This document shows positions 1 to 64,000 of a stretch of DNA of 64,000 nt, in pieces. A model generated the notes under the pieces. It did no database searches. It was not told the origin of the DNA and saw only the letters and a list, made by a program, of their open reading frames with translations. Made by a program: the position numbers and the translations under genes. The stretch comes from an uncultured Candidatus Berkelbacteria bacterium (lineage in GTDB: Bacteria > Patescibacteriota > UBA1384 > UBA12157). The stretch spans positions 19,869 through 83,868 of the forward strand of contig CAIRFN010000004.1 in assembly GCA_903877885.1 (NCBI GenBank), in the 5' to 3' direction. Positions within the stretch are counted from its first letter, which is position 1. Each line of letters starts with the position of its first letter.

Positions 1-1
1 T

Positions 2-553
2 CAAGGCATTGACCTAAAAATTTTGCTGTGGCTAAATAATTTTGTCAGAAATTGGGGATTTTTAAATAAAATTTTTGCCGAATATTTGATTTATATTTTG
101 CCAATCGCTTTAATTTGGCTCTGGCTTTATGATTTGAAAGCCAAAAAAACCGCGCTGCGTGCATTGATTTCGGCCGGAGTGGCTTTTTTTGCCATTGCTC
201 ATACGATTGGTAAATTTATTCACCGAGCCAGACCAACCGATACTGGCGGTATTAAAGAACTTTTGTTTCATCGACCGGATTATTCTTTTCCGTCGGATCA
301 TGCGACGGTCTTTTTTGCCATTGCCGCTTCGTTTTACTTTTCCGGTAACAAAAAACTCGGTATTATTTTCTTCATTTTAGCGATTATTAACTCGACTTTT
401 AGAGTGGCCACTGGACTGCATTGGCCAACCGATGTAATTGCCGGCGCTGGCATTGGCATTTTGACATCCTATCTCGTTTATCTTTTCGACAAACCTTTAA
501 ATATTGTTTACGATTTTGTAATTAAGTTGGCGAAGAAAGTAAAATTGGCATGA
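2..553 (+). CDS. PAP2-family phosphatase (BcrC-like undecaprenyl-diphosphatase), probably 5'-truncated by the window edge
   Basis: PAP2 motifs RARP, SFPSDHA and RVATGLHWPTDV; frame is open to the window start. Confidence 0.85.
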   Translation, partial: QGIDLKILLWLNNFVRNWGFLNKIFAEYLIYILPIALIWLWLYDLKAKKTALRALISAGVAFFAIAHTIGKFIHRARPTDTGGIKELLFHRPDYSFPSDHATVFFAIAASFYFSGNKKLGIIFFILAIINSTFRVATGLHWPTDVIAGAGIGILTSYLVYLFDKPLNIVYDFVIKLAKKVKLA

Positions 554-1155
554 AAACATCAGAACGAAGTTTGTTAAATTACATTGCCTTTGGTATTTCG
601 GCGATTTTTAGTCCTTATGTGGCGGCGGCGATTTTTATTGTCTTGATCGTCTACAAATATTCGAATAATTTTGGTCAGTTTTTGCCTTGGATGATAACAT
701 TCTTCTTATTTGCCTTGGTTTTACCGGGACTTTATATTCTATGGCTATTGGAAGCGCGCAAAATTACTGATATTCATATGGCTGATCCTAATGAACGCAA
801 AACGCCTTTGATGCTGACGGCCATTTCCTCGATTGTTGGCTCAGTGATTTTATTTTATCTTCATGCTGCCAGACCGATTTTTATGATTTCGATTATTTAT
901 GCCGTAAACAGTTTAATGATTGGAATTGTAACTCAATGGTGGAAAATTAGTGTTCACACAGCTATGTTTGCCTCGATTGCCACGATTGCGGTAGTGATTT
1001 TTGGCGCGCAATTTTGGTGGTTGTATTTGATTTTATTGCCACTAGCCTGGTCCAGAATTTATCGCAAGCGCCATACGGTTTGGCAAACAATTTTCGGCGC
1101 CTCCGGCGCAACTCTAATTACTTTGCTAGTTTTTACAATTTTCGGATATATCTAA
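550..1155 (+). CDS. Multi-pass membrane protein, PAP2-related
   Basis: Several TM helices; KISVH and WSRIYRKRHT motifs resemble the PAP2 C-terminal motifs; ATGA overlap with the upstream gene. Confidence 0.6.
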   Translation: MKTSERSLLNYIAFGISAIFSPYVAAAIFIVLIVYKYSNNFGQFLPWMITFFLFALVLPGLYILWLLEARKITDIHMADPNERKTPLMLTAISSIVGSVILFYLHAARPIFMISIIYAVNSLMIGIVTQWWKISVHTAMFASIATIAVVIFGAQFWWLYLILLPLAWSRIYRKRHTVWQTIFGASGATLITLLVFTIFGYI

Positions 1156-1159
1156 ATTT

Positions 1160-1780
1160 ATGGCAACAATTATTTTATCGGCAATTGCTAACTGGATTAT
1201 GTCGGTTATTACTTCGCTTGGTTATGGCGGAGTAGTTTTGCTAATGGCCATCGAGTCGATGAATATTCCACTGCCTTCAGAAGTGATTATGCCGTTTGCT
1301 GGTTTTCAAGCGGCATTGGGCACAATGAACATTTGGTGGGCTGGGCTTGCTGGCGCCATCGGTTGCGTTTTAGGTTCTAGTCTTTCTTATTGGATTGGAA
1401 TGATTGGTGGTCGTCCGCTAATCGAAAAATACGGCAAATATATTTTAATTTCCCATCATGATTTAAATTTGGCCGAAAAATGGTTTGCCAAACACGGTGA
1501 GGTGACAGTCTTAGTTGGCCGACTTTTACCAGTTATTCGGACTTTTATTTCTTTTCCGGCTGGGATTACCAAAATGAATTTTCAACGATTTATTATATAT
1601 TCTTTTATTGGTTCTTTTCCATGGTGCGTGGCTTTAGCTTATTTAGGTCTTAAGCTAGGCGAAAATTGGGAATCGCTTCGAACTTATTTTCATGGTTTTG
1701 ACTGGGCAATTTTAGCTTTGCTTATTTTGGGAATTGTTTGGTATATCTGGCGACATATTAGAAATAGCCGAAAAAAATAA
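1160..1780 (+). CDS. DedA family membrane protein
   Basis: IPLPSEVIMPFAG and GRLLPVIRTFISFPAG DedA signatures. Confidence 0.9.
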   Translation: MATIILSAIANWIMSVITSLGYGGVVLLMAIESMNIPLPSEVIMPFAGFQAALGTMNIWWAGLAGAIGCVLGSSLSYWIGMIGGRPLIEKYGKYILISHHDLNLAEKWFAKHGEVTVLVGRLLPVIRTFISFPAGITKMNFQRFIIYSFIGSFPWCVALAYLGLKLGENWESLRTYFHGFDWAILALLILGIVWYIWRHIRNSRKK

Positions 1781-1804
1781 TTTGTCATCAATTCTAAATA
1801 TTTC

Positions 1805-1829
1805 AAAAAAGCGCCATCGGCGCTTTTTT
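1805..1829. terminator. Bidirectional intrinsic terminator
   Basis: aaaaaagcgcc-atc-ggcgctttttt between convergent genes. Confidence 0.75.
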
Positions 1830-1863
1830 GGTATCCATTTTTCATACTTCTTGATTCATACTT

Positions 1864-2955
1864 CTAATCTAATGCCATGTCATCTAAGTCGTCATTACCT
1901 CCCGCTGGAGTTGGATTTTTTTGACCGGAATTAAATTGAGTGTCTTCTGGAGTTTGGATCACATCAATTGAACTGCCAGAATTATTGTTGGGAATTGTTG
2001 GACTACTAGTTAAACCACTACCAGATATAATCGGCGCGGCTGGCATTGGTGTATTAGATTGGGTATTGGTTGGGTTGGAATCAATCGTAATTGGACTACT
2101 GACTGGTTGAGGTTGCGTTTGCCCCATCGGATTTGGAGTGGAAATATTAATCGAATTATCAGGAGTAACTGGAGTTGGCGCAACTGGTGCTGGCATCGGT
2201 GTTGGTGGAGTTGGCGGAATTGGGGTTGGTGCCGGATTTACTGGCGCTGGAGTCGGTTGCGATGTCGCTGGTGGTGCTGGGGCCCAAGCTGGTTTTTCAG
2301 TCGGTGTTGGTGTCGGTAGGGTTGGAGTTGAAACTGGTGAAGGCGTTGGTGCTGGAATGGCAACTGGAGTTGGAATTGGATTCGATGCCGGCGGTGTCCA
2401 AGGTTTGGATTGTGGCGCTGGTGTTGGTGTTGGCACTGAAATTGGATTTGGTATCGGAGTAGCTGGTGGGGTAGAACTACTAGAACTTGGTGACGGCGTT
2501 AAAGTGACTGGTTTGGGTGAAACTGGTTGAAAATTAATTTTTGGCGGAATATTAGTCGCTTGATTATTAGTGGAACTAGCTGAATTTTGATTACTTGGTG
2601 TAAAAACCGGTTTTGGAATACTGTTGAAAGTTGGTGGAATTGGCGGTGTCGGTTTGTTTTGATTAAAACTGGGCGCCGAAGGTTGATTTTGTTGGGAATT
2701 AGCGACCGGAATCATTGGTGTACGACCAACTCGGGATGGATCTTTGGAAATTTCTTTTTCAATATTAACCGAATTGATTGAACCGCCGGTTAAACTTTCT
2801 AGATATCGGACATCAATCACAGCCACAGCCGGTTTGCCACCTTTAGTTAAGATGTAAAGTTTGTCGCGCAAAACTTCGTTGACGATTTGCGAAAAATGAT
2901 CGCGTGCTTCGGTCAGTGGAATAATGTTTTCCAACGAGACTTTTAGATTAGCCAT
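1864..2955 (-). CDS. Phd/YefM antitoxin-like N-terminal domain fused to a long Pro/Thr/Ser/Asn-rich disordered tail
   Basis: IIPLTEARDHFSQIVNEV...ILTKGGKPAVAVI matches the Phd/YefM pattern; AGGAAGG RBS upstream. Confidence 0.7.
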   Translation of the reverse strand: MANLKVSLENIIPLTEARDHFSQIVNEVLRDKLYILTKGGKPAVAVIDVRYLESLTGGSINSVNIEKEISKDPSRVGRTPMIPVANSQQNQPSAPSFNQNKPTPPIPPTFNSIPKPVFTPSNQNSASSTNNQATNIPPKINFQPVSPKPVTLTPSPSSSSSTPPATPIPNPISVPTPTPAPQSKPWTPPASNPIPTPVAIPAPTPSPVSTPTLPTPTPTEKPAWAPAPPATSQPTPAPVNPAPTPIPPTPPTPMPAPVAPTPVTPDNSINISTPNPMGQTQPQPVSSPITIDSNPTNTQSNTPMPAAPIISGSGLTSSPTIPNNNSGSSIDVIQTPEDTQFNSGQKNPTPAGGNDDLDDMALD

Positions 2956-3023
2956 AAGACTTCCTTCCTTTTTGATTAGTGCTTTTTACTGTCCATTTTA
3001 ATCATATAACATATGCCTAACTA

Positions 3024-3052
3024 TTGACAAGAGCTGAAATATTTGTTACAAT
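3024..3052 (+). promoter_or_regulatory. Sigma70-type promoter for the small ORF at 3097
   Basis: TTGACA-17 bp-TACAAT with extended TG. Confidence 0.65.
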
Positions 3053-3096
3053 ACTATAATGCTTAAAAAATAACAAAGCGTTAAGGAGAGGAAAAA

Positions 3097-3213
3097 ATGA
3101 ACAAAGAATTTAATTGCCCAGTAGCCGAGCAACTTCCAGAAGAAGAGCTCGAAGCGATCGAAACTGAATATACGATTGCCCCTGATGGTTCAGTTGTCGA
3201 AGCCACTTGCTAA
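3097..3213 (+). CDS. Unannotated 38-aa acidic peptide MNKEFNCPVAEQLPEEELEAIETEYTIAPDGSVVEATC
   Basis: Own promoter, AAGGAGAGG RBS and a downstream terminator (aaaaatcagct...agctgattttttt, about 3240-3274). Confidence 0.7.
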   Translation: MNKEFNCPVAEQLPEEELEAIETEYTIAPDGSVVEATC

Positions 3214-3406
3214 ATAAGAACTCAAAATAGAAATTTTCAAAAAATCAGCTAACATCTCAACGAGCTGATTTTTTGTTGTCTTTTTCTCTCTTGAAAATAT
3301 CCGGTAAGGCGAGTATATTAAGTTTAAATGTGATCAGATTAAAGATTGCCGCGCTTGAATTGCCATTCATGCGCGCAATGACAAAATAACAAATCAGAGG
3401 AAAAAT

Positions 3407-4684
3407 ATGTTAAATTACCAACTAACAACTTTAGATAATGGTTTAAGAGTAATTACGGCGCCGGTTACGAGTACAAAAGCGGTGACCGCCTTGGTTTTGT
3501 TTGGCGTTGGTAGTCGCTATGAAGACAAAACCGAAAACGGGATCTCGCACTTTTTGGAACATATGTTTTTTAAAGGCACCGAAAAACGACCAACCACTTT
3601 GGACATTTCTCGCGAACTTGACAGTGTTGGTGCTGGTTATAATGCCTATACCGGCGAAGAATATACCGGCTATTTTGTGCGCGTGCCTTCGGAACATTTT
3701 ACTTTGGGCTTTGATGTTTTAACTGATATGCTTTTGAACTCCAAATTCGATGCCGAAGAACTGGCTAAGGAAAAAGGCGTTATTATTGAAGAAATTAATA
3801 TGTATAATGATGATCCAAAAGCCAAAGTTGATTTGGTTGCCAGAGAATTAGTTTATCCAGATCAACCGCTGGGCCGAAATATTGCTGGTGAAAAAGATAT
3901 TATCAAAAATATGACGAGCGAGAAAATGGTGGCCTACAAAAATAAATTTTACACGCCGGAAAACATTGTCGTCGCCATTGCTGGTGGTAAAGACTCGGTT
4001 GATTGGTTAAAAGCGGTTGAAGAAAAATTTGGCAAATTACCAAAAACCCAAAAAAACGAGTTTGCAAAAGTTACCGAAGCCCAAACCGAACCGGCTGTCA
4101 AAATTTTTGAAAAGACAACCGATCAAGCCAATTTTATTTTAGGTTTTCGTTCAATCGAACGAACCGATGACCGCCGTCCGATTCTGAAAGTTTTAACTAA
4201 TTTAATGGGTCAAATGATGTCTAGCCGACTTTTTATTGAGGTTCGAGAAAAGCGGGGACTTTGCTATTACATCAATGCCGATCAATACGAATTTCAAGAT
4301 GCCGGGTTTTGGGCAGTTTCGGCTGGCGTTGATTTAAATCGAATTAAAGAGGCGATTAAGGTCATTTTAGCCGAAGTTGAAAAATTAAAAACAGATTTGA
4401 TTACCGACGAAGAATTAAGCCGCGCCCGCGAAAACTTAAAAGGTCATTTATATTTGAATTTGGAAGAATCAATGGCTGTCGCCGACTTTTTGGCTGAACA
4501 AGAATTATTATGGAATAAGATTGAAGATCCGGAAGTGGTGGCTGGTAGATACGAAAAAGTTACCCGTGAAGAAATTCGCCAAATGGCTCAAGAATTTTTT
4601 ATTCCAGCCAATTTGAATTTGGCCATCGTCGGTCCATACAAAGACGATGAAAAGTTTAAAGAAATATTAAAAAATTTTAAATAA
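3407..4684 (+). CDS. M16 family (pitrilysin/insulinase-like) zinc peptidase
   Basis: HFLEH inverted zinc motif, NAYT, REKRGLCY. Confidence 0.92.
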   Translation: MLNYQLTTLDNGLRVITAPVTSTKAVTALVLFGVGSRYEDKTENGISHFLEHMFFKGTEKRPTTLDISRELDSVGAGYNAYTGEEYTGYFVRVPSEHFTLGFDVLTDMLLNSKFDAEELAKEKGVIIEEINMYNDDPKAKVDLVARELVYPDQPLGRNIAGEKDIIKNMTSEKMVAYKNKFYTPENIVVAIAGGKDSVDWLKAVEEKFGKLPKTQKNEFAKVTEAQTEPAVKIFEKTTDQANFILGFRSIERTDDRRPILKVLTNLMGQMMSSRLFIEVREKRGLCYYINADQYEFQDAGFWAVSAGVDLNRIKEAIKVILAEVEKLKTDLITDEELSRARENLKGHLYLNLEESMAVADFLAEQELLWNKIEDPEVVAGRYEKVTREEIRQMAQEFFIPANLNLAIVGPYKDDEKFKEILKNFK

Positions 4685-4692
4685 AGGAAAAC

Positions 4693-5295
4693 ATGTCAAA
4701 CAAAAACACCGAACGCACCGTGGTTTTTATTAAACCAGAATCAATCCAACGCCATTTGATCGGCGATTTTATGAACCGCTTTGAACGTCGTGGCTTAAAA
4801 TTAGTTGCTTGCAAATTAATTGCCCCAACCGCTGAACAGGTTGGTAAACATTATCCAGACGATGAGTCCTGGCTTATTCCGACTGGTGAAAAAGCTTTGA
4901 AAAGTTATCAAGAAAAAGGTATTGATACCGGAAAAACCGCGATTGAAACCGCTCAACTTATTCGCCAACGCTTGATTGAACATTTTGCTGATCGTCCGCT
5001 TTTAGTCACTGTTTGGGAAGGACCACACGCCGTGGCCATGGGTCGCAAAACCGCTGGCGCTACCAACTGTTTAGTCGCTGACGTTGGTTCAATTCGCGGT
5101 GATTACTCAATGGAAAGTTATGATTTGGCCGACGCACTCGAGCGACCAATTCATACTTTAGTTCATGCTTCCGGATCGGTTGAAGAAGCGCAACAAGAAA
5201 TGAAAATTTGGTTGACTGAAGATGAGATTTTGGACTATGATTTACTTGACGAAACCGTTATCTACGAAAAAGGTTGGGGAAAAGTAAAGAGGTAG
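4693..5295 (+). CDS. ndk: Nucleoside diphosphate kinase
   Basis: ERTVVFIKPE, GSIRGDY, LVHASGS catalytic His. Confidence 0.88.
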   Translation: MSNKNTERTVVFIKPESIQRHLIGDFMNRFERRGLKLVACKLIAPTAEQVGKHYPDDESWLIPTGEKALKSYQEKGIDTGKTAIETAQLIRQRLIEHFADRPLLVTVWEGPHAVAMGRKTAGATNCLVADVGSIRGDYSMESYDLADALERPIHTLVHASGSVEEAQQEMKIWLTEDEILDYDLLDETVIYEKGWGKVKR

Positions 5296-5903
5296 GAGGC
5301 CTTTTGTTTTACACGATTGAGGGAATCGATGGGGCAGGTTGCGGCGTGGTACGCCGCGCTTTAGAAAAACGTTTAACCGAAGAAAAAATTCCGTTTGAAA
5401 GTTTAAAATATCCAGTACCAAGTCTTCCTTTCGGTCGCGATATTTACGATTTTTTGGACTCTAAAATCGAAATGACTTCCGAAACGCAATTTATTGCCTT
5501 TATTGGTCAAATGGTGGCCGAAAAAGCCCGAATTCAAAAATTACGCCAAAAAGTGGTTATTGTTGACCGCTATTTACCTTGCACTTTGGTTTTTCAAGGC
5601 GCCAACGGTTTCCCTTTAAAAAAAGGTTTAGCCATGGCGAAATTGTTTGAACTGGAAAAGCCAGATCGAATTTTTTATTTACAACTTCCTTGGAAAGTCG
5701 CCTTTGAGCGTAAAAACAAAGAGGCGAGAGCCAGCGACCGTCACGAAAAAGATAAAAAATTATACCAAAAAACCAGCGAATTGTATGACGAGTTATCAAA
5801 CAAAAAAGTTTTCGGCTCTTGGCAAATAATCGATGCGACCCAAACACCGGAACAAGAAGCTGAAGAAATTTTAAAAAGAATTAAAAAAGACATAAAAAAA
5901 TAA
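5274..5903 (+). CDS. tmk: Thymidylate kinase family protein (atypical P-loop; true start probably near 5301-5304)
   Basis: IEGIDGAG, VDRY, KPD motifs; P-loop Lys replaced by Cys. Confidence 0.75.
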   Translation: MGKSKEVGGLLFYTIEGIDGAGCGVVRRALEKRLTEEKIPFESLKYPVPSLPFGRDIYDFLDSKIEMTSETQFIAFIGQMVAEKARIQKLRQKVVIVDRYLPCTLVFQGANGFPLKKGLAMAKLFELEKPDRIFYLQLPWKVAFERKNKEARASDRHEKDKKLYQKTSELYDELSNKKVFGSWQIIDATQTPEQEAEEILKRIKKDIKK

Positions 5904-5904
5904 A

Positions 5905-6999
5905 ATGATTCAAACCTATATTGCTCCAATTATTATCGCGGCGCTAATGACTTGCGGTTTAACTTATTCAGTTAAATTAATCGCCGAACATTTGGGCATT
6001 TTTGATCAGCCTAATGAACGACGGGTTAATACTAAAGCGATTCCGCGTTTAGGTGGTGTGGCGATTGTGATTGCCTTTTTGCTCACAACTTTAGGTTATG
6101 TTTTGGCTAGCCATCGCTTGGAATTCGATCACACCAAATTTTATATTTTTGATTTGAAATTAGTTGGGGTAATTTTCGGCGCGCTCGTTCTGCTGATTGT
6201 CGGTATTTTTGATGATATTCGTGGCATTAAACCGATTTTTAAACTGCTTTGGCATATTGTCGCGGCGACGATTGTGGTAGTTTTTGGTTTGACCATAAAT
6301 TATATTCGGCTGCCTGCTGGGCTCCATATCGAATTATCCAACTGGGTGATTCCGTTCCAACTTTTTCATCAGACTTTTAATTTTGTGGTTTGGGCGGATT
6401 TACTGACAGTTTTCTGGATTGTGTTGATGATTAATACTTTAAATTTTCTCGATGGACTTGACGGCCTGGCTAGTGGCGTTTCAGTTATCGCCGCCATTAG
6501 TATTTTCTTTTTGAGTTTATCTTTGGGACAAAACGCCGCCGCTTTATTAGCTTTGATTTTTGCCGGTTCCGTCTTGGGTTTTATTCCCTGGAATTTTAAT
6601 CCGGCCAAGATTTTTATGGGCGATTCTGGCAGTATGTTTTTAGGTTATCTACTCGGTGTTTTAGCCGTTATCTCTGGTGGAAAAGTGGCAACCGCTTTCT
6701 TAGTTTTAGGCATTCCGGTTTTGGATGTTGGTTGGGTCGCTTTGCGCCGCATTTTTACCGGTCATTCACCATTTCAGGCTGATAAATTTCATTTGCATCA
6801 TCGACTTTTAGCCGCGGGTTTGACCCAGCGTCAAGCGGTTTTAATGCTTTATTTAATTTCGGCCATTTTTGGCGGCATTGCCATCTTTAGCCAAACCGCT
6901 GGCAAAATCCAAGCGATTATCTGGTTACTTTTAGTCATGGGCGCTTTAGCAATTTTGTTAATTGTATTAGAATGGAAGAAGCGAGGTAAAAGTGTATAA
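5905..6999 (+). CDS. MraY/WecA/TagO-family undecaprenyl-phosphate GlcNAc-1-phosphate transferase
   Basis: IPRLGG, GIFDD, NFLDGLDGLA, FMGDSGS, HLHHRL motifs. Confidence 0.9.
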   Translation: MIQTYIAPIIIAALMTCGLTYSVKLIAEHLGIFDQPNERRVNTKAIPRLGGVAIVIAFLLTTLGYVLASHRLEFDHTKFYIFDLKLVGVIFGALVLLIVGIFDDIRGIKPIFKLLWHIVAATIVVVFGLTINYIRLPAGLHIELSNWVIPFQLFHQTFNFVVWADLLTVFWIVLMINTLNFLDGLDGLASGVSVIAAISIFFLSLSLGQNAAALLALIFAGSVLGFIPWNFNPAKIFMGDSGSMFLGYLLGVLAVISGGKVATAFLVLGIPVLDVGWVALRRIFTGHSPFQADKFHLHHRLLAAGLTQRQAVLMLYLISAIFGGIAIFSQTAGKIQAIIWLLLVMGALAILLIVLEWKKRGKSV

Positions 7000-7090
7000 G
7001 AAAAAAATCCAAAAAGCCGTTTTTGTACTAGTAATTGTGGTTTTAATCGTCGGCACCATCTTGCCATTTTTTACTAAATTATGGAAGTGA
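6992..7090 (+). CDS. Unannotated 32-aa single-TM miniprotein MYKKKIQKAVFVLVIVVLIVGTILPFFTKLWK
   Basis: GTG start with GAGGT RBS; basic N-terminus plus one hydrophobic helix; fills the gap between two co-oriented genes. Confidence 0.55.
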   Translation: MYKKKIQKAVFVLVIVVLIVGTILPFFTKLWK

Positions 7091-7095
7091 GCAAA

Positions 7096-7617
7096 ATGAA
7101 AAAATCAGAAAAAGAACTCGAGGTTGACAATCAACGACCAGATGAAATCGTAGTACTGCAAATGCGGCGCCATCCGTGGGTTCTATTTAATCCGTTTTTA
7201 GTTTTGTACGCGGTTTTAATCGGGACTTGGATTTTGATTTTGATTTTCGGCTGGCCGATTTTTATCATCTATTTTTCGATTATTGCCGTGGCTTTTATAA
7301 TTAGTTATGGCAGTATTGCCTGGTTTAGCTACACTCACGATTTATTTGTTTTGACCAATCAACGGATTATCAAAATCGACCAAAAAGGTTTGTTTAGTCG
7401 TAAAGTTTCCGAAACCGAATTAGATAATGCCATTAACGTTAATTATGAAATTCATGGCATGAGAAAAACCTTGATGAATTATGGCGATGTCAATGTTTCC
7501 ACGGTCGGCGATGAGGTTTCGATGATTGCCATTCATGATATTAGTAATCCTCATTTTGTCCAAGAACGCATTATTGATCTACACAAAAAATACAAAGCTC
7601 ACTTGAACTCTCAATAG
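7096..7617 (+). CDS. Membrane protein with bacterial PH domain
   Basis: RRHPW, two TM helices, LTNQRII...GLFSR...NYGDV pattern. Confidence 0.75.
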   Translation: MKKSEKELEVDNQRPDEIVVLQMRRHPWVLFNPFLVLYAVLIGTWILILIFGWPIFIIYFSIIAVAFIISYGSIAWFSYTHDLFVLTNQRIIKIDQKGLFSRKVSETELDNAINVNYEIHGMRKTLMNYGDVNVSTVGDEVSMIAIHDISNPHFVQERIIDLHKKYKAHLNSQ

Positions 7618-7623
7618 ACCAGA

Positions 7624-7653
7624 TTACCACCTTGGAGGTGGTAACATATGGTT
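7624..7653. repeat. REP-like palindrome, copy 1 (TTACCACCT-tgg-AGGTGGTAA-CATATGGTT)
   Basis: Near-identical copy at 32641-32670. Confidence 0.7.
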
Positions 7654-7656
7654 TAA

Positions 7657-7890
7657 TTATTTTTTTTCGAGTATTTTTTCGATTCTGGCTTTGTCAAAGC
7701 CGACGATTATTTCGTCGTCGATTTTAATAACCGGTACGCCCATTTGACCGGAAAGATCAATCATTTCTTTGGCTTTGGCTTGATCGAGTCCAACATTAAA
7801 ATCCTCAAACGGAATATTTTTGCCTTTGAAATAATTTTTGGCCAGCGTACACCACGGGCAACTTAAGGTTGAATAAATTGATATTTTCAT
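7657..7890 (-). CDS. Glutaredoxin-like protein (NrdH/YruB type)
   Basis: CPWC active site, SGQMGVPVI, IVGFD. Confidence 0.9.
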   Translation of the reverse strand: MKISIYSTLSCPWCTLAKNYFKGKNIPFEDFNVGLDQAKAKEMIDLSGQMGVPVIKIDDEIIVGFDKARIEKILEKK

Positions 7891-7900
7891 AAAATCCTTT

Positions 7901-8266
7901 TTAAAATTTCTTAGCTAATTTTTGGGCATAATCGCCAATAATTGGCAGTTTAAAACTTTCGCCTTGATAGGCCTTGATCATTAAAATAATCCAAGTGGCA
8001 AAGATGGCCGCCCAGAGTAAATACAAAAATGGTCCAAGTAAAAACCATAAGATAAAACCAAGAATCATCACGGCAATGTAAATAGCGGCCATGGCGACAT
8101 TAAACAGAATCGATTGCATGGCGTGAAACCGAACATAAGGATTTTTACTGGTGACAAAAAATACAATTCCGCCTACGAGCCAAAAAAAGTAACTCAAAGT
8201 GGCAGCTACTTTTAGATCAAGTGTATTCTTAATCGATGGTTTGTGTGGTTCGACATTCTCGCTCAT
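7901..8266 (-). CDS. DUF4870-like membrane protein
   Basis: VRFHAMQS and KAYQGESFKLPIIG pattern. Confidence 0.75.
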   Translation of the reverse strand: MSENVEPHKPSIKNTLDLKVAATLSYFFWLVGGIVFFVTSKNPYVRFHAMQSILFNVAMAAIYIAVMILGFILWFLLGPFLYLLWAAIFATWIILMIKAYQGESFKLPIIGDYAQKLAKKF

Positions 8267-8444
8267 TTTTCTCTCCTTATATATTTAGATTAAGGCAAAT
8301 TCGGCTTTGTGTCAATTGATATTATAATTGGCTTGTGAGTCGAGGTTTTTAGGATTAGAATAAAAGTAATAGTTCATAAGCAAGCGTAAAACCTCGAGCG
8401 GTTTAGCTCATGGAGCTTCATAAAAGAAAAAATCAAGGAGAACT

Positions 8445-9293
8445 ATGTCAGACGAAATTATTATTATTCAAAAAGAACTGGAAAAAATTAGACGGGTTGA
8501 GCAAGATATTGAATATTGGACGGCCAGAGATTTAATGCCGATGTTGGGCTATAAAAAGTGGTCAACTTTTTTAAAAGCTATCGATAGGGCAAAATCATCA
8601 TGCGAAAATAGTAGCCAAAACGTATTAGACCATTTTGCCGGCGCCGGCAAAATGGTTGTTCTTGGATCAGGTAGTCAAAGAGAAATTGAAGATTTTTTAC
8701 TCACTCGTTACGCTTGTTATTTAATAGCTCAAAACGGTGATCCCAGAAAACCGGAAATTGCTTTCGCGCAGACTTATTTCGCGATTCAGACTCGCAGACA
8801 GGAAATAAACGAACAACGAATTGAAGAAGATAAAAGACTCGAAGCTAGATATAAGCTAAAAGAAACCGAAGAAACAATCGAACAAACTGTGTACGAGCGC
8901 GGTATAAAATTACCAATAGAATTCGCAACTTTTAAAAATAAACATATCAAGGCGCTTTATGGCGGAATTGATGCTATCGATTTGAAGATAAAAAGAAATA
9001 TTCCAAAACATCGAGCTCTGGCTGATTTTGATAGTCATGTCGAACTTCGTGCAAAAGATTTTGCTTTAGCAATGACAGATCACAATATCAGAGAAAAGAA
9101 TTTGGTTGGTATTCCTAAACTCGAAAGTGAAGTTATGGCTAATAGCCATGCGACAAGAAAAACTTTAATTGAAAGAGGAATCAAACCAGAAAATTTGAGG
9201 CCTGAAGAAGATATAAAAAAGATCGAAAATAGACGAAAAAAGATTGAAAAATTGCAGAATAGTACAAATAAATATTTAACTGAAAAATTGTAA
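8445..9293 (+). CDS. dinD: DNA-damage-inducible protein D (DinD, BRO-like N-terminus)
   Basis: EYWTARDL...LTRYACYLIAQNGDPRKPEIAFAQTYFAIQTR signature. Confidence 0.85.
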   Translation: MSDEIIIIQKELEKIRRVEQDIEYWTARDLMPMLGYKKWSTFLKAIDRAKSSCENSSQNVLDHFAGAGKMVVLGSGSQREIEDFLLTRYACYLIAQNGDPRKPEIAFAQTYFAIQTRRQEINEQRIEEDKRLEARYKLKETEETIEQTVYERGIKLPIEFATFKNKHIKALYGGIDAIDLKIKRNIPKHRALADFDSHVELRAKDFALAMTDHNIREKNLVGIPKLESEVMANSHATRKTLIERGIKPENLRPEEDIKKIENRRKKIEKLQNSTNKYLTEKL

Positions 9294-9306
9294 AATAAAC
9301 TAAATC

Positions 9307-12300
9307 CTATTCGATATCCACACTTCCGTCTTCGACGACTTCTTGAAGTCGTTTAGTTAAGGCTGATTTAAGTTCCACTCGAGTTTTGGTTTTGATTTCT
9401 TCAAAACCAATATTTTTTGGCACTCGTAAATATACTGCCAACCCTTCATTTTCTTCGGCCAAATATTGTTTTAAAATATCTTTGATTTTTAACAAAACTT
9501 CTTTTGGGGCGCGATTGGCTAAAGTGATAATCAATTTTTCCGGCGCCGCTTTTTTAGGTTTCTCGTCATCGGCTGTCACCGCTTGCTCGGTTGGCTGCAT
9601 GGCGAGTGCTTCTTCGAAAGTTTGGGCCGAAGCGGCAATGACTTTAGCCACATTTTCTTTGCGATCTAGCCGACCATCAATTAACAGAGGTTCATCTGAA
9701 CTCCAAATGGCTGGATTTTGGGCCAATGTTCGCGGAAAAACAATCACTTCAATTTTGCCAGTCAAATCTTCGACCGTTAAAAACATCATTGGTTCTTTAT
9801 TTTTGGTCATGATTTTTCGGGATTGGCTAATTACGCCGCCAAATTGAACCTTGTCATTTGAACTCATGGTTTCTAATTGGGCGATTGATTGACCAATCGT
9901 ACCCAGTTTAGCGGCGATTTCTCGCAAAGGATGTTCCGACAAATAAATGCCCAACAGTTCTTTTTCCCAAGATAATCTTTGTTTTTGGGGTGCGGCTTCC
10001 ACCGACTCTAACTTTAGCTCCGCTAAAGGCGCGGCGGAAGCATCGCCAAATAAATTCATCTGGTTTAAATTTTTAGATTTATTTAAACCTTGAATAAATT
10101 TTAAAATCATGTCAATTTGTAAGACAATCTGATTTCGTTCGGCAAATTGATCTAGAGCGCCGGCTTTAGCCAAAGCCTCGATTACTTTTTTATTCAAAAC
10201 TTTGCTCGAAAGTCTGGTTATAAAATCACCAAAACTTAAATATGGACCGTTTTTTCGCTCTTCCACAATTTCGAGGGATACACCCATGCCAACGTTTTTA
10301 ATGGCCGCCAGTCCAAAGCGAATATTGCCGGTACTTTTTACCACACCAAATTCAACAAAAGATTCGTTCACATCTGGCGGCAAAACTTGAATGCCCATCC
10401 GTTGGCATTCGCCAATGGCAAAGGCAATTTTGTCAATATTTTGTTGTTCGGCGGTTAGCCACGCGGCCATAAAAGCCGACGGATAGTGAGCTTTCAAATA
10501 GGCGGTTTGATAGGCAATCATGGCATAACAGGCGGCGTGGGCGCGGTTAAAACCATATTTGGCAAAAGGTTCGATAAAGTCCCAAACCGCTTGCGCTGTG
10601 TGATGATCCGAACCTTCTTTAATGGCGCCTTCAACAAATTTAACTTTTTGTTCGTCAAGCAATTTCTTGATTTTTTTACCCACTGCTTTACGAAGGATAT
10701 CGGCTTGGCCATAAGTAAAACCGGCAAAATGGCGGGCGATTTGCAACACCTGATCCTGGGTAACAATGACACCGTAAGTACTGGAAAGAATTGGTTCGAG
10801 TTTGGGATCAAGATAAGTGATGGTTTTGCGGCCGTGTTTAGCATCAATAAAATCGGGAATCGAATCCATCGGACCCGGTCGGTAAAGGGCAACCATAGAA
10901 ATAATATCTTCAAACCGTGTTGGTTTTAATTCTTTCAAATAACGTTTCATGCCGTCAGATTCCAGCTGAAATACGCCGGAAGAGTCCCCTCGCGCCAAAA
11001 GCTCATAACTTTCTTTGTCATCAATCGGAATCTTGCTTAAGTCGATATCCACTTCGGCAATTTTTTTAATAATTCGCAAAGCATTTTTGATAATCGTGAG
11101 GTTAGCCAGCCCCAAAATATCCACTTTCAAAAGGCCAACTTCGTCGATATATTTCATCGAATATTGAGTCACAATATTGGTGTCGCCTTTTGGCGGATAT
11201 TGCAGCGGCACATAATCGGTTAAATTGTCTTGGGAAATTACTACCCCGGCAGCATGGGTGCCAGCATTTCGGGCGACGTTTTCCAAGCGTTTTGCCATAT
11301 CAATCAAGCGGCGAAAGGGTGGTTCATTATCATAGATTTTTTTAAGTTCAGCGACCGAGGAAATTGATTCATCGAGCGTCATCCCTTGAGGAATAAGTTT
11401 GGCAATCCGGTCGCCGTCGTCGTAGGCCATACCAAGAGCGCGGGCGACATCGCGAATGGCCATGCGCGCTTTCATCAAACCAAAAGTAATAATTTGGGCG
11501 ACGTGGTCTTTACCATATTTTTGACTAATGTATTGAATCACCTCACCCCGACGGTCGTCAGCAAAATCCAAATCAATATCAGGCGGGGAAATGCGTTCCG
11601 GGTTCAGAAATCGCTCAAACAGCAAATCATAGGCAATCGGGTCGAGGTCGGTAATTTCTAAAACATAGGCGATAATCGAACCGGCGGCCGAACCACGGCC
11701 CGGACCAACGACAATGCCGGCGTCTTTGGCAAATTTAACGTAATCGCGCACAATCAAGAAATAGTCTTCAAAATGACATTTAATGATAATCGAAAGTTCA
11801 TAGTCCAAGCGTTCGCGAATCTGTGGTGTAATAGTTTCATAGCGATCTTTTGCGCCCTGTTCGCACAGCTCGCGCAAATATTCTTCACTCGACAAATTAT
11901 CGGGCGTATCAAACTTGGGTAAAATTGTTAAGCCCAATTGCATTTCCAAATTACATTGTTCAGCAATTTTGACCGTATTGGCCAAAGCTTCAGGTACGTC
12001 TTTAAAATTCTCGGCCATTTGTTCTGGCGAAATCATCGAGAGATTAAATTCCTTGAGTGACAACCGGTTTTCGTCATCAAAATCTTTACCGGTTTGCACT
12101 GCCAACAAAACCTCATGGGCGTCGCGATCTTCTTCGCGGACATAATGAATATCGTTGGTGCAAACCAAACCAATATTTAATTCTTTTGATAGACGAATCA
12201 ATTCTTTATTAACCAGTTTCTGTTCAGCCAGTTCCGGATGATATTGCAGTTCCAAATAAAAATTATCTTTCCCAAAAATATCCTGATATTCCTTGATAGC

Positions 12301-12774
12301 TTCATAAATTCGATCTTTTTGGTCTGAGGCAATTGCTCGCGGAATTTCACCAGCCAAACAAGCTGACAGAGCAATTAGGCCGGCACTATGTTTTTTTAAA
12401 AATTCCTTGTCCACTCGCGGTTTGTAATAATATCCTTCCAAATGCGCGACAGTCGTGATTTTTAAGATATTTTGATAACCTTCATGGTTTTTGGCCAACA
12501 AAACCAAATGATATGGTTTGCTGTCGATCTTGGAATCTTTATCTTGCATAGTCCGCGGCGCGACGTAAGTTTCGACGCCAATAATCGCTTTAATGCCTTC
12601 GTCATGGCATTTTTTGTAAAACTCCACCGCGCCATACATGACGCCGTGGTCAGTCAAAGCCAGCGTATCCATTCCTAATTCTTTGGCACGCGAAATCAGA
12701 TCCGGGAGCTTGCCAAGACCGTCGAGCAGGGAATAATGCGAGTGAGTGTGTAAGTGAACAAATTTTTGACTCAT
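9307..12774 (-). CDS. dnaE: DNA polymerase III alpha subunit
   Basis: PHP domain HLHTHSHYSLLDG, GRGSAAGS, PDIDLDF, YGFNRAHA, OB fold. Confidence 0.98.
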   Translation of the reverse strand: MSQKFVHLHTHSHYSLLDGLGKLPDLISRAKELGMDTLALTDHGVMYGAVEFYKKCHDEGIKAIIGVETYVAPRTMQDKDSKIDSKPYHLVLLAKNHEGYQNILKITTVAHLEGYYYKPRVDKEFLKKHSAGLIALSACLAGEIPRAIASDQKDRIYEAIKEYQDIFGKDNFYLELQYHPELAEQKLVNKELIRLSKELNIGLVCTNDIHYVREEDRDAHEVLLAVQTGKDFDDENRLSLKEFNLSMISPEQMAENFKDVPEALANTVKIAEQCNLEMQLGLTILPKFDTPDNLSSEEYLRELCEQGAKDRYETITPQIRERLDYELSIIIKCHFEDYFLIVRDYVKFAKDAGIVVGPGRGSAAGSIIAYVLEITDLDPIAYDLLFERFLNPERISPPDIDLDFADDRRGEVIQYISQKYGKDHVAQIITFGLMKARMAIRDVARALGMAYDDGDRIAKLIPQGMTLDESISSVAELKKIYDNEPPFRRLIDMAKRLENVARNAGTHAAGVVISQDNLTDYVPLQYPPKGDTNIVTQYSMKYIDEVGLLKVDILGLANLTIIKNALRIIKKIAEVDIDLSKIPIDDKESYELLARGDSSGVFQLESDGMKRYLKELKPTRFEDIISMVALYRPGPMDSIPDFIDAKHGRKTITYLDPKLEPILSSTYGVIVTQDQVLQIARHFAGFTYGQADILRKAVGKKIKKLLDEQKVKFVEGAIKEGSDHHTAQAVWDFIEPFAKYGFNRAHAACYAMIAYQTAYLKAHYPSAFMAAWLTAEQQNIDKIAFAIGECQRMGIQVLPPDVNESFVEFGVVKSTGNIRFGLAAIKNVGMGVSLEIVEERKNGPYLSFGDFITRLSSKVLNKKVIEALAKAGALDQFAERNQIVLQIDMILKFIQGLNKSKNLNQMNLFGDASAAPLAELKLESVEAAPQKQRLSWEKELLGIYLSEHPLREIAAKLGTIGQSIAQLETMSSNDKVQFGGVISQSRKIMTKNKEPMMFLTVEDLTGKIEVIVFPRTLAQNPAIWSSDEPLLIDGRLDRKENVAKVIAASAQTFEEALAMQPTEQAVTADDEKPKKAAPEKLIITLANRAPKEVLLKIKDILKQYLAEENEGLAVYLRVPKNIGFEEIKTKTRVELKSALTKRLQEVVEDGSVDIE

Positions 12775-12858
12775 ATGTTGTTGTTATCGTAACAAAAATT
12801 AGAGGAAAATCAAAGTTTTAAAAAATCTATGTAATAAAAAACCGCCTTCGGTTTGCGC

Positions 12859-13428
12859 CTAGGGCGGGGTGGGGTAGAGTATAGTTTGGAATTGTTTGGC
12901 AAAGGAGTTAGTTTCGATTTCTTTGGCCAGGCTATTTTGAAGTAAAGGGAGAGTATCAATTATTTGGGTTATATGTAGTTTTTGCTTAATAGTCAGACTG
13001 TTTAACGTTTCTTGAAAGATGGTTTCGTGTTGAGGGTATCGTTCACTGATATAACAATTTTCTTTGACAATAATATTGAACGAACCGTGGGCATAACCAA
13101 CTGATAATTTTTGTTTTCCGGATTCGTAAATGACAATTGAATTTTCTTCTGAATCAATATTGATATAAATTTTATTTCCATCGCAATCAATTTCAAAAAG
13201 GCATCCGTGCAGGCCTTGCGTGAATTGAAAATCGTTTTTATTGTGATTTATCGCTGAAAGATCGGCTTCTCCTCTTGTGATTACGGCGAATAATTGTTCA
13301 TTATTGGCAATCCGATTCATTTTCCGCGTTGATAAAGCGAGGAAACCACAATATTTGAGCATGGCGTTTGTGTCGCGTGCATTTTGCTGATTTTGCTGGG
13401 TGATATAATCAAATCGATCTTTTCTCAT
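12859..13428 (-). CDS. Hypothetical protein
   Basis: 189-aa ORF with AAGGAGG RBS; no recognised motif. Confidence 0.55.
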   Translation of the reverse strand: MRKDRFDYITQQNQQNARDTNAMLKYCGFLALSTRKMNRIANNEQLFAVITRGEADLSAINHNKNDFQFTQGLHGCLFEIDCDGNKIYINIDSEENSIVIYESGKQKLSVGYAHGSFNIIVKENCYISERYPQHETIFQETLNSLTIKQKLHITQIIDTLPLLQNSLAKEIETNSFAKQFQTILYPTPP

Positions 13429-13734
13429 AATGCCCTCCTTATGAGCATTTTAATTGTTAAGTATCTGATTAGTCAGTTTTAATCAGACAATCAATTATAC
13501 CTGTGTAAACCCTGTGAGTCAATAGGTATGTCAATATAAAAAGAGAACCGTCCCTTTTGTTTGGAATTTTCCAATCAAAATATTGACAATCCTTGGTTTT
13601 TGTGGTTAAATGAGGTATATTCAATATATCAAATAAAACATTAATTTCCAATTTTCAGTTTACTTTACCTAAAGGCAGTTTTCATTTAAATTTGAAAATT
13701 GAGAACTGATAATTGAGAATTCTTCGGAGAAGTT

Positions 13735-14007
13735 ATGGCTCATACAAAAGCAAAAGGTACAAGTAGATTAGGTCGCGACAGTCGCGCCAAACGTTTAGGT
13801 GTCAAAAAATTTGGTGAACAAGTGATTGAAGCTGGCCAAATTATTATTCGCCAACGCGGTTCAAAATTTTATGCTGGTGAAGGTACTGCCATGGGCGCAG
13901 ATGATACTTTGTATGCCAAAGTTGCTGGAAAAGTACATTTCAAAAAAACCCAAATCATGAAGTTTACTGGTTCCAAAGTCAACAAAACCATCGTTTCAGT
14001 TAATTAA
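13735..14007 (+). CDS. rpmA: 50S ribosomal protein L27
   Basis: [16 protein letters not shown]...KRLGVK...IIRQRG. Confidence 0.97.
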
Positions 14008-14224
14008 GATCTAACTAAATCAACCAATTTTTTTGGTTAGATTTAATTAATTGTAACTTAACTTAATATTTGCCAAGGAATTTATTCTTTGGAAAATCCC
14101 CAGAAAGCCCCATCTTTTTCGAAAGGAGAATGCTTATGCATTCGCTATCTCCGTAAGAAGATTTCTCCGCGTCAATCCACAAATAGAATATGGTTTTGCA
14201 ACATTCTGACAAGGGAGTTTAACT

Positions 14225-14590
14225 ATGGCTACTCTAAGTTTTGGCGGAGTGATTCCGGCCAGTTTTCAACGAAGCACCGGCGATTTGGCAGAGCAAGGGA
14301 CAGACACCTATGACAAAACCGTTGCTCTGTCGATGAAAAAGTCGCAGCCACTGCCGGTCGATACCAATTCTTTGGCTATCGATATGGCCCAACTTGAGCT
14401 GTTGGCTTGCCATCAGACGGAATTTTCCGATCTGGATTCACTGATCGTAGCGATCGGACATGGTTCGGACTTGAGCCATGAAAACAAGCCGAAGTTGACG
14501 ACTCAGGAAAAGCGTGATCTCGCCCTTTTCCATGAGTATAAGGAAGTGTTGCCGAAATTCGGCTGGAAGCCACCGCAACTCCGTCGTTAA
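14225..14590 (+). CDS. Hypothetical protein
   Basis: 121-aa ORF with GGGAG RBS, followed by a hairpin terminator (about 14612-14642). Confidence 0.5.
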   Translation: MATLSFGGVIPASFQRSTGDLAEQGTDTYDKTVALSMKKSQPLPVDTNSLAIDMAQLELLACHQTEFSDLDSLIVAIGHGSDLSHENKPKLTTQEKRDLALFHEYKEVLPKFGWKPPQLRR

Positions 14591-14715
14591 GGGATACCAC
14601 AAGGACAGTTTTGTCCGGCATTCGATTGCCGGACATTTTTTTGCCTTTACAAAAAAATATTTATATGGTAAAATTAATTAGTAAAAAATAATTCTTCAAA
14701 ATACAAAAGGATAAA

Positions 14716-15228
14716 ATGGAAATTCAAGATTTAACCAAAACCTATCAAAAGAAAAATGTTCCAGAAATTCGCGTCGGTGACACCGTGCGGATTCATTTTA
14801 AGATTACTGAAGGTGCAAAAACCCGTATTCAAGCTTTTGAAGGCTTGGTTATTGCCACTAAACACGGTCAAGGTCTTGATGGTTCAATCAAAGTTCGCAA
14901 AGTTACCGACGGTGTCGGCATTGAACGAACTTTTCCAATTCACTCACCTTTGATTGTTAAATTTGAAAAAGTTAAATCCTATAATCCGGGACGGGCTAAA
15001 CTTTATTTTGTGCGCGATTTAGTCGGCAAGAAAAAGAAAAAAGTAGTGGAAACTAAATCTGGTCAAACTTGGGAAGAACCAACTGGCGAAAGCGAAATTG
15101 AAAAAATTGAAGCTGCCAAAGTTGCTGAAGCCGAAGCCAGATTAGCCGAAAAAGAAGCGAAAGAAAAAGAACTCGAAGAAAAATTTGAAGAAGCTGTGGC
15201 CAGCCATTTGGAAGCTAAAGCGGAATAA
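14716..15228 (+). CDS. rplS: 50S ribosomal protein L19 with charged C-terminal extension
   Basis: GDTVRIH..I.EG.K.RIQ.FEG, GIERTFPIHSP, RAKLYF. Confidence 0.95.
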   Translation: MEIQDLTKTYQKKNVPEIRVGDTVRIHFKITEGAKTRIQAFEGLVIATKHGQGLDGSIKVRKVTDGVGIERTFPIHSPLIVKFEKVKSYNPGRAKLYFVRDLVGKKKKKVVETKSGQTWEEPTGESEIEKIEAAKVAEAEARLAEKEAKEKELEEKFEEAVASHLEAKAE

Positions 15229-15301
15229 GCGGGTTCTATTAAAATTGATTAAAACTAAGAAAATCCCGCGAAAGTGGGATTTTCTGTTGTTAGGATGAGA
15301 T

Positions 15302-15646
15302 ATGTCATTTGCGCGTAAAAAGTTGGGAGCCGAAGGCGAAGATCTCGCTTTTGAATATCTGACAAAAAAAGGTTATGAACTCATCGGTCGCAATGTTAGG
15401 CTTTTTTGCGGTGAAATCGATTTGCTAATGCAAGACAAAAAGACTTTAGTGTTAGTGGAAGTTAAAACTAAATCTAATCGAGAATATGGTTTGGCTGAAG
15501 AAAAAGTTAATTATCAAAAACAGCGGAAATTATTGACATTAGCCCGCGCCTTGACTAGTAAATACCCGAACGACTCTGTTAGAATAGATGTAGTGGCTAT
15601 CAACGGTCAGGAAATAAACCATATTATAAATGCAGTGGAAGGATAA
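15302..15646 (+). CDS. YraN family (UPF0102) nuclease-fold protein
   Basis: G..GE..A..YL...GY, GEIDL, LVEVK, RIDVVAI. Confidence 0.9.
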   Translation: MSFARKKLGAEGEDLAFEYLTKKGYELIGRNVRLFCGEIDLLMQDKKTLVLVEVKTKSNREYGLAEEKVNYQKQRKLLTLARALTSKYPNDSVRIDVVAINGQEINHIINAVEG

Positions 15647-15649
15647 TTG

Positions 15650-16495
15650 ATGTTGGAAAAATCAAAAAAATTAACGATTTTTGAAAAGGAAAAAATCCGT
15701 CGATTTTGGGATGAGGCTAAGGAATTATGGTATTTTTCAATAATCGATATTATCGGTGTTTTAATCGAACAACCAGACTTTAAAAAGGCCAAAAGTTACT
15801 GGTCTACTCTTAAGAATCGTCTCAAAAATGAAGGTAGTGAGCTGGTCACAAAATGTGACCAACTGAAAATGCCATCCGCAGACGGCAAATTTTACAACAC
15901 TGATGTGGCTGACGTGGAAACAATTTTGCGCTTAGTCCAATCGGTGCCCAGCCCAAAAGCCGAGCCGATTAAATTATGGTTAGCAAAAGTCGGCTATGAG
16001 AGAATGCAAGAAATAATTGATCCGGAAAAATCCATTAATCGTGGTCGGCTGAATTGGCAAAGAATGGGGCGAAGCGAGAAATGGATTCAACAGCGGATGA
16101 TGGGCCAAGAAATCAGAAATAAATTGACAGATTATTGGGCGGATCATGAAGTTAAAGAAAAAGGTGAATATGCGATTCTTACAAATATTATTCATCAAGA
16201 ATGGAGCGATTTAACAGTTAAAGAACATAAAAATCTTAAGAAACTTAAAACTGAAAATCTTCGCGATCATATGACCGATGCAGAATTGGTTTTTACGGCT
16301 CTAGCTGAGCTTTCGACGCGTCAAATTGCCGAAACTGTAGGAGCAAACGGTTTAGTGGAAAACAAAATTCCAGCTGAAAAAGGTGGTCAAATTGCAAAAA
16401 ATGCGCGTTTGGAGCTAGAACAAAAAACTGGTCAAAAAGTGGTGAGCGGGAGTAATTTTAAAGCTTTATCGGGACAAAAAAGTAAAATAAAATAA
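15650..16495 (+). CDS. Bro-N domain / phage-antirepressor-like DNA-binding protein
   Basis: WYFSIIDII, QSVPSPKAEPIKLWLA, NLRDHMTDAEL pattern. Confidence 0.8.
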   Translation: MLEKSKKLTIFEKEKIRRFWDEAKELWYFSIIDIIGVLIEQPDFKKAKSYWSTLKNRLKNEGSELVTKCDQLKMPSADGKFYNTDVADVETILRLVQSVPSPKAEPIKLWLAKVGYERMQEIIDPEKSINRGRLNWQRMGRSEKWIQQRMMGQEIRNKLTDYWADHEVKEKGEYAILTNIIHQEWSDLTVKEHKNLKKLKTENLRDHMTDAELVFTALAELSTRQIAETVGANGLVENKIPAEKGGQIAKNARLELEQKTGQKVVSGSNFKALSGQKSKIK

Positions 16496-16503
16496 AGGAC
16501 CAA

Positions 16504-18261
16504 ATGAAAAAAGAAATTTTTTCTCAAGACTTAAATTCACTTCTGAAAAACATTTGTGTTAATGAAAATGATTTTTATGAAACCGCTAACTCTAACACTA
16601 AGTTTTTAAAAAATATTTTTAGTAGTTTGGATAAGGATTACATTTTTCTATTAGTCGATTATCAAAAAGATGAAAAGTTAGTTGATAAAGGTTTGGTTAT
16701 TGGCGATTTAGTCAAAAATCCAGATTATAATTATTCTTTTGTGCCACTTGGTATTATTATTGAAGGTGAAGTGATTGTAAATAAAGGCGGGAAAGCCACC
16801 AAACGCTTAACAGAAGGTGATTTTATTGGTTTGTTTGAGACAAGTGATTGGTTAGAAACTGGAAAAAGAAGAGAAATTGGCGACTGGACTCTTATCGCTG
16901 GTCAAAATACTCAAATTGTTTTTTTCCCTTCTAAATTTTTTACAACTGATAATAAGATTAGCCAAACCTTTAATAACTATTTGACTGAATTAGCGCGAAA
17001 TGATCGGGTGCCGCAACCAATCACCGATTTGCCTCTTCTAGATTGGGCCGCAAGTCATACAACTAAATCAAGACTTTCCGACTATGTGATTGTGGTACAT
17101 ACTCATTTATTGCCAAATTCTTTTCCGTTTTTTCGCCAATTAGCTCATTTGGGAAATTTTGGCAAAATATTTATTATGGAAAAGCCATATTCAACAGTTC
17201 GCCAAACTTTTAACAATCTAATTCAAGCTGGTTGCGAGGTCGTCCAGGTCCAAATGGAACCAGGCCTCCCTTATGAATTTTCGGTTAAAAAGAGTCTCGA
17301 TCTTTTGTGGGCAAAAGTTATTGACGAGCAAAAGAAAACTTCTTTTAAAAAATTGTTGATAGTAGATGATGGGGCCGAACTTTGGCTTTCAATTCCATGG
17401 AATGATTTAAAAGATGTTTTAATCGCTGGCGTTGAACAAACTCAAAGAGGGATTACTCGAATCAAAAATAGCAATCATCATATTCCTCCGATTGTTAGTG
17501 TTGCTTCTAGTGGTGTCAAAAAGATTGTTGAATCGATTTTTATCGGACAGTCAGTGGTTAATAAATTTAATGAGCTAGGTATTTTTTCACAAAACAAGAA
17601 AATCGGCATTATCGGTATGGGCAGTATCGGGTCAGCTGTGGCTGATTATTTAAGCGAAAATAATCAGGAATCTTATTTTTACGACCCGCTTGGTCGCGAA
17701 AAAGTAGACACAAAAGCAATTAGTTATCCTTCACTTGATTCATTACTTAATAATTGCGATATAATTATTGGTACGACTGGTACAGACGCACTTAAAGGTA
17801 TCGCATTCGATAGAGTCCATGGGCAAAAAATTCTAGCAAGCGCGTCTTCGACTGATGTAGAATTTGCGACACTTTTAAAACTTGCAGAACCAACTACCGA
17901 GCCATTTGGTGTTCGTAAAGTAAAAGTAAATGAAAATTTAGAATTTGATATTTTGAATGGCGGTTATCCACTTAATTTTGATAGAGAAAAAAACGCAACA
18001 CCTGATGAAGACATTGTTTTAACCTGGTGTTTAATGTATATAGGCGCAATGCAGGCAGTGCGGTTGATTGATAAAAAAATTCGAGATGGTAAAATTTACG
18101 ATTTAGATATAATTTCTCAAGAAAAAATTCTAAAAAAGTGGATTGAAGAAAAAATAAAATTAGGGCAAAATCCAAACATTCTAGATGACGAGATTAAACG
18201 AATAATAAATTCCACACATCTTGATGGCGCTGGAACTATACCGAGTGTTTGGGAAGATTAA
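16504..18261 (+). CDS. Cyclic-nucleotide-binding domain fused to an S-adenosylhomocysteine-hydrolase-like NAD-binding module
   Basis: IIIEGEVIV...LTEGDFIG (cNMP fold); VDDGAEL, GVEQTQRG, GMGSIG Rossmann motif, ILNGGYPLNF resemble AdoHcyase motifs. Confidence 0.55.
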   Translation: MKKEIFSQDLNSLLKNICVNENDFYETANSNTKFLKNIFSSLDKDYIFLLVDYQKDEKLVDKGLVIGDLVKNPDYNYSFVPLGIIIEGEVIVNKGGKATKRLTEGDFIGLFETSDWLETGKRREIGDWTLIAGQNTQIVFFPSKFFTTDNKISQTFNNYLTELARNDRVPQPITDLPLLDWAASHTTKSRLSDYVIVVHTHLLPNSFPFFRQLAHLGNFGKIFIMEKPYSTVRQTFNNLIQAGCEVVQVQMEPGLPYEFSVKKSLDLLWAKVIDEQKKTSFKKLLIVDDGAELWLSIPWNDLKDVLIAGVEQTQRGITRIKNSNHHIPPIVSVASSGVKKIVESIFIGQSVVNKFNELGIFSQNKKIGIIGMGSIGSAVADYLSENNQESYFYDPLGREKVDTKAISYPSLDSLLNNCDIIIGTTGTDALKGIAFDRVHGQKILASASSTDVEFATLLKLAEPTTEPFGVRKVKVNENLEFDILNGGYPLNFDREKNATPDEDIVLTWCLMYIGAMQAVRLIDKKIRDGKIYDLDIISQEKILKKWIEEKIKLGQNPNILDDEIKRIINSTHLDGAGTIPSVWED

Positions 18262-18280
18262 AAAACTACAAAGGAATCAA

Positions 18281-19741
18281 ATGTCAGAAGAAGAAATTAG
18301 AACCCGAATTGCGCCGAGTCCAACCGGATATTTTCATATCGGCACGGCTCGCGCCGCTTTATTTAACTGGCTTTACGCCAAACGTTTTGGCGGAAAATTT
18401 ATTTTGCGAATGGAAGATACGGATAAAGCTCGTTCAACCGAGGAATATGCCATTGATATTATGGAATGTATGAGCTGGTTAGGTTTGGATTGGGATGAGG
18501 GTCCGGAAAATCCGGATTTATATGGTCCATATCGCCAATCAGAACGGGCGGAAATTTATCAAAAATATGCCAAACAACTTCTCGATGAGAGGTTGGCTTA
18601 CAAATGTTATTGCACGCCAGATGAATTGGAAGCCGAGAAAAAATTGCAGATGGAACGGCACGAACCACCAAAATATTCTGGTCGTTGCCGCAATTTGTCG
18701 CCCGAACAAATTTTGGCTTTTGAAAATGAAGGTCGCAAACCGGCTCTGCGCTTTAAAATCGACGAAAGTAGTCCAATCAAATTCAAAGATTTAATTAAAG
18801 GCGAAATGGAATTTGACCCAAAGCTTTTCGGTGATTTTATTGTGATGAAATCTGATAATTTACCGGCTTTTATGTTTGCCGGCATTATTGATGATTCGGA
18901 AATGAAAATTTCTTTAGTTATGCGCGGCGAAGATCATCTATCAAATACGCCACGACAAATTTTGTTAGCCAAAGCTTTGGATTTACCGATTCCTGATTAC
19001 GCTCATCTGTCGATGATTTTAAATTCTGACAAAACCAAAATGAGTAAACGCAAAAATCCAGTGTCGGTCTCTAAAGATTTTCGCGATAAAGGCTATTTGC
19101 CGGAAGCAATGATTAACTTTTTGGTACTACTTGGTTGGTCACCGAAAGAGGGGAAATCCGACGAAATTTATAGTTTAGATGATTTAACTAAAGAATTTGA
19201 TTTGTCGGAGGTGGGTAAATCTCCAGCGATTTTTGATACGACTAAACTCGATTTTTTCAATGGATATTATATCCGTCAAATGGAACTGGGCGAGTTAGCC
19301 AAGCGCTGTCTGCCATATTTGTTGGCTGCCGATTTAATTAAAAAAGAAGATGAAAAAATTTTGAAAGTCGTCGCTTTGGTCCAAGAAAGAATGAAAAAAT
19401 TGTCCGAAGTCGTCGAATTAACTGATTTTATGTTTAAAGAAATTGACTATCCAGCCGAACTTTTAATTACCAAAGGCACAACTAAAGAAATTACTTTGAA
19501 GGCTTTAGAAGAATCGGCCAAAGTTTTGACTGACGAAACCGATTATAGTCGCGATTCTTTGGACGGATTACTTCGAGCTTTGGCTACCAAACTTGGGTTT
19601 ACAGCCGGTCAAATTTTATGGCCAATTCGGGTAGCTTTATCTGGAAAACCGGCGTCGCCTGGTACATTCGAACTCTTAGATTTCTTTGGCAAAGATGAAA
19701 GTCTATCGCGTATTAAAAAAGCGATTGATATGCTAAAATAA
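18281..19741 (+). CDS. gltX: Glutamate--tRNA ligase
   Basis: RIAPSPTGYFHIG (HIGH) and KMSKR motifs. Confidence 0.97.
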   Translation: MSEEEIRTRIAPSPTGYFHIGTARAALFNWLYAKRFGGKFILRMEDTDKARSTEEYAIDIMECMSWLGLDWDEGPENPDLYGPYRQSERAEIYQKYAKQLLDERLAYKCYCTPDELEAEKKLQMERHEPPKYSGRCRNLSPEQILAFENEGRKPALRFKIDESSPIKFKDLIKGEMEFDPKLFGDFIVMKSDNLPAFMFAGIIDDSEMKISLVMRGEDHLSNTPRQILLAKALDLPIPDYAHLSMILNSDKTKMSKRKNPVSVSKDFRDKGYLPEAMINFLVLLGWSPKEGKSDEIYSLDDLTKEFDLSEVGKSPAIFDTTKLDFFNGYYIRQMELGELAKRCLPYLLAADLIKKEDEKILKVVALVQERMKKLSEVVELTDFMFKEIDYPAELLITKGTTKEITLKALEESAKVLTDETDYSRDSLDGLLRALATKLGFTAGQILWPIRVALSGKPASPGTFELLDFFGKDESLSRIKKAIDMLK

Positions 19742-19845
19742 GAACCTTTCTTCGAAAGAACCTTGTTTTACTCGTCGATAACTCGTAAAATAAGAACCTT
19801 TCTTCGAAAGAACCTTGTTTTACTCGTCGATAACTCGTAAAATAA
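19734..19845. repeat. Perfect 52-bp tandem duplication
   Basis: taaaataagaacctttcttcgaaagaaccttgttttactcgtcgataactcg twice, plus 8 bp of a third copy. Confidence 0.95.
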
Positions 19846-19849
19846 TAAT

Positions 19850-20965
19850 ATGAAACTACATGTTTTAGAAATAATTGGCGATAGTTCTTTGGCGGGGGCG
19901 CCTCGTCATCTTTTGTCGATTTTGGAAAACTTAGATACCGACAAATTCCAAACCAGTTGCATTTGTCCGCCCGGCGAGTTGGCCAATGAAATCCGACATA
20001 TTCATCGTCACATTAGCCTGGAAACGATCCGGATGAACTCGCGATTCGATTTGAAAGCGATTGGCAAAATCCGTCATTTTGTTAAACTTCATCAACCGGA
20101 TTTGATTCATGTTCATGGCACTCGCGCCGGCGCTTTGGGCCGGCTGGCCTCGATTGGTCTGGGAAAGCCAGTTATTTACACTGAACATTTGTGGACGAAA
20201 AATTTCCAACTAAATAACCGACTTTTGAATTATCTTCACCATATTGGCGGTTGGTTTTTGGATTTATTTACGACTCAAAATATTGCTGTTAGTCAAGCAG
20301 TCAAAGATTTTATGATCGAGGCTAATATTAGCTACGCTGATAAAATCAAAGTGATTTATAATGGCATTGAGCCAACCAAAACTCGGGCCGATATTTTTCA
20401 AAATGGTCAGGAAATTTGGCTAGGCACAGTCGGTACTTTAATTCCTTTGAAAGGTATTCAATATTTGTTGAAAGCCATGCCGATTATTCGTCAGCAATTT
20501 CCAGAAGTTCATTTGGAAATCATTGGCGAAGGTCCGTATCGAAAAAAGCTGGAAAAACAAACCAAAAAATTAAAATTAACCAAATTTGTTAAATTTGCCG
20601 GTTTTCAAGCTGATGTAGAAAAAAGTTTAGCTAAATTGGATTTATATGTTCAGCCGTCGGTTTCGGAAAGTTTTGGTTTGGCCATTGTCCAAGCCATGTC
20701 GGTGGGCTTGCCGGTTGTGGCGACGCGTACCGGCGGCATTCCGGAATTAGTAACCGAAGGAAAATCCGGCATTCTGATTGAAGCTGGCAATTCCAAAGCG
20801 ATTGCCGAAGCAGTTTTAAAATTGCTTTTCGACCACTCTCTGGCTCGCAAAATGGGCGAAATGGCCCGCCGCGAATCAACTGTTAGATTTAACCTTAAAG
20901 ATATGATCCTGGATGTGGAGAACTTGTATGAAGAAGTGGTTAAAAACCCTACTTTCCCTCAATAG
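19850..20965 (+). CDS. Glycosyltransferase family 4
   Basis: KGIQYLL, SESFGLAIVQAM..G.PVVAT..GG..E GT4 motif. Confidence 0.92.
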   Translation: MKLHVLEIIGDSSLAGAPRHLLSILENLDTDKFQTSCICPPGELANEIRHIHRHISLETIRMNSRFDLKAIGKIRHFVKLHQPDLIHVHGTRAGALGRLASIGLGKPVIYTEHLWTKNFQLNNRLLNYLHHIGGWFLDLFTTQNIAVSQAVKDFMIEANISYADKIKVIYNGIEPTKTRADIFQNGQEIWLGTVGTLIPLKGIQYLLKAMPIIRQQFPEVHLEIIGEGPYRKKLEKQTKKLKLTKFVKFAGFQADVEKSLAKLDLYVQPSVSESFGLAIVQAMSVGLPVVATRTGGIPELVTEGKSGILIEAGNSKAIAEAVLKLLFDHSLARKMGEMARRESTVRFNLKDMILDVENLYEEVVKNPTFPQ

Positions 20966-21731
20966 TTTAAGAAAAAAACTCGATAATGATCTTTTTTTCC
21001 GCGCCGCGGAATTTAACTATCATATTGAAATTTTGCCAGAATTAGAAGCGACCAGCCAGAAAATTTTGGTTTTAGCACCGCATCCGGATGACGATTGTTT
21101 TGGTTTAGGCGGAACAATTAAAAAAATTACTCAAGCTGGCGGTCAAGTGACGGTGGCTTATTTTTGCGATGGTAGCGGCGGGACCGAAGAAATAAGAAAT
21201 AAGAAAAAAGAAATCAGTTCTAAAGATTTAATTTCGATTCGCAAAGAAGAAGCGAAAAAAACCAAGGAAATTTTGGGAATTTTTGAACAGATTTTTTACG
21301 CCTATCCTGACGGCAAACTAAGCAATTCTGTCACCGCCCAAAAAGCCTTGATTAGTTTGATAAATAAGACCAGACCAGATATAATTTTCTTGCCGTCGAT
21401 GATTGATAATCACCCGGATCATCGGGCGGTCAACGACATTTTGGCCTCGGTAATAAAAACCGTAAACCTAACTTTTCAGGTTTGGCAATACGAGGTTTGG
21501 ACGCCGCTTTCTCCTAATCGAATTGTCTTAATCAATCACGAGCTGAAAGATAAGGAAGAAGCGATGGTGGCACATCAATCGCAACTGGCTACTCGCGGTT
21601 ATGCCCAAGCAATTTTTGGCTTGAACCAATATCGAGCGGAAATGAATAATCAGGCCGGTTTTGCCGAAGCCTTTTTTTCCGCCACACCAGAAATTTATTT
21701 GAAAATGTATCAGATTGTAAATAATAAATAA
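20928..21731 (+). CDS. PIG-L/LmbE family N-acetylglucosaminyl deacetylase
   Basis: APHPDDD, HPDH, HQSQ motifs. Confidence 0.9.
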   Translation: MKKWLKTLLSLNSLRKKLDNDLFFRAAEFNYHIEILPELEATSQKILVLAPHPDDDCFGLGGTIKKITQAGGQVTVAYFCDGSGGTEEIRNKKKEISSKDLISIRKEEAKKTKEILGIFEQIFYAYPDGKLSNSVTAQKALISLINKTRPDIIFLPSMIDNHPDHRAVNDILASVIKTVNLTFQVWQYEVWTPLSPNRIVLINHELKDKEEAMVAHQSQLATRGYAQAIFGLNQYRAEMNNQAGFAEAFFSATPEIYLKMYQIVNNK

Positions 21732-21794
21732 TTTTTTAAGTATTTGACAAGGGGTTGATTTGTAAATAGAATTAATTCTATGAAGGAATAAGAA

Positions 21795-23174
21795 ATGGAA
21801 GAGCAAAAAATCGTAGAAAAATATAATTTGATGTGGAATAGGCTTTTCTTTGAAGAATTTTTTAGTAATCCTGAATTTATGGATTTTGCTAGAAATTTTT
21901 CCGCCGAACGAAGCGATTATACTAAGGGTGCGAATTTTTTGCCAACAACATTGAAACCTAGATTTAATACGCTCAAGCAAGAGGAATTAATTAGAGAATC
22001 AACAGAAAATATAATATCTGCTCTCAAAAAAATAGAACAAGAATTGGTTAAGGGAAATAAAGAATTACAAGATTTTATGGGGCTAAATGAAAATCAAATG
22101 GAAGTCTTGAAGTTTCCATGTCGCTACAAAAATAGCTATTTTTGGGTAAGGTTTGATTGTGCTTTAGAAGATTTGTCACTAAAAGTTCTCGAAATTAATC
22201 TCAATTTTCCGGGTGGTCCAGGATTTTTAGATGAGATTTATGAAAATTTTGCTAAATTAAGCATCATCGATAAGTTTTCAAAGTTCACAGAAATAAAACC
22301 AAACTATGGCCTAAACGAGATATTTTATCAGACCGCATTAAAAAACTATAAAGAAGCGGGATTTGAGGAAAACAAACCAAATATAATCATATTAAAAATG
22401 GATGAACTTGGTTATGCGATGGACTCGGAAAGTGTAAAAAAATATTTTGAAAAAAACGGACACAAAGTTGTAATCGTTGATCCAAGCCGAGTTAAATACG
22501 ATGGTAAATATTTGATTTATGGCGATCACAAAGCCAATTTGATTTTAAAATGGTTTGATATAGATGATTTATTTAAGAAAAAGGGTAAATGTAAAGATTT
22601 TTATAAGGCTCTTAAAGATAATAGTTTAGCCTTAATGAACCCTTTGAGTATTGGAGTTGTAGCCGCTAAAAGCACTTTTGCCGTGATGACTAGCGAAAAA
22701 TATGCTTATCTTTTTTCCGATCAAGAAAAATCATCAATTAATAAATGTATTTTATGGACAAGGATTTTTGGAAATTACGATTCTGAAGATAAGTTGGGTA
22801 AGAAAATAAATTTACTAAAATATGCGAAAGAAAATAAAGACGAGATAGTTTTGAAACCTTCGGTTGGAACTGGCGGTGAAAAAGTCTTCGTAGGTGTTTC
22901 TTATACTGAAAAAGAATGGAACAAGATTATTAATGATATTATTAAAGAGAAAAGGAATTATATAATTCAGGACCGAGTCGAAATAATATCAGAATATTTT
23001 CCAAACATTCATAATGATAGTTTGATATTTGAAAAACGCAGAATAGATTTATTACCATATATCATGGACGAAAAATATTTTTGTTCTGGTTCAAGATGTG
23101 CTAGCGGTTACATTTTAAATGTCAAAGACGGCGCTATCGGCGGAATAAATTACACAATTTTAAATAATCAATAA
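21795..23174 (+). CDS. Circularly permuted ATP-grasp / glutathionylspermidine-synthase-like amidoligase
   Basis: VRFD, LEINLNFPGG, AAKSTFA, VLKPSVGTGGEKV, IIQD; own promoter TTGACA(21744)-17-TAGAAT. Confidence 0.75.
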   Translation: MEEQKIVEKYNLMWNRLFFEEFFSNPEFMDFARNFSAERSDYTKGANFLPTTLKPRFNTLKQEELIRESTENIISALKKIEQELVKGNKELQDFMGLNENQMEVLKFPCRYKNSYFWVRFDCALEDLSLKVLEINLNFPGGPGFLDEIYENFAKLSIIDKFSKFTEIKPNYGLNEIFYQTALKNYKEAGFEENKPNIIILKMDELGYAMDSESVKKYFEKNGHKVVIVDPSRVKYDGKYLIYGDHKANLILKWFDIDDLFKKKGKCKDFYKALKDNSLALMNPLSIGVVAAKSTFAVMTSEKYAYLFSDQEKSSINKCILWTRIFGNYDSEDKLGKKINLLKYAKENKDEIVLKPSVGTGGEKVFVGVSYTEKEWNKIINDIIKEKRNYIIQDRVEIISEYFPNIHNDSLIFEKRRIDLLPYIMDEKYFCSGSRCASGYILNVKDGAIGGINYTILNNQ

Positions 23175-23175
23175 T

Positions 23176-24321
23176 ATGAATAATATTGAAAGAATAAACG
23201 TTTTATATCCAGAGCAAACCGGAGATTCGGAATCAGAGAAAATTTGGCTTAAAGCGGAAAACTTTATTCAAAATAATCCAGTTGAATTCTCTGAGGATGA
23301 AGAAAGCCAGTTAATGGATAGTTATAGCCAACTCGAATCTCAAGGACTAAACGGTGTTGTCCATATTATTCATCAAGGCTCCGCGACTGGCGAGATGGTC
23401 GCAAGGGAATTACCATCGAGTTTCAAAGAAAAATATTATCATCGCCTTCATATTATAAAAGCCGAAAACAGAGAAAGTCAGTCTGGTTTTGTCAGAGAAG
23501 GTGATACCGTAGTTTATATCTCCCAAGATGGATCGATAGACAAAGAAAATAAGGAAATGCTAGAAGACACTCTTAAAGATAGAGTGGGAATAATTTCCGG
23601 TGGTGGTGATGGCAGCCCAAAAGATAGAATTTATATTCCTCTGCTTAATGCTTTGGAAAGAGAAATAGAGAGTAATACTCCTAGTGCTGGTATTTGTTTG
23701 GGTCATCAGCTTTATGGAGAGCTAATTTTAAGCATGAGAAACAAAGCTACGGAAGGGACGATGCCAGGATATCTTGAAGGCGTTACGTCGATGGAACGAA
23801 TAACTAATAATGGCAAAGAAAATCCGATTTTTTCAAGACTTGGGGAAAGAGTGAATATTGTTTCTTTGAATATGTTTCACCTCGTCATGCCGAAAGGAAC
23901 TGAATCTGGCCAAGATGTTTTTCCACATGGTAAGGTTTTAACGAGAAGTGAGGCCACTGAATATCCAACATCATTGGAATTAAGAGGTGTAGAAGAAGGT
24001 CAGATTATTACGACACAAAGACATCCTGAAGTGGGAATGTGGGGATTTGGCGAAGATGTTATTTTTAAAGATGAAATTATCAATCTTCCGAGCGGTTCGA
24101 AATTAGTTGTACCCGCGGGGAGTCATCCGGATATGATAAAATTCGCAAAATATTTTACTCCTAAACCAATACTTGAGTTTCTGGGGCAGAAATATGGAAT
24201 TACCGAAGAGGATATTCAAAATATGTTTGTAAAAGAAAGAATGACTAAACATTTAGGTAAAGATTTTTATGGTCCAATGCTTAATTACCTAGCTGATTAT
24301 AGATTTAAATTTAATAAATAA
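23176..24321 (+). CDS. Class I glutamine amidotransferase-like protein
   Basis: IISGGG, GICLGHQ nucleophile elbow, QRHPE. Confidence 0.75.
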   Translation: MNNIERINVLYPEQTGDSESEKIWLKAENFIQNNPVEFSEDEESQLMDSYSQLESQGLNGVVHIIHQGSATGEMVARELPSSFKEKYYHRLHIIKAENRESQSGFVREGDTVVYISQDGSIDKENKEMLEDTLKDRVGIISGGGDGSPKDRIYIPLLNALEREIESNTPSAGICLGHQLYGELILSMRNKATEGTMPGYLEGVTSMERITNNGKENPIFSRLGERVNIVSLNMFHLVMPKGTESGQDVFPHGKVLTRSEATEYPTSLELRGVEEGQIITTQRHPEVGMWGFGEDVIFKDEIINLPSGSKLVVPAGSHPDMIKFAKYFTPKPILEFLGQKYGITEEDIQNMFVKERMTKHLGKDFYGPMLNYLADYRFKFNK

Positions 24322-24329
24322 TTATCAAT

Positions 24330-24524
24330 ATGGAAGACAAAAAAGAAGAATTATTATCAATTGTAGAAAGCATAGTTTTATCAGAGTTTTTTACTGAAGA
24401 AGAAAAAGGTGAGGTCTTTCATCTGATAACTGAAGGAAATAAAGACATAGATGAATTGATCGAACTATTGAGAAAATATTTAGTAGCTAAAGTTGCTACT
24501 GGTATTAAAAAAATATCTAATTAA
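24330..24524 (+). CDS. Small helical hypothetical protein
   Basis: 64-aa ORF closely spaced behind the GATase gene. Confidence 0.55.
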   Translation: MEDKKEELLSIVESIVLSEFFTEEEKGEVFHLITEGNKDIDELIELLRKYLVAKVATGIKKISN

Positions 24525-24541
24525 CAGATTCCGGAGGACAC

Positions 24542-25546
24542 ATGAAGATTGCTTTTTTTGAGGTTGCTGACGAAGAAAAAACTTATTTCCAAGAAAAATT
24601 GCCAAATGATGATTTGATTTTTTTGGAAGAACCGCTCGATGAAGATTTTGGCTTAAGTTTAGCCGAAGTGGAAATTTTGTCAGTTTTTATTTATTCCAAA
24701 GTCACCGCCAAAGTCCTTAAAAAAATGCCAAAACTAAAATTGGTGATTACGCGCTCAACCGGGTTTGATCATATCGATTTAGCCTATTGTAAGGAAAACA
24801 AAATTTTAGTCGCCAATGTGCCGCTTTATGGTGAAAACACGGTGGCGGAACATACTTTTGCTTTGATTTTGGCTTTGAGCCGCAAAATCGTCGCCTCCAA
24901 TGAACATATTCGCCACAATAATGATTTCTCGCTGGAAGGTCTGCGCGGTTTTGACTTGGAAGGAAAAACCATTGGCATTATTGGCACCGGTAAAATCGGG
25001 GCCAAAGTGGCGAAAATGGCCAACAGCTTTGGTATGAAAATTATCGCCTTCGATAAATTTCAAAATGAAGATTTGATTAAAAAATATAAAGTCGAATATT
25101 TGCCGCTTAAAAAAGTTCTGGCTGAATCTGATGTTATTTCCTTAAATATGCGTCACACGGCCGAAACGCATCATATGATTAACGCCCAAACGATTGAATC
25201 GATTAAACCTGGCGCCATTTTGGTTAATACCGCCCGCGGCGGTTTGATTGATACGCCGTGCCTTTTGCCGGCGCTGGAATCTGGAAAACTAGCCGGCGTG
25301 GGACTCGACGTTTTGGAAGAAGAAGGCGCGGTCAAGGAAGATATTGCCCTTTCCAGCCGACAGTTTACCCGTCGGAGCTTGATGGTCGGGCTGGCCAACG
25401 CAATGTTGACTCACAAATCTAATGTGATTGTAACGCCTCACAATGCTTTCAATTCGGTCGAGGCTTTTCGCCGAATTATGGATACGACGATCGATGATAT
25501 TCTGGCTTTCCAAAAATCCGAACCGATTAACTTGGTGAAAGAATAA
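24542..25546 (+). CDS. D-2-hydroxyacid (D-lactate-type) dehydrogenase
   Basis: GTGKIG, NTARGG, LDVLEEE, TPHNAF. Confidence 0.9.
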   Translation: MKIAFFEVADEEKTYFQEKLPNDDLIFLEEPLDEDFGLSLAEVEILSVFIYSKVTAKVLKKMPKLKLVITRSTGFDHIDLAYCKENKILVANVPLYGENTVAEHTFALILALSRKIVASNEHIRHNNDFSLEGLRGFDLEGKTIGIIGTGKIGAKVAKMANSFGMKIIAFDKFQNEDLIKKYKVEYLPLKKVLAESDVISLNMRHTAETHHMINAQTIESIKPGAILVNTARGGLIDTPCLLPALESGKLAGVGLDVLEEEGAVKEDIALSSRQFTRRSLMVGLANAMLTHKSNVIVTPHNAFNSVEAFRRIMDTTIDDILAFQKSEPINLVKE

Positions 25547-25564
25547 AATTAGTCTTTCGTATTT

Positions 25565-25641
25565 TGTCATCCTGAGCGTAGCGAAGGATCTAATCTATTA
25601 TGAATAGATTCTTCGCCGCTTTCTAGCGGTTCAGAATGACA
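25565..25641. repeat. TGTCAT...ATGACA-bounded palindromic (REP-like) element
   Basis: tgtcatcctgagcgtagcgaaggatct...agattcttcg...tcagaatgaca; related element at 60894-60978. Confidence 0.65.
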
Positions 25642-25687
25642 TTAGAACTGGATTTTTAACCAGATATATGGTACAATCTTTTTGTAT

Positions 25688-25761
25688 TCCCGGATCGTCT
25701 AATGGCAGGACGATAGGTTCTGGTCCTATAAGTTGGGGTTCGAATCCCTATCCGGGAGCCA
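25688..25761 (+). tRNA. tRNA-Gln(CTG)
   Basis: Acceptor TCCCGGA/TCCGGGA, anticodon arm ATAGG-TTCTGGT-CCTAT, GTTCGAATC, encoded CCA. Confidence 0.93.
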
Positions 25762-25771
25762 ATTAAAATAC

Positions 25772-25843
25772 GGCCTCATCGTCTAACGGTCAGGACACTA
25801 GGTTCTCATCCTAGAAACAGGGGTCCGACTCCCCTTGAGGCTA
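25772..25843 (+). tRNA. tRNA-Glu(CTC)
   Basis: Acceptor GGCCTCA/TGAGGCT, anticodon arm CTAGG-TTCTCAT-CCTAG; T-loop TCCGACT is atypical; no encoded CCA. Confidence 0.85.
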
Positions 25844-25910
25844 AAATGATTTTATGCGCGATTATTGCGCGATTATTGCGCGATTCTAAATAATCGTTTA
25901 TAATATAAAT

Positions 25911-26966
25911 ATGTTTAATCCAAAATATATTCTTTCAAATAAAATCGTATCAATGTTAACTTCAATTGCCGAGTCAAAAGTGATTATTGAACGTGCTAAG
26001 TTATTGCCGAAAAATGAAGTCAGACTTCGTCGTCAAGCTTTGATAAGAATGACTCACAGTTCAACAGAAATTGAGGGTAATATTCTCAACATTCAACAAG
26101 TTGAGCGACTGTTTGCCAATAAAAAGGTTGACGCTCCAGAAAGAGATATTTACGAAGTTGAAAATTATATTAAAGCTCTAAAATATATCGAAACAGTTAT
26201 AGAAGCTAAAAAACCGATAAACAGTACAATTCTTTTAAAAATACATGGACTTGTAACTCATAATACCTTGCCAAAAGAACAATCTGGCCATTTTCGCCAA
26301 AGTCTGATTTATATTGTACAGCGTCGTCTTGGGATGCCGAATAAAGTTATGTATACCGGTCCGGAATCTGATCGTGTATCTGAATTATGCAAAGATCTTT
26401 TTGACTGGTTAGACCAAAGCAAAGAAAAAAATATCAATCCAGTCATCGTCGCCGGTATAGTTCACCAAGAAATTGCCGCTATCCATCCTTTTGCTGATGG
26501 AAACGGCCGAACAGCGCGAGCAATGGCAACTTTAATTCTCTATGAACGTGGTTATGATTTTCGACGACTTTTTGCTTTAGAAGATTATTACAATAAAGAT
26601 CGGTCAAGTTATTATGAAGCAATAAATATTGGAAAGAATTATTCAGAGCGACGGACCGATATTACGTCTTGGCTCGAATATTTTGTGAAAGGTTTTAAAG
26701 GAGAGATTGACTTAGTTAAGGCGCAAATTGCTAATTTATCGCTTCGAAATCTTAATGATAAAATCGAATCAAAGATTTTTCTTGAGAAAGATCAAATGCT
26801 TATTTTGGATTTTATTGATCAGATGGGAAAAATTACGGTTACTGACGTTATCGATATTCTTCATTGTCCGAGACGTACCGCGCAATCTAAACTATTAAAG
26901 CTAAAAGAACTAGGAATAATTATCCAAACAGGAAAGGGCCCATCAACCGCTTATATTTTGAAATAA
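25911..26966 (+). CDS. Fic family protein with C-terminal winged HTH
   Basis: HPFADGNGRTAR Fic motif; SSTEIEGN inhibitory-helix motif. Confidence 0.93.
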   Translation: MFNPKYILSNKIVSMLTSIAESKVIIERAKLLPKNEVRLRRQALIRMTHSSTEIEGNILNIQQVERLFANKKVDAPERDIYEVENYIKALKYIETVIEAKKPINSTILLKIHGLVTHNTLPKEQSGHFRQSLIYIVQRRLGMPNKVMYTGPESDRVSELCKDLFDWLDQSKEKNINPVIVAGIVHQEIAAIHPFADGNGRTARAMATLILYERGYDFRRLFALEDYYNKDRSSYYEAINIGKNYSERRTDITSWLEYFVKGFKGEIDLVKAQIANLSLRNLNDKIESKIFLEKDQMLILDFIDQMGKITVTDVIDILHCPRRTAQSKLLKLKELGIIIQTGKGPSTAYILK

Positions 26967-27164
26967 AAGTATGACAAGACTATTAAAAAACAGGTTTAAG
27001 GTATTAAATTAATTTTAATATTTTGGACCTGTTTTTTAAATTGTTTTTATCCCCTAAAAATGCTAATTACATAGGAAAAATCCAAAATTTTTGTTATAAT
27101 AAAAGGAATGATTATTAACCCAGGCGGAAATATTAGAAGGTGAAAATATAATGTGTAACTTAAT

Positions 27165-27692
27165 ATGAACAATTTTAATTATCAAACCAATTGGCGAAGT
27201 TCCCTCCAAACTATTGTTATTTTTGTCATTATTTTTGCGGCAATTGGATTTGTTGGGGATTATTTTGGAAAAATATCTCTAACAAATCAGCTCCAAACTG
27301 CAGAAAATATAATTGGAAATAATGTTAAAATTGCTCCATTTTATGTTTTAGGCAAAGAAAATATTCTAAATGGTAGCTATAAAAGTTATCTTATAGAATC
27401 ACAAGTTTCTAATTATGATACCAGACAGGAAGCTGAAGGAAAATTCGATTTTATCGGGATTCGGCTCAAGAAAACACCAGATTCATCTACTATCGATAAA
27501 TACTCATCGCTTTTAAAAGATTACAACTTAGATGGAAATCTTCTTTATGTCAACGCCTATCATAGAGGGAAAGTTAACGCTGATATTTTTGATGTTCCAT
27601 ATTCTAATACTAAATTTAAAAAAACTGTTGATCAGGATTTTCCTAGCGTACTTAATGATTTATATCAATTAGCAAGCCAATTAGATCGCTAA
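27165..27692 (+). CDS. Hypothetical protein with N-terminal membrane anchor
   Basis: One N-terminal TM helix; AT-rich. Confidence 0.55.
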   Translation: MNNFNYQTNWRSSLQTIVIFVIIFAAIGFVGDYFGKISLTNQLQTAENIIGNNVKIAPFYVLGKENILNGSYKSYLIESQVSNYDTRQEAEGKFDFIGIRLKKTPDSSTIDKYSSLLKDYNLDGNLLYVNAYHRGKVNADIFDVPYSNTKFKKTVDQDFPSVLNDLYQLASQLDR

Positions 27693-27822
27693 AATAAAAA
27701 TTATCAAAGTCCAGGGTAAAAGAGAACCGTCCCCTAATTTATTGGTTTTTAAATCTTGACATTTCTCATCAATTTGTGCTAGAATTGCTAGTTCTGGGAA
27801 AACCAGAAAATTTGGAGGAGGA

Positions 27823-28353
27823 ATGGTGATGAGAATTGTACTTTTTGTTGTAACGATGTTGATTATGGTTCAAATTGGTTTGGCTTTGCCAATCAATTTG
27901 GCACCAACCCAGTCGGTTCAGGCGGAGCCGGCGATTGTCAGTTCGGATATCACGCTTCTACCCGGAAAGGTTGTGGAAGTAACTTGTGATGCTGGTGGCA
28001 TGATCGAAGAAAATCAAACCATGGCCATCGTTTCACTTAAAGAGGAACAACCAAAAAGTATTAATCGCGATACGGCCAGGTTAATGACGCTTGGGTTAAT
28101 GGTTGTCGACTGGGGCCAAACCCGCGATCTGGTCCAAAATCGAACCAGCCGAGTGGAGTTAAACCCGATGCTTGGACCTCATCCCAGTGTCGGCCAGGTG
28201 GATACGCATTTTGCGTATGGTATGGGTTCGTATCTGTTGCTTCAGACCATCTTACCGGAAAAAATCAAAGACAGTTACAATTTCTTTTGTTTGCTTCTCG
28301 AATCAGTCTGTGCCGATAGTAATAACAGAACAAGTTTAAAAGTCCGTTTCTAA
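27823..28353 (+). CDS. Hypothetical exported/membrane protein
   Basis: Signal peptide, GGAGGAGG RBS, upstream TTGACA...TAGAAT promoter. Confidence 0.6.
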   Translation: MVMRIVLFVVTMLIMVQIGLALPINLAPTQSVQAEPAIVSSDITLLPGKVVEVTCDAGGMIEENQTMAIVSLKEEQPKSINRDTARLMTLGLMVVDWGQTRDLVQNRTSRVELNPMLGPHPSVGQVDTHFAYGMGSYLLLQTILPEKIKDSYNFFCLLLESVCADSNNRTSLKVRF

Positions 28354-28471
28354 AATCAAAAATCAAAAATCCTTTTTTCTACTCCAGGCCCACCGCCTGG
28401 TTTTTTGTTGCAAAATTTTTAAAGTGGCGTAAACTAAAGATACAAAGAAAAATAATTTAAAGGAGATTACT

Positions 28472-28672
28472 ATGGCTGACGAAGCAAAAAAAATCACTGT
28501 TGATCCAGAAAAATGTATTGGTTGCGGCCTTTGCGCTTCAACTTGCCCCGATGTTTTCGCCATGGGCGATGATGGCAAAAGCTATGTCAAAAGTTCTGAA
28601 GCTTGCGCTAATTGCAATTGCCAAGCATCGATCGATGACTGTCCAGCCCATGCCATTAGCTGGGTAGAATAA
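28472..28672 (+). CDS. Ferredoxin
   Basis: CIGCGLC...CP and C-terminal CP. Confidence 0.9.
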   Translation: MADEAKKITVDPEKCIGCGLCASTCPDVFAMGDDGKSYVKSSEACANCNCQASIDDCPAHAISWVE

Positions 28673-28680
28673 GGAGTTAC

Positions 28681-29589
28681 ATGTTAGATTCTATTGTTAT
28701 TGGTGGCGGCCCGGCAGGAATGTCGGCGGCCATCTATTTAATTCGCAAAAAAATGAATATTTTGTTGATCAGTCCGGATTTTGGTGGCCAAGCGGCCAAA
28801 TCTTCCGAAGTGGAAAACTATTTGGGTTTTGAAACCATTTCCGGTCCGGAGCTGATGCAAAAGTTTTCTTCCCATATTGAAAAACTGGGAGTCCAAACTA
28901 AACAAGGCGAAGAAGTAAAATCGATTGCCAAAACCGAAACTGGTTTCATGGTAAAAACAGCCGAAGGCGAATATGAAACCAAAACTGTTTTGATTGCTTC
29001 TGGAAAAATGCCGCGGCGTTTGAATGTGCCGGGCGAAGAAGATTTTTTTGGCAAAGGCATAAGTTACTGCGCTATCTGCGATGGACCGCTTTTTCACGAT
29101 AAAGTTGTGGCTATTATCGGAGGTGGAAATTCCGCTCTCGATGCTGCTTTGGAAATTGAAAAATACGCCGCTAAAGTTGTTTTAGTTAATTTAGAAAAAG
29201 ACTTTATTGGCGATGAAATTAGAAAAGATCGGGTCAAAGAGTCGAAAAAAATCGAAACTATTTTTGAAGCTACTACGACGGAATTTTTTGGCGAACAGTT
29301 TTTGAAAGGCTTAAAATACAAAGATAAAGACGGCCAAATCAAAGAAGTGGCCTGCGACGGCGCGTTTGTCGAAGTTGGCTGGACGCCGGCAACCGGCTTT
29401 GCTAAAGATTTAGTGGAACTAAATCCACTGGCTGAAATCAAAATTGATTTAGAAAATAAAACTAATGTGTCGGGAATTTTTGCCGCTGGCGATGTGACTG
29501 ACATCAAAGAAAAGCAAATTATTATTGCTGCCGGCGAAGGCGCCAAAGCCGCGCTTAACGCCTGGCAATATATCGTGCTGAAGAAATAA
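28681..29589 (+). CDS. trxB: Thioredoxin-disulfide reductase (TrxB/AhpF C-terminal type)
   Basis: GGGPAG, CAICD redox motif, GGGNSA, GIFAAGD. Confidence 0.85.
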   Translation: MLDSIVIGGGPAGMSAAIYLIRKKMNILLISPDFGGQAAKSSEVENYLGFETISGPELMQKFSSHIEKLGVQTKQGEEVKSIAKTETGFMVKTAEGEYETKTVLIASGKMPRRLNVPGEEDFFGKGISYCAICDGPLFHDKVVAIIGGGNSALDAALEIEKYAAKVVLVNLEKDFIGDEIRKDRVKESKKIETIFEATTTEFFGEQFLKGLKYKDKDGQIKEVACDGAFVEVGWTPATGFAKDLVELNPLAEIKIDLENKTNVSGIFAAGDVTDIKEKQIIIAAGEGAKAALNAWQYIVLKK

Positions 29590-29644
29590 ATAATAAAAAC
29601 AAAAAAATACTCTTGAACTCGAGAGTATTTTTTAAATACAAATT

Positions 29645-30364
29645 TTAGTACGAGTTGGAGATATCTTTAAAATTATTATAGGCAAGCGTGCCTTGCCAAT
29701 CTTTTGGTAAAATCTCGGCCGGTAAGTGCGGGTCGCGCTCAAAAATTTCGGCAAAACGTTGCTCGAGAATTTTAGCTTGGAGTGGCCAAAGTCGGGCGTG
29801 ACGTTGAATCCGTTGAGTTGCCTTAATAAAACTTTCGTAATCTTTGTTGATTTTTTCAATTGGCCAATATTTGGTCATATTTTTTTCTTCATCAAATTTT
29901 TCAGTGGTAAAAAGCGAGACATTTTGGCGAATACCCAAATGGTTGGTTAGCCGATCAATCAGATTCAAAAGGGGATAAGCGGAAATGTAAGCGCCGCGGT
30001 GAAGATTGCCAAAACCGAGGCGAGCGAGAGCGTCAACTAATTGTAGGCGATACTTGCGATCGGATTGATCTAAATCAAACAAAACCACTCGCCATTTACT
30101 GTCCCAAGGTCCAAATTTTTTGAAGGCCAGTCGTGTCTTAATTTCCAATTTTCCTTTAGTCGACAAGATCGGATAGGGTTTTCGATAACGCAAGCGAAAG
30201 GTAATTAAGCCTTCTTTTTTGAGTAAAGAAAATTCTTTGCGCAAAGTGGTAATCTCGTGGGCCAGACCGACTTTGGTAAAATCGAGCGAAACTTTTTCAT
30301 AGGAAAAACGGCTATCTAAAACATAGCCAATATAGGTCAGCAAATTGTTTCTTAAATTTTGCAC
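29645..30364 (-). CDS. PaaX-family transcriptional regulator
   Basis: WDSKWRVVLFD...L..LGFG and DPHLPAEILPKDWQG PaaX C-terminal motif. Confidence 0.85.
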   Translation of the reverse strand: MQNLRNNLLTYIGYVLDSRFSYEKVSLDFTKVGLAHEITTLRKEFSLLKKEGLITFRLRYRKPYPILSTKGKLEIKTRLAFKKFGPWDSKWRVVLFDLDQSDRKYRLQLVDALARLGFGNLHRGAYISAYPLLNLIDRLTNHLGIRQNVSLFTTEKFDEEKNMTKYWPIEKINKDYESFIKATQRIQRHARLWPLQAKILEQRFAEIFERDPHLPAEILPKDWQGTLAYNNFKDISNSY

Positions 30365-30432
30365 AATTTAATTTTACTACTTACGAGAACGAAAAGCAAA
30401 AAATGAGTAAGAAACATAATACAAACTCAATT

Positions 30433-31278
30433 TTAGATTTCGATTTTCATACCGTCAAAAGCAACATCGATATTTAAGTTTGGATTTTTTTCTACTTCTT
30501 TAATCAATAAATCATGATCGCCGTCAATTGTTTTATGTCGTGAACCATCAATATGGGTGATTATTACTTTTTTTGGTTGTAACTTTTCTATTTCCAAAAT
30601 ATTTTCTTCAAAACTGGCATGATCATGCCAATAATGGTTTTTTGGCAAAGTTTCTCTTAGTTGGGTTTTCCCATCCCAACCTTTTTCCATAATCAAAAGA
30701 TCTAAATTATTGTAATAACCATCAACTTTCCAATCAAAAATCGAACAAGGTGCGTAAAAAACTTTTTTATTTTTTTCTTCAATTAAATAACCGTATCTAG
30801 TACGATCAGCTCGTTTAAAATCAATTGGTGTAATTATAATCGGTCCAAAAGCAATCGGTAATCGATCATTAGTCTTAACAATACTAATAAAGCCCATCAT
30901 TTCAAAATATTTTAAAGCAGGCAATCTGTCCATAAATTCTTCATAAGCATTTTCTGGAATATAAACTTTGATTGGGTCTGGCTTTTGTTCTTCAGGATAA
31001 ACTGATTGAATTTGTTCAAATATTCTTAAGCCTTGAGTATGGTCAGGATGCCAATGAGTATAAAAAACATGTTTAATTGATTGAATTTTTTCTCGCTCGA
31101 TTTGAATTCTTGTTTCTTCTGGAGTATCAAATAAAATTGCCTCATCTTCTAAAAATAAAGATGGACCTGTCCGAGTATAAGGAATTCCTTTGTCTCGGGA
31201 TTTTTCGCAATTTCTACAATGGCAAAGCGGTCTAGGAATTGCCTCACAACCGCCTGAGCCTAAAATAATTAACTTCAT
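30433..31278 (-). CDS. Metallo-beta-lactamase-fold hydrolase (PhnP-like)
   Basis: ILGSGG, CHCRNC zinc motif, THWHPDH. Confidence 0.85.
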   Translation of the reverse strand: MKLIILGSGGCEAIPRPLCHCRNCEKSRDKGIPYTRTGPSLFLEDEAILFDTPEETRIQIEREKIQSIKHVFYTHWHPDHTQGLRIFEQIQSVYPEEQKPDPIKVYIPENAYEEFMDRLPALKYFEMMGFISIVKTNDRLPIAFGPIIITPIDFKRADRTRYGYLIEEKNKKVFYAPCSIFDWKVDGYYNNLDLLIMEKGWDGKTQLRETLPKNHYWHDHASFEENILEIEKLQPKKVIITHIDGSRHKTIDGDHDLLIKEVEKNPNLNIDVAFDGMKIEI

Positions 31279-31279
31279 A

Positions 31280-32566
31280 TTACGGTCTCAATCTTTTAAC
31301 ATCTCTTGGAAAAAGGACAGCCTCTTTAACACTACCCAGACCTAAGATCAGTTGGATGATGCGTTCCGAACCAAGTCCCCAACCACCGTGTGGTGGCATG
31401 GCGAATTTGAAGGTGTTCAAATAAAATTCCATGCCGGCTGGCTTAACGCCTTTGGCTTTCATGTTTTCTAGAAGCATTTCATATTCATGAATGCGTTGTG
31501 AGCCGGTGGCAATTTCCACACCTTTGAAGAGCAAGTCAAAACCTTCAGTTTCATTTTGGTCTTTGTCCGATGGCATGGTGTAAAACGGTTTGTCTTTCCA
31601 ATAATAATTGGTCACAAAAACAAAATCCGAGTTATGTTCTTCTTTAGCCCAACGACCGGCTAGACGTTCGCCTTCCGGATCAATGTCAGTCGATTCTGGA
31701 ATAGTATAATCATATTTTTCTTTAACCAATTTTTTCAGATCCGCTAATTTAATCGCAGGGATTTTAGCTGGCACTTCGGGAATTTCCACGTTGTAAAGTT
31801 TAGCATATTCTTCGCCATTGGTTCTTAAATGATCAAAAACACCTTTGATGGCTAAATTGAGCATTTTCATCACATCTTCATAGCTTTTGATAAAACCCAT
31901 TTCAGCGTCGAGCGAAACATATTCGTTGACATGGCGAGTGGTAAAATGCGGTTCGGCGCGAAAAACCGTGCCGATTTCAAAAACGCGTTCAAAAACGCCA
32001 ACCATAATCTGTTTGTAAAATTGTGGGCTTTGGGCCAAAAAGGCTTCTTTGTCAAAATAGTTAATCTTAAAAAAGTTGGCGCCGCCCTCGCTGGCTGCTT
32101 CCAAAATTTTCGGTGTTTTAATTTCGGTAAAACCTTCGGCTCGCATGGTTTTTTCATAGCCTTCCAAAAGCAAATCATAAAGTTTAAAAATCGCTTGAGT
32201 TTTAGGGTGACGCAGTGAAGTGGTGCGCAAATCTAACAGAGTATTAAGTTGCAAATTTAAATCTTTGCCAGCAAAGTCATAGGGAAGTTCTTCGAGGTTG
32301 GCCGAAATTGTTTCCAACTTTTCACCACCTACTTCCACACCATTTTTGGCTCTGGAATCTTCTTTAACTTTACCTTCAATTTTTACAACTTCGCCGATGC
32401 CGACTTTGGTTTCGGTTTCAAAAACGACTTGAACAGCGCCAGAGTAATCTTGAACCACGACAAAAAGAATTGCGGCGCCAAGCTTTCGAATATTCAAGAC
32501 CCGTCCGCTAATTTCCACATCTTGCCCAACTTTTTCTTTAAGATTTTTGATCAATGTCCTGGCCAT
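31280..32566 (-). CDS. aspS: Aspartate--tRNA(Asp/Asn) ligase, archaeal-type non-discriminating
   Basis: 428 aa with no GAD insert; LAQSPQFYKQ, FRAE, PPHGG.GLG.ER, FPRD. Confidence 0.93.
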   Translation of the reverse strand: MARTLIKNLKEKVGQDVEISGRVLNIRKLGAAILFVVVQDYSGAVQVVFETETKVGIGEVVKIEGKVKEDSRAKNGVEVGGEKLETISANLEELPYDFAGKDLNLQLNTLLDLRTTSLRHPKTQAIFKLYDLLLEGYEKTMRAEGFTEIKTPKILEAASEGGANFFKINYFDKEAFLAQSPQFYKQIMVGVFERVFEIGTVFRAEPHFTTRHVNEYVSLDAEMGFIKSYEDVMKMLNLAIKGVFDHLRTNGEEYAKLYNVEIPEVPAKIPAIKLADLKKLVKEKYDYTIPESTDIDPEGERLAGRWAKEEHNSDFVFVTNYYWKDKPFYTMPSDKDQNETEGFDLLFKGVEIATGSQRIHEYEMLLENMKAKGVKPAGMEFYLNTFKFAMPPHGGWGLGSERIIQLILGLGSVKEAVLFPRDVKRLRP

Positions 32567-32640
32567 ATAGACTCCTAAAACTAGTTATTTTCTTTCTAAA
32601 TAATACACCAAATACTAACTGATTGAAAGAGGAAACCACG

Positions 32641-32670
32641 TTACCACCTCCAAGGTGGCAACATATGGTT
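32641..32670. repeat. REP-like palindrome, copy 2
   Basis: TTACCACCT-cca-AGGTGGCAA-CATATGGTT; matches 7624-7653. Confidence 0.7.
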
Positions 32671-32767
32671 GAAGTCTTGAGAAAAAAGGTATATAATAAT
32701 GCCAGCTTGTTGAGCTTAGCTTTAGCTCTGATCTCGGCGAGTGAATCTTAACAAAAGGGGAACGTTG

Positions 32768-34387
32768 ATGAAGACTCGCGTCCTGTTTTTGGCGTTGGTG
32801 CTGATTTTCAGTATCAATCTTGTTCTGGCTGATCCGGAGATTCAAGTTTATCGGTTCCAAAATAATGGTTGGGTTCGTGATGAAGCTAAATGGCAAAAAG
32901 GCCGAATTAGTTTTTTAATTCATGGTTATCCAATTATTGATGACGGAAATAATCGCGAAGGTTTAAAAAATCTAGCGATTCATTTCGCTGAAGAACGCAA
33001 GTTTAATGATCAAACTATTCCAGCCTATGACGCAATTTATGCGGCAGAATATCCAAAAGGATATCATATTTTGGAAACCGCAAAAGTTGTAGCTGATATT
33101 GTAAATAATCGGTGTGGTAATTTGCCGAATGATGTAAAAATCGATGTTTTTGCCCATAGTATGGGTGGATTAATTGCTCGAACGGCAATTGGTTGCTCGG
33201 AAGAGGTTTTAGGTACAAAGAATATAGGCAACCGAGTTGCCCATTTGGTGATGATGGGGACGCCGCAATATGGTTTCTATGAAATCGAGGTAGCAAAATT
33301 CGCGCTCGGAAATTCCGATGATGTGGCTGATATGAACGCTTCCGGTGATTTTTTAAATAAGATCGTAAATAATGCGGAAGTATCCAGGGCCAAAAATGTC
33401 GATAGTTACATGGTAATCGGAACATGTTCTTTTAAACCGAAATTGTTTATGAATGGGTTAAAGCGAATCGCTGATAAACTAGAAAAAGTTCATGACGGTT
33501 TGGTTGGCCTGAATTCCTCTAGTTACGATCTTTCTATTTTTTATCGTTCATACAAAAACGTCAAATTAGAATTAAATCATGATTACACTAAAGACGATCC
33601 GCAAGTTTTTACCGCAATCGATCAATGGATGATTAAGGATAAATGGTTTAAAACAGAAATCAAACCGTTACAAATCGGAAAATACACAGGTGGTTTACCG
33701 GTAGTTGTCGGGAAATCAAGACAAGAAATAGTTAAGATATTTGGTAATAATTGTTTGCGTAAACAGCCATCAGGTTTTTTGGAATATAGTCCGAATGCTA
33801 GTAATATTCAAGGAACAACAGAGTGGTTTTATGTCGAAAGTTTAGTTAAAGATTGTTGTTTTACGGTTTATTTTACTACTTATGGCGCTGACTTAGGTTC
33901 TACTGATTCAATTAAAAAGTATATAACTGATCGAGCTGAGGCGATAAATTATAGCAATATATATAAAAACCGATATGGTCATATCCTGCCATGTTGTCCT
34001 CAAGAAGTTGTGCCAAAAGAAATTTTAGAACAAAAACCTGAAGAAATTTGCTGGGAAAACTATGGAGATTTTGGAGTAGTAGTTGTTTGGAGATATTGCG
34101 GTAACACTTTTGTTTTAGGAGTAAAAGACACACGTCGAAATTTGGTAGATGTAATTAGACCTGAAGATGATGCGAATTTCAAAGTTAGAAAAAATAAAAA
34201 TACAGATGATTTCCGTAATGCCGACAAAGTCTTTTTCTTTATTCAAATTAGCGGTATTGTAAATTTGTTTAACGAAAAAGAAACATGGGATAATCCATCT
34301 GCTTGTCTTTGTAATGACGAAGTAAAATTTGAAGATTGCGGCAAAGTAGTGGAGATCTCGCGATGTTTCTATCGTTTTACTAAATAA
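32768..34387 (+). CDS. Secreted alpha/beta-hydrolase (lipase/esterase-like) with a Cys-rich C-terminal domain of unknown function
   Basis: Signal peptide, LIHG oxyanion motif, AHSMGG nucleophile elbow, GTP, HDGLV. Confidence 0.75.
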   Translation: MKTRVLFLALVLIFSINLVLADPEIQVYRFQNNGWVRDEAKWQKGRISFLIHGYPIIDDGNNREGLKNLAIHFAEERKFNDQTIPAYDAIYAAEYPKGYHILETAKVVADIVNNRCGNLPNDVKIDVFAHSMGGLIARTAIGCSEEVLGTKNIGNRVAHLVMMGTPQYGFYEIEVAKFALGNSDDVADMNASGDFLNKIVNNAEVSRAKNVDSYMVIGTCSFKPKLFMNGLKRIADKLEKVHDGLVGLNSSSYDLSIFYRSYKNVKLELNHDYTKDDPQVFTAIDQWMIKDKWFKTEIKPLQIGKYTGGLPVVVGKSRQEIVKIFGNNCLRKQPSGFLEYSPNASNIQGTTEWFYVESLVKDCCFTVYFTTYGADLGSTDSIKKYITDRAEAINYSNIYKNRYGHILPCCPQEVVPKEILEQKPEEICWENYGDFGVVVVWRYCGNTFVLGVKDTRRNLVDVIRPEDDANFKVRKNKNTDDFRNADKVFFFIQISGIVNLFNEKETWDNPSACLCNDEVKFEDCGKVVEISRCFYRFTK

Positions 34388-34441
34388 TAATAAACAACAC
34401 AGTGTTCGTTTTTTAAACGGGCACTTTTTTTATTTCAATTT

Positions 34442-35767
34442 TTATTCCAACATTTTCTTCACGGTGTCGATTAAACCATCGAAATTGGTTTCGATCTGCT
34501 CGTTCTCGCCGAATTTTTCGGTCATTTTTTTGACTGTGTAAATATCTTTGGCAACTTGGTCGGCAAAAGTGATAACGCAAACCGGAACGGCTAATTTATT
34601 AGCATAAGTTAGTTGCGGCCCGAGCGCAGATTTTCCACCCAAATAGATTTCGGTTTTAATGTTGTTTTCTCTTAAAATTTGAGCGATTTTGACCGAATCA
34701 GTTGGGTTTTCCTCAAAAACCGTGACTAAAACCTGGGTTCCATCGGTAACTTTTGGCAGTAATTCCAATTTTTCCATGGCGGCAAAAAGGCGATCGACTC
34801 CTAAAGAAACGCCGACGGCCGGCACGTTGGTGCCAATAAAATAACCAATCAATTCATCATAGCGGCCGCCGGAAAAAACTGAACCAAATTCTGGGGCATC
34901 GAGCAGGATGGTTTCATAAACAATGCCAGTGTAATAGTCGAGGCCGCGAGCAATCGAAAGATCAATTTTAATTATATCCATATCGACTTCGGCTGCTTGA
35001 AGATAATTAACAGTTTCCTCTAATTCTTCAGTTCCTTCTAAACCGATTGAATTATCAACAAAAATTTCTTTGAGTTTAGCAATGATTTGGGAGTTAATGC
35101 CTTTGGTTTTAACAAACTCCAAGATTTTTTCAGTTTGGCTAGCGCTTAAAATATCCAACAACGATTTTTCAAAATCTTCGGCTGAGATTTTTTCAATCTT
35201 GTCGATCAGCTGAAAAACTTTAGTTGAATCATCTTTATCGATTTTTGCCCACTCAATTAGACCGTTTAAAACTTTGCGATTATTAATTCGAATATTAAAT
35301 TTGGCAATGCCTAAACTTTGCATCGATGTACTAATTAAGTTAACCATTTCACTATCAGCTAAGGTTGAAGAAGACCCGGCGACATCAACATCGAACTGAT
35401 AAAATTCGCGATAGCGGCCAGCCTGCGGGCTGTCCGCACGCCAAACCGGCGCCACCTGATAGCGCTTGAACGGTTTAACTAATTCCGGATATTGGGCAAT
35501 CACCCTGGCAAATGGCACGGTTAAATCGTAGCGCATACTAACGTCGCGCTCGCCTTGATCCTTGAAGCGATACATTAAGCGTTTGGCTTCCTCGCCATAT
35601 TTACCGAGCAAAATATCGGAAAATTCCAAAACTGGCGTTTCGAGCGGTGAAAAGCCAAAAGATTCATAAACTGATTTGACTTGGTTGATCATCCAATCGC
35701 GTTGTCTTTTTTTCTCTGGCAAAAAGTCACGAAAACCTTGCAAAAGTCGGGGATTGATTTTATCCAT
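34442..35767 (-). CDS. hisS: Histidine--tRNA ligase
   Basis: RYDLTVP, GRYREFYQ, ARGLDYYTG, GGRYD. Confidence 0.97.
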   Translation of the reverse strand: MDKINPRLLQGFRDFLPEKKRQRDWMINQVKSVYESFGFSPLETPVLEFSDILLGKYGEEAKRLMYRFKDQGERDVSMRYDLTVPFARVIAQYPELVKPFKRYQVAPVWRADSPQAGRYREFYQFDVDVAGSSSTLADSEMVNLISTSMQSLGIAKFNIRINNRKVLNGLIEWAKIDKDDSTKVFQLIDKIEKISAEDFEKSLLDILSASQTEKILEFVKTKGINSQIIAKLKEIFVDNSIGLEGTEELEETVNYLQAAEVDMDIIKIDLSIARGLDYYTGIVYETILLDAPEFGSVFSGGRYDELIGYFIGTNVPAVGVSLGVDRLFAAMEKLELLPKVTDGTQVLVTVFEENPTDSVKIAQILRENNIKTEIYLGGKSALGPQLTYANKLAVPVCVITFADQVAKDIYTVKKMTEKFGENEQIETNFDGLIDTVKKMLE

Positions 35768-35896
35768 ATTTTATCTTTCTAGTTTGTTAATAATACCTTA
35801 ATATTACTCTTGAATAGTCAAATCGGCAAGAAGCATTGACAGAACAATTATTTTAGAGTAATATTCGGTTAGAACTATTCCGAGAAGGAGGCTGTT

Positions 35897-36193
35897 ATGA
35901 CAGCGAAAAAGAAAGGTACGGGGTCAATGACCGTAGCCGAAGCCGGTCGCAAGGGCGGCACGAAGACTGCCAAAACTCATGGTCACGAGTTCTATGAGGA
36001 AATCGGCCGCAAGGGCGGGGTTAAAGTCAGGGATGAATATGGCGTGGCGTTTTACGAGGAGATTGGCCATAAAGGTGGTCAGAAGGTCAAGGATCTGATC
36101 GAAATGGGCAAGCGTGCTCAAGCCGCCGAAACCGAAGCCGATCGACGTCTGGCCGAGCGGGCCAAGGCTATCAAAAAGGGAGTCGGGAAATGA
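35897..36193 (+). CDS. KGG/Em-like (GsiB-type) stress protein
   Basis: Repeated EAGRKGG / FYEEIG(R/H)KGG. Confidence 0.85.
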   Translation: MTAKKKGTGSMTVAEAGRKGGTKTAKTHGHEFYEEIGRKGGVKVRDEYGVAFYEEIGHKGGQKVKDLIEMGKRAQAAETEADRRLAERAKAIKKGVGK

Positions 36194-36390
36194 GCGAGAA
36201 GAAATCTGGTGGTCAAATGACTGTGGCCGAAGCGGGTCGCCGCGGCGGCAATGCAGTCAAGAAAAAATACGGCACGGCGTTTTACGAGGAAATTGGCCAT
36301 AAAGGCGGTCAAAAGGTTAAACGTCTGATCGAACAGGCCAAACGAATTGAGGCCGCCGAGAAGCGCGCCGCCGAAACGCCGTGGGACTAA
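36190..36390 (+). CDS. Second KGG/Em-like stress protein (paralog)
   Basis: MTVAEAGRRGG...FYEEIGHKGG; ATGA overlap. Confidence 0.85.
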   Translation: MSEKKSGGQMTVAEAGRRGGNAVKKKYGTAFYEEIGHKGGQKVKRLIEQAKRIEAAEKRAAETPWD

Positions 36391-36470
36391 CAACTAAATA
36401 TTGAACCAACCTCCACCTTAACCGGTGGTTTTTTAATGCCAAACTGGTAAAATATAGATAAAGGAGAAAT

Positions 36471-36863
36471 ATGCCTTATTTGCAAACACAAGTTACAACT
36501 CAAGCAATTATTAAAAATGAAATTGGTGAAATTTTATTATTAAGACGTAATAAACCTGGTGGCTGGTTTACCTTGCCAGGCGGCACGGTTGAGGAAGGGG
36601 AAACGGTTATTCAGGCCTTAGAACGAGAGATTCTCGAAGAAACTGGTTCGAAACTAAAAACTGCCAATCCTGTTTGGGTTTGGCAAAGTAACCATATCGG
36701 CAAAGATTTGTTAGGAATTGTTTTTAATGTTGCAGAAATTGTAAAAAAAGATACAAAAATTGAACTTACAGAAGAGCACGATAAATATCAATGGTTTAAA
36801 ATCGAGGATCTGATGGATGACGAATCAGTCGATCCTTATATCAAAAAACCAGAACTCTTTTAA
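36471..36863 (+). CDS. NUDIX hydrolase
   Basis: PGGTVEEGET...ALEREILEETG Nudix box. Confidence 0.92.
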   Translation: MPYLQTQVTTQAIIKNEIGEILLLRRNKPGGWFTLPGGTVEEGETVIQALEREILEETGSKLKTANPVWVWQSNHIGKDLLGIVFNVAEIVKKDTKIELTEEHDKYQWFKIEDLMDDESVDPYIKKPELF

Positions 36864-36921
36864 TCAAATGAAAAATATGTTTAAATAGAGTAAATAAAAT
36901 TTTAATAGATCGGAAATAATA

Positions 36922-37713
36922 ATGATTATTGATTCGCATTTACATTTAACCAAGATGACTGAAAATGAAACGCATGAAGATGCGCTTGTTTTGCTGAAAG
37001 AAAATATGGTTAAAAATAATATTGATAAGGCGATTATTATTGCGGATAACATCATTGGTTCCGATTGTGCTGATACAGATACTCTTCTTAAACTTTTAAA
37101 AACAGAAAATAATTTTTACATGGTCGGTTCGTTGCTAGTTTTAGATTATAGTCAGGCTGACTTAGATAAATTTGATAATCTTTTAAAAGAAAAGAAAATA
37201 ATTGCTCTTAAACTTTTCCCTGGTCATGATCCTTATTATCCAACTGATGCTCGTTGCGAGCCAATTTATGAATTATGCCTCAAACATGATTGTCCGATAA
37301 TCATTCATACTGGAATTAATATTGGTGATGAAGATTGTGCCAAATATAATGATCCAAAACATATTGTTGAGGTAGCTAAAAAATATTCTAAATTAAAAAT
37401 AGTAATTGCTCATTATTTCTGGCCAAAAATGGAATATTGTCACGAAATCACTAAACCTTATGACAATATTCTTTTCGATACATCAGCCATGGCTGATATT
37501 GACGTTGTCGAAGCTACTGGCGGAATAGAAAAAGTTAAAAATATCTTAGAACAAACGATTAAAGAAAAACCAAATGGAGTAATGTTCGGAACCGATTATC
37601 CATGTTGCGAAATTAAACCACATGTTGATTTGATTAATTCTTCGAATATTTCACAAGAAGAAAAAGAAAAAGTTTTTTCTGGGAACTCAATCGAGGTGTT
37701 TAAAATTAAATAA
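36922..37713 (+). CDS. Amidohydrolase superfamily protein
   Basis: DSHLH, IHTG, IAH, FGTDYP. Confidence 0.88.
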   Translation: MIIDSHLHLTKMTENETHEDALVLLKENMVKNNIDKAIIIADNIIGSDCADTDTLLKLLKTENNFYMVGSLLVLDYSQADLDKFDNLLKEKKIIALKLFPGHDPYYPTDARCEPIYELCLKHDCPIIIHTGINIGDEDCAKYNDPKHIVEVAKKYSKLKIVIAHYFWPKMEYCHEITKPYDNILFDTSAMADIDVVEATGGIEKVKNILEQTIKEKPNGVMFGTDYPCCEIKPHVDLINSSNISQEEKEKVFSGNSIEVFKIK

Positions 37714-37878
37714 AATCATTGGTATTCGCCGATGGTTTATTTAGAAGAGGAGTGCTCTTTTAAAGAATACTAATTTTCGATTTGAAGGATATTTTGAGAA
37801 CCGTCCTCGGAGTTTTATAATTTTTTGTATTTAAAAACCGCTCGAAGATTCGGGCGGCAATAGTCTAAGAAATAATGA

Positions 37879-38604
37879 TTAGCTATTTAAATTTAATTCG
37901 TTGTCGCAAAGATATTTGGCAAGACTGACCAGATTGATTTGTGGGACGATTTTCACTTGCCCGATTGTTTTAATTTCAGCAATGTTTTGCGGCATTTTTG
38001 CAATTTGTGCTAAACATTCTTCTTTGCTAAAAAGAGGCTTCATGCGTGAGTCAAACTCGTCCAATATTCCGTCTTTGCCGGCTTTTTGAAAAAAATTCCT
38101 GTATAATGACGGTTGCTTAGGTATGAATTCAACCATTTTCTCCCAGTAAGGATAATTGTTTACGCTCCAGTGCGCATAATTTTCTGCGTAATCGGATGGG
38201 TTAAACCATATGTCTGTCAATGCGCCAACAGGGTTGTTATAGCCGAGTAGGTAATATTGGCTGTATCTGCAGCTATCTTCAGGAATTCTAAAAAATATTT
38301 CTTTCATGAAGAATTGTTCGGTAAAGCTATAAACAATCATTTGTGTCGGTGAGTTGATGGCAATTGCAATACCTGCTAAGTGGTCGTTTTGACAATGAGC
38401 ATCAAATTCGCCTTCATAATGAGCGTTGATGATAGGTTCTGAGCTATCATGATCTTCAGGAAGACGATTATTAGGATGAATATACCCATTTATGTATATT
38501 GGCAATTCTTTAGGAATAGGCTCATCGCTCGCATTTCGGAGTGTATTGTATAATTCCCGAATAGTTGTTTCAAAGATCTTCATTGCTTGTTCTGACGCTG
38601 TCAT
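37879..38604 (-). CDS. Hypothetical protein
   Basis: Long ORF with AGGAGGTG RBS; no recognised motif. Confidence 0.55.
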   Translation of the reverse strand: MTASEQAMKIFETTIRELYNTLRNASDEPIPKELPIYINGYIHPNNRLPEDHDSSEPIINAHYEGEFDAHCQNDHLAGIAIAINSPTQMIVYSFTEQFFMKEIFFRIPEDSCRYSQYYLLGYNNPVGALTDIWFNPSDYAENYAHWSVNNYPYWEKMVEFIPKQPSLYRNFFQKAGKDGILDEFDSRMKPLFSKEECLAQIAKMPQNIAEIKTIGQVKIVPQINLVSLAKYLCDNELNLNS

Positions 38605-38876
38605 AATGTGCACCTCCTGATAGGATAGCTTTATTTTAGCATAAGCCGAGAAAAAGTCAATAATAACAAAGAGTAACCGTATAATATTTGTTTCAAAATT
38701 TGTTACAAAGTGAGTATTGATATTGTCGATTATCTTTATGAAAAAGATAAAATCGTATTTTTTTGAGTTGGTAATAATAGATTATAAAAGTTTATATGCA
38801 TTGACAACATAAATAAAATACTATATTATTGAGTCCATCTGCTAGTCAGAGCATTTTAATAATGGAGGTTACGTTC

Positions 38877-39776
38877 ATGGTTGTCAGATTACCAAGCGCC
38901 AATCATTTTTTCAAAGGTACTAATGCCGACGAAAAAAACTATGCGAAGGAGTGTAAAAGATTGCTCCCAATAGTTGAAAAAGTATTTCAAAAATGGGTAA
39001 ATGAAATTCATCCTCAAAACAATGAAAAATTTATATATATATCTGTGAGTCAAATTCCTCTGCCACCTAGTGATGATTTTATTGGTATCTACCCAATTAG
39101 TGTATTGGATAGTGTGTTGGACAATAAGGGAAGAATCGGTCTATTAGCTATTTATAGAAAAGCTAAAGGTGAGTTTGGCTGGGAGTGTGCTATTTATCCA
39201 TCTAAAGAAAGTACAGTAAAAGAGCTAATTATTAAGACTAAAGTTGGTAATGCAAGCTTTATTAATTCAAGGATTAATAACTTAAGTCCAAAAATGGAAC
39301 AGTTTTTTACTGAAGCCAATCGAGTTAGTGAAGCTCTTATGCAATATGATACAATCGAATTATTTTTAGTCTCTCTGAGAAATTCAATCACTAGTGATGG
39401 GCTTATTCATGAAAGCGTTTTGCGGCAAAAATTGGTTGATTTCCATAAAAAATCTTTGAGAGCAATTACGATTGACAGATGTATCGCCTGGCTTTTGGAT
39501 GGTGGCATATTAAATGCAATCGAAGAAAATGGAAATTATAAATTTAAACCAATGGAATACTTCTTTTTGCTTTGTTATAAATATGATATCAAGGAAAAAG
39601 AAAATACTCAGATGAAACTGAACTTAGAATTAAAAAGGTTATTTTCTAAACGAGACAAAGCTTTAAAAGCCAAAAAAGATTTTCTGGAGGAGGCTGAAAA
39701 ACAATCAAGAATCGTTGATTCATTAGATATCGAGATTAACGATATTTCTAATAAGCTCACTGAAACCAATGATTGA
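38877..39776 (+). CDS. Hypothetical protein with C-terminal coiled coil
   Basis: Promoter TTGACA(38801)-17-TATTAT; GGAGG RBS before ATG 38877. Confidence 0.6.
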   Translation: MVVRLPSANHFFKGTNADEKNYAKECKRLLPIVEKVFQKWVNEIHPQNNEKFIYISVSQIPLPPSDDFIGIYPISVLDSVLDNKGRIGLLAIYRKAKGEFGWECAIYPSKESTVKELIIKTKVGNASFINSRINNLSPKMEQFFTEANRVSEALMQYDTIELFLVSLRNSITSDGLIHESVLRQKLVDFHKKSLRAITIDRCIAWLLDGGILNAIEENGNYKFKPMEYFFLLCYKYDIKEKENTQMKLNLELKRLFSKRDKALKAKKDFLEEAEKQSRIVDSLDIEINDISNKLTETND

Positions 39777-39941
39777 ATTATAAAAATGAGCGCCGCAATA
39801 TCTTTATAGTATGCCGAAGTGCGAGAATGAACGACTTCCTTAATTAATTCTTCGTTCTATTAAGTTGTTAGAGAATAAATTCCCTTGACAATTAATTTTA
39901 ATATAGTAGTATAAAGATAATCTAGGATCGATAATAGATGT

Positions 39942-40018
39942 TCCCCTGTAGCTCAGTTGGATAGAGCATCTGTCTTCGGAACAGAGTGTCGCAGGTTCGA
40001 ATCCTGTCAGGGGAACCA
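39942..40018 (+). tRNA. tRNA-Arg(TCG)
   Basis: Acceptor TCCCCTG/CAGGGGA, D-loop AGTTGGATA (A20), anticodon arm TCTGT-CTTCGGA-ACAGA, CCA. Confidence 0.93.
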
Positions 40019-40057
40019 ATCTATTCAAAATCCAAAACTCACTCAAATGCCGTACGT

Positions 40058-40134
40058 TCCCGGGTAGCTCAGTTGGATAGAGCATGAGATTGCGGATCTC
40101 AAGGTCGTGGGTTCGAGTCCCATCTCGGGAACCA
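40058..40134 (+). tRNA. tRNA-Arg(GCG)
   Basis: Acceptor TCCCGGG/CTCGGGA, anticodon arm TGAGA-TTGCGGA-TCTCA, CCA. Confidence 0.93.
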
Positions 40135-40223
40135 TCCCTTTTCCTTCTTTTCTCCACCTCCCGTCATTAGTTGACGGGTTTTTTATTTAAAAAAGCGCTG
40201 ATTTAATTCAGCGCTGTAATAGA

Positions 40224-41234
40224 TTATAAATTTATACTCCAGATTTTAGTATCAGGGGTTTGTTCAAAACCAAGCCTGTAGAATGCTGGGTCCATAATCA
40301 TCCAAGTCGGACATTGTTTGATATCGACAGATAATTGTTTGCAACAAAGATTTTTAGCCTCAGAAATTGCAGCCTCAGCCATTTTAATGGTTGTGTCATA
40401 ATCGTCAAGAATACCTTGAACGGCCATAGTTTGGATTATCAAAGTTTCAGTTTCTACTGAATGGACAAGTTTCATACACCCATGAATATCACTATCAATA
40501 GCGTAAACGTAGAATTCATTAATATTTGTGCTGATATATTTTATGTCAGCACGATGATAAAAACTATCTTGAGCTAAAATTCTGATGATTTCAGCAATAT
40601 CGTCATTATTTGCTTTACGGCAATTTTGATAAATATTAGCAGAAATCATTGTTCCGACTCCTTCTGTCGAAAATAGTTCTTTGATTAAACTATTTTCTCG
40701 ATGACGGTGTCCAGAGATAAAATGGACCCTCTTAATTCCTTCTTCGCAGGCTTTTATAGCTAGAAGGAGTTTATGTTTCATAAAACCTTTGATAACTGAT
40801 GTGTCGGCAATATTTTTAGCACTAGCTATATCAAGCTGATGTAGAAGCGCTTGTTCGTTATTGTATATGCCATCACTGGTAGTGATAAAAATTAATTTAT
40901 CCGCTCCTATCTTGATAGCTAATTCATAAGCGCGTACATCAGCGTCTTCATCTGCGCCTTTGATTAAAATAGGTATTATTCCATGTCCCATTTCAGTAAA
41001 ACCAGCCGAGAAGTCATATAGTAGACTCATGTCATCGATAACACTACCCAGCGGCTCGATTCCGGCCAAATAGATTAGCATATTTGTTGTCTCGGCTATC
41101 AAAATAATGTCTTTAGCTAAACCATTTTTTAATATATTTTCGCAGACATTGTGGTCGATTTTGATGACAACTTTCTGTCCATCAAAATGCTTAGCATAGA
41201 GTAGTACATTCCTGATTAAACGGCTCGTATTCAT
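40224..41234 (-). CDS. Degenerate ArgA-like (N-acetylglutamate synthase AAK + GNAT) protein
   Basis: VVIK, LAIKIGADKLIFIT, GIKRVHFI, ELFSTEGVGTMI Arg-binding motif, RKANNDDI linker; AAK domain shortened; no clear acetyl-CoA motif. Confidence 0.7.
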   Translation of the reverse strand: MNTSRLIRNVLLYAKHFDGQKVVIKIDHNVCENILKNGLAKDIILIAETTNMLIYLAGIEPLGSVIDDMSLLYDFSAGFTEMGHGIIPILIKGADEDADVRAYELAIKIGADKLIFITTSDGIYNNEQALLHQLDIASAKNIADTSVIKGFMKHKLLLAIKACEEGIKRVHFISGHRHRENSLIKELFSTEGVGTMISANIYQNCRKANNDDIAEIIRILAQDSFYHRADIKYISTNINEFYVYAIDSDIHGCMKLVHSVETETLIIQTMAVQGILDDYDTTIKMAEAAISEAKNLCCKQLSVDIKQCPTWMIMDPAFYRLGFEQTPDTKIWSINL

Positions 41235-42442
41235 GATTTTCCTCCTTTGCAACAAAAATGACGAATTAGCTCGACATAATGAGTAATGTGGATCGGATCA
41301 AGGAAATTTTCATCAATAGATTCGAAGTCTTGATGCGCATCCCTAATCGATCCCGGCCCTAATATTATTGTATCAGCGCCAGTTCTATGACTAAATATAG
41401 TGGCTTCAGAGCTATAGGAAACTCCTTCGGCTTTTCTATCAAAAATTGTTTCAGCTGCTTCAACCAAATTACATGATTTACTTGTCTCAAGTGGTAGAGT
41501 TGGCGAAGTATTGAACTCAACTTGAATATTTATTCTCTTGTCTTCACTCCGATTCCGATTAATATTATCCGCTATTTGTTCGATAGTAGATTCTAAAAGA
41601 TTGAAAATCGTACCACTATCCTGTCCGTGCATAAAACGTATATCACATTCCAGTTTTATTTCACCAGGAATGATATTTTTAGCTGCATTTGCCCCCATGA
41701 CAATATTACCAATATTCATAGTGGCGTAGTTAGGATCATAATTAACATCTTTAAATTTTCTTAGATGTAGTCCAAATTTTTCAAGTCCGTCAATTACTTG
41801 TGGCAAAGCAATTGTTATTACGTTTACTAAATCTCGAGGGTCAGAACTGTGACTACAACCTTTATTACTTTTCCGCGTGATATTTATTCGGAAGAACATA
41901 TAGCCTTTCTGAAAACGCATCGGGACAAGTAAAGTTGGTTCGCCAACGATAATATTTTTTGCGGGAATAAATTCTTTTTCTGAAAGAAGAAGTTTAACAC
42001 CTTTACAACCTAGTTCTTCGGTATGCGTAAAATATAAAGCCAGACTCTCTGATAGGTCTTCATCTGGAATAGAACTAGCTGCTAGCATGGCCATAGCCAA
42101 AAAAAGTTTCATATCAGTTATGCCTAAACCTTGATATCTTTTTCCTTTTTTAGCGACTGTAAAAACATTGTCTTTCCAGCTTTTGGGATTATAAGAAACA
42201 GTATCAGTATGACCAGATAAAGCTAAGATTGGTTTAGCACTTGGTCCTTTAACGGCCACAAGGTTTGTTTTTTTGCCATTGCCGAAAGAAGTGATTTTGA
42301 ATCTATTTTTTTCACAAAATTCTGCAATGTATTCCAGTGTTAATTTATAACCAGTACCGTCATCAGAAACTACACACTCTTTACTGATAGTGTTAAAACT
42401 TACTAATCTGGTGACCAGATCGAGTAAAGTCAGAGTTTTCAT
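41231..42442 (-). CDS. argE: Acetylornithine deacetylase (M20 family)
   Basis: LSGHTDTV, GITDMK, EELG, GEPT, HSS, GPGSIRDAH; overlaps the argA-like gene. Confidence 0.8.
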   Translation of the reverse strand: MKTLTLLDLVTRLVSFNTISKECVVSDDGTGYKLTLEYIAEFCEKNRFKITSFGNGKKTNLVAVKGPSAKPILALSGHTDTVSYNPKSWKDNVFTVAKKGKRYQGLGITDMKLFLAMAMLAASSIPDEDLSESLALYFTHTEELGCKGVKLLLSEKEFIPAKNIIVGEPTLLVPMRFQKGYMFFRINITRKSNKGCSHSSDPRDLVNVITIALPQVIDGLEKFGLHLRKFKDVNYDPNYATMNIGNIVMGANAAKNIIPGEIKLECDIRFMHGQDSGTIFNLLESTIEQIADNINRNRSEDKRINIQVEFNTSPTLPLETSKSCNLVEAAETIFDRKAEGVSYSSEATIFSHRTGADTIILGPGSIRDAHQDFESIDENFLDPIHITHYVELIRHFCCKGGKS

Positions 42443-42611
42443 GGTTTATCCTCCGTCAGATAAATTGTCAAGGTTCCTTGATTACTTCTGTTCTATCACA
42501 GAACAAATAATAAATCAACTAAAATATTTAGGCATCTTGACATTAGTTGAATATAATGTTATTAATAAGGCCAGCGTACCTTAACTTATCAATAAAAAGG
42601 GGGATTGTCCG

Positions 42612-44462
42612 ATGACAAGTATTGTGACTCTGCGACAACATATTACCGACATGGTAATTACGATGCTCGAAAAGGTTTATAAGAAAAAACCCGAGGTTGT
42701 TAACCTCTCATTGGCTACCGATTTGCGATTCGGCGATTTTCAGATTGCTTGTTTTCAATTTGCTAAGTTCGCAAAGACAAGTCCTGTCGAAATTGCCAAA
42801 GTAATTGCACTGGAATTGGGTAGTTCACCAGACTGGATTTTTTCAAAAGTCGAAGCTATTGGTCCGTATGTTAACCTTACAATTAAGCCAAATCTCTTAT
42901 TTAGTTTGGTTTGTCTTGATTTAGATCAACATGATTTGTTTAGTCAAATATCAATTGGTCATGGTCAGAAGGTAATGGTTGAATATCTCTCGCCAAATAC
43001 AAATAAACCGCTTCATCTCGGTCATGTTCGTAACGGCGTGTTAGGTACGGCATTATCTAATATTTTGACATTAGTGGGTTACAATTTAATCAAAGCTAAT
43101 TTGATCAATGACCGTGGTATCCATATCTGTAAATCAATGTTAGCTTGGCAACGTTGGGGAAATGGCGAGACGCCTGAAACAAATAGTAAAAAAGGCGATC
43201 ACTTAGTTGGCGATTATTATGTTAAATTTGATACTGAGTTTAAAAAGCAACTTTATTCATTAAGAGATGATCGACCAGAATTGAGTGGAAAAACTGATAA
43301 AGAAATTGATGAACTCGCTGACGATTATTTTTTCGAAACTGAAATCGGTCAAGCAGCGCAAGCAATGTTGCGGCATTGGGAGGATGGGAATCAAGAAATC
43401 CGTGATATTTGGAAGATGATGAATCAATGGGTTTACGCTGGTTTTAACGAAACCTACGAGCAATATGGCTTTTCTTTTGATCGTTTTTATTATGAAAATC
43501 AAACTTATTTACTCGGTAAAGATATCGTTCAATCTGGTATTGACCGCGGAATATTTGTTACTGAAGAGAACGGTCAAGTTGTGGCATTATTACCCAAAGA
43601 TGGGTTTGGCTTAGAATCGGGTGGTCACCAAAAACGTATTACCGTGTTGCGCCCTGATGGCACTAGTGTTTATATGACACAGGATATTGGAACTGCTCAG
43701 TTAAAATATGATGATTACGGTTTAGATCGTTCAATTTATATTGTTGGTTCGGAGCAGAACTATCATTTCCAATGTCTATTTCATATTCTAAAGTCACTTG
43801 GATTTAATTGGGCACACGGTTGTTTTCATCTTTCATACGGTATGGTTTATTTACCGCATGGTCGGATGAAATCACGAGAGGGTACAGTAGTTGATGCCGA
43901 TAATTTATTGGAAGAAGTGATTAAGCTTGCAGAGGTGCAAGTTAGAAGTCACAACGAAAATTTACCTTGTCGTGAGATTCTGAAACGGGCACACGATATC
44001 GCTTTAGCAGCCATTAAGTTCTTTTTGTTACGTGTTGGCTCTAGTGTCGATATTCATTTTGATCCAGAAGAATCACTTTCGTTTGAAGGTAATACTGGCC
44101 CGTATTGTCAATATGCTTTTGCTCGAGCCTGTTCTGTAATGGAAAAAGCTGCAAATTTAAGTTTAATACAAACGCCAAATTTCAGTTTATTAGGTAATGC
44201 TGAAGAACGAGCATTGGCTCAAAAGATTATCGGTTTCGCCGATAGTGTTAAAGCGTCTGCTGAAGATATGAGTCCTTCGAAAGTGGCAAACTATATCTTC
44301 GATTTAGCTCGAGCCTTTAATCTGTTCTACGAAAAGCATAAGATTATCGATAGTGACAATATTGAATTAACCACTGCAAGATTTGCTTTGGTTCGTTCAG
44401 TGGCTATGGTGTTAAAACGAGGACTGTTATTATTGGGAATTCCGGTTTTGGAAAATATGTAA
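42612..44462 (+). CDS. argS: Arginine--tRNA ligase
   Basis: EYLSPNTNKPLHLGH, YMTQDIG, RMKSREG, FEGNTGPY.QY, C-terminal ENM. Confidence 0.97.
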   Translation: MTSIVTLRQHITDMVITMLEKVYKKKPEVVNLSLATDLRFGDFQIACFQFAKFAKTSPVEIAKVIALELGSSPDWIFSKVEAIGPYVNLTIKPNLLFSLVCLDLDQHDLFSQISIGHGQKVMVEYLSPNTNKPLHLGHVRNGVLGTALSNILTLVGYNLIKANLINDRGIHICKSMLAWQRWGNGETPETNSKKGDHLVGDYYVKFDTEFKKQLYSLRDDRPELSGKTDKEIDELADDYFFETEIGQAAQAMLRHWEDGNQEIRDIWKMMNQWVYAGFNETYEQYGFSFDRFYYENQTYLLGKDIVQSGIDRGIFVTEENGQVVALLPKDGFGLESGGHQKRITVLRPDGTSVYMTQDIGTAQLKYDDYGLDRSIYIVGSEQNYHFQCLFHILKSLGFNWAHGCFHLSYGMVYLPHGRMKSREGTVVDADNLLEEVIKLAEVQVRSHNENLPCREILKRAHDIALAAIKFFLLRVGSSVDIHFDPEESLSFEGNTGPYCQYAFARACSVMEKAANLSLIQTPNFSLLGNAEERALAQKIIGFADSVKASAEDMSPSKVANYIFDLARAFNLFYEKHKIIDSDNIELTTARFALVRSVAMVLKRGLLLLGIPVLENM

Positions 44463-44559
44463 TATTTGAAGATTCCAGCTGGCCGTTGTGAAAACAACGG
44501 CTTTTTTGATACTTATTGACAAAATTGAAGTTTCATGTGATAATAGCCAAAGTTGATGT

Positions 44560-44637
44560 TCCCGTGTAGCTCAGTTCGGATAGAGCAACTGCCTTCTAAG
44601 CAGTAGGTCACCGGTTCAAATCCGGTCACGGGAACCA
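44560..44637 (+). tRNA. tRNA-Arg(TCT)
   Basis: Acceptor TCCCGTG/CACGGGA, anticodon arm ACTGC-CTTCTAA-GCAGT, CCA; own promoter at 44516 and hairpin at about 44652-44672. Confidence 0.93.
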
Positions 44638-44737
44638 ATTATCTTTTTTAAAGGCCGCCTTCGGGCGGCCTTATTCATTGACAATTTTTAACTTATAGAA
44701 TAGAATACAATTAACCGACGAGGTAAGGAGGTTGGTC

Positions 44738-45094
44738 ATGATTGTAATGGGTTGCAATGAGGAAACTGTACCTCTGCAGATGGTCAACTATCTGCTTCAG
44801 GTCTTTCGACAGTTTGGCAAAGTTGGTATTGCCGCTAACAGTATTAATTCTCAAAGTATCGCGATTCGAAGTATGCAATTACTTTGCGAAGAAATTTCGC
44901 AAGAAGATCGGCACAAAATAGAATTCTACGTACTTGATGAAGACATTAATGTGTTAGGAGAAAGTAAACTTGCTGGTTTAGAAGCTGTACCGATTACTGA
45001 CATTGATAAAGCGATGAATCGATTCAACCAAACTCATAACGGATTTCATTATATTTGTCTCGTTGCAAAAAAATGTTTAGACTACCAAATCTGA
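44738..45094 (+). CDS. Hypothetical protein, N-terminus faintly SpoVS/Alba-like
   Basis: Own promoter TTGACA(44678)-17-TAGAAT, GGGAGG RBS, terminator at about 45098-45121; weak visual similarity to SpoVS. Confidence 0.45.
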   Translation: MIVMGCNEETVPLQMVNYLLQVFRQFGKVGIAANSINSQSIAIRSMQLLCEEISQEDRHKIEFYVLDEDINVLGESKLAGLEAVPITDIDKAMNRFNQTHNGFHYICLVAKKCLDYQI

Positions 45095-45129
45095 ATTTCC
45101 GGGCTAACACCCGGTTTTTTTATTCTCTA

Positions 45130-45158
45130 TTGACAAGATGAATAAAACAATTTATATT
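45130..45158 (+). promoter_or_regulatory. Sigma70-type promoter of the leader/PLP/ATP-grasp operon
   Basis: TTGACA-17 bp-TATATT. Confidence 0.65.
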
Positions 45159-45170
45159 AAAATTACGAAT

Positions 45171-45236
45171 ATGAATATAATCCGTCGTCGAAATTTATTA
45201 AATCGCTTAAGGTTGCTTGATGGCAATTTGACTTAG
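45171..45236 (+). CDS. Putative Arg-rich attenuator leader peptide MNIIRRRNLLNRLRLLDGNLT
   Basis: Tandem CGT-CGT-CGA at 45183-45191 plus CGC and AGG; overlaps the antiterminator arm. Confidence 0.7.
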   Translation: MNIIRRRNLLNRLRLLDGNLT

Positions 45237-45290
45237 TATTATCAAAAAAATCGAATTTCTATCAAGCGACCTTAAGCGAGGTCGTTTTTT
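45203..45290 (+). promoter_or_regulatory. Antiterminator/terminator pair (transcription attenuator)
   Basis: 45203-45221 pairs with 45261-45279 (19 bp, one G-U); mutually exclusive terminator GCGACCT-taagcg-AGGTCG followed by T6 (45266-45290). Confidence 0.78.
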
Positions 45291-45334
45291 GTATTCTCGG
45301 TACCTTACAACTTATGCGCAAAGGGGGAATGGTC

Positions 45335-46591
45335 ATGGCGAAGATATTTGAATGTCTAATCTGTGGTAATACAGTTTATGAAAGTGATATTTACACACAC
45401 AAAGCTGTACATCCTGGTTTAAAAAGCTATGGTTATATGTGGCCAAGCTATTATGAAGAAAACCCAAATCGGAATCTTCGGTTAGCTCCAATTCACCAGT
45501 CTACATTATTTGCTGAGGCTATCGGTGTAAGTGAAGTGTATATTCGTGACGAAGGCCAAAATCTTTCTGGTAGTATGAAAGATTATATCGTTGAAGAAGC
45601 AGTGAATTTAGGTATTGCTGACGGCGCCAATGTTTTTACAGTAGTTTCAAGCGGTAATCAAGCTTTTTCATTAGCTAAATACACGCAATTGGCTGGGAAA
45701 AAAGCTGTTTTGTTCGCACCAGAATCATCATCAAAGATTGGTATACTTTCTACTCTAGATAACGTTTTCATCTTAGCTGTAAAAGATGCCATCTTCGAAG
45801 ATGTATATCGTTTGGCAGCGGATCTAAACTTACCTGGCGTGTACAACGCCAATGTAACGAACGATTTATTGCTACCTGGTTTAGTTACAGTGAGTCGACA
45901 GATTATTGAGGCAGGGCTTAATATCGATTATGTTTTGTCTGGTGTTGGTAATGGTACATATTTGGCTGGCCTAACACTTGGCTTTATGAAGTATCGATAC
46001 GCTTTGCCAAAAATCATTCCAGTTGGGATGATGGGGGCTTTCCCAACTCAAGTCGCACTTGAAAACGGGATATCTTGTTATGAATATCAAGACTTTCAAG
46101 TTGATGAATCGATTATAGATGCGGCTGAAGGTTCGATTGCTATTGCTAGTTACAGTATGCCTCAGCTCATCCATGCTATCACTGTTTCCAATGGTTTTTG
46201 TCTTGGCGATTTACTTAATTCTGATTTGGCTACAGCCTATGATCTTTTGTATCAGGACAAAGCGTTGGTTGATGCAGGTGCTATTCCTGAACCAACAGGT
46301 ATAATGGGTTTAGCTGCGGCAATCAAATATCGCAACTGTTTTGGGTCAAAAAGTCGTTTACTTATCTCATTTACTGGTCATGGAGTCAAAGATTTAGAGG
46401 GAATTAAGCGACTTGTGCCAAATTTGTATGACGAATTGTCTGCGGCGGCTTTAGCTAGTCGTCCGGATTTATCTGTGTCCTTCGCGGAAATGGATATGTC
46501 CAAGATCAAGCTAATCGACAAAGAAATGTCAAAAACTGACATTGAGTCGATAGTGTATAACTGGCTTCGGAAAGAAGGGGGTAACTTATGA
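45335..46591 (+). CDS. Threonine-synthase-like fold-type II PLP-dependent enzyme with N-terminal CxxC...HxxxH zinc motif
   Basis: DEGQNLSGSMKD (PLP Lys), SSGN, GVGNG, PEPTG, SFTGHGVK. Confidence 0.85.
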   Translation: MAKIFECLICGNTVYESDIYTHKAVHPGLKSYGYMWPSYYEENPNRNLRLAPIHQSTLFAEAIGVSEVYIRDEGQNLSGSMKDYIVEEAVNLGIADGANVFTVVSSGNQAFSLAKYTQLAGKKAVLFAPESSSKIGILSTLDNVFILAVKDAIFEDVYRLAADLNLPGVYNANVTNDLLLPGLVTVSRQIIEAGLNIDYVLSGVGNGTYLAGLTLGFMKYRYALPKIIPVGMMGAFPTQVALENGISCYEYQDFQVDESIIDAAEGSIAIASYSMPQLIHAITVSNGFCLGDLLNSDLATAYDLLYQDKALVDAGAIPEPTGIMGLAAAIKYRNCFGSKSRLLISFTGHGVKDLEGIKRLVPNLYDELSAAALASRPDLSVSFAEMDMSKIKLIDKEMSKTDIESIVYNWLRKEGGNL

Positions 46592-47820
46592 AACGGATAA
46601 TCATCGACACTCAAAGCAACAGGCTTTTTCAAGGTATTGCTGCTGAACAAAATTATGATCAGCGAGGTGGACTTTGTCAAGTTGGAGAAGGTAATGTTGT
46701 CGTAACAACTAATCCTATCAATGTTGATTATTTGGATTATTGGCAAGAAGTCGGTTTTAGTTTGCCACATCTACTTACAGTTGGACCATTCGATCCTAGT
46801 TGTACAATTTCAGATTTAATTGTTCGTAATTTGGATGTCCAGACAGAAATTAAACGTTTAATTGATGGCTCAAATGCTCGTTTAGAATTCTTTTGTATTG
46901 AAGAATCTGAACGTAAGCTTGTTGAAACATTGGGCATCGAACCATATTGTAATATTGACGTTTCGATCAAACTTTCGAGAAAGCATAATTTTAAATCTTT
47001 ATGTGAAGAAATCGGTCTACCAACTCCAGAGTGGTTGGTTGGCAGAGATCGACGCGATCTCGCGAAGTATGGCAAAAAATTTCTGAGCGACTATTCTCAA
47101 CCATTTTTAGTAAAATCAGTTGATGGTACTGGTGGAATTTCTTGCGGCGGTATGGCATTAGTCAGAAATCAAGAGGAATTACTCCATCTTTGTAGTAATT
47201 CTGCTACGCTTGGTAACCATTTTATTTTGGAAAAGTTAATTCCTGATAAGGATGTTGAACTGTCGATTCATTGGCAGATAACTAAAGATTATGAATTAAT
47301 GGTTACTGATATTTTTTGTCAGCTTTCCGATAATTTTGCTTATGCTGGTGCTTGTGGTCCAGTCGACATTGCGCCGTCAATTAAAGATGAGATTATCTTA
47401 ACCTTAAAGGATATTTTCGCTCCAGCTTTGATTAAGGCGGGTGCTATTGGCTTCTTCTGTTGTGACCTGATCGTCGATAAATCTGGAAAAGTTTTTTGGA
47501 TTGACTTCAATCCGAGAAAAGGTGCAATCATCTATATTCATAGTATGGTTAGCCGTCTTTCCCAGAATGTTTTTGATAATAAGAGGCTCCATTTTTTTCA
47601 CCGGCATTGCCAGGCTGATAAAAATTTAAGCTTTTCTGAAGTGTATCAAAAAATCGGTCATCTTATGACACCAAGCGAAGATCCATTCGTAGTCATTACA
47701 AATCCTGGTTTGATTGAATATGGCTACGTTGATATCACTGGTATCTCTCATAATTCTGTTGATGAAGCACGTGAGTTTTTTGTCCAAGCCGAACAAACGA
47801 TAAAAAACACAGCGTGTTAA
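46588..47820 (+). CDS. ATP-grasp peptide ligase, PGM1-like (pre-ATP-grasp N-terminus)
   Basis: N-terminal NYDQR...VVVTT.P...DYLDY; KHNFK, LVKSVDGTGG, ILEK, CDLIV, IDFNPR. Confidence 0.7.
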   Translation: MKRIIIDTQSNRLFQGIAAEQNYDQRGGLCQVGEGNVVVTTNPINVDYLDYWQEVGFSLPHLLTVGPFDPSCTISDLIVRNLDVQTEIKRLIDGSNARLEFFCIEESERKLVETLGIEPYCNIDVSIKLSRKHNFKSLCEEIGLPTPEWLVGRDRRDLAKYGKKFLSDYSQPFLVKSVDGTGGISCGGMALVRNQEELLHLCSNSATLGNHFILEKLIPDKDVELSIHWQITKDYELMVTDIFCQLSDNFAYAGACGPVDIAPSIKDEIILTLKDIFAPALIKAGAIGFFCCDLIVDKSGKVFWIDFNPRKGAIIYIHSMVSRLSQNVFDNKRLHFFHRHCQADKNLSFSEVYQKIGHLMTPSEDPFVVITNPGLIEYGYVDITGISHNSVDEAREFFVQAEQTIKNTAC

Positions 47821-47923
47821 AAAGTTATTTCACAGGGTAATCCGCGTGATTACCCTTTTTAATTACTATTTAACACATAATTAAAAAATTTAGTTAAAGA
47901 ACTGAATATGGTAAAATTTTAAT

Positions 47924-49006
47924 ATGAAAATAAAATCGATTACGTTTAAAGAATTTAATTTAAAACTTTCAGAGCCGTTTAGCTACTATACGGCGACTTT
48001 AGAATGTCTTCCTTATGAAATTATAACAATAAAGACTGATAACGAGATCTTCGGATTTGGCGAAGCGGCTTTGGCTTGGGATGTAACTGGAGAAACACAA
48101 GAAGGAGCACTTGGTCTTTTTAAATATATTAAACCTTTGTTAATAAATCATAAACTGAATTCTATCGAAGATATTAAAGAAATGATGAAAAATATCGACC
48201 TAAATGTTCATGAGAACTCTGCCTTGAAATCAGGTATAGAATTTGCTCTTTTAGACGTTTTGGGAAAATTTAAAAACAAACCAGTTTACAAACTATTAGG
48301 TGGAAAAGAAAAAGAATTTGTTGTTGCTCAAAGAGTTTTTCCTTATAAAGAAAAACATTCCGATGATCTTCAACAAAAAATTACTTTAAGCCTTCAAAAC
48401 GGCGCAGAAATCATTAAATTTAAAGCAGGAGAAAATTCAGAGATAGATTACCAAATTATCGAAAAAGTTGTTAACTTTTTTCCGACAATAAAATTAGTCT
48501 TAGATGTCAACCAAGGTTGGAAAAATTTCTTGAATGCTTGGCCAATAATTAAAAAATTGGAAAAATTTAAAAAAAATATTTTATGGATTGAACAACCGAT
48601 ATTTTCAAGTGATTATGAAGGGCTAGCTGAACTGAGTAAGAAAAGCGAAATTTTGATTATGGCTGACGAAAGTTGTCATAATCTACTTGATTTGAAAAAT
48701 CTTTACCTAAACAAATCAGTCAAACTAATTAATATTAAATTAGCAAAATGCGGTGGGATTCTCCCAGCGATGGAAATGGTTAAGTTTTGTGAAGAAAAAG
48801 ATATAAAATATATGTTAGGTGATATGATCAATTCCCCTTTAGGGACTGCTGCCAATCTTCAGATGGCTACATTAGGAAATTTCATTAGTTACGATCTGAC
48901 ACTCAATAATAAAATTGAGTCTGATCCGACTTCTGGTCTAAAAATTGATGGTTATAAATTCTATATACCACAAACATCTGGCATAGGTGTAAGCTTAAAG
49001 AATTGA
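47924..49006 (+). CDS. Enolase superfamily enzyme (MLE subgroup, dipeptide-epimerase-like)
   Basis: GFGEA, KFK, LDVNQ, EQP, ADES, NIKLAK. Confidence 0.85.
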   Translation: MKIKSITFKEFNLKLSEPFSYYTATLECLPYEIITIKTDNEIFGFGEAALAWDVTGETQEGALGLFKYIKPLLINHKLNSIEDIKEMMKNIDLNVHENSALKSGIEFALLDVLGKFKNKPVYKLLGGKEKEFVVAQRVFPYKEKHSDDLQQKITLSLQNGAEIIKFKAGENSEIDYQIIEKVVNFFPTIKLVLDVNQGWKNFLNAWPIIKKLEKFKKNILWIEQPIFSSDYEGLAELSKKSEILIMADESCHNLLDLKNLYLNKSVKLINIKLAKCGGILPAMEMVKFCEEKDIKYMLGDMINSPLGTAANLQMATLGNFISYDLTLNNKIESDPTSGLKIDGYKFYIPQTSGIGVSLKN

Positions 49007-49099
49007 AATAAAAGATAAAATATGATATGAATAGGTTGGTAGAAGATAAAAAATTATCTGCTACTGATCATTAACATTGAAGAAGGGGAGGAATTAGTC

Positions 49100-50167
49100 A
49101 TGAGTTTGTCCAACACATTTAGAGAATTAGTAGAAATTGATAGTCCATCTGGCCAAGAGCAGGCAGTGGCTAAATATTTGGAAATTTGGCTGACTAGTCA
49201 AAATTTTGAATATTTTAAGGATGATATTGGTAACATTTTGGCTTTCCGATCTGGAAGTGGCGAACCGTTACTTTTATGTGCACATATGGACGTGGTAGAT
49301 CCTTGTTTAGGGGTTAAGCCATCGTTTATCAACGGTGTAGTTAAAAGTGATGGCACTACTGTTCTTGGCGCTGATAATAAAGCATCAATTGCTGCAATTA
49401 TTAAGGGGGTTGAAGATTATTTGGCGCAAACAGGTGAGCCAAGAGCAATCGAGATTCTTTTCGCTGTCAAGGAAGAAACTGGCGGTGGTGTAGAATTCAT
49501 GGACTTCTCTAAAATTAAGTCAAAACAAGGAATTATATTTGACTTAATTAAGCCGATTGGCACAATCGCTATTGCCTCACCATATATTTACAATTTTCAC
49601 ATTAAATTTACTGGCAAATCTTCTCATGCTAGTCGACCGGATGAAGGGAAAAGTGCACTTAAACCGGCGGCGAAATTGATTACTAGTGCCGATGATGGGT
49701 TTTTAGATAATGGTTTAACAACTATTAATTTCGGAAAAATAGAAGCTGGTACTGGTATTAATATTATACCAGAAACAGCAACTATTCATGGCGAAGTTCG
49801 CAGTTTTAAAAAAGATTTATTTGAAGCACATTTGGAAGCAATAGAGAAAATGGCTAAAAAATGTGCTAGTGAAGATGGCGTAAAAGTAGACTTTACCACG
49901 GACGGCCGTTGTGCCGGTTATGAGTTTCCAGAAGATGATACATTTATAAAAAAAATTAGCGCGGTTTTAGCTAAGAATGGTCATAAAATTGTTTTTTATA
50001 AAACATCTGGCATAAGTGATTCCAATCCGCTTGTTGAAGCCGGTATTAAAGTGGTGACTTTAGGTGACGGTATTACAAAAGCTCATACAGTCGAAGAAGA
50101 AATCAGCCTTGAATCGCTCGAAAGTATGCGAGCATTAGTTTTTGATTTTCTTCAAAAATTAGATTAG
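49100..50167 (+). CDS. M20 family peptidase (PepT-like)
   Basis: AHMD, LGADNK, KEETG, SSHA, AHTVEE. Confidence 0.88.
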   Translation: MSLSNTFRELVEIDSPSGQEQAVAKYLEIWLTSQNFEYFKDDIGNILAFRSGSGEPLLLCAHMDVVDPCLGVKPSFINGVVKSDGTTVLGADNKASIAAIIKGVEDYLAQTGEPRAIEILFAVKEETGGGVEFMDFSKIKSKQGIIFDLIKPIGTIAIASPYIYNFHIKFTGKSSHASRPDEGKSALKPAAKLITSADDGFLDNGLTTINFGKIEAGTGINIIPETATIHGEVRSFKKDLFEAHLEAIEKMAKKCASEDGVKVDFTTDGRCAGYEFPEDDTFIKKISAVLAKNGHKIVFYKTSGISDSNPLVEAGIKVVTLGDGITKAHTVEEEISLESLESMRALVFDFLQKLD

Positions 50168-50293
50168 TTTTAGAGAGGTTTGCCTGGCTTACCTCTTTTT
50201 TATAATATAATTTTTTTGTCTTGACTATCTAAGATCTTTAGTTTAAAATTTATTTATTGATTAATTCTAAAAGAAATATAGGAGAACTATCAA

Positions 50294-50770
50294 ATGATAA
50301 TAAATGTATCTCAAGGTTTGGGTACTGGCAAAACTGAACTTTCTGCTTTTGATAAAGCATTGTATGAAGCAGGTGTTGCTAATTATAATCTTGTTCGTCT
50401 GTCGTCAGTCATTCCAGTTGGCGCTGAAGTAAAAATAAATCAACTTAGTGATAATGCTCGTAACGAATTTGGTTATAAATTATTTTTAGTTTATGCTGAA
50501 CAACGTGAATCTGAAATTGGCAAAGAAGCTTGGGCGGGAGTTGGTTGGGTTCAAACCGAAGACGGTCGAGGGCTATTTGTTGAGCATGAAGGCTCGAGTG
50601 AAAAAGAAGTTCGTGGTTTAATTAAAAATAGTTTGACGGATATGGTCAAATATCGAAAAGATTATAAATTTGGCGAAATTAATTATTCGGTTTGTGGTAT
50701 ACGTTGTGAAGACCAGCCAGTCTGCGCTTTTATGGCCGCTGTTTATCAAAGTCAAAGCTGGGATAAATAG
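50294..50770 (+). CDS. Pyruvoyl-dependent arginine decarboxylase
   Basis: AFD.AL..AGVANYNLVRLSSVIP self-cleavage motif. Confidence 0.85.
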   Translation: MIINVSQGLGTGKTELSAFDKALYEAGVANYNLVRLSSVIPVGAEVKINQLSDNARNEFGYKLFLVYAEQRESEIGKEAWAGVGWVQTEDGRGLFVEHEGSSEKEVRGLIKNSLTDMVKYRKDYKFGEINYSVCGIRCEDQPVCAFMAAVYQSQSWDK

Positions 50771-51105
50771 TTACAGGACTAATTCGTTGGAATAGAATAT
50801 TTTACACCGTTCTAATTTATTTTAGATAAATAATTGTGCTAAAGACTTAAATAAAAAGTATGGGAGCTTCGTTCCGCGGAATTTTTAAATACGGGAATAT
50901 AACAGGTATTTAAAAATATAACAATAAGTGTACTATGGTCGTAATAAAAGTATAATGATAAGATAAGTTTTTAGTTAAAATTAAACTATGTCCCTTGACT
51001 TTTGGGTAAATTAAAGGTAAAATCATCTCAACTATTGAATGGTTGAGTCGAGTAACTTTGACTTAACTTTTCATGGAACTGAACAAATTAGAGGAGGGAA
51101 GGATA

Positions 51106-52383
51106 ATGAGTAATCTCGCTACGGCTAATAGGAATGGTGTGTTAACTCGCAATAAAGTTACTGATATGGGGCGTGGTGTCACCAGATTTCTGAAAGATTC
51201 TGGTTATTACCCGCATATTAGCAAAGTAGATTCCACGGTGGACGGTGAGGTCACAATTAATGGTAAGGCTTGCGTAAATTTTTATTCTAATTCATTCTTG
51301 GGTCTCACCAATCATCCGAAAATTATCGAAGCAAAGAAGGCAGCATTAGACAAATATGGCAATGGAAGCGGATCATCAAGAATGATCACGACGCAAAGTA
51401 TTTTGTATGAGTTAGAAGAAAGGATTGCGGCCTTCAAAAATCGTGAATCAGCCATTGTATTTTCTGCCGGCATGCTTGTTAATTGGGGTGTTATTCCTGC
51501 TTTAGCAAATTCATCACTAAAACCTCTAATAAGAGAGCTTGGCGGTGAAGACTTGTTTGCTCCAGTTTCACTCTTTCTTGACAAGTTTAATCATTCATGT
51601 ATTCATGATGGGGCCGCATTGTCTATGTGTAATTTTTGGGCTGGTCGTGCAAAAGTTCATATGTATGAGCATATGGATATGGCCGATCTCAGGAAAGAAT
51701 TGGAAAACGACAAAAATGAATATAAGATTATCATAACAGATGGAGTTTTCTCGATTCATGGCCATATAGCACCGTTAAATGAAATACTATTACTGGCGCA
51801 AGAGTTTAATGCTGCTATTTATGTCGATGATGCTCATGGTACTGGTGTTCTCGGGCCAAATGGCAGAGGAACAGCCGAAGAGCTAGGGATTGACTCAGAA
51901 ATCGATATTCCAGTTGGCACTTTCTCTAAAGCGTTTGGGTGTGCTGGTGGATTTGTTGTAGGCGATAAAGATTTTTGTGATTATCTGCGTGTTGCTTCCA
52001 GGACATATGTCTATCAAACGGCAATGCCACCAGAAAATGCAGGTGGTTTAATTGCAGCAATTGATATTGCAGAGAAGGAGCCATGGCGTCGTCGGCAAGT
52101 GCTAGCTAATGCAACAAAGGTCCGAAATGAATTTCAACGTTTGGGATTTAGTACTCTCGGTACAAAATTTCATATCGTTCCGATTCTAATTGAGGATGTT
52201 GAAGTCGCAACGAAGATTGCAGACGATTTGCTTGATCAGGGAGTTATTACAGGTTGCGTAAAGCCACCCGTTGCAACACAACCAATTATTCGTTGCAATA
52301 TGATGGCAACACACACAGAAGAGCATCTTGATCGTTTAGTCTCAATCATTGAGACAAGTGCGAAAAAGTATGGTCTGATCTAG
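51106..52383 (+). CDS. Alpha-oxoamine synthase family PLP enzyme (BioF/Kbl/SPT-like)
   Basis: SNSFLGL, NHSCIHDG, TDGVFS, DDAHGTG, GTFSKAFG. Confidence 0.88.
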   Translation: MSNLATANRNGVLTRNKVTDMGRGVTRFLKDSGYYPHISKVDSTVDGEVTINGKACVNFYSNSFLGLTNHPKIIEAKKAALDKYGNGSGSSRMITTQSILYELEERIAAFKNRESAIVFSAGMLVNWGVIPALANSSLKPLIRELGGEDLFAPVSLFLDKFNHSCIHDGAALSMCNFWAGRAKVHMYEHMDMADLRKELENDKNEYKIIITDGVFSIHGHIAPLNEILLLAQEFNAAIYVDDAHGTGVLGPNGRGTAEELGIDSEIDIPVGTFSKAFGCAGGFVVGDKDFCDYLRVASRTYVYQTAMPPENAGGLIAAIDIAEKEPWRRRQVLANATKVRNEFQRLGFSTLGTKFHIVPILIEDVEVATKIADDLLDQGVITGCVKPPVATQPIIRCNMMATHTEEHLDRLVSIIETSAKKYGLI

Positions 52384-52391
52384 TATCTATT

Positions 52392-52420
52392 AAAGGGGCA
52401 CCGGCATCGGTGCCCCTTTT
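52392..52420 (+). terminator. Intrinsic terminator
   Basis: aaaggggcaccg-gcat-cggtgcccctttt. Confidence 0.8.
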
Positions 52421-52454
52421 CAAAATAAAAATAAATTGTTAAACTAGAGTTAAT

Positions 52455-54272
52455 ATGAATATTAATAGTATCAACAATCTGCTTTTAATAATTTTTATCT
52501 TAATTTTACTTTTGTCATTCTATGTATGGAAGGCAAAACCTAAGAATAAATTAAACATTTCTTTTGCAGTTTTTTGTATTGTAACTGGATTATGGATATT
52601 TTTTAATTATCTTTGGGGAATATTCCAAACATCCGAACTTATTCTGACGTTAACTTATATAATTAGTCCATTCATAGTAATAAGTATGTTTGTTTGGGTA
52701 AACTTTTTGTATCACGATAAAATATCGAATATTTTAAAGTCTAGTATTTCAGTTATGTCTGGTTTTGGAATACTGTTATCATTTATAAGTTTTAATCCCC
52801 ACTATCCTTTAATTAATGCTGTCCAAAATCGTTTTGAGTTCAAAACTGGTCCAATATTTCCGATTTTTACCATATATTTTTCAATAGTAGTCATAGGGTT
52901 TCTGTTTTACTATTTTTATAAATTAAAGAGCGCAACTAAAGAGCTAAAGAAGTCATTGGTTGTGATGACGATAGGCATTTTCCTTAGTCTATTAATTGGC
53001 GCAGCTGTGTCTTTTGTATTACCTATGATCGGCTTTGTAAATTTAGCTATTCTCGATGCGCCATCTGCTATATTTTTTGTATCTTTCTCGGCTTATGCAA
53101 TTCTAAAAATGCAGTTATTTGATTTAAAAATGATTTTGACCGAGATACTAACATACTTTGTTCTAATAGTTTCGTTTATAATATTATTTTTTATAAAGGA
53201 AGATGTTAATATCATAGTAAAAATTATATTAATGTTAGTTTTTGTTTATGGTGGGTACCAATTAGTAAAAAGTGTCGATAGTGAAGTTAAACAAAAGGAA
53301 AAGCTTCAAGAACTTAGTACTCAACTTGCGCAAGCCAACTCTCACCTCAAAGACCTAGACAAAATGAAAACGGAATTTGTGAGTTTGGCATCACATGAGT
53401 TGCTGACTCCGGTTTCGGCGATTGAAGGTTATTTATCGATGATGCTGGATGAGCATTTGGTCAAGTTGGAAGATCCGAAAGCGGTCCAATATATGGATCG
53501 GGTTTATCGCTCGGCTAAACGCCTCGCGCGATTGATCGCCGATATGTTAAACATTTCTCGAATTGAAGAAGGCCGATTATTGGTTGAGAAAAAAGAAGTT
53601 AGTCTGACGGAACTGATTAATCAGGTTCTTGATGAACTTAAATTCAAAGCCGAAGAACACAAACAAAAAATCGTTTTTGAAAATTCCGGAACTGATACTT
53701 CTATGACTTACGCTGACCCTGACAAGGTTAAGGAAATTTTGGTCAATATTATTGGTAACTCAATTAAGTACACCATGAATCCGGGGACGATTACGGTATC
53801 GGTCGAAAAAGTGCCGACCAAGGTTTTGACCGATGAGTGGAGTAAACTTGAAGCCGTGATTTTAGCTAGCACCGTCGATGATCAAGAATCGATTCATGCA
53901 GTGGCTGACGAACATATGAAACAGATTTTGGGCGACCAACAATATTTGATTAAAGTTAAAGATCAGGGCATTGGGATTCCTAAAGAGGAATTGCCGAAAT
54001 TGTTTAAGAAATTCCATCGGGTGGGCGATTTTTCCACTGCTGAAAGCCAAGGCACGGGCCTGGGGCTTTATATTACTCGCGCGTTGGTAGAACTTCATCA
54101 TGGTCGGGTTTGGCCTGATTCAGAAGGCCAGGGCAAGGGTTCAACTTTCACTTTTAGTTTGCCAACAGTTGAATCAAAACAAGCTATCATTGACATCGAA
54201 AAACAAAGTCCTCAAACCAAGGAACAATTAAAGCCATTGGCAAAACCGATGGGAAACGATGATAGCCTATAA
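52455..54272 (+). CDS. Multi-TM sensor histidine kinase
   Basis: ASHELLTP H-box, NIIGNSIKY N-box, DQGIG, GTGLGL, GKGSTF. Confidence 0.93.
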   Translation: MNINSINNLLLIIFILILLLSFYVWKAKPKNKLNISFAVFCIVTGLWIFFNYLWGIFQTSELILTLTYIISPFIVISMFVWVNFLYHDKISNILKSSISVMSGFGILLSFISFNPHYPLINAVQNRFEFKTGPIFPIFTIYFSIVVIGFLFYYFYKLKSATKELKKSLVVMTIGIFLSLLIGAAVSFVLPMIGFVNLAILDAPSAIFFVSFSAYAILKMQLFDLKMILTEILTYFVLIVSFIILFFIKEDVNIIVKIILMLVFVYGGYQLVKSVDSEVKQKEKLQELSTQLAQANSHLKDLDKMKTEFVSLASHELLTPVSAIEGYLSMMLDEHLVKLEDPKAVQYMDRVYRSAKRLARLIADMLNISRIEEGRLLVEKKEVSLTELINQVLDELKFKAEEHKQKIVFENSGTDTSMTYADPDKVKEILVNIIGNSIKYTMNPGTITVSVEKVPTKVLTDEWSKLEAVILASTVDDQESIHAVADEHMKQILGDQQYLIKVKDQGIGIPKEELPKLFKKFHRVGDFSTAESQGTGLGLYITRALVELHHGRVWPDSEGQGKGSTFTFSLPTVESKQAIIDIEKQSPQTKEQLKPLAKPMGNDDSL

Positions 54273-54425
54273 TATATTCAACTCTAGGTACGTTTCCGCG
54301 GAGATTGCCGCCGCAATCATGGGAAACGACGACAGCCCATAAAGAACTCGTTAGAGAATTTAACCTTGACTTATTTTGATATTTAGTATAGAATGAAGAC
54401 ATCTTGTTTCAAAGGGGGAAATTCT

Positions 54426-54734
54426 ATGTCGACGCAGTCTGATGCCGAGTTGAAAGAGTTTTTCGAAATGAAGACCATGTTGACTGGTAAATGGGTTCGC
54501 GGTTCCTACTGGGTTGGTCAAATTCTGATTATCTGGTGGGCAATCCAAATGATGCACGATACAGGCTTGTTTCCAGCGATACTGATGGCTGCAATCCTTA
54601 GCTTTGCCTGGCGGATTATCAGTGAATTCTTTATCATTATCTTCGCGATTCATGAAGAGTTAGTGACGATTCGCCGGACACTAACGAAACAGGCCGAGCC
54701 GAACGACGAACCGCCGAATAATTCTACAGATTAA
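54426..54734 (+). CDS. Small membrane protein (DUF4282-like)
   Basis: Two TM helices followed by WRIISEFFIIIFAIHEEL. Confidence 0.6.
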   Translation: MSTQSDAELKEFFEMKTMLTGKWVRGSYWVGQILIIWWAIQMMHDTGLFPAILMAAILSFAWRIISEFFIIIFAIHEELVTIRRTLTKQAEPNDEPPNNSTD

Positions 54735-54808
54735 AATAACTTTAAAGACTTGAAACTCAAGTCTTTTTTTGATAAAATGAGACCAACCTGAAGGGGAGGT
54801 GAACGACA

Positions 54809-55537
54809 TTGACAATCTATGAATATTTTGCGCATCTCGAACATATGCCGCGGATATTAGCCGTGGAAATTTTTTACGCTTTTCATTTTATCTGTAAATA
54901 TCAGGGGCCAGGCAAGCAGACGCGTCATTCTGGCGAACCGTATTTAGACCATCTGGCTGAAGTTGGATGGGAAATTTTGCAAATTAGACCAGATAATGCT
55001 CCGATTAATCATCATCATAATGGGGATTTTATTTTCTATTTAGATGATGAGGCAGAAATCGCGGCTTTATTGCATGATGGTATTGAAGACACCAAAGAAA
55101 TTACCAGAGAGCTGATTATCGAAGGTTTTAGTAAAGGTCGTGGTCAGGTTTTTGGCGAACGAGTGGCTAATATTGTTAGCGCTTGTTCAAAGCTGCCGAT
55201 TGGAAAATTTCATGGTGATAAAATTGCTCAAACCGAAGAAGCATTTTGTCGATGGAAAGACTATTGTCGAAAAGATTGGATGGCCCTGCCAGTTAAAGTC
55301 AAAGATCGACTTCACAATATGCGGACACTTCGAGGCTTAAATCAGGAGCGGCGATCGCGGATTGCTCTTCAAACGATGGAAGTAATGGTGCCATATTTGG
55401 AAAGTGAAGCCAAGCAAATCGTGCCGGCAGAATATCATAGTTGGTTAGAAAAAGATACTAAAGAAATTGGTTTAATTGCGGCGCAATTTTTACCGCAACG
55501 ATATAAAATTAGCATTTCAATTGTCGGCTCTAGTTAA
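54809..55537 (+). CDS. HD-domain small alarmone hydrolase-like protein (SpoT/Mesh1 hydrolase domain)
   Basis: RHSGEPYLDH, AALLHDGIEDT, VKVKDRLHNMRTL. Confidence 0.85.
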   Translation: MTIYEYFAHLEHMPRILAVEIFYAFHFICKYQGPGKQTRHSGEPYLDHLAEVGWEILQIRPDNAPINHHHNGDFIFYLDDEAEIAALLHDGIEDTKEITRELIIEGFSKGRGQVFGERVANIVSACSKLPIGKFHGDKIAQTEEAFCRWKDYCRKDWMALPVKVKDRLHNMRTLRGLNQERRSRIALQTMEVMVPYLESEAKQIVPAEYHSWLEKDTKEIGLIAAQFLPQRYKISISIVGSS

Positions 55538-55628
55538 ATCTAGAGCCTTTTTTAATTGTTATAAATATTGTGGTACAATATACTAAATACATAATTCTAA
55601 ATACAAAATACTAACTTAGGGAGGGAAT

Positions 55629-56285
55629 ATGCCAAAAGGTAGCAAAGTGCTCATGGCCGATGATGACAAAATGCTCTTGGATATGTATAAGGAGCGATTG
55701 GAATTAGCTGGCTACACAGTTGAAAGTTATGGTAATGGCGAGGAAGCCTTGGCTCATGTGCATGATTTTATGCCAGATTTAATTATGCTTGATGTGATGA
55801 TGCCAAAGAAGAACGGTTATGAAACTTTGGCCGCGTTAAAAACTGATCCGGTGACGAAAAATATTCCGGTGATTATGCTTTCGGCTTTAATGCGCGATTT
55901 TAACCGTGAAAAAGCGGTTGAAGGCGGCGCCGAAGATTATTTAATTAAATCGGAAGCGATGCCCTCGGATGTGATTACTAAAATCGAACAGGTTTTACAA
56001 CACTATGGCAAGGGAACGGCAGCAATGCCTGGCGCGGTGACTGAACCGGCACCAACACCGCCAGCTGAAAATCCGACACCACCAGTGGCTCAACCAGCGC
56101 CAACTGAACCGACAGCCGCGCCGCAGGAAGCTCAAACGGAAGCTAAAAAAACCGATATTCCTAATGCCAAAACTGTTTATAAATCAAGCGCCAATAATGG
56201 CGGTAGTGAAGGCCTGATTATCATTGCGGTTTTGCTTGTTTTGGCCGCCGCAGTTGTGGCTTACTTTGTCTTTTTTAAAAAATAA
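55629..56285 (+). CDS. Response regulator receiver with Pro-rich linker and C-terminal TM anchor
   Basis: ADDD, LDVMMP, DYLIK; C-terminal hydrophobic helix. Confidence 0.88.
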   Translation: MPKGSKVLMADDDKMLLDMYKERLELAGYTVESYGNGEEALAHVHDFMPDLIMLDVMMPKKNGYETLAALKTDPVTKNIPVIMLSALMRDFNREKAVEGGAEDYLIKSEAMPSDVITKIEQVLQHYGKGTAAMPGAVTEPAPTPPAENPTPPVAQPAPTEPTAAPQEAQTEAKKTDIPNAKTVYKSSANNGGSEGLIIIAVLLVLAAAVVAYFVFFKK

Positions 56286-56423
56286 CTTAAGGCGATTATT
56301 TAGTATAACTTTAAGAGAATTTTACAAGAGATTATTTTAAATATATTTGACAAGTTCAAACCGTACAATTAGTATCATAATTAGAAGTAAATTAAATGAT
56401 ACTTTTGTATCAAAGGAGCTAAA

Positions 56424-56801
56424 ATGGAAAGTGGAAAAGTAATTTTATTGGTTGACGACGATCTCACTTTAAGAGAAATGTATGATGAACGGTTGAAGGC
56501 CGAGGGTTTTGAAATTATTCAGGCCAGTAACGGCGAAGAAGCAATTGCTAAAGCTAAAGATGTCAAACCAAATGTTATTTTGCTCGACATTATGATGCCA
56601 AAAATCAATGGTTTTGATGTTTTGAAAGATCTCAAAGAAAATCCGGAAACCAAGGATACACCAGTCATAATTTTAACGGCTCTAATTCAAGATGTTGATC
56701 GTTTGCAAGGCAAAAAACTTGGCGCCGCCGATTATATTGTTAAATCTGAAACTATGCCTGGTGAGGTCATCGCCAAGATTAAGAAAGTAATGGGGAACTA
56801 A
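56424..56801 (+). CDS. Single-domain response regulator
   Basis: VDDD, LDIMMP, DYIVK. Confidence 0.93.
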   Translation: MESGKVILLVDDDLTLREMYDERLKAEGFEIIQASNGEEAIAKAKDVKPNVILLDIMMPKINGFDVLKDLKENPETKDTPVIILTALIQDVDRLQGKKLGAADYIVKSETMPGEVIAKIKKVMGN

Positions 56802-56836
56802 AAGAGAAATTAAAAAACCTGAAAGTATTAAAACTT

Positions 56837-57754
56837 TCAGGTTGTCATATTTGTAATAATTTTATTGATTTGTTCATATGCATATGCCTCATATTTTTTT
56901 TGTTTAACAAAATAATTATTGAGGAATACAAGTATTCCTAAAGCGTCCAGTAAATCAATTAATATTTGTACTTCATAATCATTTGCTGCATCAAATTTAG
57001 ATTCATCATAGGCTAATCTAAAAACCTCTAGTAGTTCTCTTGATTGAAGAGTTTTCCTAATTTTATTTATATCATATGCAATATCGCCAAACTCGGCTTG
57101 TGCATGATCCAAAAGATATATTTTTCCATTTTGATGGACTTGCCAGTTTCCGTAATGAACATCGCGGTGGCATAAACCTCTTGTACTGATCCTTGAACAT
57201 CTTTTTAAAAGTTTATTAAAGATAGTGATAATTCTTTCAAGATAATCAACGTCCAAATTTTTTTCTATTGTATGTATATTAGAATCAAATTTCGCAACGA
57301 TTTCTTCTTGGAATGTGCCAGTTATTACTTTAGGAATAAATTCTGTTCCTTGTTCATTTTCAAAAAAGGAATGAAGTTTTGCTAAAATTTTAGCCATCTC
57401 TTCGACTTGCCAATTTTCGACATTTTCCATAATGATTTTTCCAGGCAAATACTCCATGACAATAAGAGGAAACTCTAAGAATAACTTCTTTGGTTGAGGT
57501 ACTAATATCCCTTTGCTAAAAAGATATTCTCCGACATAAAAATCTATCTCGATTTTTTTAGCTTTTCTAGGCTCATGCCATTTAACAATTAATGGTTCTT
57601 GTTTTTCTATTTGGAAAATTGCAACATCATAGAATGGAACATTTTCATATTGACAACGAAAACGATCAAAATTAGTTATTTTTCCAAATTTTTCAATCAA
57701 AAATTTTTTGACTTCTTCACCTCGATCTTCGGCTGACAAAATAACATTATCCAT
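56837..57754 (-). CDS. Aminoglycoside phosphotransferase/choline kinase-like protein
   Basis: IVK, VMEYLPG, LAKLH, CHRDVHYGN, LLDH, GDIAYD. Confidence 0.8.
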   Translation of the reverse strand: MDNVILSAEDRGEEVKKFLIEKFGKITNFDRFRCQYENVPFYDVAIFQIEKQEPLIVKWHEPRKAKKIEIDFYVGEYLFSKGILVPQPKKLFLEFPLIVMEYLPGKIIMENVENWQVEEMAKILAKLHSFFENEQGTEFIPKVITGTFQEEIVAKFDSNIHTIEKNLDVDYLERIITIFNKLLKRCSRISTRGLCHRDVHYGNWQVHQNGKIYLLDHAQAEFGDIAYDINKIRKTLQSRELLEVFRLAYDESKFDAANDYEVQILIDLLDALGILVFLNNYFVKQKKYEAYAYEQINKIITNMTT

Positions 57755-57970
57755 TAATATACCTCCTCTGTTGTTTTCTGTTGTTAAAATGCAATTGAAC
57801 ATCATTATAACTGTTTTTTTGGATAATTTCAACTTAATTTTTTATTTTATTTCATCAAAACCATTTAAGAGTGGACAGATGTTTATGTTTTGTGCTATAA
57901 TGATTGCGATTTGTTACATAAGTAACAAATGTTCTTTACAATTAAGTTTGGACAGAGGGGGTATGCGATA

Positions 57971-58690
57971 ATGTATTACGACTCGAAGGTAATAGATATT
58001 AGAAATTCTGTTGCTTCATCATTAGTCGTTCAATCTATCGACGTTAATGCTATATTTATTGATAGAATTGTTTCACGGATGTTCGCAAAGTGCAGCGTTC
58101 TTGATATCGGAACTGGCAACGGATTTGTGCTATCCGAAGTATTGAAGGTTTATATAGAACCTTGTCAACTTTTCGGTGTGGATAAATCGTTTGACATGGT
58201 GAAGCTGGCTAAGAATAATTTAGGAGAAGCAGCAATTATCTCAGAGGCTGATAATAGTTATTTACCATTTGGAGACGAAACGTTCGATATTGTTACGGCA
58301 AAAAATGTGACAAGATTTAGCTCAAGCGAAGTTTTCAGGGTTTTAAAGTCAGGCGGATATTTCATCTTTAGAGAATATGGGGCAGGAAAAGGGTTATTGG
58401 AATTAGCGAATATTTTCAAAGAGCGGCTTTTACGCTCTCGAAGTTACGATTTTTACACTAAATCATTAGCGGACAGCGGTTTCAGTGTAGTCAGCGTTGA
58501 AACATTCGAAGTGGTCCGGAGATATAGAGATGTCGAGTGTGTTATTAATATCGTGCAGAGTTTTCCTTTTATTGAGAATTATTCATATTCTGACGAGATT
58601 TGTATACGTGAATTATTTGGTGATGATGAAGTAAGCATCACATCTGATCCTTTTATTATAATCGCGCGCAAATTTACTGAAGGAGGGTAA
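57971..58690 (+). CDS. Class I SAM-dependent methyltransferase
   Basis: VLDIGTGNG, LPFGDETFDIV, RVLKSGG. Confidence 0.88.
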   Translation: MYYDSKVIDIRNSVASSLVVQSIDVNAIFIDRIVSRMFAKCSVLDIGTGNGFVLSEVLKVYIEPCQLFGVDKSFDMVKLAKNNLGEAAIISEADNSYLPFGDETFDIVTAKNVTRFSSSEVFRVLKSGGYFIFREYGAGKGLLELANIFKERLLRSRSYDFYTKSLADSGFSVVSVETFEVVRRYRDVECVINIVQSFPFIENYSYSDEICIRELFGDDEVSITSDPFIIIARKFTEGG

Positions 58691-58694
58691 TCGA

Positions 58695-59183
58695 ATGAGG
58701 AAAGTAGAGTTGCTATTTGACACTATTAGGTCGCCATATGATATTGCCCATATCATTCAGATTGCACAATCTATCGATTGCGTAGTCTATACTGCCGGTA
58801 AGAATTCCGTACCTTTCAATCATCACAAGGTTATTGGAAAAATAAGGTCCTGGAATATTAAAGGAGATATTTCTGAGATCCATTATAATACTTTTGATGA
58901 AGCCGTATATGATCTTAAGGGGATGGGAAAATTCTTAATAGGTACTTCGGGCAATGCGGATACGCTGTTTTATCAATTAGATTTTCCAGAGGAGAAAAAT
59001 ATCGTGCTTGTCTTTGGTACAGAGGCGTCTGGGTTGAATCAATCTAAACAAGAGTTGATGGACATCATAGTGAAGTTGCCGATGAATGAATCAAAGGTTG
59101 ACTTTCTAACATTACCTGTCGCTGTTTCTGCGATGGCCTATGAGTTGTATAGGCAATACAATTTTTCCAGAAGGGGGTACTGA
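58695..59183 (+). CDS. SPOUT (SpoU/TrmH/TrmL-like) RNA methyltransferase
   Basis: IRSPYDIAHI, LVFGTEASGL, KLPM...L.L.V. Confidence 0.8.
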   Translation: MRKVELLFDTIRSPYDIAHIIQIAQSIDCVVYTAGKNSVPFNHHKVIGKIRSWNIKGDISEIHYNTFDEAVYDLKGMGKFLIGTSGNADTLFYQLDFPEEKNIVLVFGTEASGLNQSKQELMDIIVKLPMNESKVDFLTLPVAVSAMAYELYRQYNFSRRGY

Positions 59184-59184
59184 A

Positions 59185-60252
59185 ATGCTTACAAACAAAA
59201 CGATTTACATTGTTACCACTGGGGCAACAAAGGTAAAAAGCGTGAGTATGCTGTTGAATCAGTTCAAACAAGAAAAAGCTAATTGTGTGTTAATACCAAC
59301 ATCAATGTCTTGTTCTATGATGGATTGGGACTCTATCAACGGCTTCAATATAAGAAAGGATTATGCTGGCGAAGATAGTGAAAATCTGCCCGAAGAGGAT
59401 ATCGTAGTTGTTGCTCCTTGTACATTCAATTCCTTTTCAAAAATCGCTCATGGTATTGCTGATAATTATCCAATGTCAATATTGCACGCAGCGATAGGTA
59501 AAAATAAGCATGTAGTTATTGCACCAGCTATGAATTATTGGTATTTCAATCATCCATTAACAAAAGAGAATCTCTCTAAAATATCTTCATACGACAATGT
59601 CAGTATTGTGTATCCAGAATTTATCTACTCGAGTGACGGCAAGTTAGAAAAAATTACTATGGCACCTTGGGAAAAGATATTTGATAATGTTTGTCATAAA
59701 TATGAGAAAATCAGATATATTGATAGGAAGATTTTGTTTAACGGATCATCGTTAGTGGAGAAATACTTTTCTGAATTTTCTTTGACAGGTGTACATTTGC
59801 AAGAGAACCATTATGCGAATAGTACAGCAGGTTTTATGGCAATGAGAATTCCCGAAGGTATATTGATTACTTGCTCTGGTTCTTTAGTGGGTAGTCTATC
59901 TAGAGATGACATAACCATTATCCATGGTTGGGATAATCATGAGGTATTGTGGTCTGGAACTTCGAGGCCGTCTTTTGAGACACCTCTTGTCCTTGAAATG
60001 TTTGAAGCATTTCCATATAAAACTGTCATAGTGCATGGGCATTGTCGGGATGTTACCTATAGCCCAAAAACATTAAAATACAATAGCCTCGGCTATCTGA
60101 AATATGGTGAGTGGAATGAATTATATAAGATTAAACCAGTTTTAGAAGCTTATGGGAAGGGTATTATGAAACTCCACGGAGAGGTAATAATGGCAAATAA
60201 TTTTAAGGAAGCGTTGAATATGTATTTTGATATGTATAAAGAAACTCAATAA
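59185..60252 (+). CDS. HFCD flavoprotein (CoaC/EpiD-like) fused to a class II aldolase-like domain
   Basis: VVAPCTFNSFSKIAHGIADN and PAMN; C-terminal ITCSGS, PSFE, VHGH, LHG. Confidence 0.75.
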   Translation: MLTNKTIYIVTTGATKVKSVSMLLNQFKQEKANCVLIPTSMSCSMMDWDSINGFNIRKDYAGEDSENLPEEDIVVVAPCTFNSFSKIAHGIADNYPMSILHAAIGKNKHVVIAPAMNYWYFNHPLTKENLSKISSYDNVSIVYPEFIYSSDGKLEKITMAPWEKIFDNVCHKYEKIRYIDRKILFNGSSLVEKYFSEFSLTGVHLQENHYANSTAGFMAMRIPEGILITCSGSLVGSLSRDDITIIHGWDNHEVLWSGTSRPSFETPLVLEMFEAFPYKTVIVHGHCRDVTYSPKTLKYNSLGYLKYGEWNELYKIKPVLEAYGKGIMKLHGEVIMANNFKEALNMYFDMYKETQ

Positions 60253-60385
60253 TCGCATCTGAATTTGGCTGGATATAAAGAATTTTGTCCAGCCTTTTTA
60301 TATTCTTATTATTTTCATTATTTAGTGGTATAGTGAAAATTGAGGAAGATAAAAAATTTAATAAAAATTAAACATGAAAGTCTAA

Positions 60386-60811
60386 ATGATAAAGAAAAAA
60401 ATTTTAGCAATTGTTTATCGGAAAAAAAATAATAAAGAAGAAATTCTTGTACTAAAACAAAATGCTACTGATAAAATTCATCAAGCAGTCGGATTTTATG
60501 TAATTACTGGTGCAGTTGAAGGTAACGAAAGTTCGACTGATGCAGTAAAAAGAGAAATCAAAGAAGAGACAGGAGTCAAAAACATAATTAATATCCAGGA
60601 TTTAGAAACGGTCTTTGAATATAAACATCCGGCCGAAGGAGATTGTTTGTGTCAAGAATATTGTTTTGCTGTATTAGTTGATGATGAAGTGAGACATTTG
60701 AGCAAAGAGCATACAGAATACAGATGGCTATCAATAGAAGATTTTATAGAAACGGTATATTGGTATGGTGATAAATCAGATTTAAAGAAGTTATTAGATA
60801 AATTTATATAA
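60386..60811 (+). CDS. NUDIX hydrolase
   Basis: TGAVEGNES...AVKREIKEETG, LSKEHTEYRW. Confidence 0.9.
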   Translation: MIKKKILAIVYRKKNNKEEILVLKQNATDKIHQAVGFYVITGAVEGNESSTDAVKREIKEETGVKNIINIQDLETVFEYKHPAEGDCLCQEYCFAVLVDDEVRHLSKEHTEYRWLSIEDFIETVYWYGDKSDLKKLLDKFI

Positions 60812-60893
60812 TAATCTATTTGAGCAAGCAAAGCATTAGTATGCCTGGTGAGGTCATCGCCAAGATTAAGAAAGTAATGGGAAATTAAAGAAA

Positions 60894-60978
60894 TGTCATT
60901 CCCGAGTCGAGTGGCACTCGACATCGGGAATCCAGTTCCTAGATTCCAGATCCTGCGGCCCGCCGGTCTGGAATGACA
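60894..60978. repeat. TGTCAT...ATGACA-bounded palindromic (REP-like) element
   Basis: tgtcattcccg...cgggaatc...ctggaatgaca. Confidence 0.65.
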
Positions 60979-61119
60979 ATGATTTTTATTTTGGGCCGAA
61001 AATAAAGAGTAGAATAGTTCCGAGAACGATAAACAATAAAATAATTTCTAAAGAAACCGCGATCATTTGTTTGGCGCGGATTTCTTTTTGTAATTGCGGT
61101 GGTAAAAGATTAATGTGTT

Positions 61120-62037
61120 TCATTCGTTTGCCTTCATAGCAAGCCCCACCGCAACGGAAAAAGCCGGGTCATAGGATTTAGTTTTGATCGCTGGCCGACC
61201 GACTACAGTTTGAGTGTGAATGCTTTGCTCTAAAGCCTCGACTGCGCCTTGGACATTGCTGCCGCCGCCGGCGAGAATAATTTTTTTAAAAATTTTGGCT
61301 TGAAGTAATTTGTTTTGATAGTATTTCATCAAATGGCTAATTTCTTGGCTTAAAACTTGAACTGACCCAGCTAAATCTGTGGCTAATTGGTCGCCACCGA
61401 TTTTAACCACCGAAGTTAAGCGAATTGTTCGATTGTCCAAGATTACCAGACTGGTGACTTTGGCGCCAATGTCAGCCATCAAAATCAATTCATTTTCTTT
61501 GGCTGAAATTAAAGCTCTGGTTAAAGCCAAAGGTTTGGTTTCAATATTAAGCATTTCAAGTCCAGCTAAATTCATGGTTTCGACTAAATCATCAACCGTT
61601 TTTTTGCTCGCCGCCACAGCCAAAACTTCAGTCGCGCCTTCGGGCGTTTGGCCCGCTACTTCCCAATCCAAATAAATTTCGTTTGCTTGCATCGGGAAAA
61701 ACTTAATCGCTTCATTGGTAATGTAACGAGTCAGTTCATCGGAACTAGCTTCGGGAATGGTTAGAAATTTAGTAAAAACCAGAGATTCCGGCAAACCTGA
61801 ATAGACAAATTTGGAAGTGATTGGTTGAGGTTTGGCTTCGGCCAAGGATTTTTTAATAATATCAGCCAAGATTTGTTTATCCTTAATGCCGTTATGGCTA
61901 AAAGAACCTTCGGGAATATTGGCGGCGTTAACGCCAATCAAATCAGGGCCTGAAACTTGGGCAATTTTAAGAGAACGTAGTCCGATATCCAAACCGAAAC
62001 CGGCTGGTTTAATTAAAAAATCGGTGAAATTACTCAT
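61120..62037 (-). CDS. pilM: Type IV pilus assembly protein PilM
   Basis: GLDIG, DIGAKVT, GGD, ILAGGGS, AVGLAM actin-like ATPase motifs. Confidence 0.88.
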   Translation of the reverse strand: MSNFTDFLIKPAGFGLDIGLRSLKIAQVSGPDLIGVNAANIPEGSFSHNGIKDKQILADIIKKSLAEAKPQPITSKFVYSGLPESLVFTKFLTIPEASSDELTRYITNEAIKFFPMQANEIYLDWEVAGQTPEGATEVLAVAASKKTVDDLVETMNLAGLEMLNIETKPLALTRALISAKENELILMADIGAKVTSLVILDNRTIRLTSVVKIGGDQLATDLAGSVQVLSQEISHLMKYYQNKLLQAKIFKKIILAGGGSNVQGAVEALEQSIHTQTVVGRPAIKTKSYDPAFSVAVGLAMKANE

Positions 62038-62053
62038 GATTGATAAATCTGTA

Positions 62054-62521
62054 TCATTTTTGAGGCATGTATTGATTTAAAATATGTTCTAATTCGTTAA
62101 TGGTACAAAGCAGACTTTTGATTTCCAAACCGGTTTTCTGGTTCAAAAATTCTTGGGCTTCAACGTTTGATGGGCTTAACATCACGATAGTTAAAATATT
62201 GCCATCAAGCGAGATTGGTGCCAAATCATATTGGCGAGCAATGTGTTCCGGTACCAGTTGTAAAACCCTTCGCGGTACTTTGATTTTTTTCAAATCCAAA
62301 TTAACAATGTCGGAAATTTTTTCCAGCAACGTTTCCGATTGATTATCGGCTTTAGCTTCATCGGTTAAGGAAAACATACCCAAACCTTCGATTTCCACAC
62401 TTTCGCCACGATTAACCGCCCGATTAACTGTATCGGTGATGATCTTTAAAACTTCAGCGGTTTTAGATATACTCAAGCCGCATTTTATTGAAACCGTTTT
62501 GATTAAATCGGTATATTCCAT
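62054..62521 (-). CDS. HU/IHF-like DNA-binding domain fused to a GspE/PilB N-terminal (MshEN/T2SSE_N) domain
   Basis: LIK.VS...GLS...GESVEIEGLGMF (HU); VPEHIARQYDLAPI...L.IVM..P (T2SSE_N). Confidence 0.65.
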   Translation of the reverse strand: MEYTDLIKTVSIKCGLSISKTAEVLKIITDTVNRAVNRGESVEIEGLGMFSLTDEAKADNQSETLLEKISDIVNLDLKKIKVPRRVLQLVPEHIARQYDLAPISLDGNILTIVMLSPSNVEAQEFLNQKTGLEIKSLLCTINELEHILNQYMPQK

Positions 62522-62573
62522 GTATTTATTGTAACACGATTGCATAAATTTAAAAATAAGATATCATAAAGAC

Positions 62574-64000
62574 ATGTCACTCTACCGCAAGCATCGTCCG
62601 CAACAATTTAACGATATCGTTGGTCAAGAACATATTAAAACGACTTTAGCTAATGCTTTGAAACAAGGCAGTTTTTCGCATGCATACATTTTTGCCGGGC
62701 CCAAAGGTTCAGGTAAAACGACCACCGCCAGACTTTTAGCCAAGGCTTTGAATTGCTCTGGCCGCGATATTACTCAAAATATCGAGCCGTGCGAAAAATG
62801 TATGTCTTGTCTGGAAGTAACCAAAGGTCAATCGATGGATGTGGTGGAAATTGATGCGGCCAGTAATCGCGGCATTGATGAAATTCGCGATTTACGCGAA
62901 AAAGTTAGGTTTGCGCCAACGGCGGGCAAATATAAAGTTTATGTGATTGACGAATGTCATATGTTAACCAAAGAGGCGTTTAACGCTTTGCTTAAGACTT
63001 TGGAAGAGCCGCCAAAGCATGCGGTTTTTATTTTAGCCACGACTGAACTGCATAAAGTGCCGGCGACGATTTTGTCACGGGCCCAACTGTTTGATTTTAA
63101 AAAAGCCAAAGTTGAAGAAGTGATGTCCTTGTTGGAAAGCGTAGTCAAAAAAGAAAAAATCAAAATTTCCAAAGAGGCGTTACAATTGATTGCCAGATTG
63201 GCTTATGGCGCGTATCGCGATGGTTTAACTTTGCTTGATCAAGTCGCCTCAATCAAATCCGATGGCGAAATTACCTTAGCTCAAGTCCAAGCGGTTTTGG
63301 GTCAAGCGACCGAACAATCAGTTTGGGATTTGGTCGAAGCAATCTCTCAAAAAAACCGCAATTCAGCTTTAAAAAATATTAATGATGTTTATTTTGAAGG
63401 CAAAGATTTAGCTTATTTTACAGGTGAAGTAATCGAGCTTTTACGTAAAATTATTTTGACTCAAGCGGGATTAGCAAATCAATTTGAAGTATCTAAAGAA
63501 GAAAAACTAAAAATCGAAAATTTTGCCAAGAATTTTACCAGCGCCGAATTAGTTTTATTAATTCAAAAATTATCGGCCGTGATCGGACAAGTAAAATCTT
63601 CGATTCTTGGGCAATTGCCGTTAGAGATGGTGATTTTTGAGCTGACCGAAAGTCAGAATCATGAATCAAGAATCATGAATCATGAAGAAAAAAAAGAAAA
63701 GCCAAAAATAGAAGTAAAACCTAAATTAGTAATTGAAACCGAAGAAGAAATAAAAGCTAAAGAAATCGTAGTTGAAGAACCAATTATCGAAGAAAAACCA
63801 GTCAAGAATATTGAGATCGAAAGTGATATTAAAAAAGCCTGGCCGGCTATTGTGAAAATTGTTAAAGCCAACAACAATGCCATTGCCGCGATGTTGCGCG
63901 ATACGGTGATTAAAGAAGAAACTGACGAGAGTATTTTGCTTGGGACTAAATTTAAATTTCAGGCTGATCAACTTTGCAATGTTAAAATTCGACCACTGAT
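62574..64000 (+). CDS. dnaX: DNA polymerase III subunit gamma/tau (runs off the window end; absent from the ORF track)
   Basis: MSLYRKHRPQQF..IVGQ, GPKGSGKTT, EIDAASN, IDECHML, LLKTLEEPP. Confidence 0.97.
   Translation, partial: MSLYRKHRPQQFNDIVGQEHIKTTLANALKQGSFSHAYIFAGPKGSGKTTTARLLAKALNCSGRDITQNIEPCEKCMSCLEVTKGQSMDVVEIDAASNRGIDEIRDLREKVRFAPTAGKYKVYVIDECHMLTKEAFNALLKTLEEPPKHAVFILATTELHKVPATILSRAQLFDFKKAKVEEVMSLLESVVKKEKIKISKEALQLIARLAYGAYRDGLTLLDQVASIKSDGEITLAQVQAVLGQATEQSVWDLVEAISQKNRNSALKNINDVYFEGKDLAYFTGEVIELLRKIILTQAGLANQFEVSKEEKLKIENFAKNFTSAELVLLIQKLSAVIGQVKSSILGQLPLEMVIFELTESQNHESRIMNHEEKKEKPKIEVKPKLVIETEEEIKAKEIVVEEPIIEEKPVKNIEIESDIKKAWPAIVKIVKANNNAIAAMLRDTVIKEETDESILLGTKFKFQADQLCNVKIRPL

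Follow-up and report, generated by a model that had tools for sequence, protein, structure and literature searches.

Within a 64,000-nucleotide stretch of DNA from an uncultured Candidatus Berkelbacteria bacterium (hereafter the window), we found an island that places a second set of arginine decoding genes beside a block of enzymes likely to supply arginine (Table 1). Our best reading, to which we give an even chance, is that this is an arginine-starvation rescue island, combining backup decoding with a likely acylate-racemise-deacylate salvage of L-arginine. A bolder version is doubtful: a portable, partly orthogonal second decoding system, with a CoA-free ATP-grasp/racemase/hydrolase route feeding L-arginine and a his/trp-style arginine attenuator. 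Were that correct, the island arginyl-tRNA synthetase (ArgRS), preferring its own tRNAs, would take over decoding under arginine starvation or D-arginine poisoning. The CoA-free route would be previously undescribed.

Table 1. Features of the island, in window coordinates
Position	Strand	Feature	Basis
39885..39912	+	Sigma70-like promoter, TTGACA-16-TAGTAT, for tRNA pair	consensus match only
39942..40018	+	extra tRNA-Arg(TCG); U1-A72, A20, U20a, A73, CCA encoded	ARAGORN
40058..40134	+	extra tRNA-Arg(GCG); U1-A72, A20	ARAGORN
40160..40215	.	two opposed terminator-like hairpins, for tRNA pair (+) and argE-argA unit (-)	predicted
40224..41234	-	ArgA (NAGS)-like protein, shortened	family match
41231..42442	-	ArgE-like M20 deacylase, overlapping argA-like start	family match
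42529..42557	+	promoter-like site for argS, 10/12 consensus	predicted
42612..44462	+	island ArgRS, second copy, 616 aa; GGGGG RBS	TIGR00456, motifs
44481..44544	+	argS terminator, then promoter TTGACA-17-GATAAT for tRNA-Arg(TCT)	predicted
44560..44637	+	extra tRNA-Arg(TCT); U1-A72, A20	ARAGORN
44738..45094	+	118-aa orphan ORF; own promoter-like site, GGAGG RBS, terminator	sequence
45130..45158	+	promoter of attenuated operon, TTGACA-17-TATATT	predicted
45171..45236	+	Arg-codon leader peptide MNIIRRRNLLNRLRLLDGNLT, 21 aa, RRR at codons 5-7	sequence
45203..45290	+	antiterminator 45203-45279 (-38.8 kcal/mol) and intrinsic terminator 45264-45290 (-12.5 kcal/mol), mutually exclusive	folding
45338..46591	+	fold-type II PLP enzyme, threonine-synthase-like	profile/structure matches
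46588..47820	+	PreATP-grasp amide ligase, BesA/PGM1/LdmS structural group	structure comparison
47834..47861	+	intrinsic terminator after ATP-grasp gene	predicted
47924..49006	+	enolase-superfamily racemase	best PDB match 2P88/2P8B/2P8C
49100..50167	+	PepT-like M20 hydrolase	family match
50294..50770	+	pyruvoyl arginine decarboxylase, LSS site present	family match

The host is a member of the Patescibacteria with a tiny genome, 99% complete. Elsewhere it encodes an ordinary ArgRS as well as five tRNA-Arg genes of ordinary type (G1-C72), including counterparts of the island tRNAs (TCG and TCT copies on contig C6, GCG copy on C1). The island ArgRS and the three island tRNA-Arg genes are a second set, duplicating the ordinary ones. 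ARAGORN and Rfam agree on the three tRNAs, already named in the initial annotation (Rfam scores of 66-72 bits, against a 29-bit cut-off). The argS gene that it listed also stands, scoring 419 bits with TIGR00456 (curated cut-off 262 bits). Its product has the Add1, catalytic and DALR domains and retains the motifs HLGH, GRMK(S) (as RMKS), EYLSPN, Y..QD, SEQ and GPY.N. The residues that we take to form the arginine pocket and the A20 site, and the C-terminal Met to which we also assign a role, are intact; the pocket is canonical. A quick tree places the housekeeping ArgRS among relatives from its family and order (98). The island ArgRS falls apart from this vertical lineage, in a separate 13-row clade (98) of island copies from other lineages. 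Clade members in G029, G085, G180 and G547 are the sole ArgRS (DALR) match in each genome. By sequence, the island enzyme is probably a normal L-arginine-charging ArgRS. Together with its own tRNAs, it could keep arginine codons readable during shortage, and would be functional upon arrival in a new host.

The attenuated operon begins with an arginine leader, as initially annotated, with codons CGT CGT CGA and then CGC and AGG. Folding predicts that a ribosome stalled at RRR would free the antiterminator, allowing transcription of the PLP and ATP-grasp genes, and that a ribosome reaching the leader stop would let the terminator form. Features of ribosome-mediated attenuators are present: control codons, overlapping antiterminator and terminator, and a layout conserved across loci. 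Comparable leaders occur in seven other loci, and folding predicts the switch in 6 of the 7 (one preceding argG). The exception, G551, counts against our best reading; there the terminator persists in the stalled fold. On this prediction, scarcity of Arg-tRNA would open the operon. The leader codons had been thought to be read by the island GCG and TCG tRNAs. Because the genome has ordinary GCG and TCG tRNAs, there is no such dependence. Since a predicted terminator follows the ATP-grasp gene, the attenuated unit comprises only the PLP and ATP-grasp genes. All 13 gaps examined have a hairpin at the corresponding place, nine of them with a U-run. Note that the racemase gene lies beyond it, outside the attenuated unit, and this also counts against our reading.

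Leader-peptide attenuators are well known from the his, trp, thr and ilv operons. Two arginine-sensing leaders, short ORFs whose consecutive arginine codons control downstream genes through pausing of the ribosome, are described in the accessible parts of their sources: Salmonella orf34-speF, acting via Rho and RNase G (PMC6386406), and S. aureus rbfL, acting via RBS occlusion (PMC13009471). In contrast, the island leader is predicted by folding to set an antiterminator against an intrinsic terminator, and leaders of this type precede supply genes, argG among them at one other locus.

The PLP enzyme has fold-type II with the PLP lysine, an SSGN(H/Q) loop, a probable N-terminal Zn site and additional invariant acidic residues. 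In its NSVNPYR motif, Ser is changed to Val in 91/101 and Arg to Leu in 85/101; these are presumably the substrate-phosphate binders of threonine synthase. With both replaced, and all threonine synthase models under cut-off, we rejected a true threonine synthase. It may act on a basic amino acid as a lyase or racemase, an assignment that is among the weakest parts of our reading. The ATP-grasp protein is likely the N-acylating enzyme. It shares the fold of BesA/PGM1/LdmS ligases (TM 0.79 to BesA 8YI6 and to 3WVQ) but only 13-16% identity, and its family context in Patescibacteria is housekeeping-like. Arginine synthetase ArcE, from T. kodakarensis, makes arginine from citrulline without ArgG or ArgH. 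We rejected homology to ArcE, which resembles P-loop NTPases in the part of PMC11032458 available, whereas the island enzyme is an ATP-grasp protein.

The racemase matches 2P88, which we take to be BC0371, with an E value of 3.4e-67 (230 bits). The dipeptide epimerase 3JVA follows at 222 bits, a narrow margin that counts against our reading. The KxK motif, three Mg ligands and strand-6 Lys (K165, K167, D194, E223, D248 and K272) are invariant in 11/11. The DxD position reads D-L-T in the racemase, E-L-T in 2P88 and D-L-D in 3JVA. At the second Asp position of the motif, 72 of the 84 close homologs have Thr and six have Asp, and none of the 11 aligned has Asp. The missing DxD motif argues against an L-Ala-D/L-Glu dipeptide epimerase. 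In BC0371-type racemases an acidic loop pair presumably binds the cationic side chain; the island loop LAWDV, aligned to VADDHV, has a single, shifted Asp. By best match, the enzyme most resembles an N-succinyl-Arg/Lys racemase, and BC0371 racemises N-succinyl-Arg according to the accessible part of PMC2948282. The M20 hydrolase, from its sequence likely the deacylase of the block, is 54% identical to the M20 downstream of the racemase in genome G271. Hence, the locus does not end at 47820, as initially annotated; the enzyme block continues to 50167 and includes the racemase and PepT-like M20. The decarboxylase previously noted about 2.5 kb onward starts 2.47 kb after 47820, and none occurs in the other 25 loci tabulated.

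These enzymes could convert D-arginine or N-acylated arginine to L-arginine. Using ATP in place of acyl-CoA, the ATP-grasp enzyme would acylate the alpha-amine of a D-amino acid, with succinyl, beta-aspartyl and gamma-glutamyl as candidate groups. The racemase would invert the acylated D-amino acid, and an L-specific M20 would strip the tag, the proposed route being one-way because of this specificity. A published D-to-L route uses a GNAT, a racemase and an M20 (bioRxiv 10.1101/2022.03.03.481873). As far as the accessible part of that source goes, the island shares a racemase of the same DxD-less subgroup, with an M20 beside it. It differs in that an ATP-grasp usually replaces the GNAT, and in the added PLP enzyme, Arg-codon attenuation and linked second ArgRS. 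That known route has no step for the PLP enzyme, a further point against us. Neither G271 GNAT has a match in the host genome. The proposed island route resembles the D-to-L route in its working; by the GNAT feature it is not a member.

Co-location recurs in other genomes. ArgRS, PLP enzyme, ligase, racemase and M20 occur together in 8 of 24 ATP-grasp loci, in eight other genomes of distant Patescibacteria. Counting against our reading, the full block is missing in 16 of the 24, and 15 lack a racemase in the locus DNA covered, many having a deacylase or binding protein alone. Among 14 racemase loci with context, eight have ATP-grasp only, four GNAT only, one both and one neither; an acyl-transfer gene lies upstream in 13 and a deacylase-family gene accompanies all 14. 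Also against us, G488, G469 and G278:C162 have a racemase without ArgRS in the locus DNA covered, and argG (often with argH, mostly without OTC) lies beside five of the eight full loci, where citrulline is therefore indicated. In several genomes the second ArgRS adjoins ADI, CtlX, OAT and decarboxylases. We found no flanking direct repeats at 36-56 kb of the window, and no integrase match among 14 ORFs scanned.

The initial annotation proposed a possibly transferred module tying arginine decoding to unusual arginine metabolism. This is borne out by the recurrence and the extra copies, ArgS and the tRNAs not being ordinary vertically inherited ones. Its suggestion of salvage survives as our best reading, without ornithine or citrulline as substrates here. 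Searches of the host genome found no argG, OTC, argD or argC family, and argH and kinase (argB) queries had no match outside the window. Hence, the reported absence of argB, C, D, F, G and H from the window holds genome-wide in our searches, and ornithine/citrulline salvage is disfavoured since OTC, ArgG and ArgH were not found. Strict co-evolution fares poorly: no tRNA-Arg lies within any of the 24 ATP-grasp loci, and the three further genomes that carry additional tRNA sets have arginine deiminase-type neighbours in place of the present enzymes. Given the canonical pocket, four sole-ArgRS relatives and predicted opening at low Arg-tRNA, its proposals of tRNA-dependent chemistry and self-resistance to a product are weak.

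A second synthetase next to an enzyme of PLP lyase fold is a known resistance layout. The island could thus be a defence against an arginine antagonist (canavanine-type or D-Arg), with ArgRS rejecting the analogue, the PLP enzyme performing gamma-elimination, and the acyl/racemase enzymes neutralising it. A PLP enzyme that retains the threonine-synthase fold, with the phosphate-binding residues gone and invariant acidic residues added, fits, and a competing analogue would also reduce Arg-tRNA and open the attenuator. However, the ArgRS pocket has no distinctive change, close relatives act as sole ArgRS, the common argG/argH neighbours indicate supply, and the extra tRNAs are left unexplained. 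We regard defence as unlikely. Next comes peptide salvage, which we think improbable. Here the racemase would be a dipeptide epimerase, the ligase and hydrolase freeing arginine from isopeptides (beta-Asp-Arg) or cell-wall fragments. The ATP-grasp enzyme might then run in reverse. Dipeptide ligases (BesA, LdmS) are the nearest ligase structures, 3JVA scores close to 2P88, the M20 is PepT-like, and several loci have S51, M19, M29, M1, S66 or M15 peptidases nearby. Against this stand the rarity of DxD among close homologs, the GNAT acyltransferase in the ligase slot of four loci, and an AstE-like neighbour (the one tested) whose nearest PDB structures are N-acyl deacylases.

Could the island be a loose collection, of a salvage operon and three phage-derived passenger tRNAs unconnected to ArgRS? 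Elsewhere, U1-A72 tRNA-Arg genes lie mainly on phage-like contigs, and such tRNAs are among the best matches of two island tRNAs (84% and 81% identity). Neither G271 nor the eight other full loci have a tRNA-Arg. Yet the island tRNAs, all three of them for arginine, come with promoters and terminators of their own, and searches of viral contigs found neither the PLP nor the ligase family. Furthermore, among 401 genomes of the phylum, four have eight tRNA-Arg-like matches, and in all four the extras adjoin a second ArgRS, as five-tRNA-Arg sets in the three others. The five genomes with 6-7 matches have at most one ArgRS each, without a comparable tRNA cluster beside it. We therefore judge a loose collection quite improbable.

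The island might instead make an arginine-containing peptide or antimetabolite, drawing on Arg-tRNA as the donor or relying on the second ArgRS for self-resistance; we think this slightly less probable again. BesA/PGM1-type ligases are natural-product enzymes, and paralogous synthetases occur in such clusters, according to the accessible part of PMC2922099. However, predicted opening at arginine scarcity is the wrong moment for spending arginine, every racemase is accompanied by a deacylase, and we identified no aminoacyl-tRNA transferase at the locus. Finally, arginine synthesis on tRNA, with island ArgRS loading citrulline on U1-A72 tRNAs for amidination by GatCAB, is very unlikely: GatB is present, argG/argH were not found, and the island tRNAs share U1-A72 (presumably a GatCAB determinant) with host tRNA-Asn and tRNA-Gln, but they carry U20a (presumably an antideterminant), the ArgRS pocket is canonical, G1 is the first base of all 15 extra tRNA-Arg in the three other genomes, G271 lacks both argG and such tRNAs, and phage U1-A72 tRNA-Arg occur without island genes.

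Paralogous synthetases are found in amino-acid catabolic islands, such as hdc-hisS and Oenococcus arc-argS2. In tdc-tyrS islands, the accessible part of PMC11595044 describes horizontal transfer of a second cognate synthetase together with enzymes that have its amino acid as substrate. Unlike catabolic islands, the present type has a distant ArgRS and, in four genomes, a duplicate tRNA-Arg set; the locus looks like one for supply rather than catabolism.

The initially annotated argE and ArgA-like genes have family matches, but both products miss curated cut-offs (211 against 298 bits, and 117 against 344 bits). The ArgE-like metal ligands H78, D110, E142, E143, E168 and H370 are intact, and invariant in 8/8. 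The ArgA-like protein keeps the AAK + GNAT architecture and an ELFSxEGVGT segment, presumably an arginine-binding signature. Its acetyl-CoA loop (Q/RxxGxG) is degenerate, as in most Patescibacteria copies, being partly retained in L019 and L038. It is possibly an arginine sensor for ArgE, another of the weakest parts of our reading. Homology searches with the orphan ORF gave no usable match. As initially noted, several genes have GGGGG-type ribosome binding sites: GGGGG precedes argS, the ATP-grasp gene and the PLP gene, which starts at 45338; among the 728 other ORFs, each taken from its first ATG, five have it.

Among the genomes compared, an island recurs that combines another ArgRS with a conserved block of enzymes and, in some cases, an additional set of tRNA-Arg genes. 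In the window, three tRNA-Arg genes, argS, ArgE-like and ArgA-like genes, an Arg-codon leader and a decarboxylase had been described in the initial annotation. All were recovered in place by tRNA and family searches and translation. Two assembly contigs of run X1 cover positions 36500-53500, overlapping inside the TCT tRNA with zero differences, and a second sample also spans the region, in pieces; both samples belong to a single study, and X1 is possibly the source. The genome, G000, is 1.0 Mb and 99% complete. Named homologs are for the most part from Patescibacteria. Note that default ARAGORN found no tRNA-Phe in the whole of G000. Hence, the assembly has gaps. With introns allowed at low stringency, ARAGORN gave noise. 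The same genome has a tRNA-Ile with a TAT anticodon (coordinates of this and other features are tabulated below).

The remainder of the genome holds a second argS, on contig C8 behind tyrS, and ordinary tRNA-Arg copies (GCG, TCT, CCG, TCG and CCT) on contigs C1 and C6, so the duplication that the initial annotation had left to be checked is real. The C8 ArgRS is 28-36% identical to the island enzyme, in two segments. In a quick tree of 47 rows, it groups with those of genomes G271 and G483 (SH-aLRT 98). The island ArgRS sits in a clade (98) of 13 rows: eight are island copies, four are enzymes from genomes with no other DALR match, and one is that of G221. By sequence comparison, it retains the motifs and pocket residues of normal ArgRS, with the roles that we take these residues to have. 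We take it for an enzyme of foreign type that charges arginine in the ordinary way. Two DALR matches occur in 7 of the 8 genomes with the full block; in the exception, G541, the contig ends within the island gene. The same is true of G271, G188, G051, G401, G153 and G171, and across the class the count is 7 of 162 genomes. The housekeeping ArgRS has TLGN where HIGH is expected, as in G271 and G483, and G477 has TIGN. Weaker housekeeping activity, if the altered motif has this effect, might favour a backup copy. Separately, four genomes have, next to the second ArgRS, a conserved unannotated protein of 182 aa with a RIxEAGHYY-like start.

Extra tRNA-Arg genes are seen in other genomes too. We ran a tRNA-Arg pattern that recovers all 8 genes of G000 on 401 genomes of the phylum and read the table by eye; one of the 401, G154, is flagged as unpublished and enters these tallies in the denominator alone. 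Eight matches were found in four genomes: G000, G051, G153 and G171. Since G153 and G171 share one genus, these represent three lineages. In each of the latter three genomes, five consecutive tRNA-Arg genes stand about 4 kb or less from an arginine deiminase-like gene and a second ArgRS; three more copies, of ordinary type, were found elsewhere. In the array of G051, an ACG anticodon takes the place of the GCG of the others. The second ArgRS of G051 and those of G153/G171 fall outside the 13-row clade. Five further genomes have 6-7 matches; in these, one ArgRS or none was found and the tRNA copies are mostly scattered. Counting against a tight tie, tRNA-Arg genes are absent from 24 of 24 ATP-grasp loci and from the island of G271. 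In codon usage, a special need of the island genes for CGN-reading tRNAs is not seen (74% CGN versus 76% in other genes).

Among island tRNAs, the three of G000 are alone in having U1-A72; the 15 others begin with G1. A tRNA-dependent arginine route through GatCAB was rejected as unlikely, given this G1 and the canonical ArgRS pocket. Elsewhere, U1-A72 tRNA-Arg genes are mostly on phage-like contigs. A pattern search for them matched 14 stretches of metagenome DNA and 3 of viral DNA, with no module genes nearby. An A72 pattern matched 1 of 162 class genomes, and is insensitive, its relaxed control recovering 1 of 5 ordinary tRNA-Arg genes in G000. The sequence AYGT precedes all three island tRNAs. 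From the sequence, its GT could extend pairing to A73/C74 and alter 5' processing.

Coordinates of features
Feature	Record	Positions	Strand
Five-tRNA-Arg array beside second ArgRS and ADI-like gene	L068	12710-13107	
Five-tRNA-Arg array beside second ArgRS and ADI-like gene	L105	14884-15408	
Five-tRNA-Arg array beside second ArgRS and ADI-like gene	L106	3858-4369	
182-aa protein	L105	7498-8043	
182-aa protein	L106	8893-9510	
182-aa protein	L108	2308-2862	
182-aa protein	L069	14881-15426	
Housekeeping ArgRS (G000, C8)	L072	4694-6277	
tRNA-Ile (TAT)	G000, C11	69817-69893	
AYGT before island tRNAs	window	39938-39941, 40054-40057, 44556-44559	
304-aa orphan	window	38862-39776	+
BioF/Kbl/serine-palmitoyltransferase-like gene	window	51073-52383	
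Diverged 125-nt repeat	window	36005-36129, 36235-36359	

The ATP-grasp ligase of the block has 91 relatives (35-75% identity) and a fold resembling BesA, PGM1 and LdmS. Homology to ArcE was rejected, as ArcE resembles P-loop NTPases (PMC11032458) and the enzyme here is ATP-grasp. Of two CPSase-family matches, one looks from its sequence like a D-Ala-D-Ala ligase, the other like an ADP-forming acyl-CoA synthetase. The full set of ArgRS, PLP enzyme, ligase, racemase and M20 is present at 8 of the 24 ATP-grasp genome loci, and of these 8, 5 also have an argE/argA-like pair, 5 argG, 4 argH and 1 OTC. In G271, of the same family, argA-argE diverges from argS as in the window, followed by PLP, GNAT, racemase (57%) and PepT-like M20 (54%) genes. 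The histidine kinase and regulator genes that adjoin the two loci are also the same. Hence, window positions 47924-50167 belong to the locus. Few genomes have this racemase subfamily (4 of 401 in the phylum, two of which helped build the query, and 5 of 162 in the class), and none was found in G484, of the same genus and 94% complete. Neither PLP nor ligase families were found in viral contigs, nor the ligase in plasmids.

What might these enzymes do? The best solved match of the racemase is 2P88/2P8B/2P8C, which we take to be B. cereus BC0371. According to a review, BC0371 clusters with dipeptide epimerases, is without three residues typical of them and prefers N-succinyl-L-Arg (PMC2948282). 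The racemase family has D-L-T versus D-L-D in 3JVA, with Thr in 72 of 84. GNAT, racemase and M20 form a published D-to-L pathway (bioRxiv 10.1101/2022.03.03.481873). At 14 racemase loci with context, leaving out the fragments G469 and L025, the acyl-transfer slot is filled by ATP-grasp alone in 8 and by GNAT alone in 4; one locus has both and one has neither. All 14 have a deacylase-family gene. This near-complementarity suggests that the ATP-grasp enzyme acylates using ATP. The substrate would be N-acylated, racemised and deacylated to L-arginine, a salvage route that we rate at about an even chance. ArgG is lacking in G000 and G271, so the product should already carry its guanidino group. 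More broadly, no argG above cut-off was found in G271, G401, G188 or G540, and no argC in 23 non-planctomycete genomes. Loci bearing argG/argH may yield citrulline.

The PLP enzyme is threonine-synthase-like, minus the phosphate ligands of threonine synthase, and has an SSGNH loop (87 of 101) of the kind known from serine racemase. Two loci without the PLP enzyme (G401 and G547) have an Asp/Glu-family racemase. Loop and stand-in hint at a racemase or lyase; neither is proof. ArgE keeps its metal ligands. In the ArgA-like protein, the arginine-binding segment is retained and the acetyl-CoA loop is not; therefore, it probably does not function as a glutamate acetylase. A complex prediction for ArgE and the ArgA-like protein scored 0.28 against a mark of 0.32 and speaks neither for nor against a complex. 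Mangotoxin and DgcN, weighed as analogies, were not adopted. No usable family was found for the 118-aa and 304-aa orphans. The latter has a near-consensus promoter; a search of 1.84 billion representatives gave it a single distant relative (P0195, 29%).

Expression of the operon is predicted to be attenuated by arginine. In fold predictions, a ribosome stalled at RRR lets the transcript form an antiterminator (-38.8 kcal/mol), and a ribosome at the leader stop lets a terminator form (-12.5 kcal/mol, six U). Arg-run leaders are present at seven other loci, chosen by eye in a scan of 50 upstream regions; six are predicted to switch alike and one, in G551, is not. TTGACA or TTGACT lies just upstream in five of the seven. 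One leader precedes argG, which fits expression when arginine is short. The ligase is inside the leader-controlled unit in 6 of 8 loci, window locus included. The racemase and M20 genes lie downstream of a separate terminator, possibly using a leaderless promoter.

Two features mark 38.8-47.9 kb as foreign: GGGGG ribosome sites, which precede 3 of 5 core genes versus 5 of 728 others, and plus-strand TTGACA promoters (five in 6.4 kb versus 0.14 per kb genome-wide). The 304-aa orphan is possibly in the same segment. No flanking repeats were found. That G271 has the same neighbourhood suggests either a hotspot or acquisition long ago.

Patescibacteria are generally said to lack most amino-acid metabolism. 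Here, a few percent invest in arginine, and four sampled genomes have a duplicate synthetase and tRNA set. If our reading is true, this set is a natural synthetase/tRNA cassette from which orthogonal pairs could be developed, an ATP-grasp enzyme stands in for the acyl-CoA transferase of D-amino-acid salvage, and arginine is sensed by an attenuator with an intrinsic terminator. The closest known arrangement is an island for one amino acid that includes a paralogous synthetase, e.g. tdc-tyrS (PMC11595044). The duplicate tRNA-Arg set, ATP-grasp substitution and intrinsic-terminator arginine attenuator were not met with, in Patescibacteria or otherwise, in literature searches that left most subscription journals out of reach.

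Some related loci have other gene content. In Desulfonema and Spirochaetales records (L022, L026 and L032), the ATP-grasp family follows an ABC substrate-binding gene, with no arginine genes. Planctomycete loci L037 and L038 combine ATP-grasp, AstA-like and M20 genes with an ArgRS into which a tRNA-binding domain is inserted; L038 adds full-length argA. At L035 and L039, consecutive ATP-grasp, AstE-like, arginine decarboxylase-like and deoxyhypusine-synthase-like genes suggest a polyamine link. A BioF/Kbl/serine-palmitoyltransferase-like gene adjoins the window island and was found in no related locus. Finally, a diverged repeat (74%) is found at a KGG-repeat stress protein gene.

Follow-up and report, generated by a model that had tools for sequence, protein, structure and literature searches.

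The window analysed here is a 64,000-nucleotide stretch of DNA from an uncultured Candidatus Berkelbacteria bacterium. It carries, at 45130–45292 (forward strand, as for all coordinates unless stated), a leader element of 160 nt placed ahead of two enzyme genes. The element opens with a sigma70-type promoter, TTGACA-17-TATATT (45130–45158, score 11/12); promoter-like sites alone are at chance level in the window (11 found versus 13.1 in shuffles), and an exact TTGACA is the best upstream -35 box in 18 of 23 homologous leaders. The ATG of a 21-codon ORF (45171–45236) lies 12 nt downstream of the -10 box and has no Shine-Dalgarno sequence, the core of which is present in 1 of the 23 leaders. Codons 5–7 are the tandem Arg codons CGT CGT CGA (45183–45191), which form the control run, and two more follow, CGC at codon 12 and AGG at codon 14. 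In the antiterminator hairpin (45203–45279), 45203–45221 pairs with 45261–45279 over 19 bp with one G-U, and the helix reaches 21 bp (45203–45223 with 45259–45279) with an inner helix of 7 bp, the whole at -38 kcal/mol. An intrinsic terminator (45264–45292), made of a stem at 45264–45287 (-11.9 kcal/mol) and a U-rich tail, uses as its 5' arm the 3' arm of the antiterminator, and the two hairpins are mutually exclusive. The promoter, the Arg-rich ORF, the 19-bp antiterminator excluding a terminator and the position of that terminator before the operon had all been described in an earlier note on this DNA and are found again here, the antiterminator being longer than noted. The leader folds with a z of -6.0, and none of 200 shuffles folds as well. 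At the gathering score no Rfam family matches it, with only chance miRNA-like hairpin matches; the T-box (RF00230) has no match in the window or its genome, and neither ArgR nor Rho was found in that genome.

The first gene after the leader encodes a fold-type II PLP enzyme (PF00291; 45335–46591) with a threonine/cysteate-synthase-like fold, and the second a pre-ATP-grasp amide ligase (46588–47820) whose fold is closest to BesA/PGM1/LdmS-type peptide ligases. No enzyme here has a close characterised relative (23% identity for the PLP enzyme, 12–16% for the ligase). Threonine synthase (ThrC) was considered for the PLP enzyme and rejected: the family has SMKDY, SSGNH and NANVSNELL versus SFKDRG, STGNT and NSVNPYR in ThrC, where we take Arg and Ser to be phosphate ligands, and the enzyme scores far below the NCBIfam ThrC cut-offs. 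Judged from these motifs, it is probably not a threonine synthase. An intrinsic terminator 3' of the ligase gene (47834–47862) is the probable end of the leader-controlled transcript. In this genome it separates the ligase gene from that of an enolase-superfamily racemase/epimerase (47924–49006), an N-acyl-Arg-racemase-like enzyme, which counts against the explanation favoured below. The best solved relative of the racemase is PDB 2p88 (E 1e-43), presumably BC0371; two catalytic-type Lys motifs are kept, and DxD, which we take to be the dipeptide-epimerase motif, is mostly absent. Further downstream lie genes for an M20 PepT-like hydrolase, a predicted deacylase (49100–50167), and for a pyruvoyl-dependent arginine decarboxylase-like protein (50294–50770). 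Upstream of the leader are tRNA-Arg(TCG) and tRNA-Arg(GCG) (39942–40134), both duplicates, then on the reverse strand genes for an ArgA-like AAK+GNAT protein (40224–41255) and an ArgE-like deacetylase (41231–42442), both below the NCBIfam cut-off, then, on the forward strand again, a second, auxiliary arginyl-tRNA synthetase gene (42612–44462; housekeeping copy on contig C8) and tRNA-Arg(TCT) (44560–44637), whose anticodon is duplicated elsewhere in the genome. For a 120-aa ORF (44732–45094) a structure-atlas search gave only weak GNAT-like shapes. The two-gene operon of the earlier note is kept as what lies under the leader, and the functional unit is larger than two genes.

Conservation was followed in 60 homologous PLP-gene loci, two distant PLP matches (L019 and L020, 28–29% identity) having been excluded before all counts. 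In 18 of the 60 loci, 17 of them distinct, the Arg run, antiterminator and terminator immediately precede the PLP gene. The earlier note had staked its reading on homologous loci, and in these 18 both the run of Arg codons and hairpins that covary are retained. Arg takes 70 of 276 in-frame leader codons (25%) versus 18 of 520 (3.5%) in the other frames, and 3.7% of the genome's long ORFs. All six Arg codons occur, as synonymous variation, and the peptide sequence outside the run is not conserved. Among 17 leaders, 90% of antiterminator cells are paired, with two-sided changes in 15 of 21 pairs, and 88% of terminator cells, with two-sided changes in 5 of 8 pairs, counts that include L010, misaligned in alignment A3, and statistics that are inflated by the pairwise relatedness of the leaders. 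None of 500 shuffles was as good as the antiterminator, and slid controls were 31–56% paired. No leader, T-box or adjacent argS was found in 32 of the 60 loci, many of them truncated or in another context (methyltransferase/binding protein); several full operons (L009, L014, L017, L034, L051 and L060) also lack all three.

A model built from the leaders of PLP genes found six further Arg-run leaders, absent from training, of which one each lies before argS, a GNAT gene with argS, and argG, two lie before short GNAT genes, and one is at the end of a contig. An Arg leader stands before the second argS in L003 and L006, and a homologous one upstream of argG in L007; the window's leader has no canonical arginine biosynthetic operon downstream. 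An ORF-blind model gave 6 untrained matches at E<1e-4, of which 5 carry an Arg run, and in 150 genomes of the phylum, under stricter filters, no convincing match, the single one (G203) being without an Arg leader. In three loci the leader is replaced by a T-box with CGC (Arg) at the specifier position (L044, 121 bits; L011 and L013, both matches below cut-off). The held-out leaders before argS and argG and these T-boxes support the control by arginine that the earlier note had proposed, and the gene context supports the link that it drew to an arginine supply or salvage pathway.

Region 45130–45292 is, as read from sequence, a conserved Arg-codon leader over an antiterminator/terminator switch and very probably a ribosome-mediated transcription attenuator for the PLP and ATP-grasp genes. 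From its sequence, conservation, covariation and gene context we infer leader translation, coupling, termination and the signal. Translation would begin at or close to the transcript's 5' end. With ample Arg-tRNA, the ribosome would pass the RRR run and from about codon 11 cover the 5' arm (45203–45223), which would release the 3' arm and let the terminator form; with scarce charged tRNA-Arg, it would stall at codons 5–7 and leave the 5' arm free for the 21-bp antiterminator, and RNA polymerase would read through, turning on both genes. The switch point is predicted between codons 10 and 11. Arg12 and Arg14, the two further Arg codons of the earlier note, come after it, which leaves the RRR run as the only predicted sensor. 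Neither a Shine-Dalgarno sequence nor a pause hairpin was identified in the leader, so ribosome–polymerase coupling is an assumption of this scheme. In equilibrium folding with ribosome masks a clean flip after the Arg run is predicted in 11 of 17 leaders, in agreement with the stalled-ribosome logic put forward earlier. In four leaders (L006, L010, L026 and L071) the terminator is favoured at equilibrium wherever the ribosome stands, and three more (L004, L012 and L054) give a noisy switch in the model, so that kinetic trapping would be needed in these seven. When folding is modelled co-transcriptionally and the ribosome sits at the Arg codons, the antiterminator forms in all 12 re-tested leaders.

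Operons of the trp/his class have a four-segment attenuator design. Like trpL, hisL, leuL, thrL and pheL, the leader described here is a short ORF with a run of codons for one amino acid, and as in classical attenuators the antiterminator and intrinsic terminator are mutually exclusive and a stall is predicted to give read-through. Unlike these attenuators, it is predicted to sense Arg, has three segments and no 1:2 protector hairpin, belongs to a group that is mostly leaderless or has a very short 5' UTR, and precedes non-canonical enzymes. Without a ribosome the window leader gives a Pterm of 0.0, with the antiterminator as minimum-energy fold, and an untranslated leader is thus predicted to read through, unlike the trp type. 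The trp/his/leu/thr geometry of the earlier note gives way to a three-segment logic like that of the mycobacterial whiB7 uORF. There, efficient translation is reported to lead to the terminator and stalled translation to the antiterminator and read-through, and the codon content of the uORF sets which amino acid is sensed (10.1101/2023.06.02.543512). The whiB7 uORF is a long one, enriched in Ala and responsive to a broad range of stresses, whereas the leaders here have 15–34 codons and a compact Arg run. Leader-ORF Arg codons also sense arginine in Salmonella speF orf34 (PMC6386406) and S. aureus rbfL (PMC13009471). The speF leader is reported to act via Rho, RNase G and RBS access, its authors having found no Rho-independent terminator, and rbfL to act on the start of translation; unlike the leader here, neither works by switching between terminator and antiterminator. 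In open-access full text we found no published Arg terminator/antiterminator attenuator, and no published attenuator for any amino acid in Patescibacteria. The Arg-specifier T-box shares the predicted input, uncharged tRNA-Arg, and the output, before the same gene in the three loci named above; in contrast with it, the predicted sensor here is the ribosome, in a genome without T-boxes.

Two other explanations of the leader itself have to be weighed. An ORF might have arisen by chance on top of a hairpin and terminator that are constitutive, given that the genome has 83 short ORFs behind promoter-like sites, a common arrangement, and that in 3 of these 5 codons include at least 3 Arg, but conservation, synonymous variation, covariation and held-out matches largely refute this reading, which we consider extremely improbable. 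The leader might also sense a nascent peptide or an antibiotic (SpeFL/AAP-type, or macrolide stalling at Arg-X-Arg) rather than tRNA charging: macrolide arrest occurs at Arg-X-Arg-type motifs, and RLR or RxR is present in several leaders. Also in favour of such a sensor, whiB7-type switches are reported to answer general translation stress (10.1101/2023.06.02.543512). However, only the Arg run of the peptide is conserved, the RLR of the window lies beyond the switch point, and the elements that replace the leader are T-boxes, which read uncharged tRNA; this makes a peptide or antibiotic sensor very unlikely.

Judged from gene context, the genes controlled by the attenuator would belong to a mobile arginine island, for which we favour, with a little less than even confidence, a role in L-Arg salvage by acylation, racemisation and deacylation. 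The PLP gene occurs in 3 of 401 genomes of the phylum, which makes the island rare. The slot after it holds an ATP-grasp gene in 24 of the 60 loci and a GNAT gene in 13 others, and the racemase gene is present in 28. An ATP-grasp protein search in 60 relatives found none, and it overlooked G002, where the GNAT version is present. The ligase (or GNAT) would N-acylate D-Arg or a compound related to it, after which the enolase-family enzyme would racemise the product, the M20 or AstE-like enzyme would free L-Arg, and the second ArgRS and extra tRNA-Arg would load it; the PLP enzyme, which has no explained step in this route, may supply the acyl tag. The scheme resembles the D-to-L conversion pathway (GNAT + NSAR + M20) in its acylating enzyme, enolase-family racemase and adjacent M20/AstE hydrolase. 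It differs in that the GNAT is not beside the racemase in the window, the ATP-grasp ligase taking its place (24 loci), in having an additional PLP enzyme as its constant member, and in its tie both to a second ArgRS and to control through Arg-tRNA.

With the same attenuator, the island could instead protect its host from an arginine analogue or an inhibitor of ArgRS, a compound that cuts Arg-tRNA charging and thereby induces a PLP lyase, an acylating enzyme, a resistant second ArgRS and spare tRNAs. Auxiliary synthetases do serve as resistance genes. The second ArgRS goes together with the cluster: 15 of 18 carrier genomes have two argS loci, versus one clear case among 59 other relatives, a finding that also backs the salvage reading. 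In place of the TLGN of the housekeeping copy it has HLGH, and in L003 and L006 its own gene follows an Arg leader; duplicate tRNA-Arg sets are found in G000 and G074. But argG is present in 5 of the 60 loci and 6 of the 15 small carrier genomes, the racemase and hydrolase fit recovery better than destruction, the auxiliary ArgRS retains Arg-pocket motifs that we take to be the standard ones, and our literature search found no paper on such a combination, so that we regard defence as rather unlikely. Non-canonical ornithine/citrulline/arginine biosynthesis, replacing ArgB/C/D and feeding the ArgA-like, ArgE-like and ArgG/H proteins, has in its favour that argC was found in none of the 15 small carrier genomes, yet genes of the ArgA-like (13 of 60 loci), ArgE-like and argG/argH kinds occur together. 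Against it, the cluster has no conserved reductase, and tblastn gave no match to argG, argH or argF in this genome, which is 99% complete, so the canonical route could not be finished there; we hold biosynthesis to be unlikely.

Arginine genes are a textbook case of repressor control. The same RNA switch is conserved in many ultra-small bacteria, where it likely activates uncharacterised enzymes predicted to salvage arginine. If real, it would mean that these reduced genomes retain coupled transcription-translation control, and the leader would also help annotation, since it links two orphan enzyme families with the supply of arginine. A broader picture, possible if doubtful, is a CPR 'arginine rescue' island exchanged among genomes under interchangeable regulation (Arg leader attenuator, Arg T-box or argS co-transcription), combining an undescribed ATP-/PLP-dependent route from D-Arg or another Arg derivative to L-Arg with a second ArgRS and its own tRNAs; the same RNA scaffold might be re-set to Cys, Ile or aromatic residues by a swap of control codons, forming a CPR family of leaderless attenuators. 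As a separate observation, the three tRNA-Arg of the window's island have U1-A72 as first pair. Its value as a general mark of a tRNA-dependent pathway was not supported, since the island tRNAs of L044 and G074 start with G; the pattern is present in 2 of 401 genomes.

The leader preceding the PLP enzyme gene (45335..46591) and the ATP-grasp ligase gene (46588..47820) is well supported as a real regulatory element. The promoter that an earlier note placed at 45130 corresponds to a promoter-like site (45130-45158), and the ORF downstream (45171-45236) has the Arg codons described there, at positions 5-7 (RRR, 45183-45191), 12 and 14. The antiterminator, first described as 19 bp, is a 21-bp helix (45203-45223/45259-45279; -38 kcal/mol including the inner helix) that does exclude the terminator, as its 3' arm is the 5' side of the terminator stem (45264-45287; -11.9). 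The leader region folds 6 SD better than shuffled sequences and has no family in Rfam. When it was folded as the note had proposed, with and without a ribosome mask (covering 13 nt and starting at the first A-site base), the antiterminator was predicted with the ribosome at codons 2-10 and the terminator with it at codon 11 or beyond; the ribosome-free leader favoured the antiterminator in the folding model. Because of this switch only RRR is predicted to sense; Arg12 and Arg14 lie past the switch in the mask model. A ribosome on RRR would leave the 45203-45223 arm free to form the antiterminator, while one at codon 11 or later would give the terminator, and we infer that the element probably acts as a three-segment attenuator.

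The Arg-rich uORF and the covarying hairpins that the note had suggested seeking in homologues are both kept in 18 of 60 loci (17 distinct). Of the 87 PLP homologues, 68 were aligned, and this alignment retrieved 19 genome and 42 metagenome loci, from which two distant matches were removed and to which the window was added. Immediately upstream of the PLP gene, these 60 loci carry a leader (18), a T-box (3), a complete argS within 200 nt (7) or none of these (32). Two of the last group stop at a contig edge in an apparent argS tail and further ones are truncated or lie in a methyltransferase/binding-protein context, but several of the 32 are complete operons with none of these elements. A second PLP-family context, with a SCO2525-family methyltransferase and/or an ABC-type binding protein, occurs at L033, L035-L037, L039, L042, L045 and L046, where no Arg leader was found. 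In the 17 leaders Arg accounts for 70 of the 276 codons ahead of the hairpin, whereas the other frames have 18 in 520 and also contain 37 stops, and in-frame Arg uses all six Arg codons; this count alone is circular, because leaders were chosen for their Arg runs, and held-out tests weigh more. Pairing is kept in 90% of antiterminator cells (15 of 21 pairs changed on both sides) and 88% of terminator cells (5 of 8 pairs), and both hairpins exceed 500/500 shuffles, in pairing and covariation score, and every slid control, figures that are inflated by kinship among the leaders.

A covariance model built from the 17 leaders found six further Arg-run leaders, before argS (L003), GNAT+argS (L006), argG (L007) and, in L071 and L077, a short GNAT gene, and at a contig end (L076). 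A second model, which leaves out the Arg run, gave six untrained matches at E<1e-4 in the 18 carrier genomes; the Arg run is present in five and absent in one. The three T-boxes before the PLP gene all have CGC at the specifier position, and therefore the leader's place is filled by a sensor that is unrelated to it and reads the same signal. The L044 T-box scores 121 bits (specifier region GAA-CGC-G), while those of L011 and L013, with CGC in a short stem-I loop, score 59 and 50 bits, under the cut-off of 93. The latter two (L011:2767-2950, L013:7694-7867) come from small genomes; their stem I is very short and its terminal loop contains the specifier. At L006:3597-3690, between the PLP and GNAT genes, lies a pair of hairpins that resembles the leader but has no Arg run, possibly a decayed leader copy.

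In the mask model the 17 leaders gave a clean flip past the Arg run (11), a noisy one (2) or the terminator at all positions (4, one of them scored on the wrong hairpin). A co-transcriptional re-test covered the six noisy or terminator-locked leaders and the six new ones. When the ribosome sits on the Arg run, the antiterminator is predicted to precede synthesis of the terminator 3' arm in 12/12, in line with the earlier claim, also predicted by the mask model, that a stall at RRR leaves the antiterminator arm free; with the ribosome farther along it is lost in 11/12. The equilibrium model, too, shows a flip in five of the six new leaders. In 12 of 23 leaders the gap between the best -10 box and the ATG is 6-9 nt (in the window it is 12 nt), and this proximity, with an SD core in only 1/23, suggests that initiation is mostly leaderless.

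The earlier note likened the element to the trp, his, leu and thr attenuators. The leader-peptide logic stands, and matches that of the whiB7 attenuator (10.1101/2023.06.02.543512), but the geometry does not, as the window leader has three segments and lacks the protector hairpin of trp-type attenuators. One known bacterial Arg-codon leader acts via Rho and RNA decay (PMC6386406) and another on translation initiation (PMC13009471), in contrast with the terminator/antiterminator switch predicted here, and mycobacteria are reported to have leaderless Cys attenuators (10.1101/834739). As the note had presumed, no Arg terminator/antiterminator attenuator was found in the open-access literature searched. 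What is new is Arg, the CPR host, the probable three-segment design and the mostly leaderless initiation suggested above; the mechanism itself is already known.

The leader precedes an uncharacterised arginine-linked pathway. In the genome holding the window (1.0 Mb, 99% complete), argS, three genes for tRNA-Arg and two that are ArgA-like and ArgE-like lie near the leader with the PLP and ATP-grasp genes. Beyond the latter come a terminator (47834) and genes for an enolase-family enzyme, an M20 hydrolase and a protein resembling arginine decarboxylase. Searches of this genome found no argC, ArgR, Rho or T-box, and tblastn gave no match for argG, argH or argF; another argS copy and a complete set of tRNA-Arg genes are encoded elsewhere in it. 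The note's proposal of an Arg-linked pathway outside canonical synthesis is supported by the recurrence around the PLP gene of argS, ATP-grasp or GNAT, racemase, M20/AstE-like hydrolase, ArgE-like and ArgA-like genes, occasionally with argG/argH, argF, arcA or arginase. Of the 18 carrier genomes, 15 have two argS loci (two have one, and one genome is unclear), while 59 relatives without the ATP-grasp gene gave one clear case, besides two cross-hits of marginal strength and a split gene. Among 15 small carrier genomes argC was not found and argG is present in six.

The fold of the PLP enzyme is of the threonine/cysteate-synthase type, but the enzyme is probably not a ThrC, since it lacks the phosphate-ligand residues of ThrC. 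The gene after it is ATP-grasp in 24 loci and GNAT in 13, with both only in L009; this sharing of one slot points to amide formation by both. The predicted ligase structure resembles BesA and entries that we take to be PGM1-type and LdmS ligases (TM 0.66-0.81), and the best solved relative of the racemase is 2p88, presumably BC0371. BC0371 is described as an N-succinyl-Arg racemase (PMC2948282), and with such a racemase the cluster matches the GNAT-racemase-M20 D-to-L pathway (10.1101/2022.03.03.481873). Salvage of L-Arg is tentatively the best-fitting role; that the same genes serve as a defence against Arg analogues seems unlikely, and that they form a new biosynthetic route is quite doubtful.

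The first pair is U1-A72 in the three tRNA-Arg genes near the leader (39942-40134, 44560-44637) but not in the genome's five others, and this pattern is present in 2/401 genomes of the phylum. The housekeeping ArgRS (G000:C8:7747-9276) has TLGN where the HIGH-type motif is expected and is ~27% identical to the ArgRS type encoded beside the PLP operon. Beside that argS copy lie five tRNA-Arg genes in L063 (G074:C2:22500-27000), with four anticodons duplicated elsewhere in G074, and four in L044 (885-1255). Between tRNA-Arg and the leader, a 120-aa ORF (44732-45094) with its own promoter and terminator has a weak GNAT-like shape and no Pfam or NCBIfam match.

The same hairpin scaffold also occurs with other codons. 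In L084 and L089 (G069:C7:19284-19428) it carries a Cys-rich leader (CCLCC), likely a Cys-sensing version, followed by genes for an unknown 223-aa protein, a creatininase-family protein and an L-2-amino-thiazoline-4-carboxylate hydrolase. Weakly scoring copies have an aromatic-rich (FWFYF; L108, G064:C2:739-823) or Ile-rich (L087, G065:C17:318-420) leader, with no target gene matching the leader codons seen downstream. In L080 and L090 (G062:C13) the scaffold, without an Arg run, precedes an unknown gene, M19 dipeptidase, Asp/Glu racemase and AstE-like genes and then a proS-like gene, which together form a parallel racemase/hydrolase/synthetase module.
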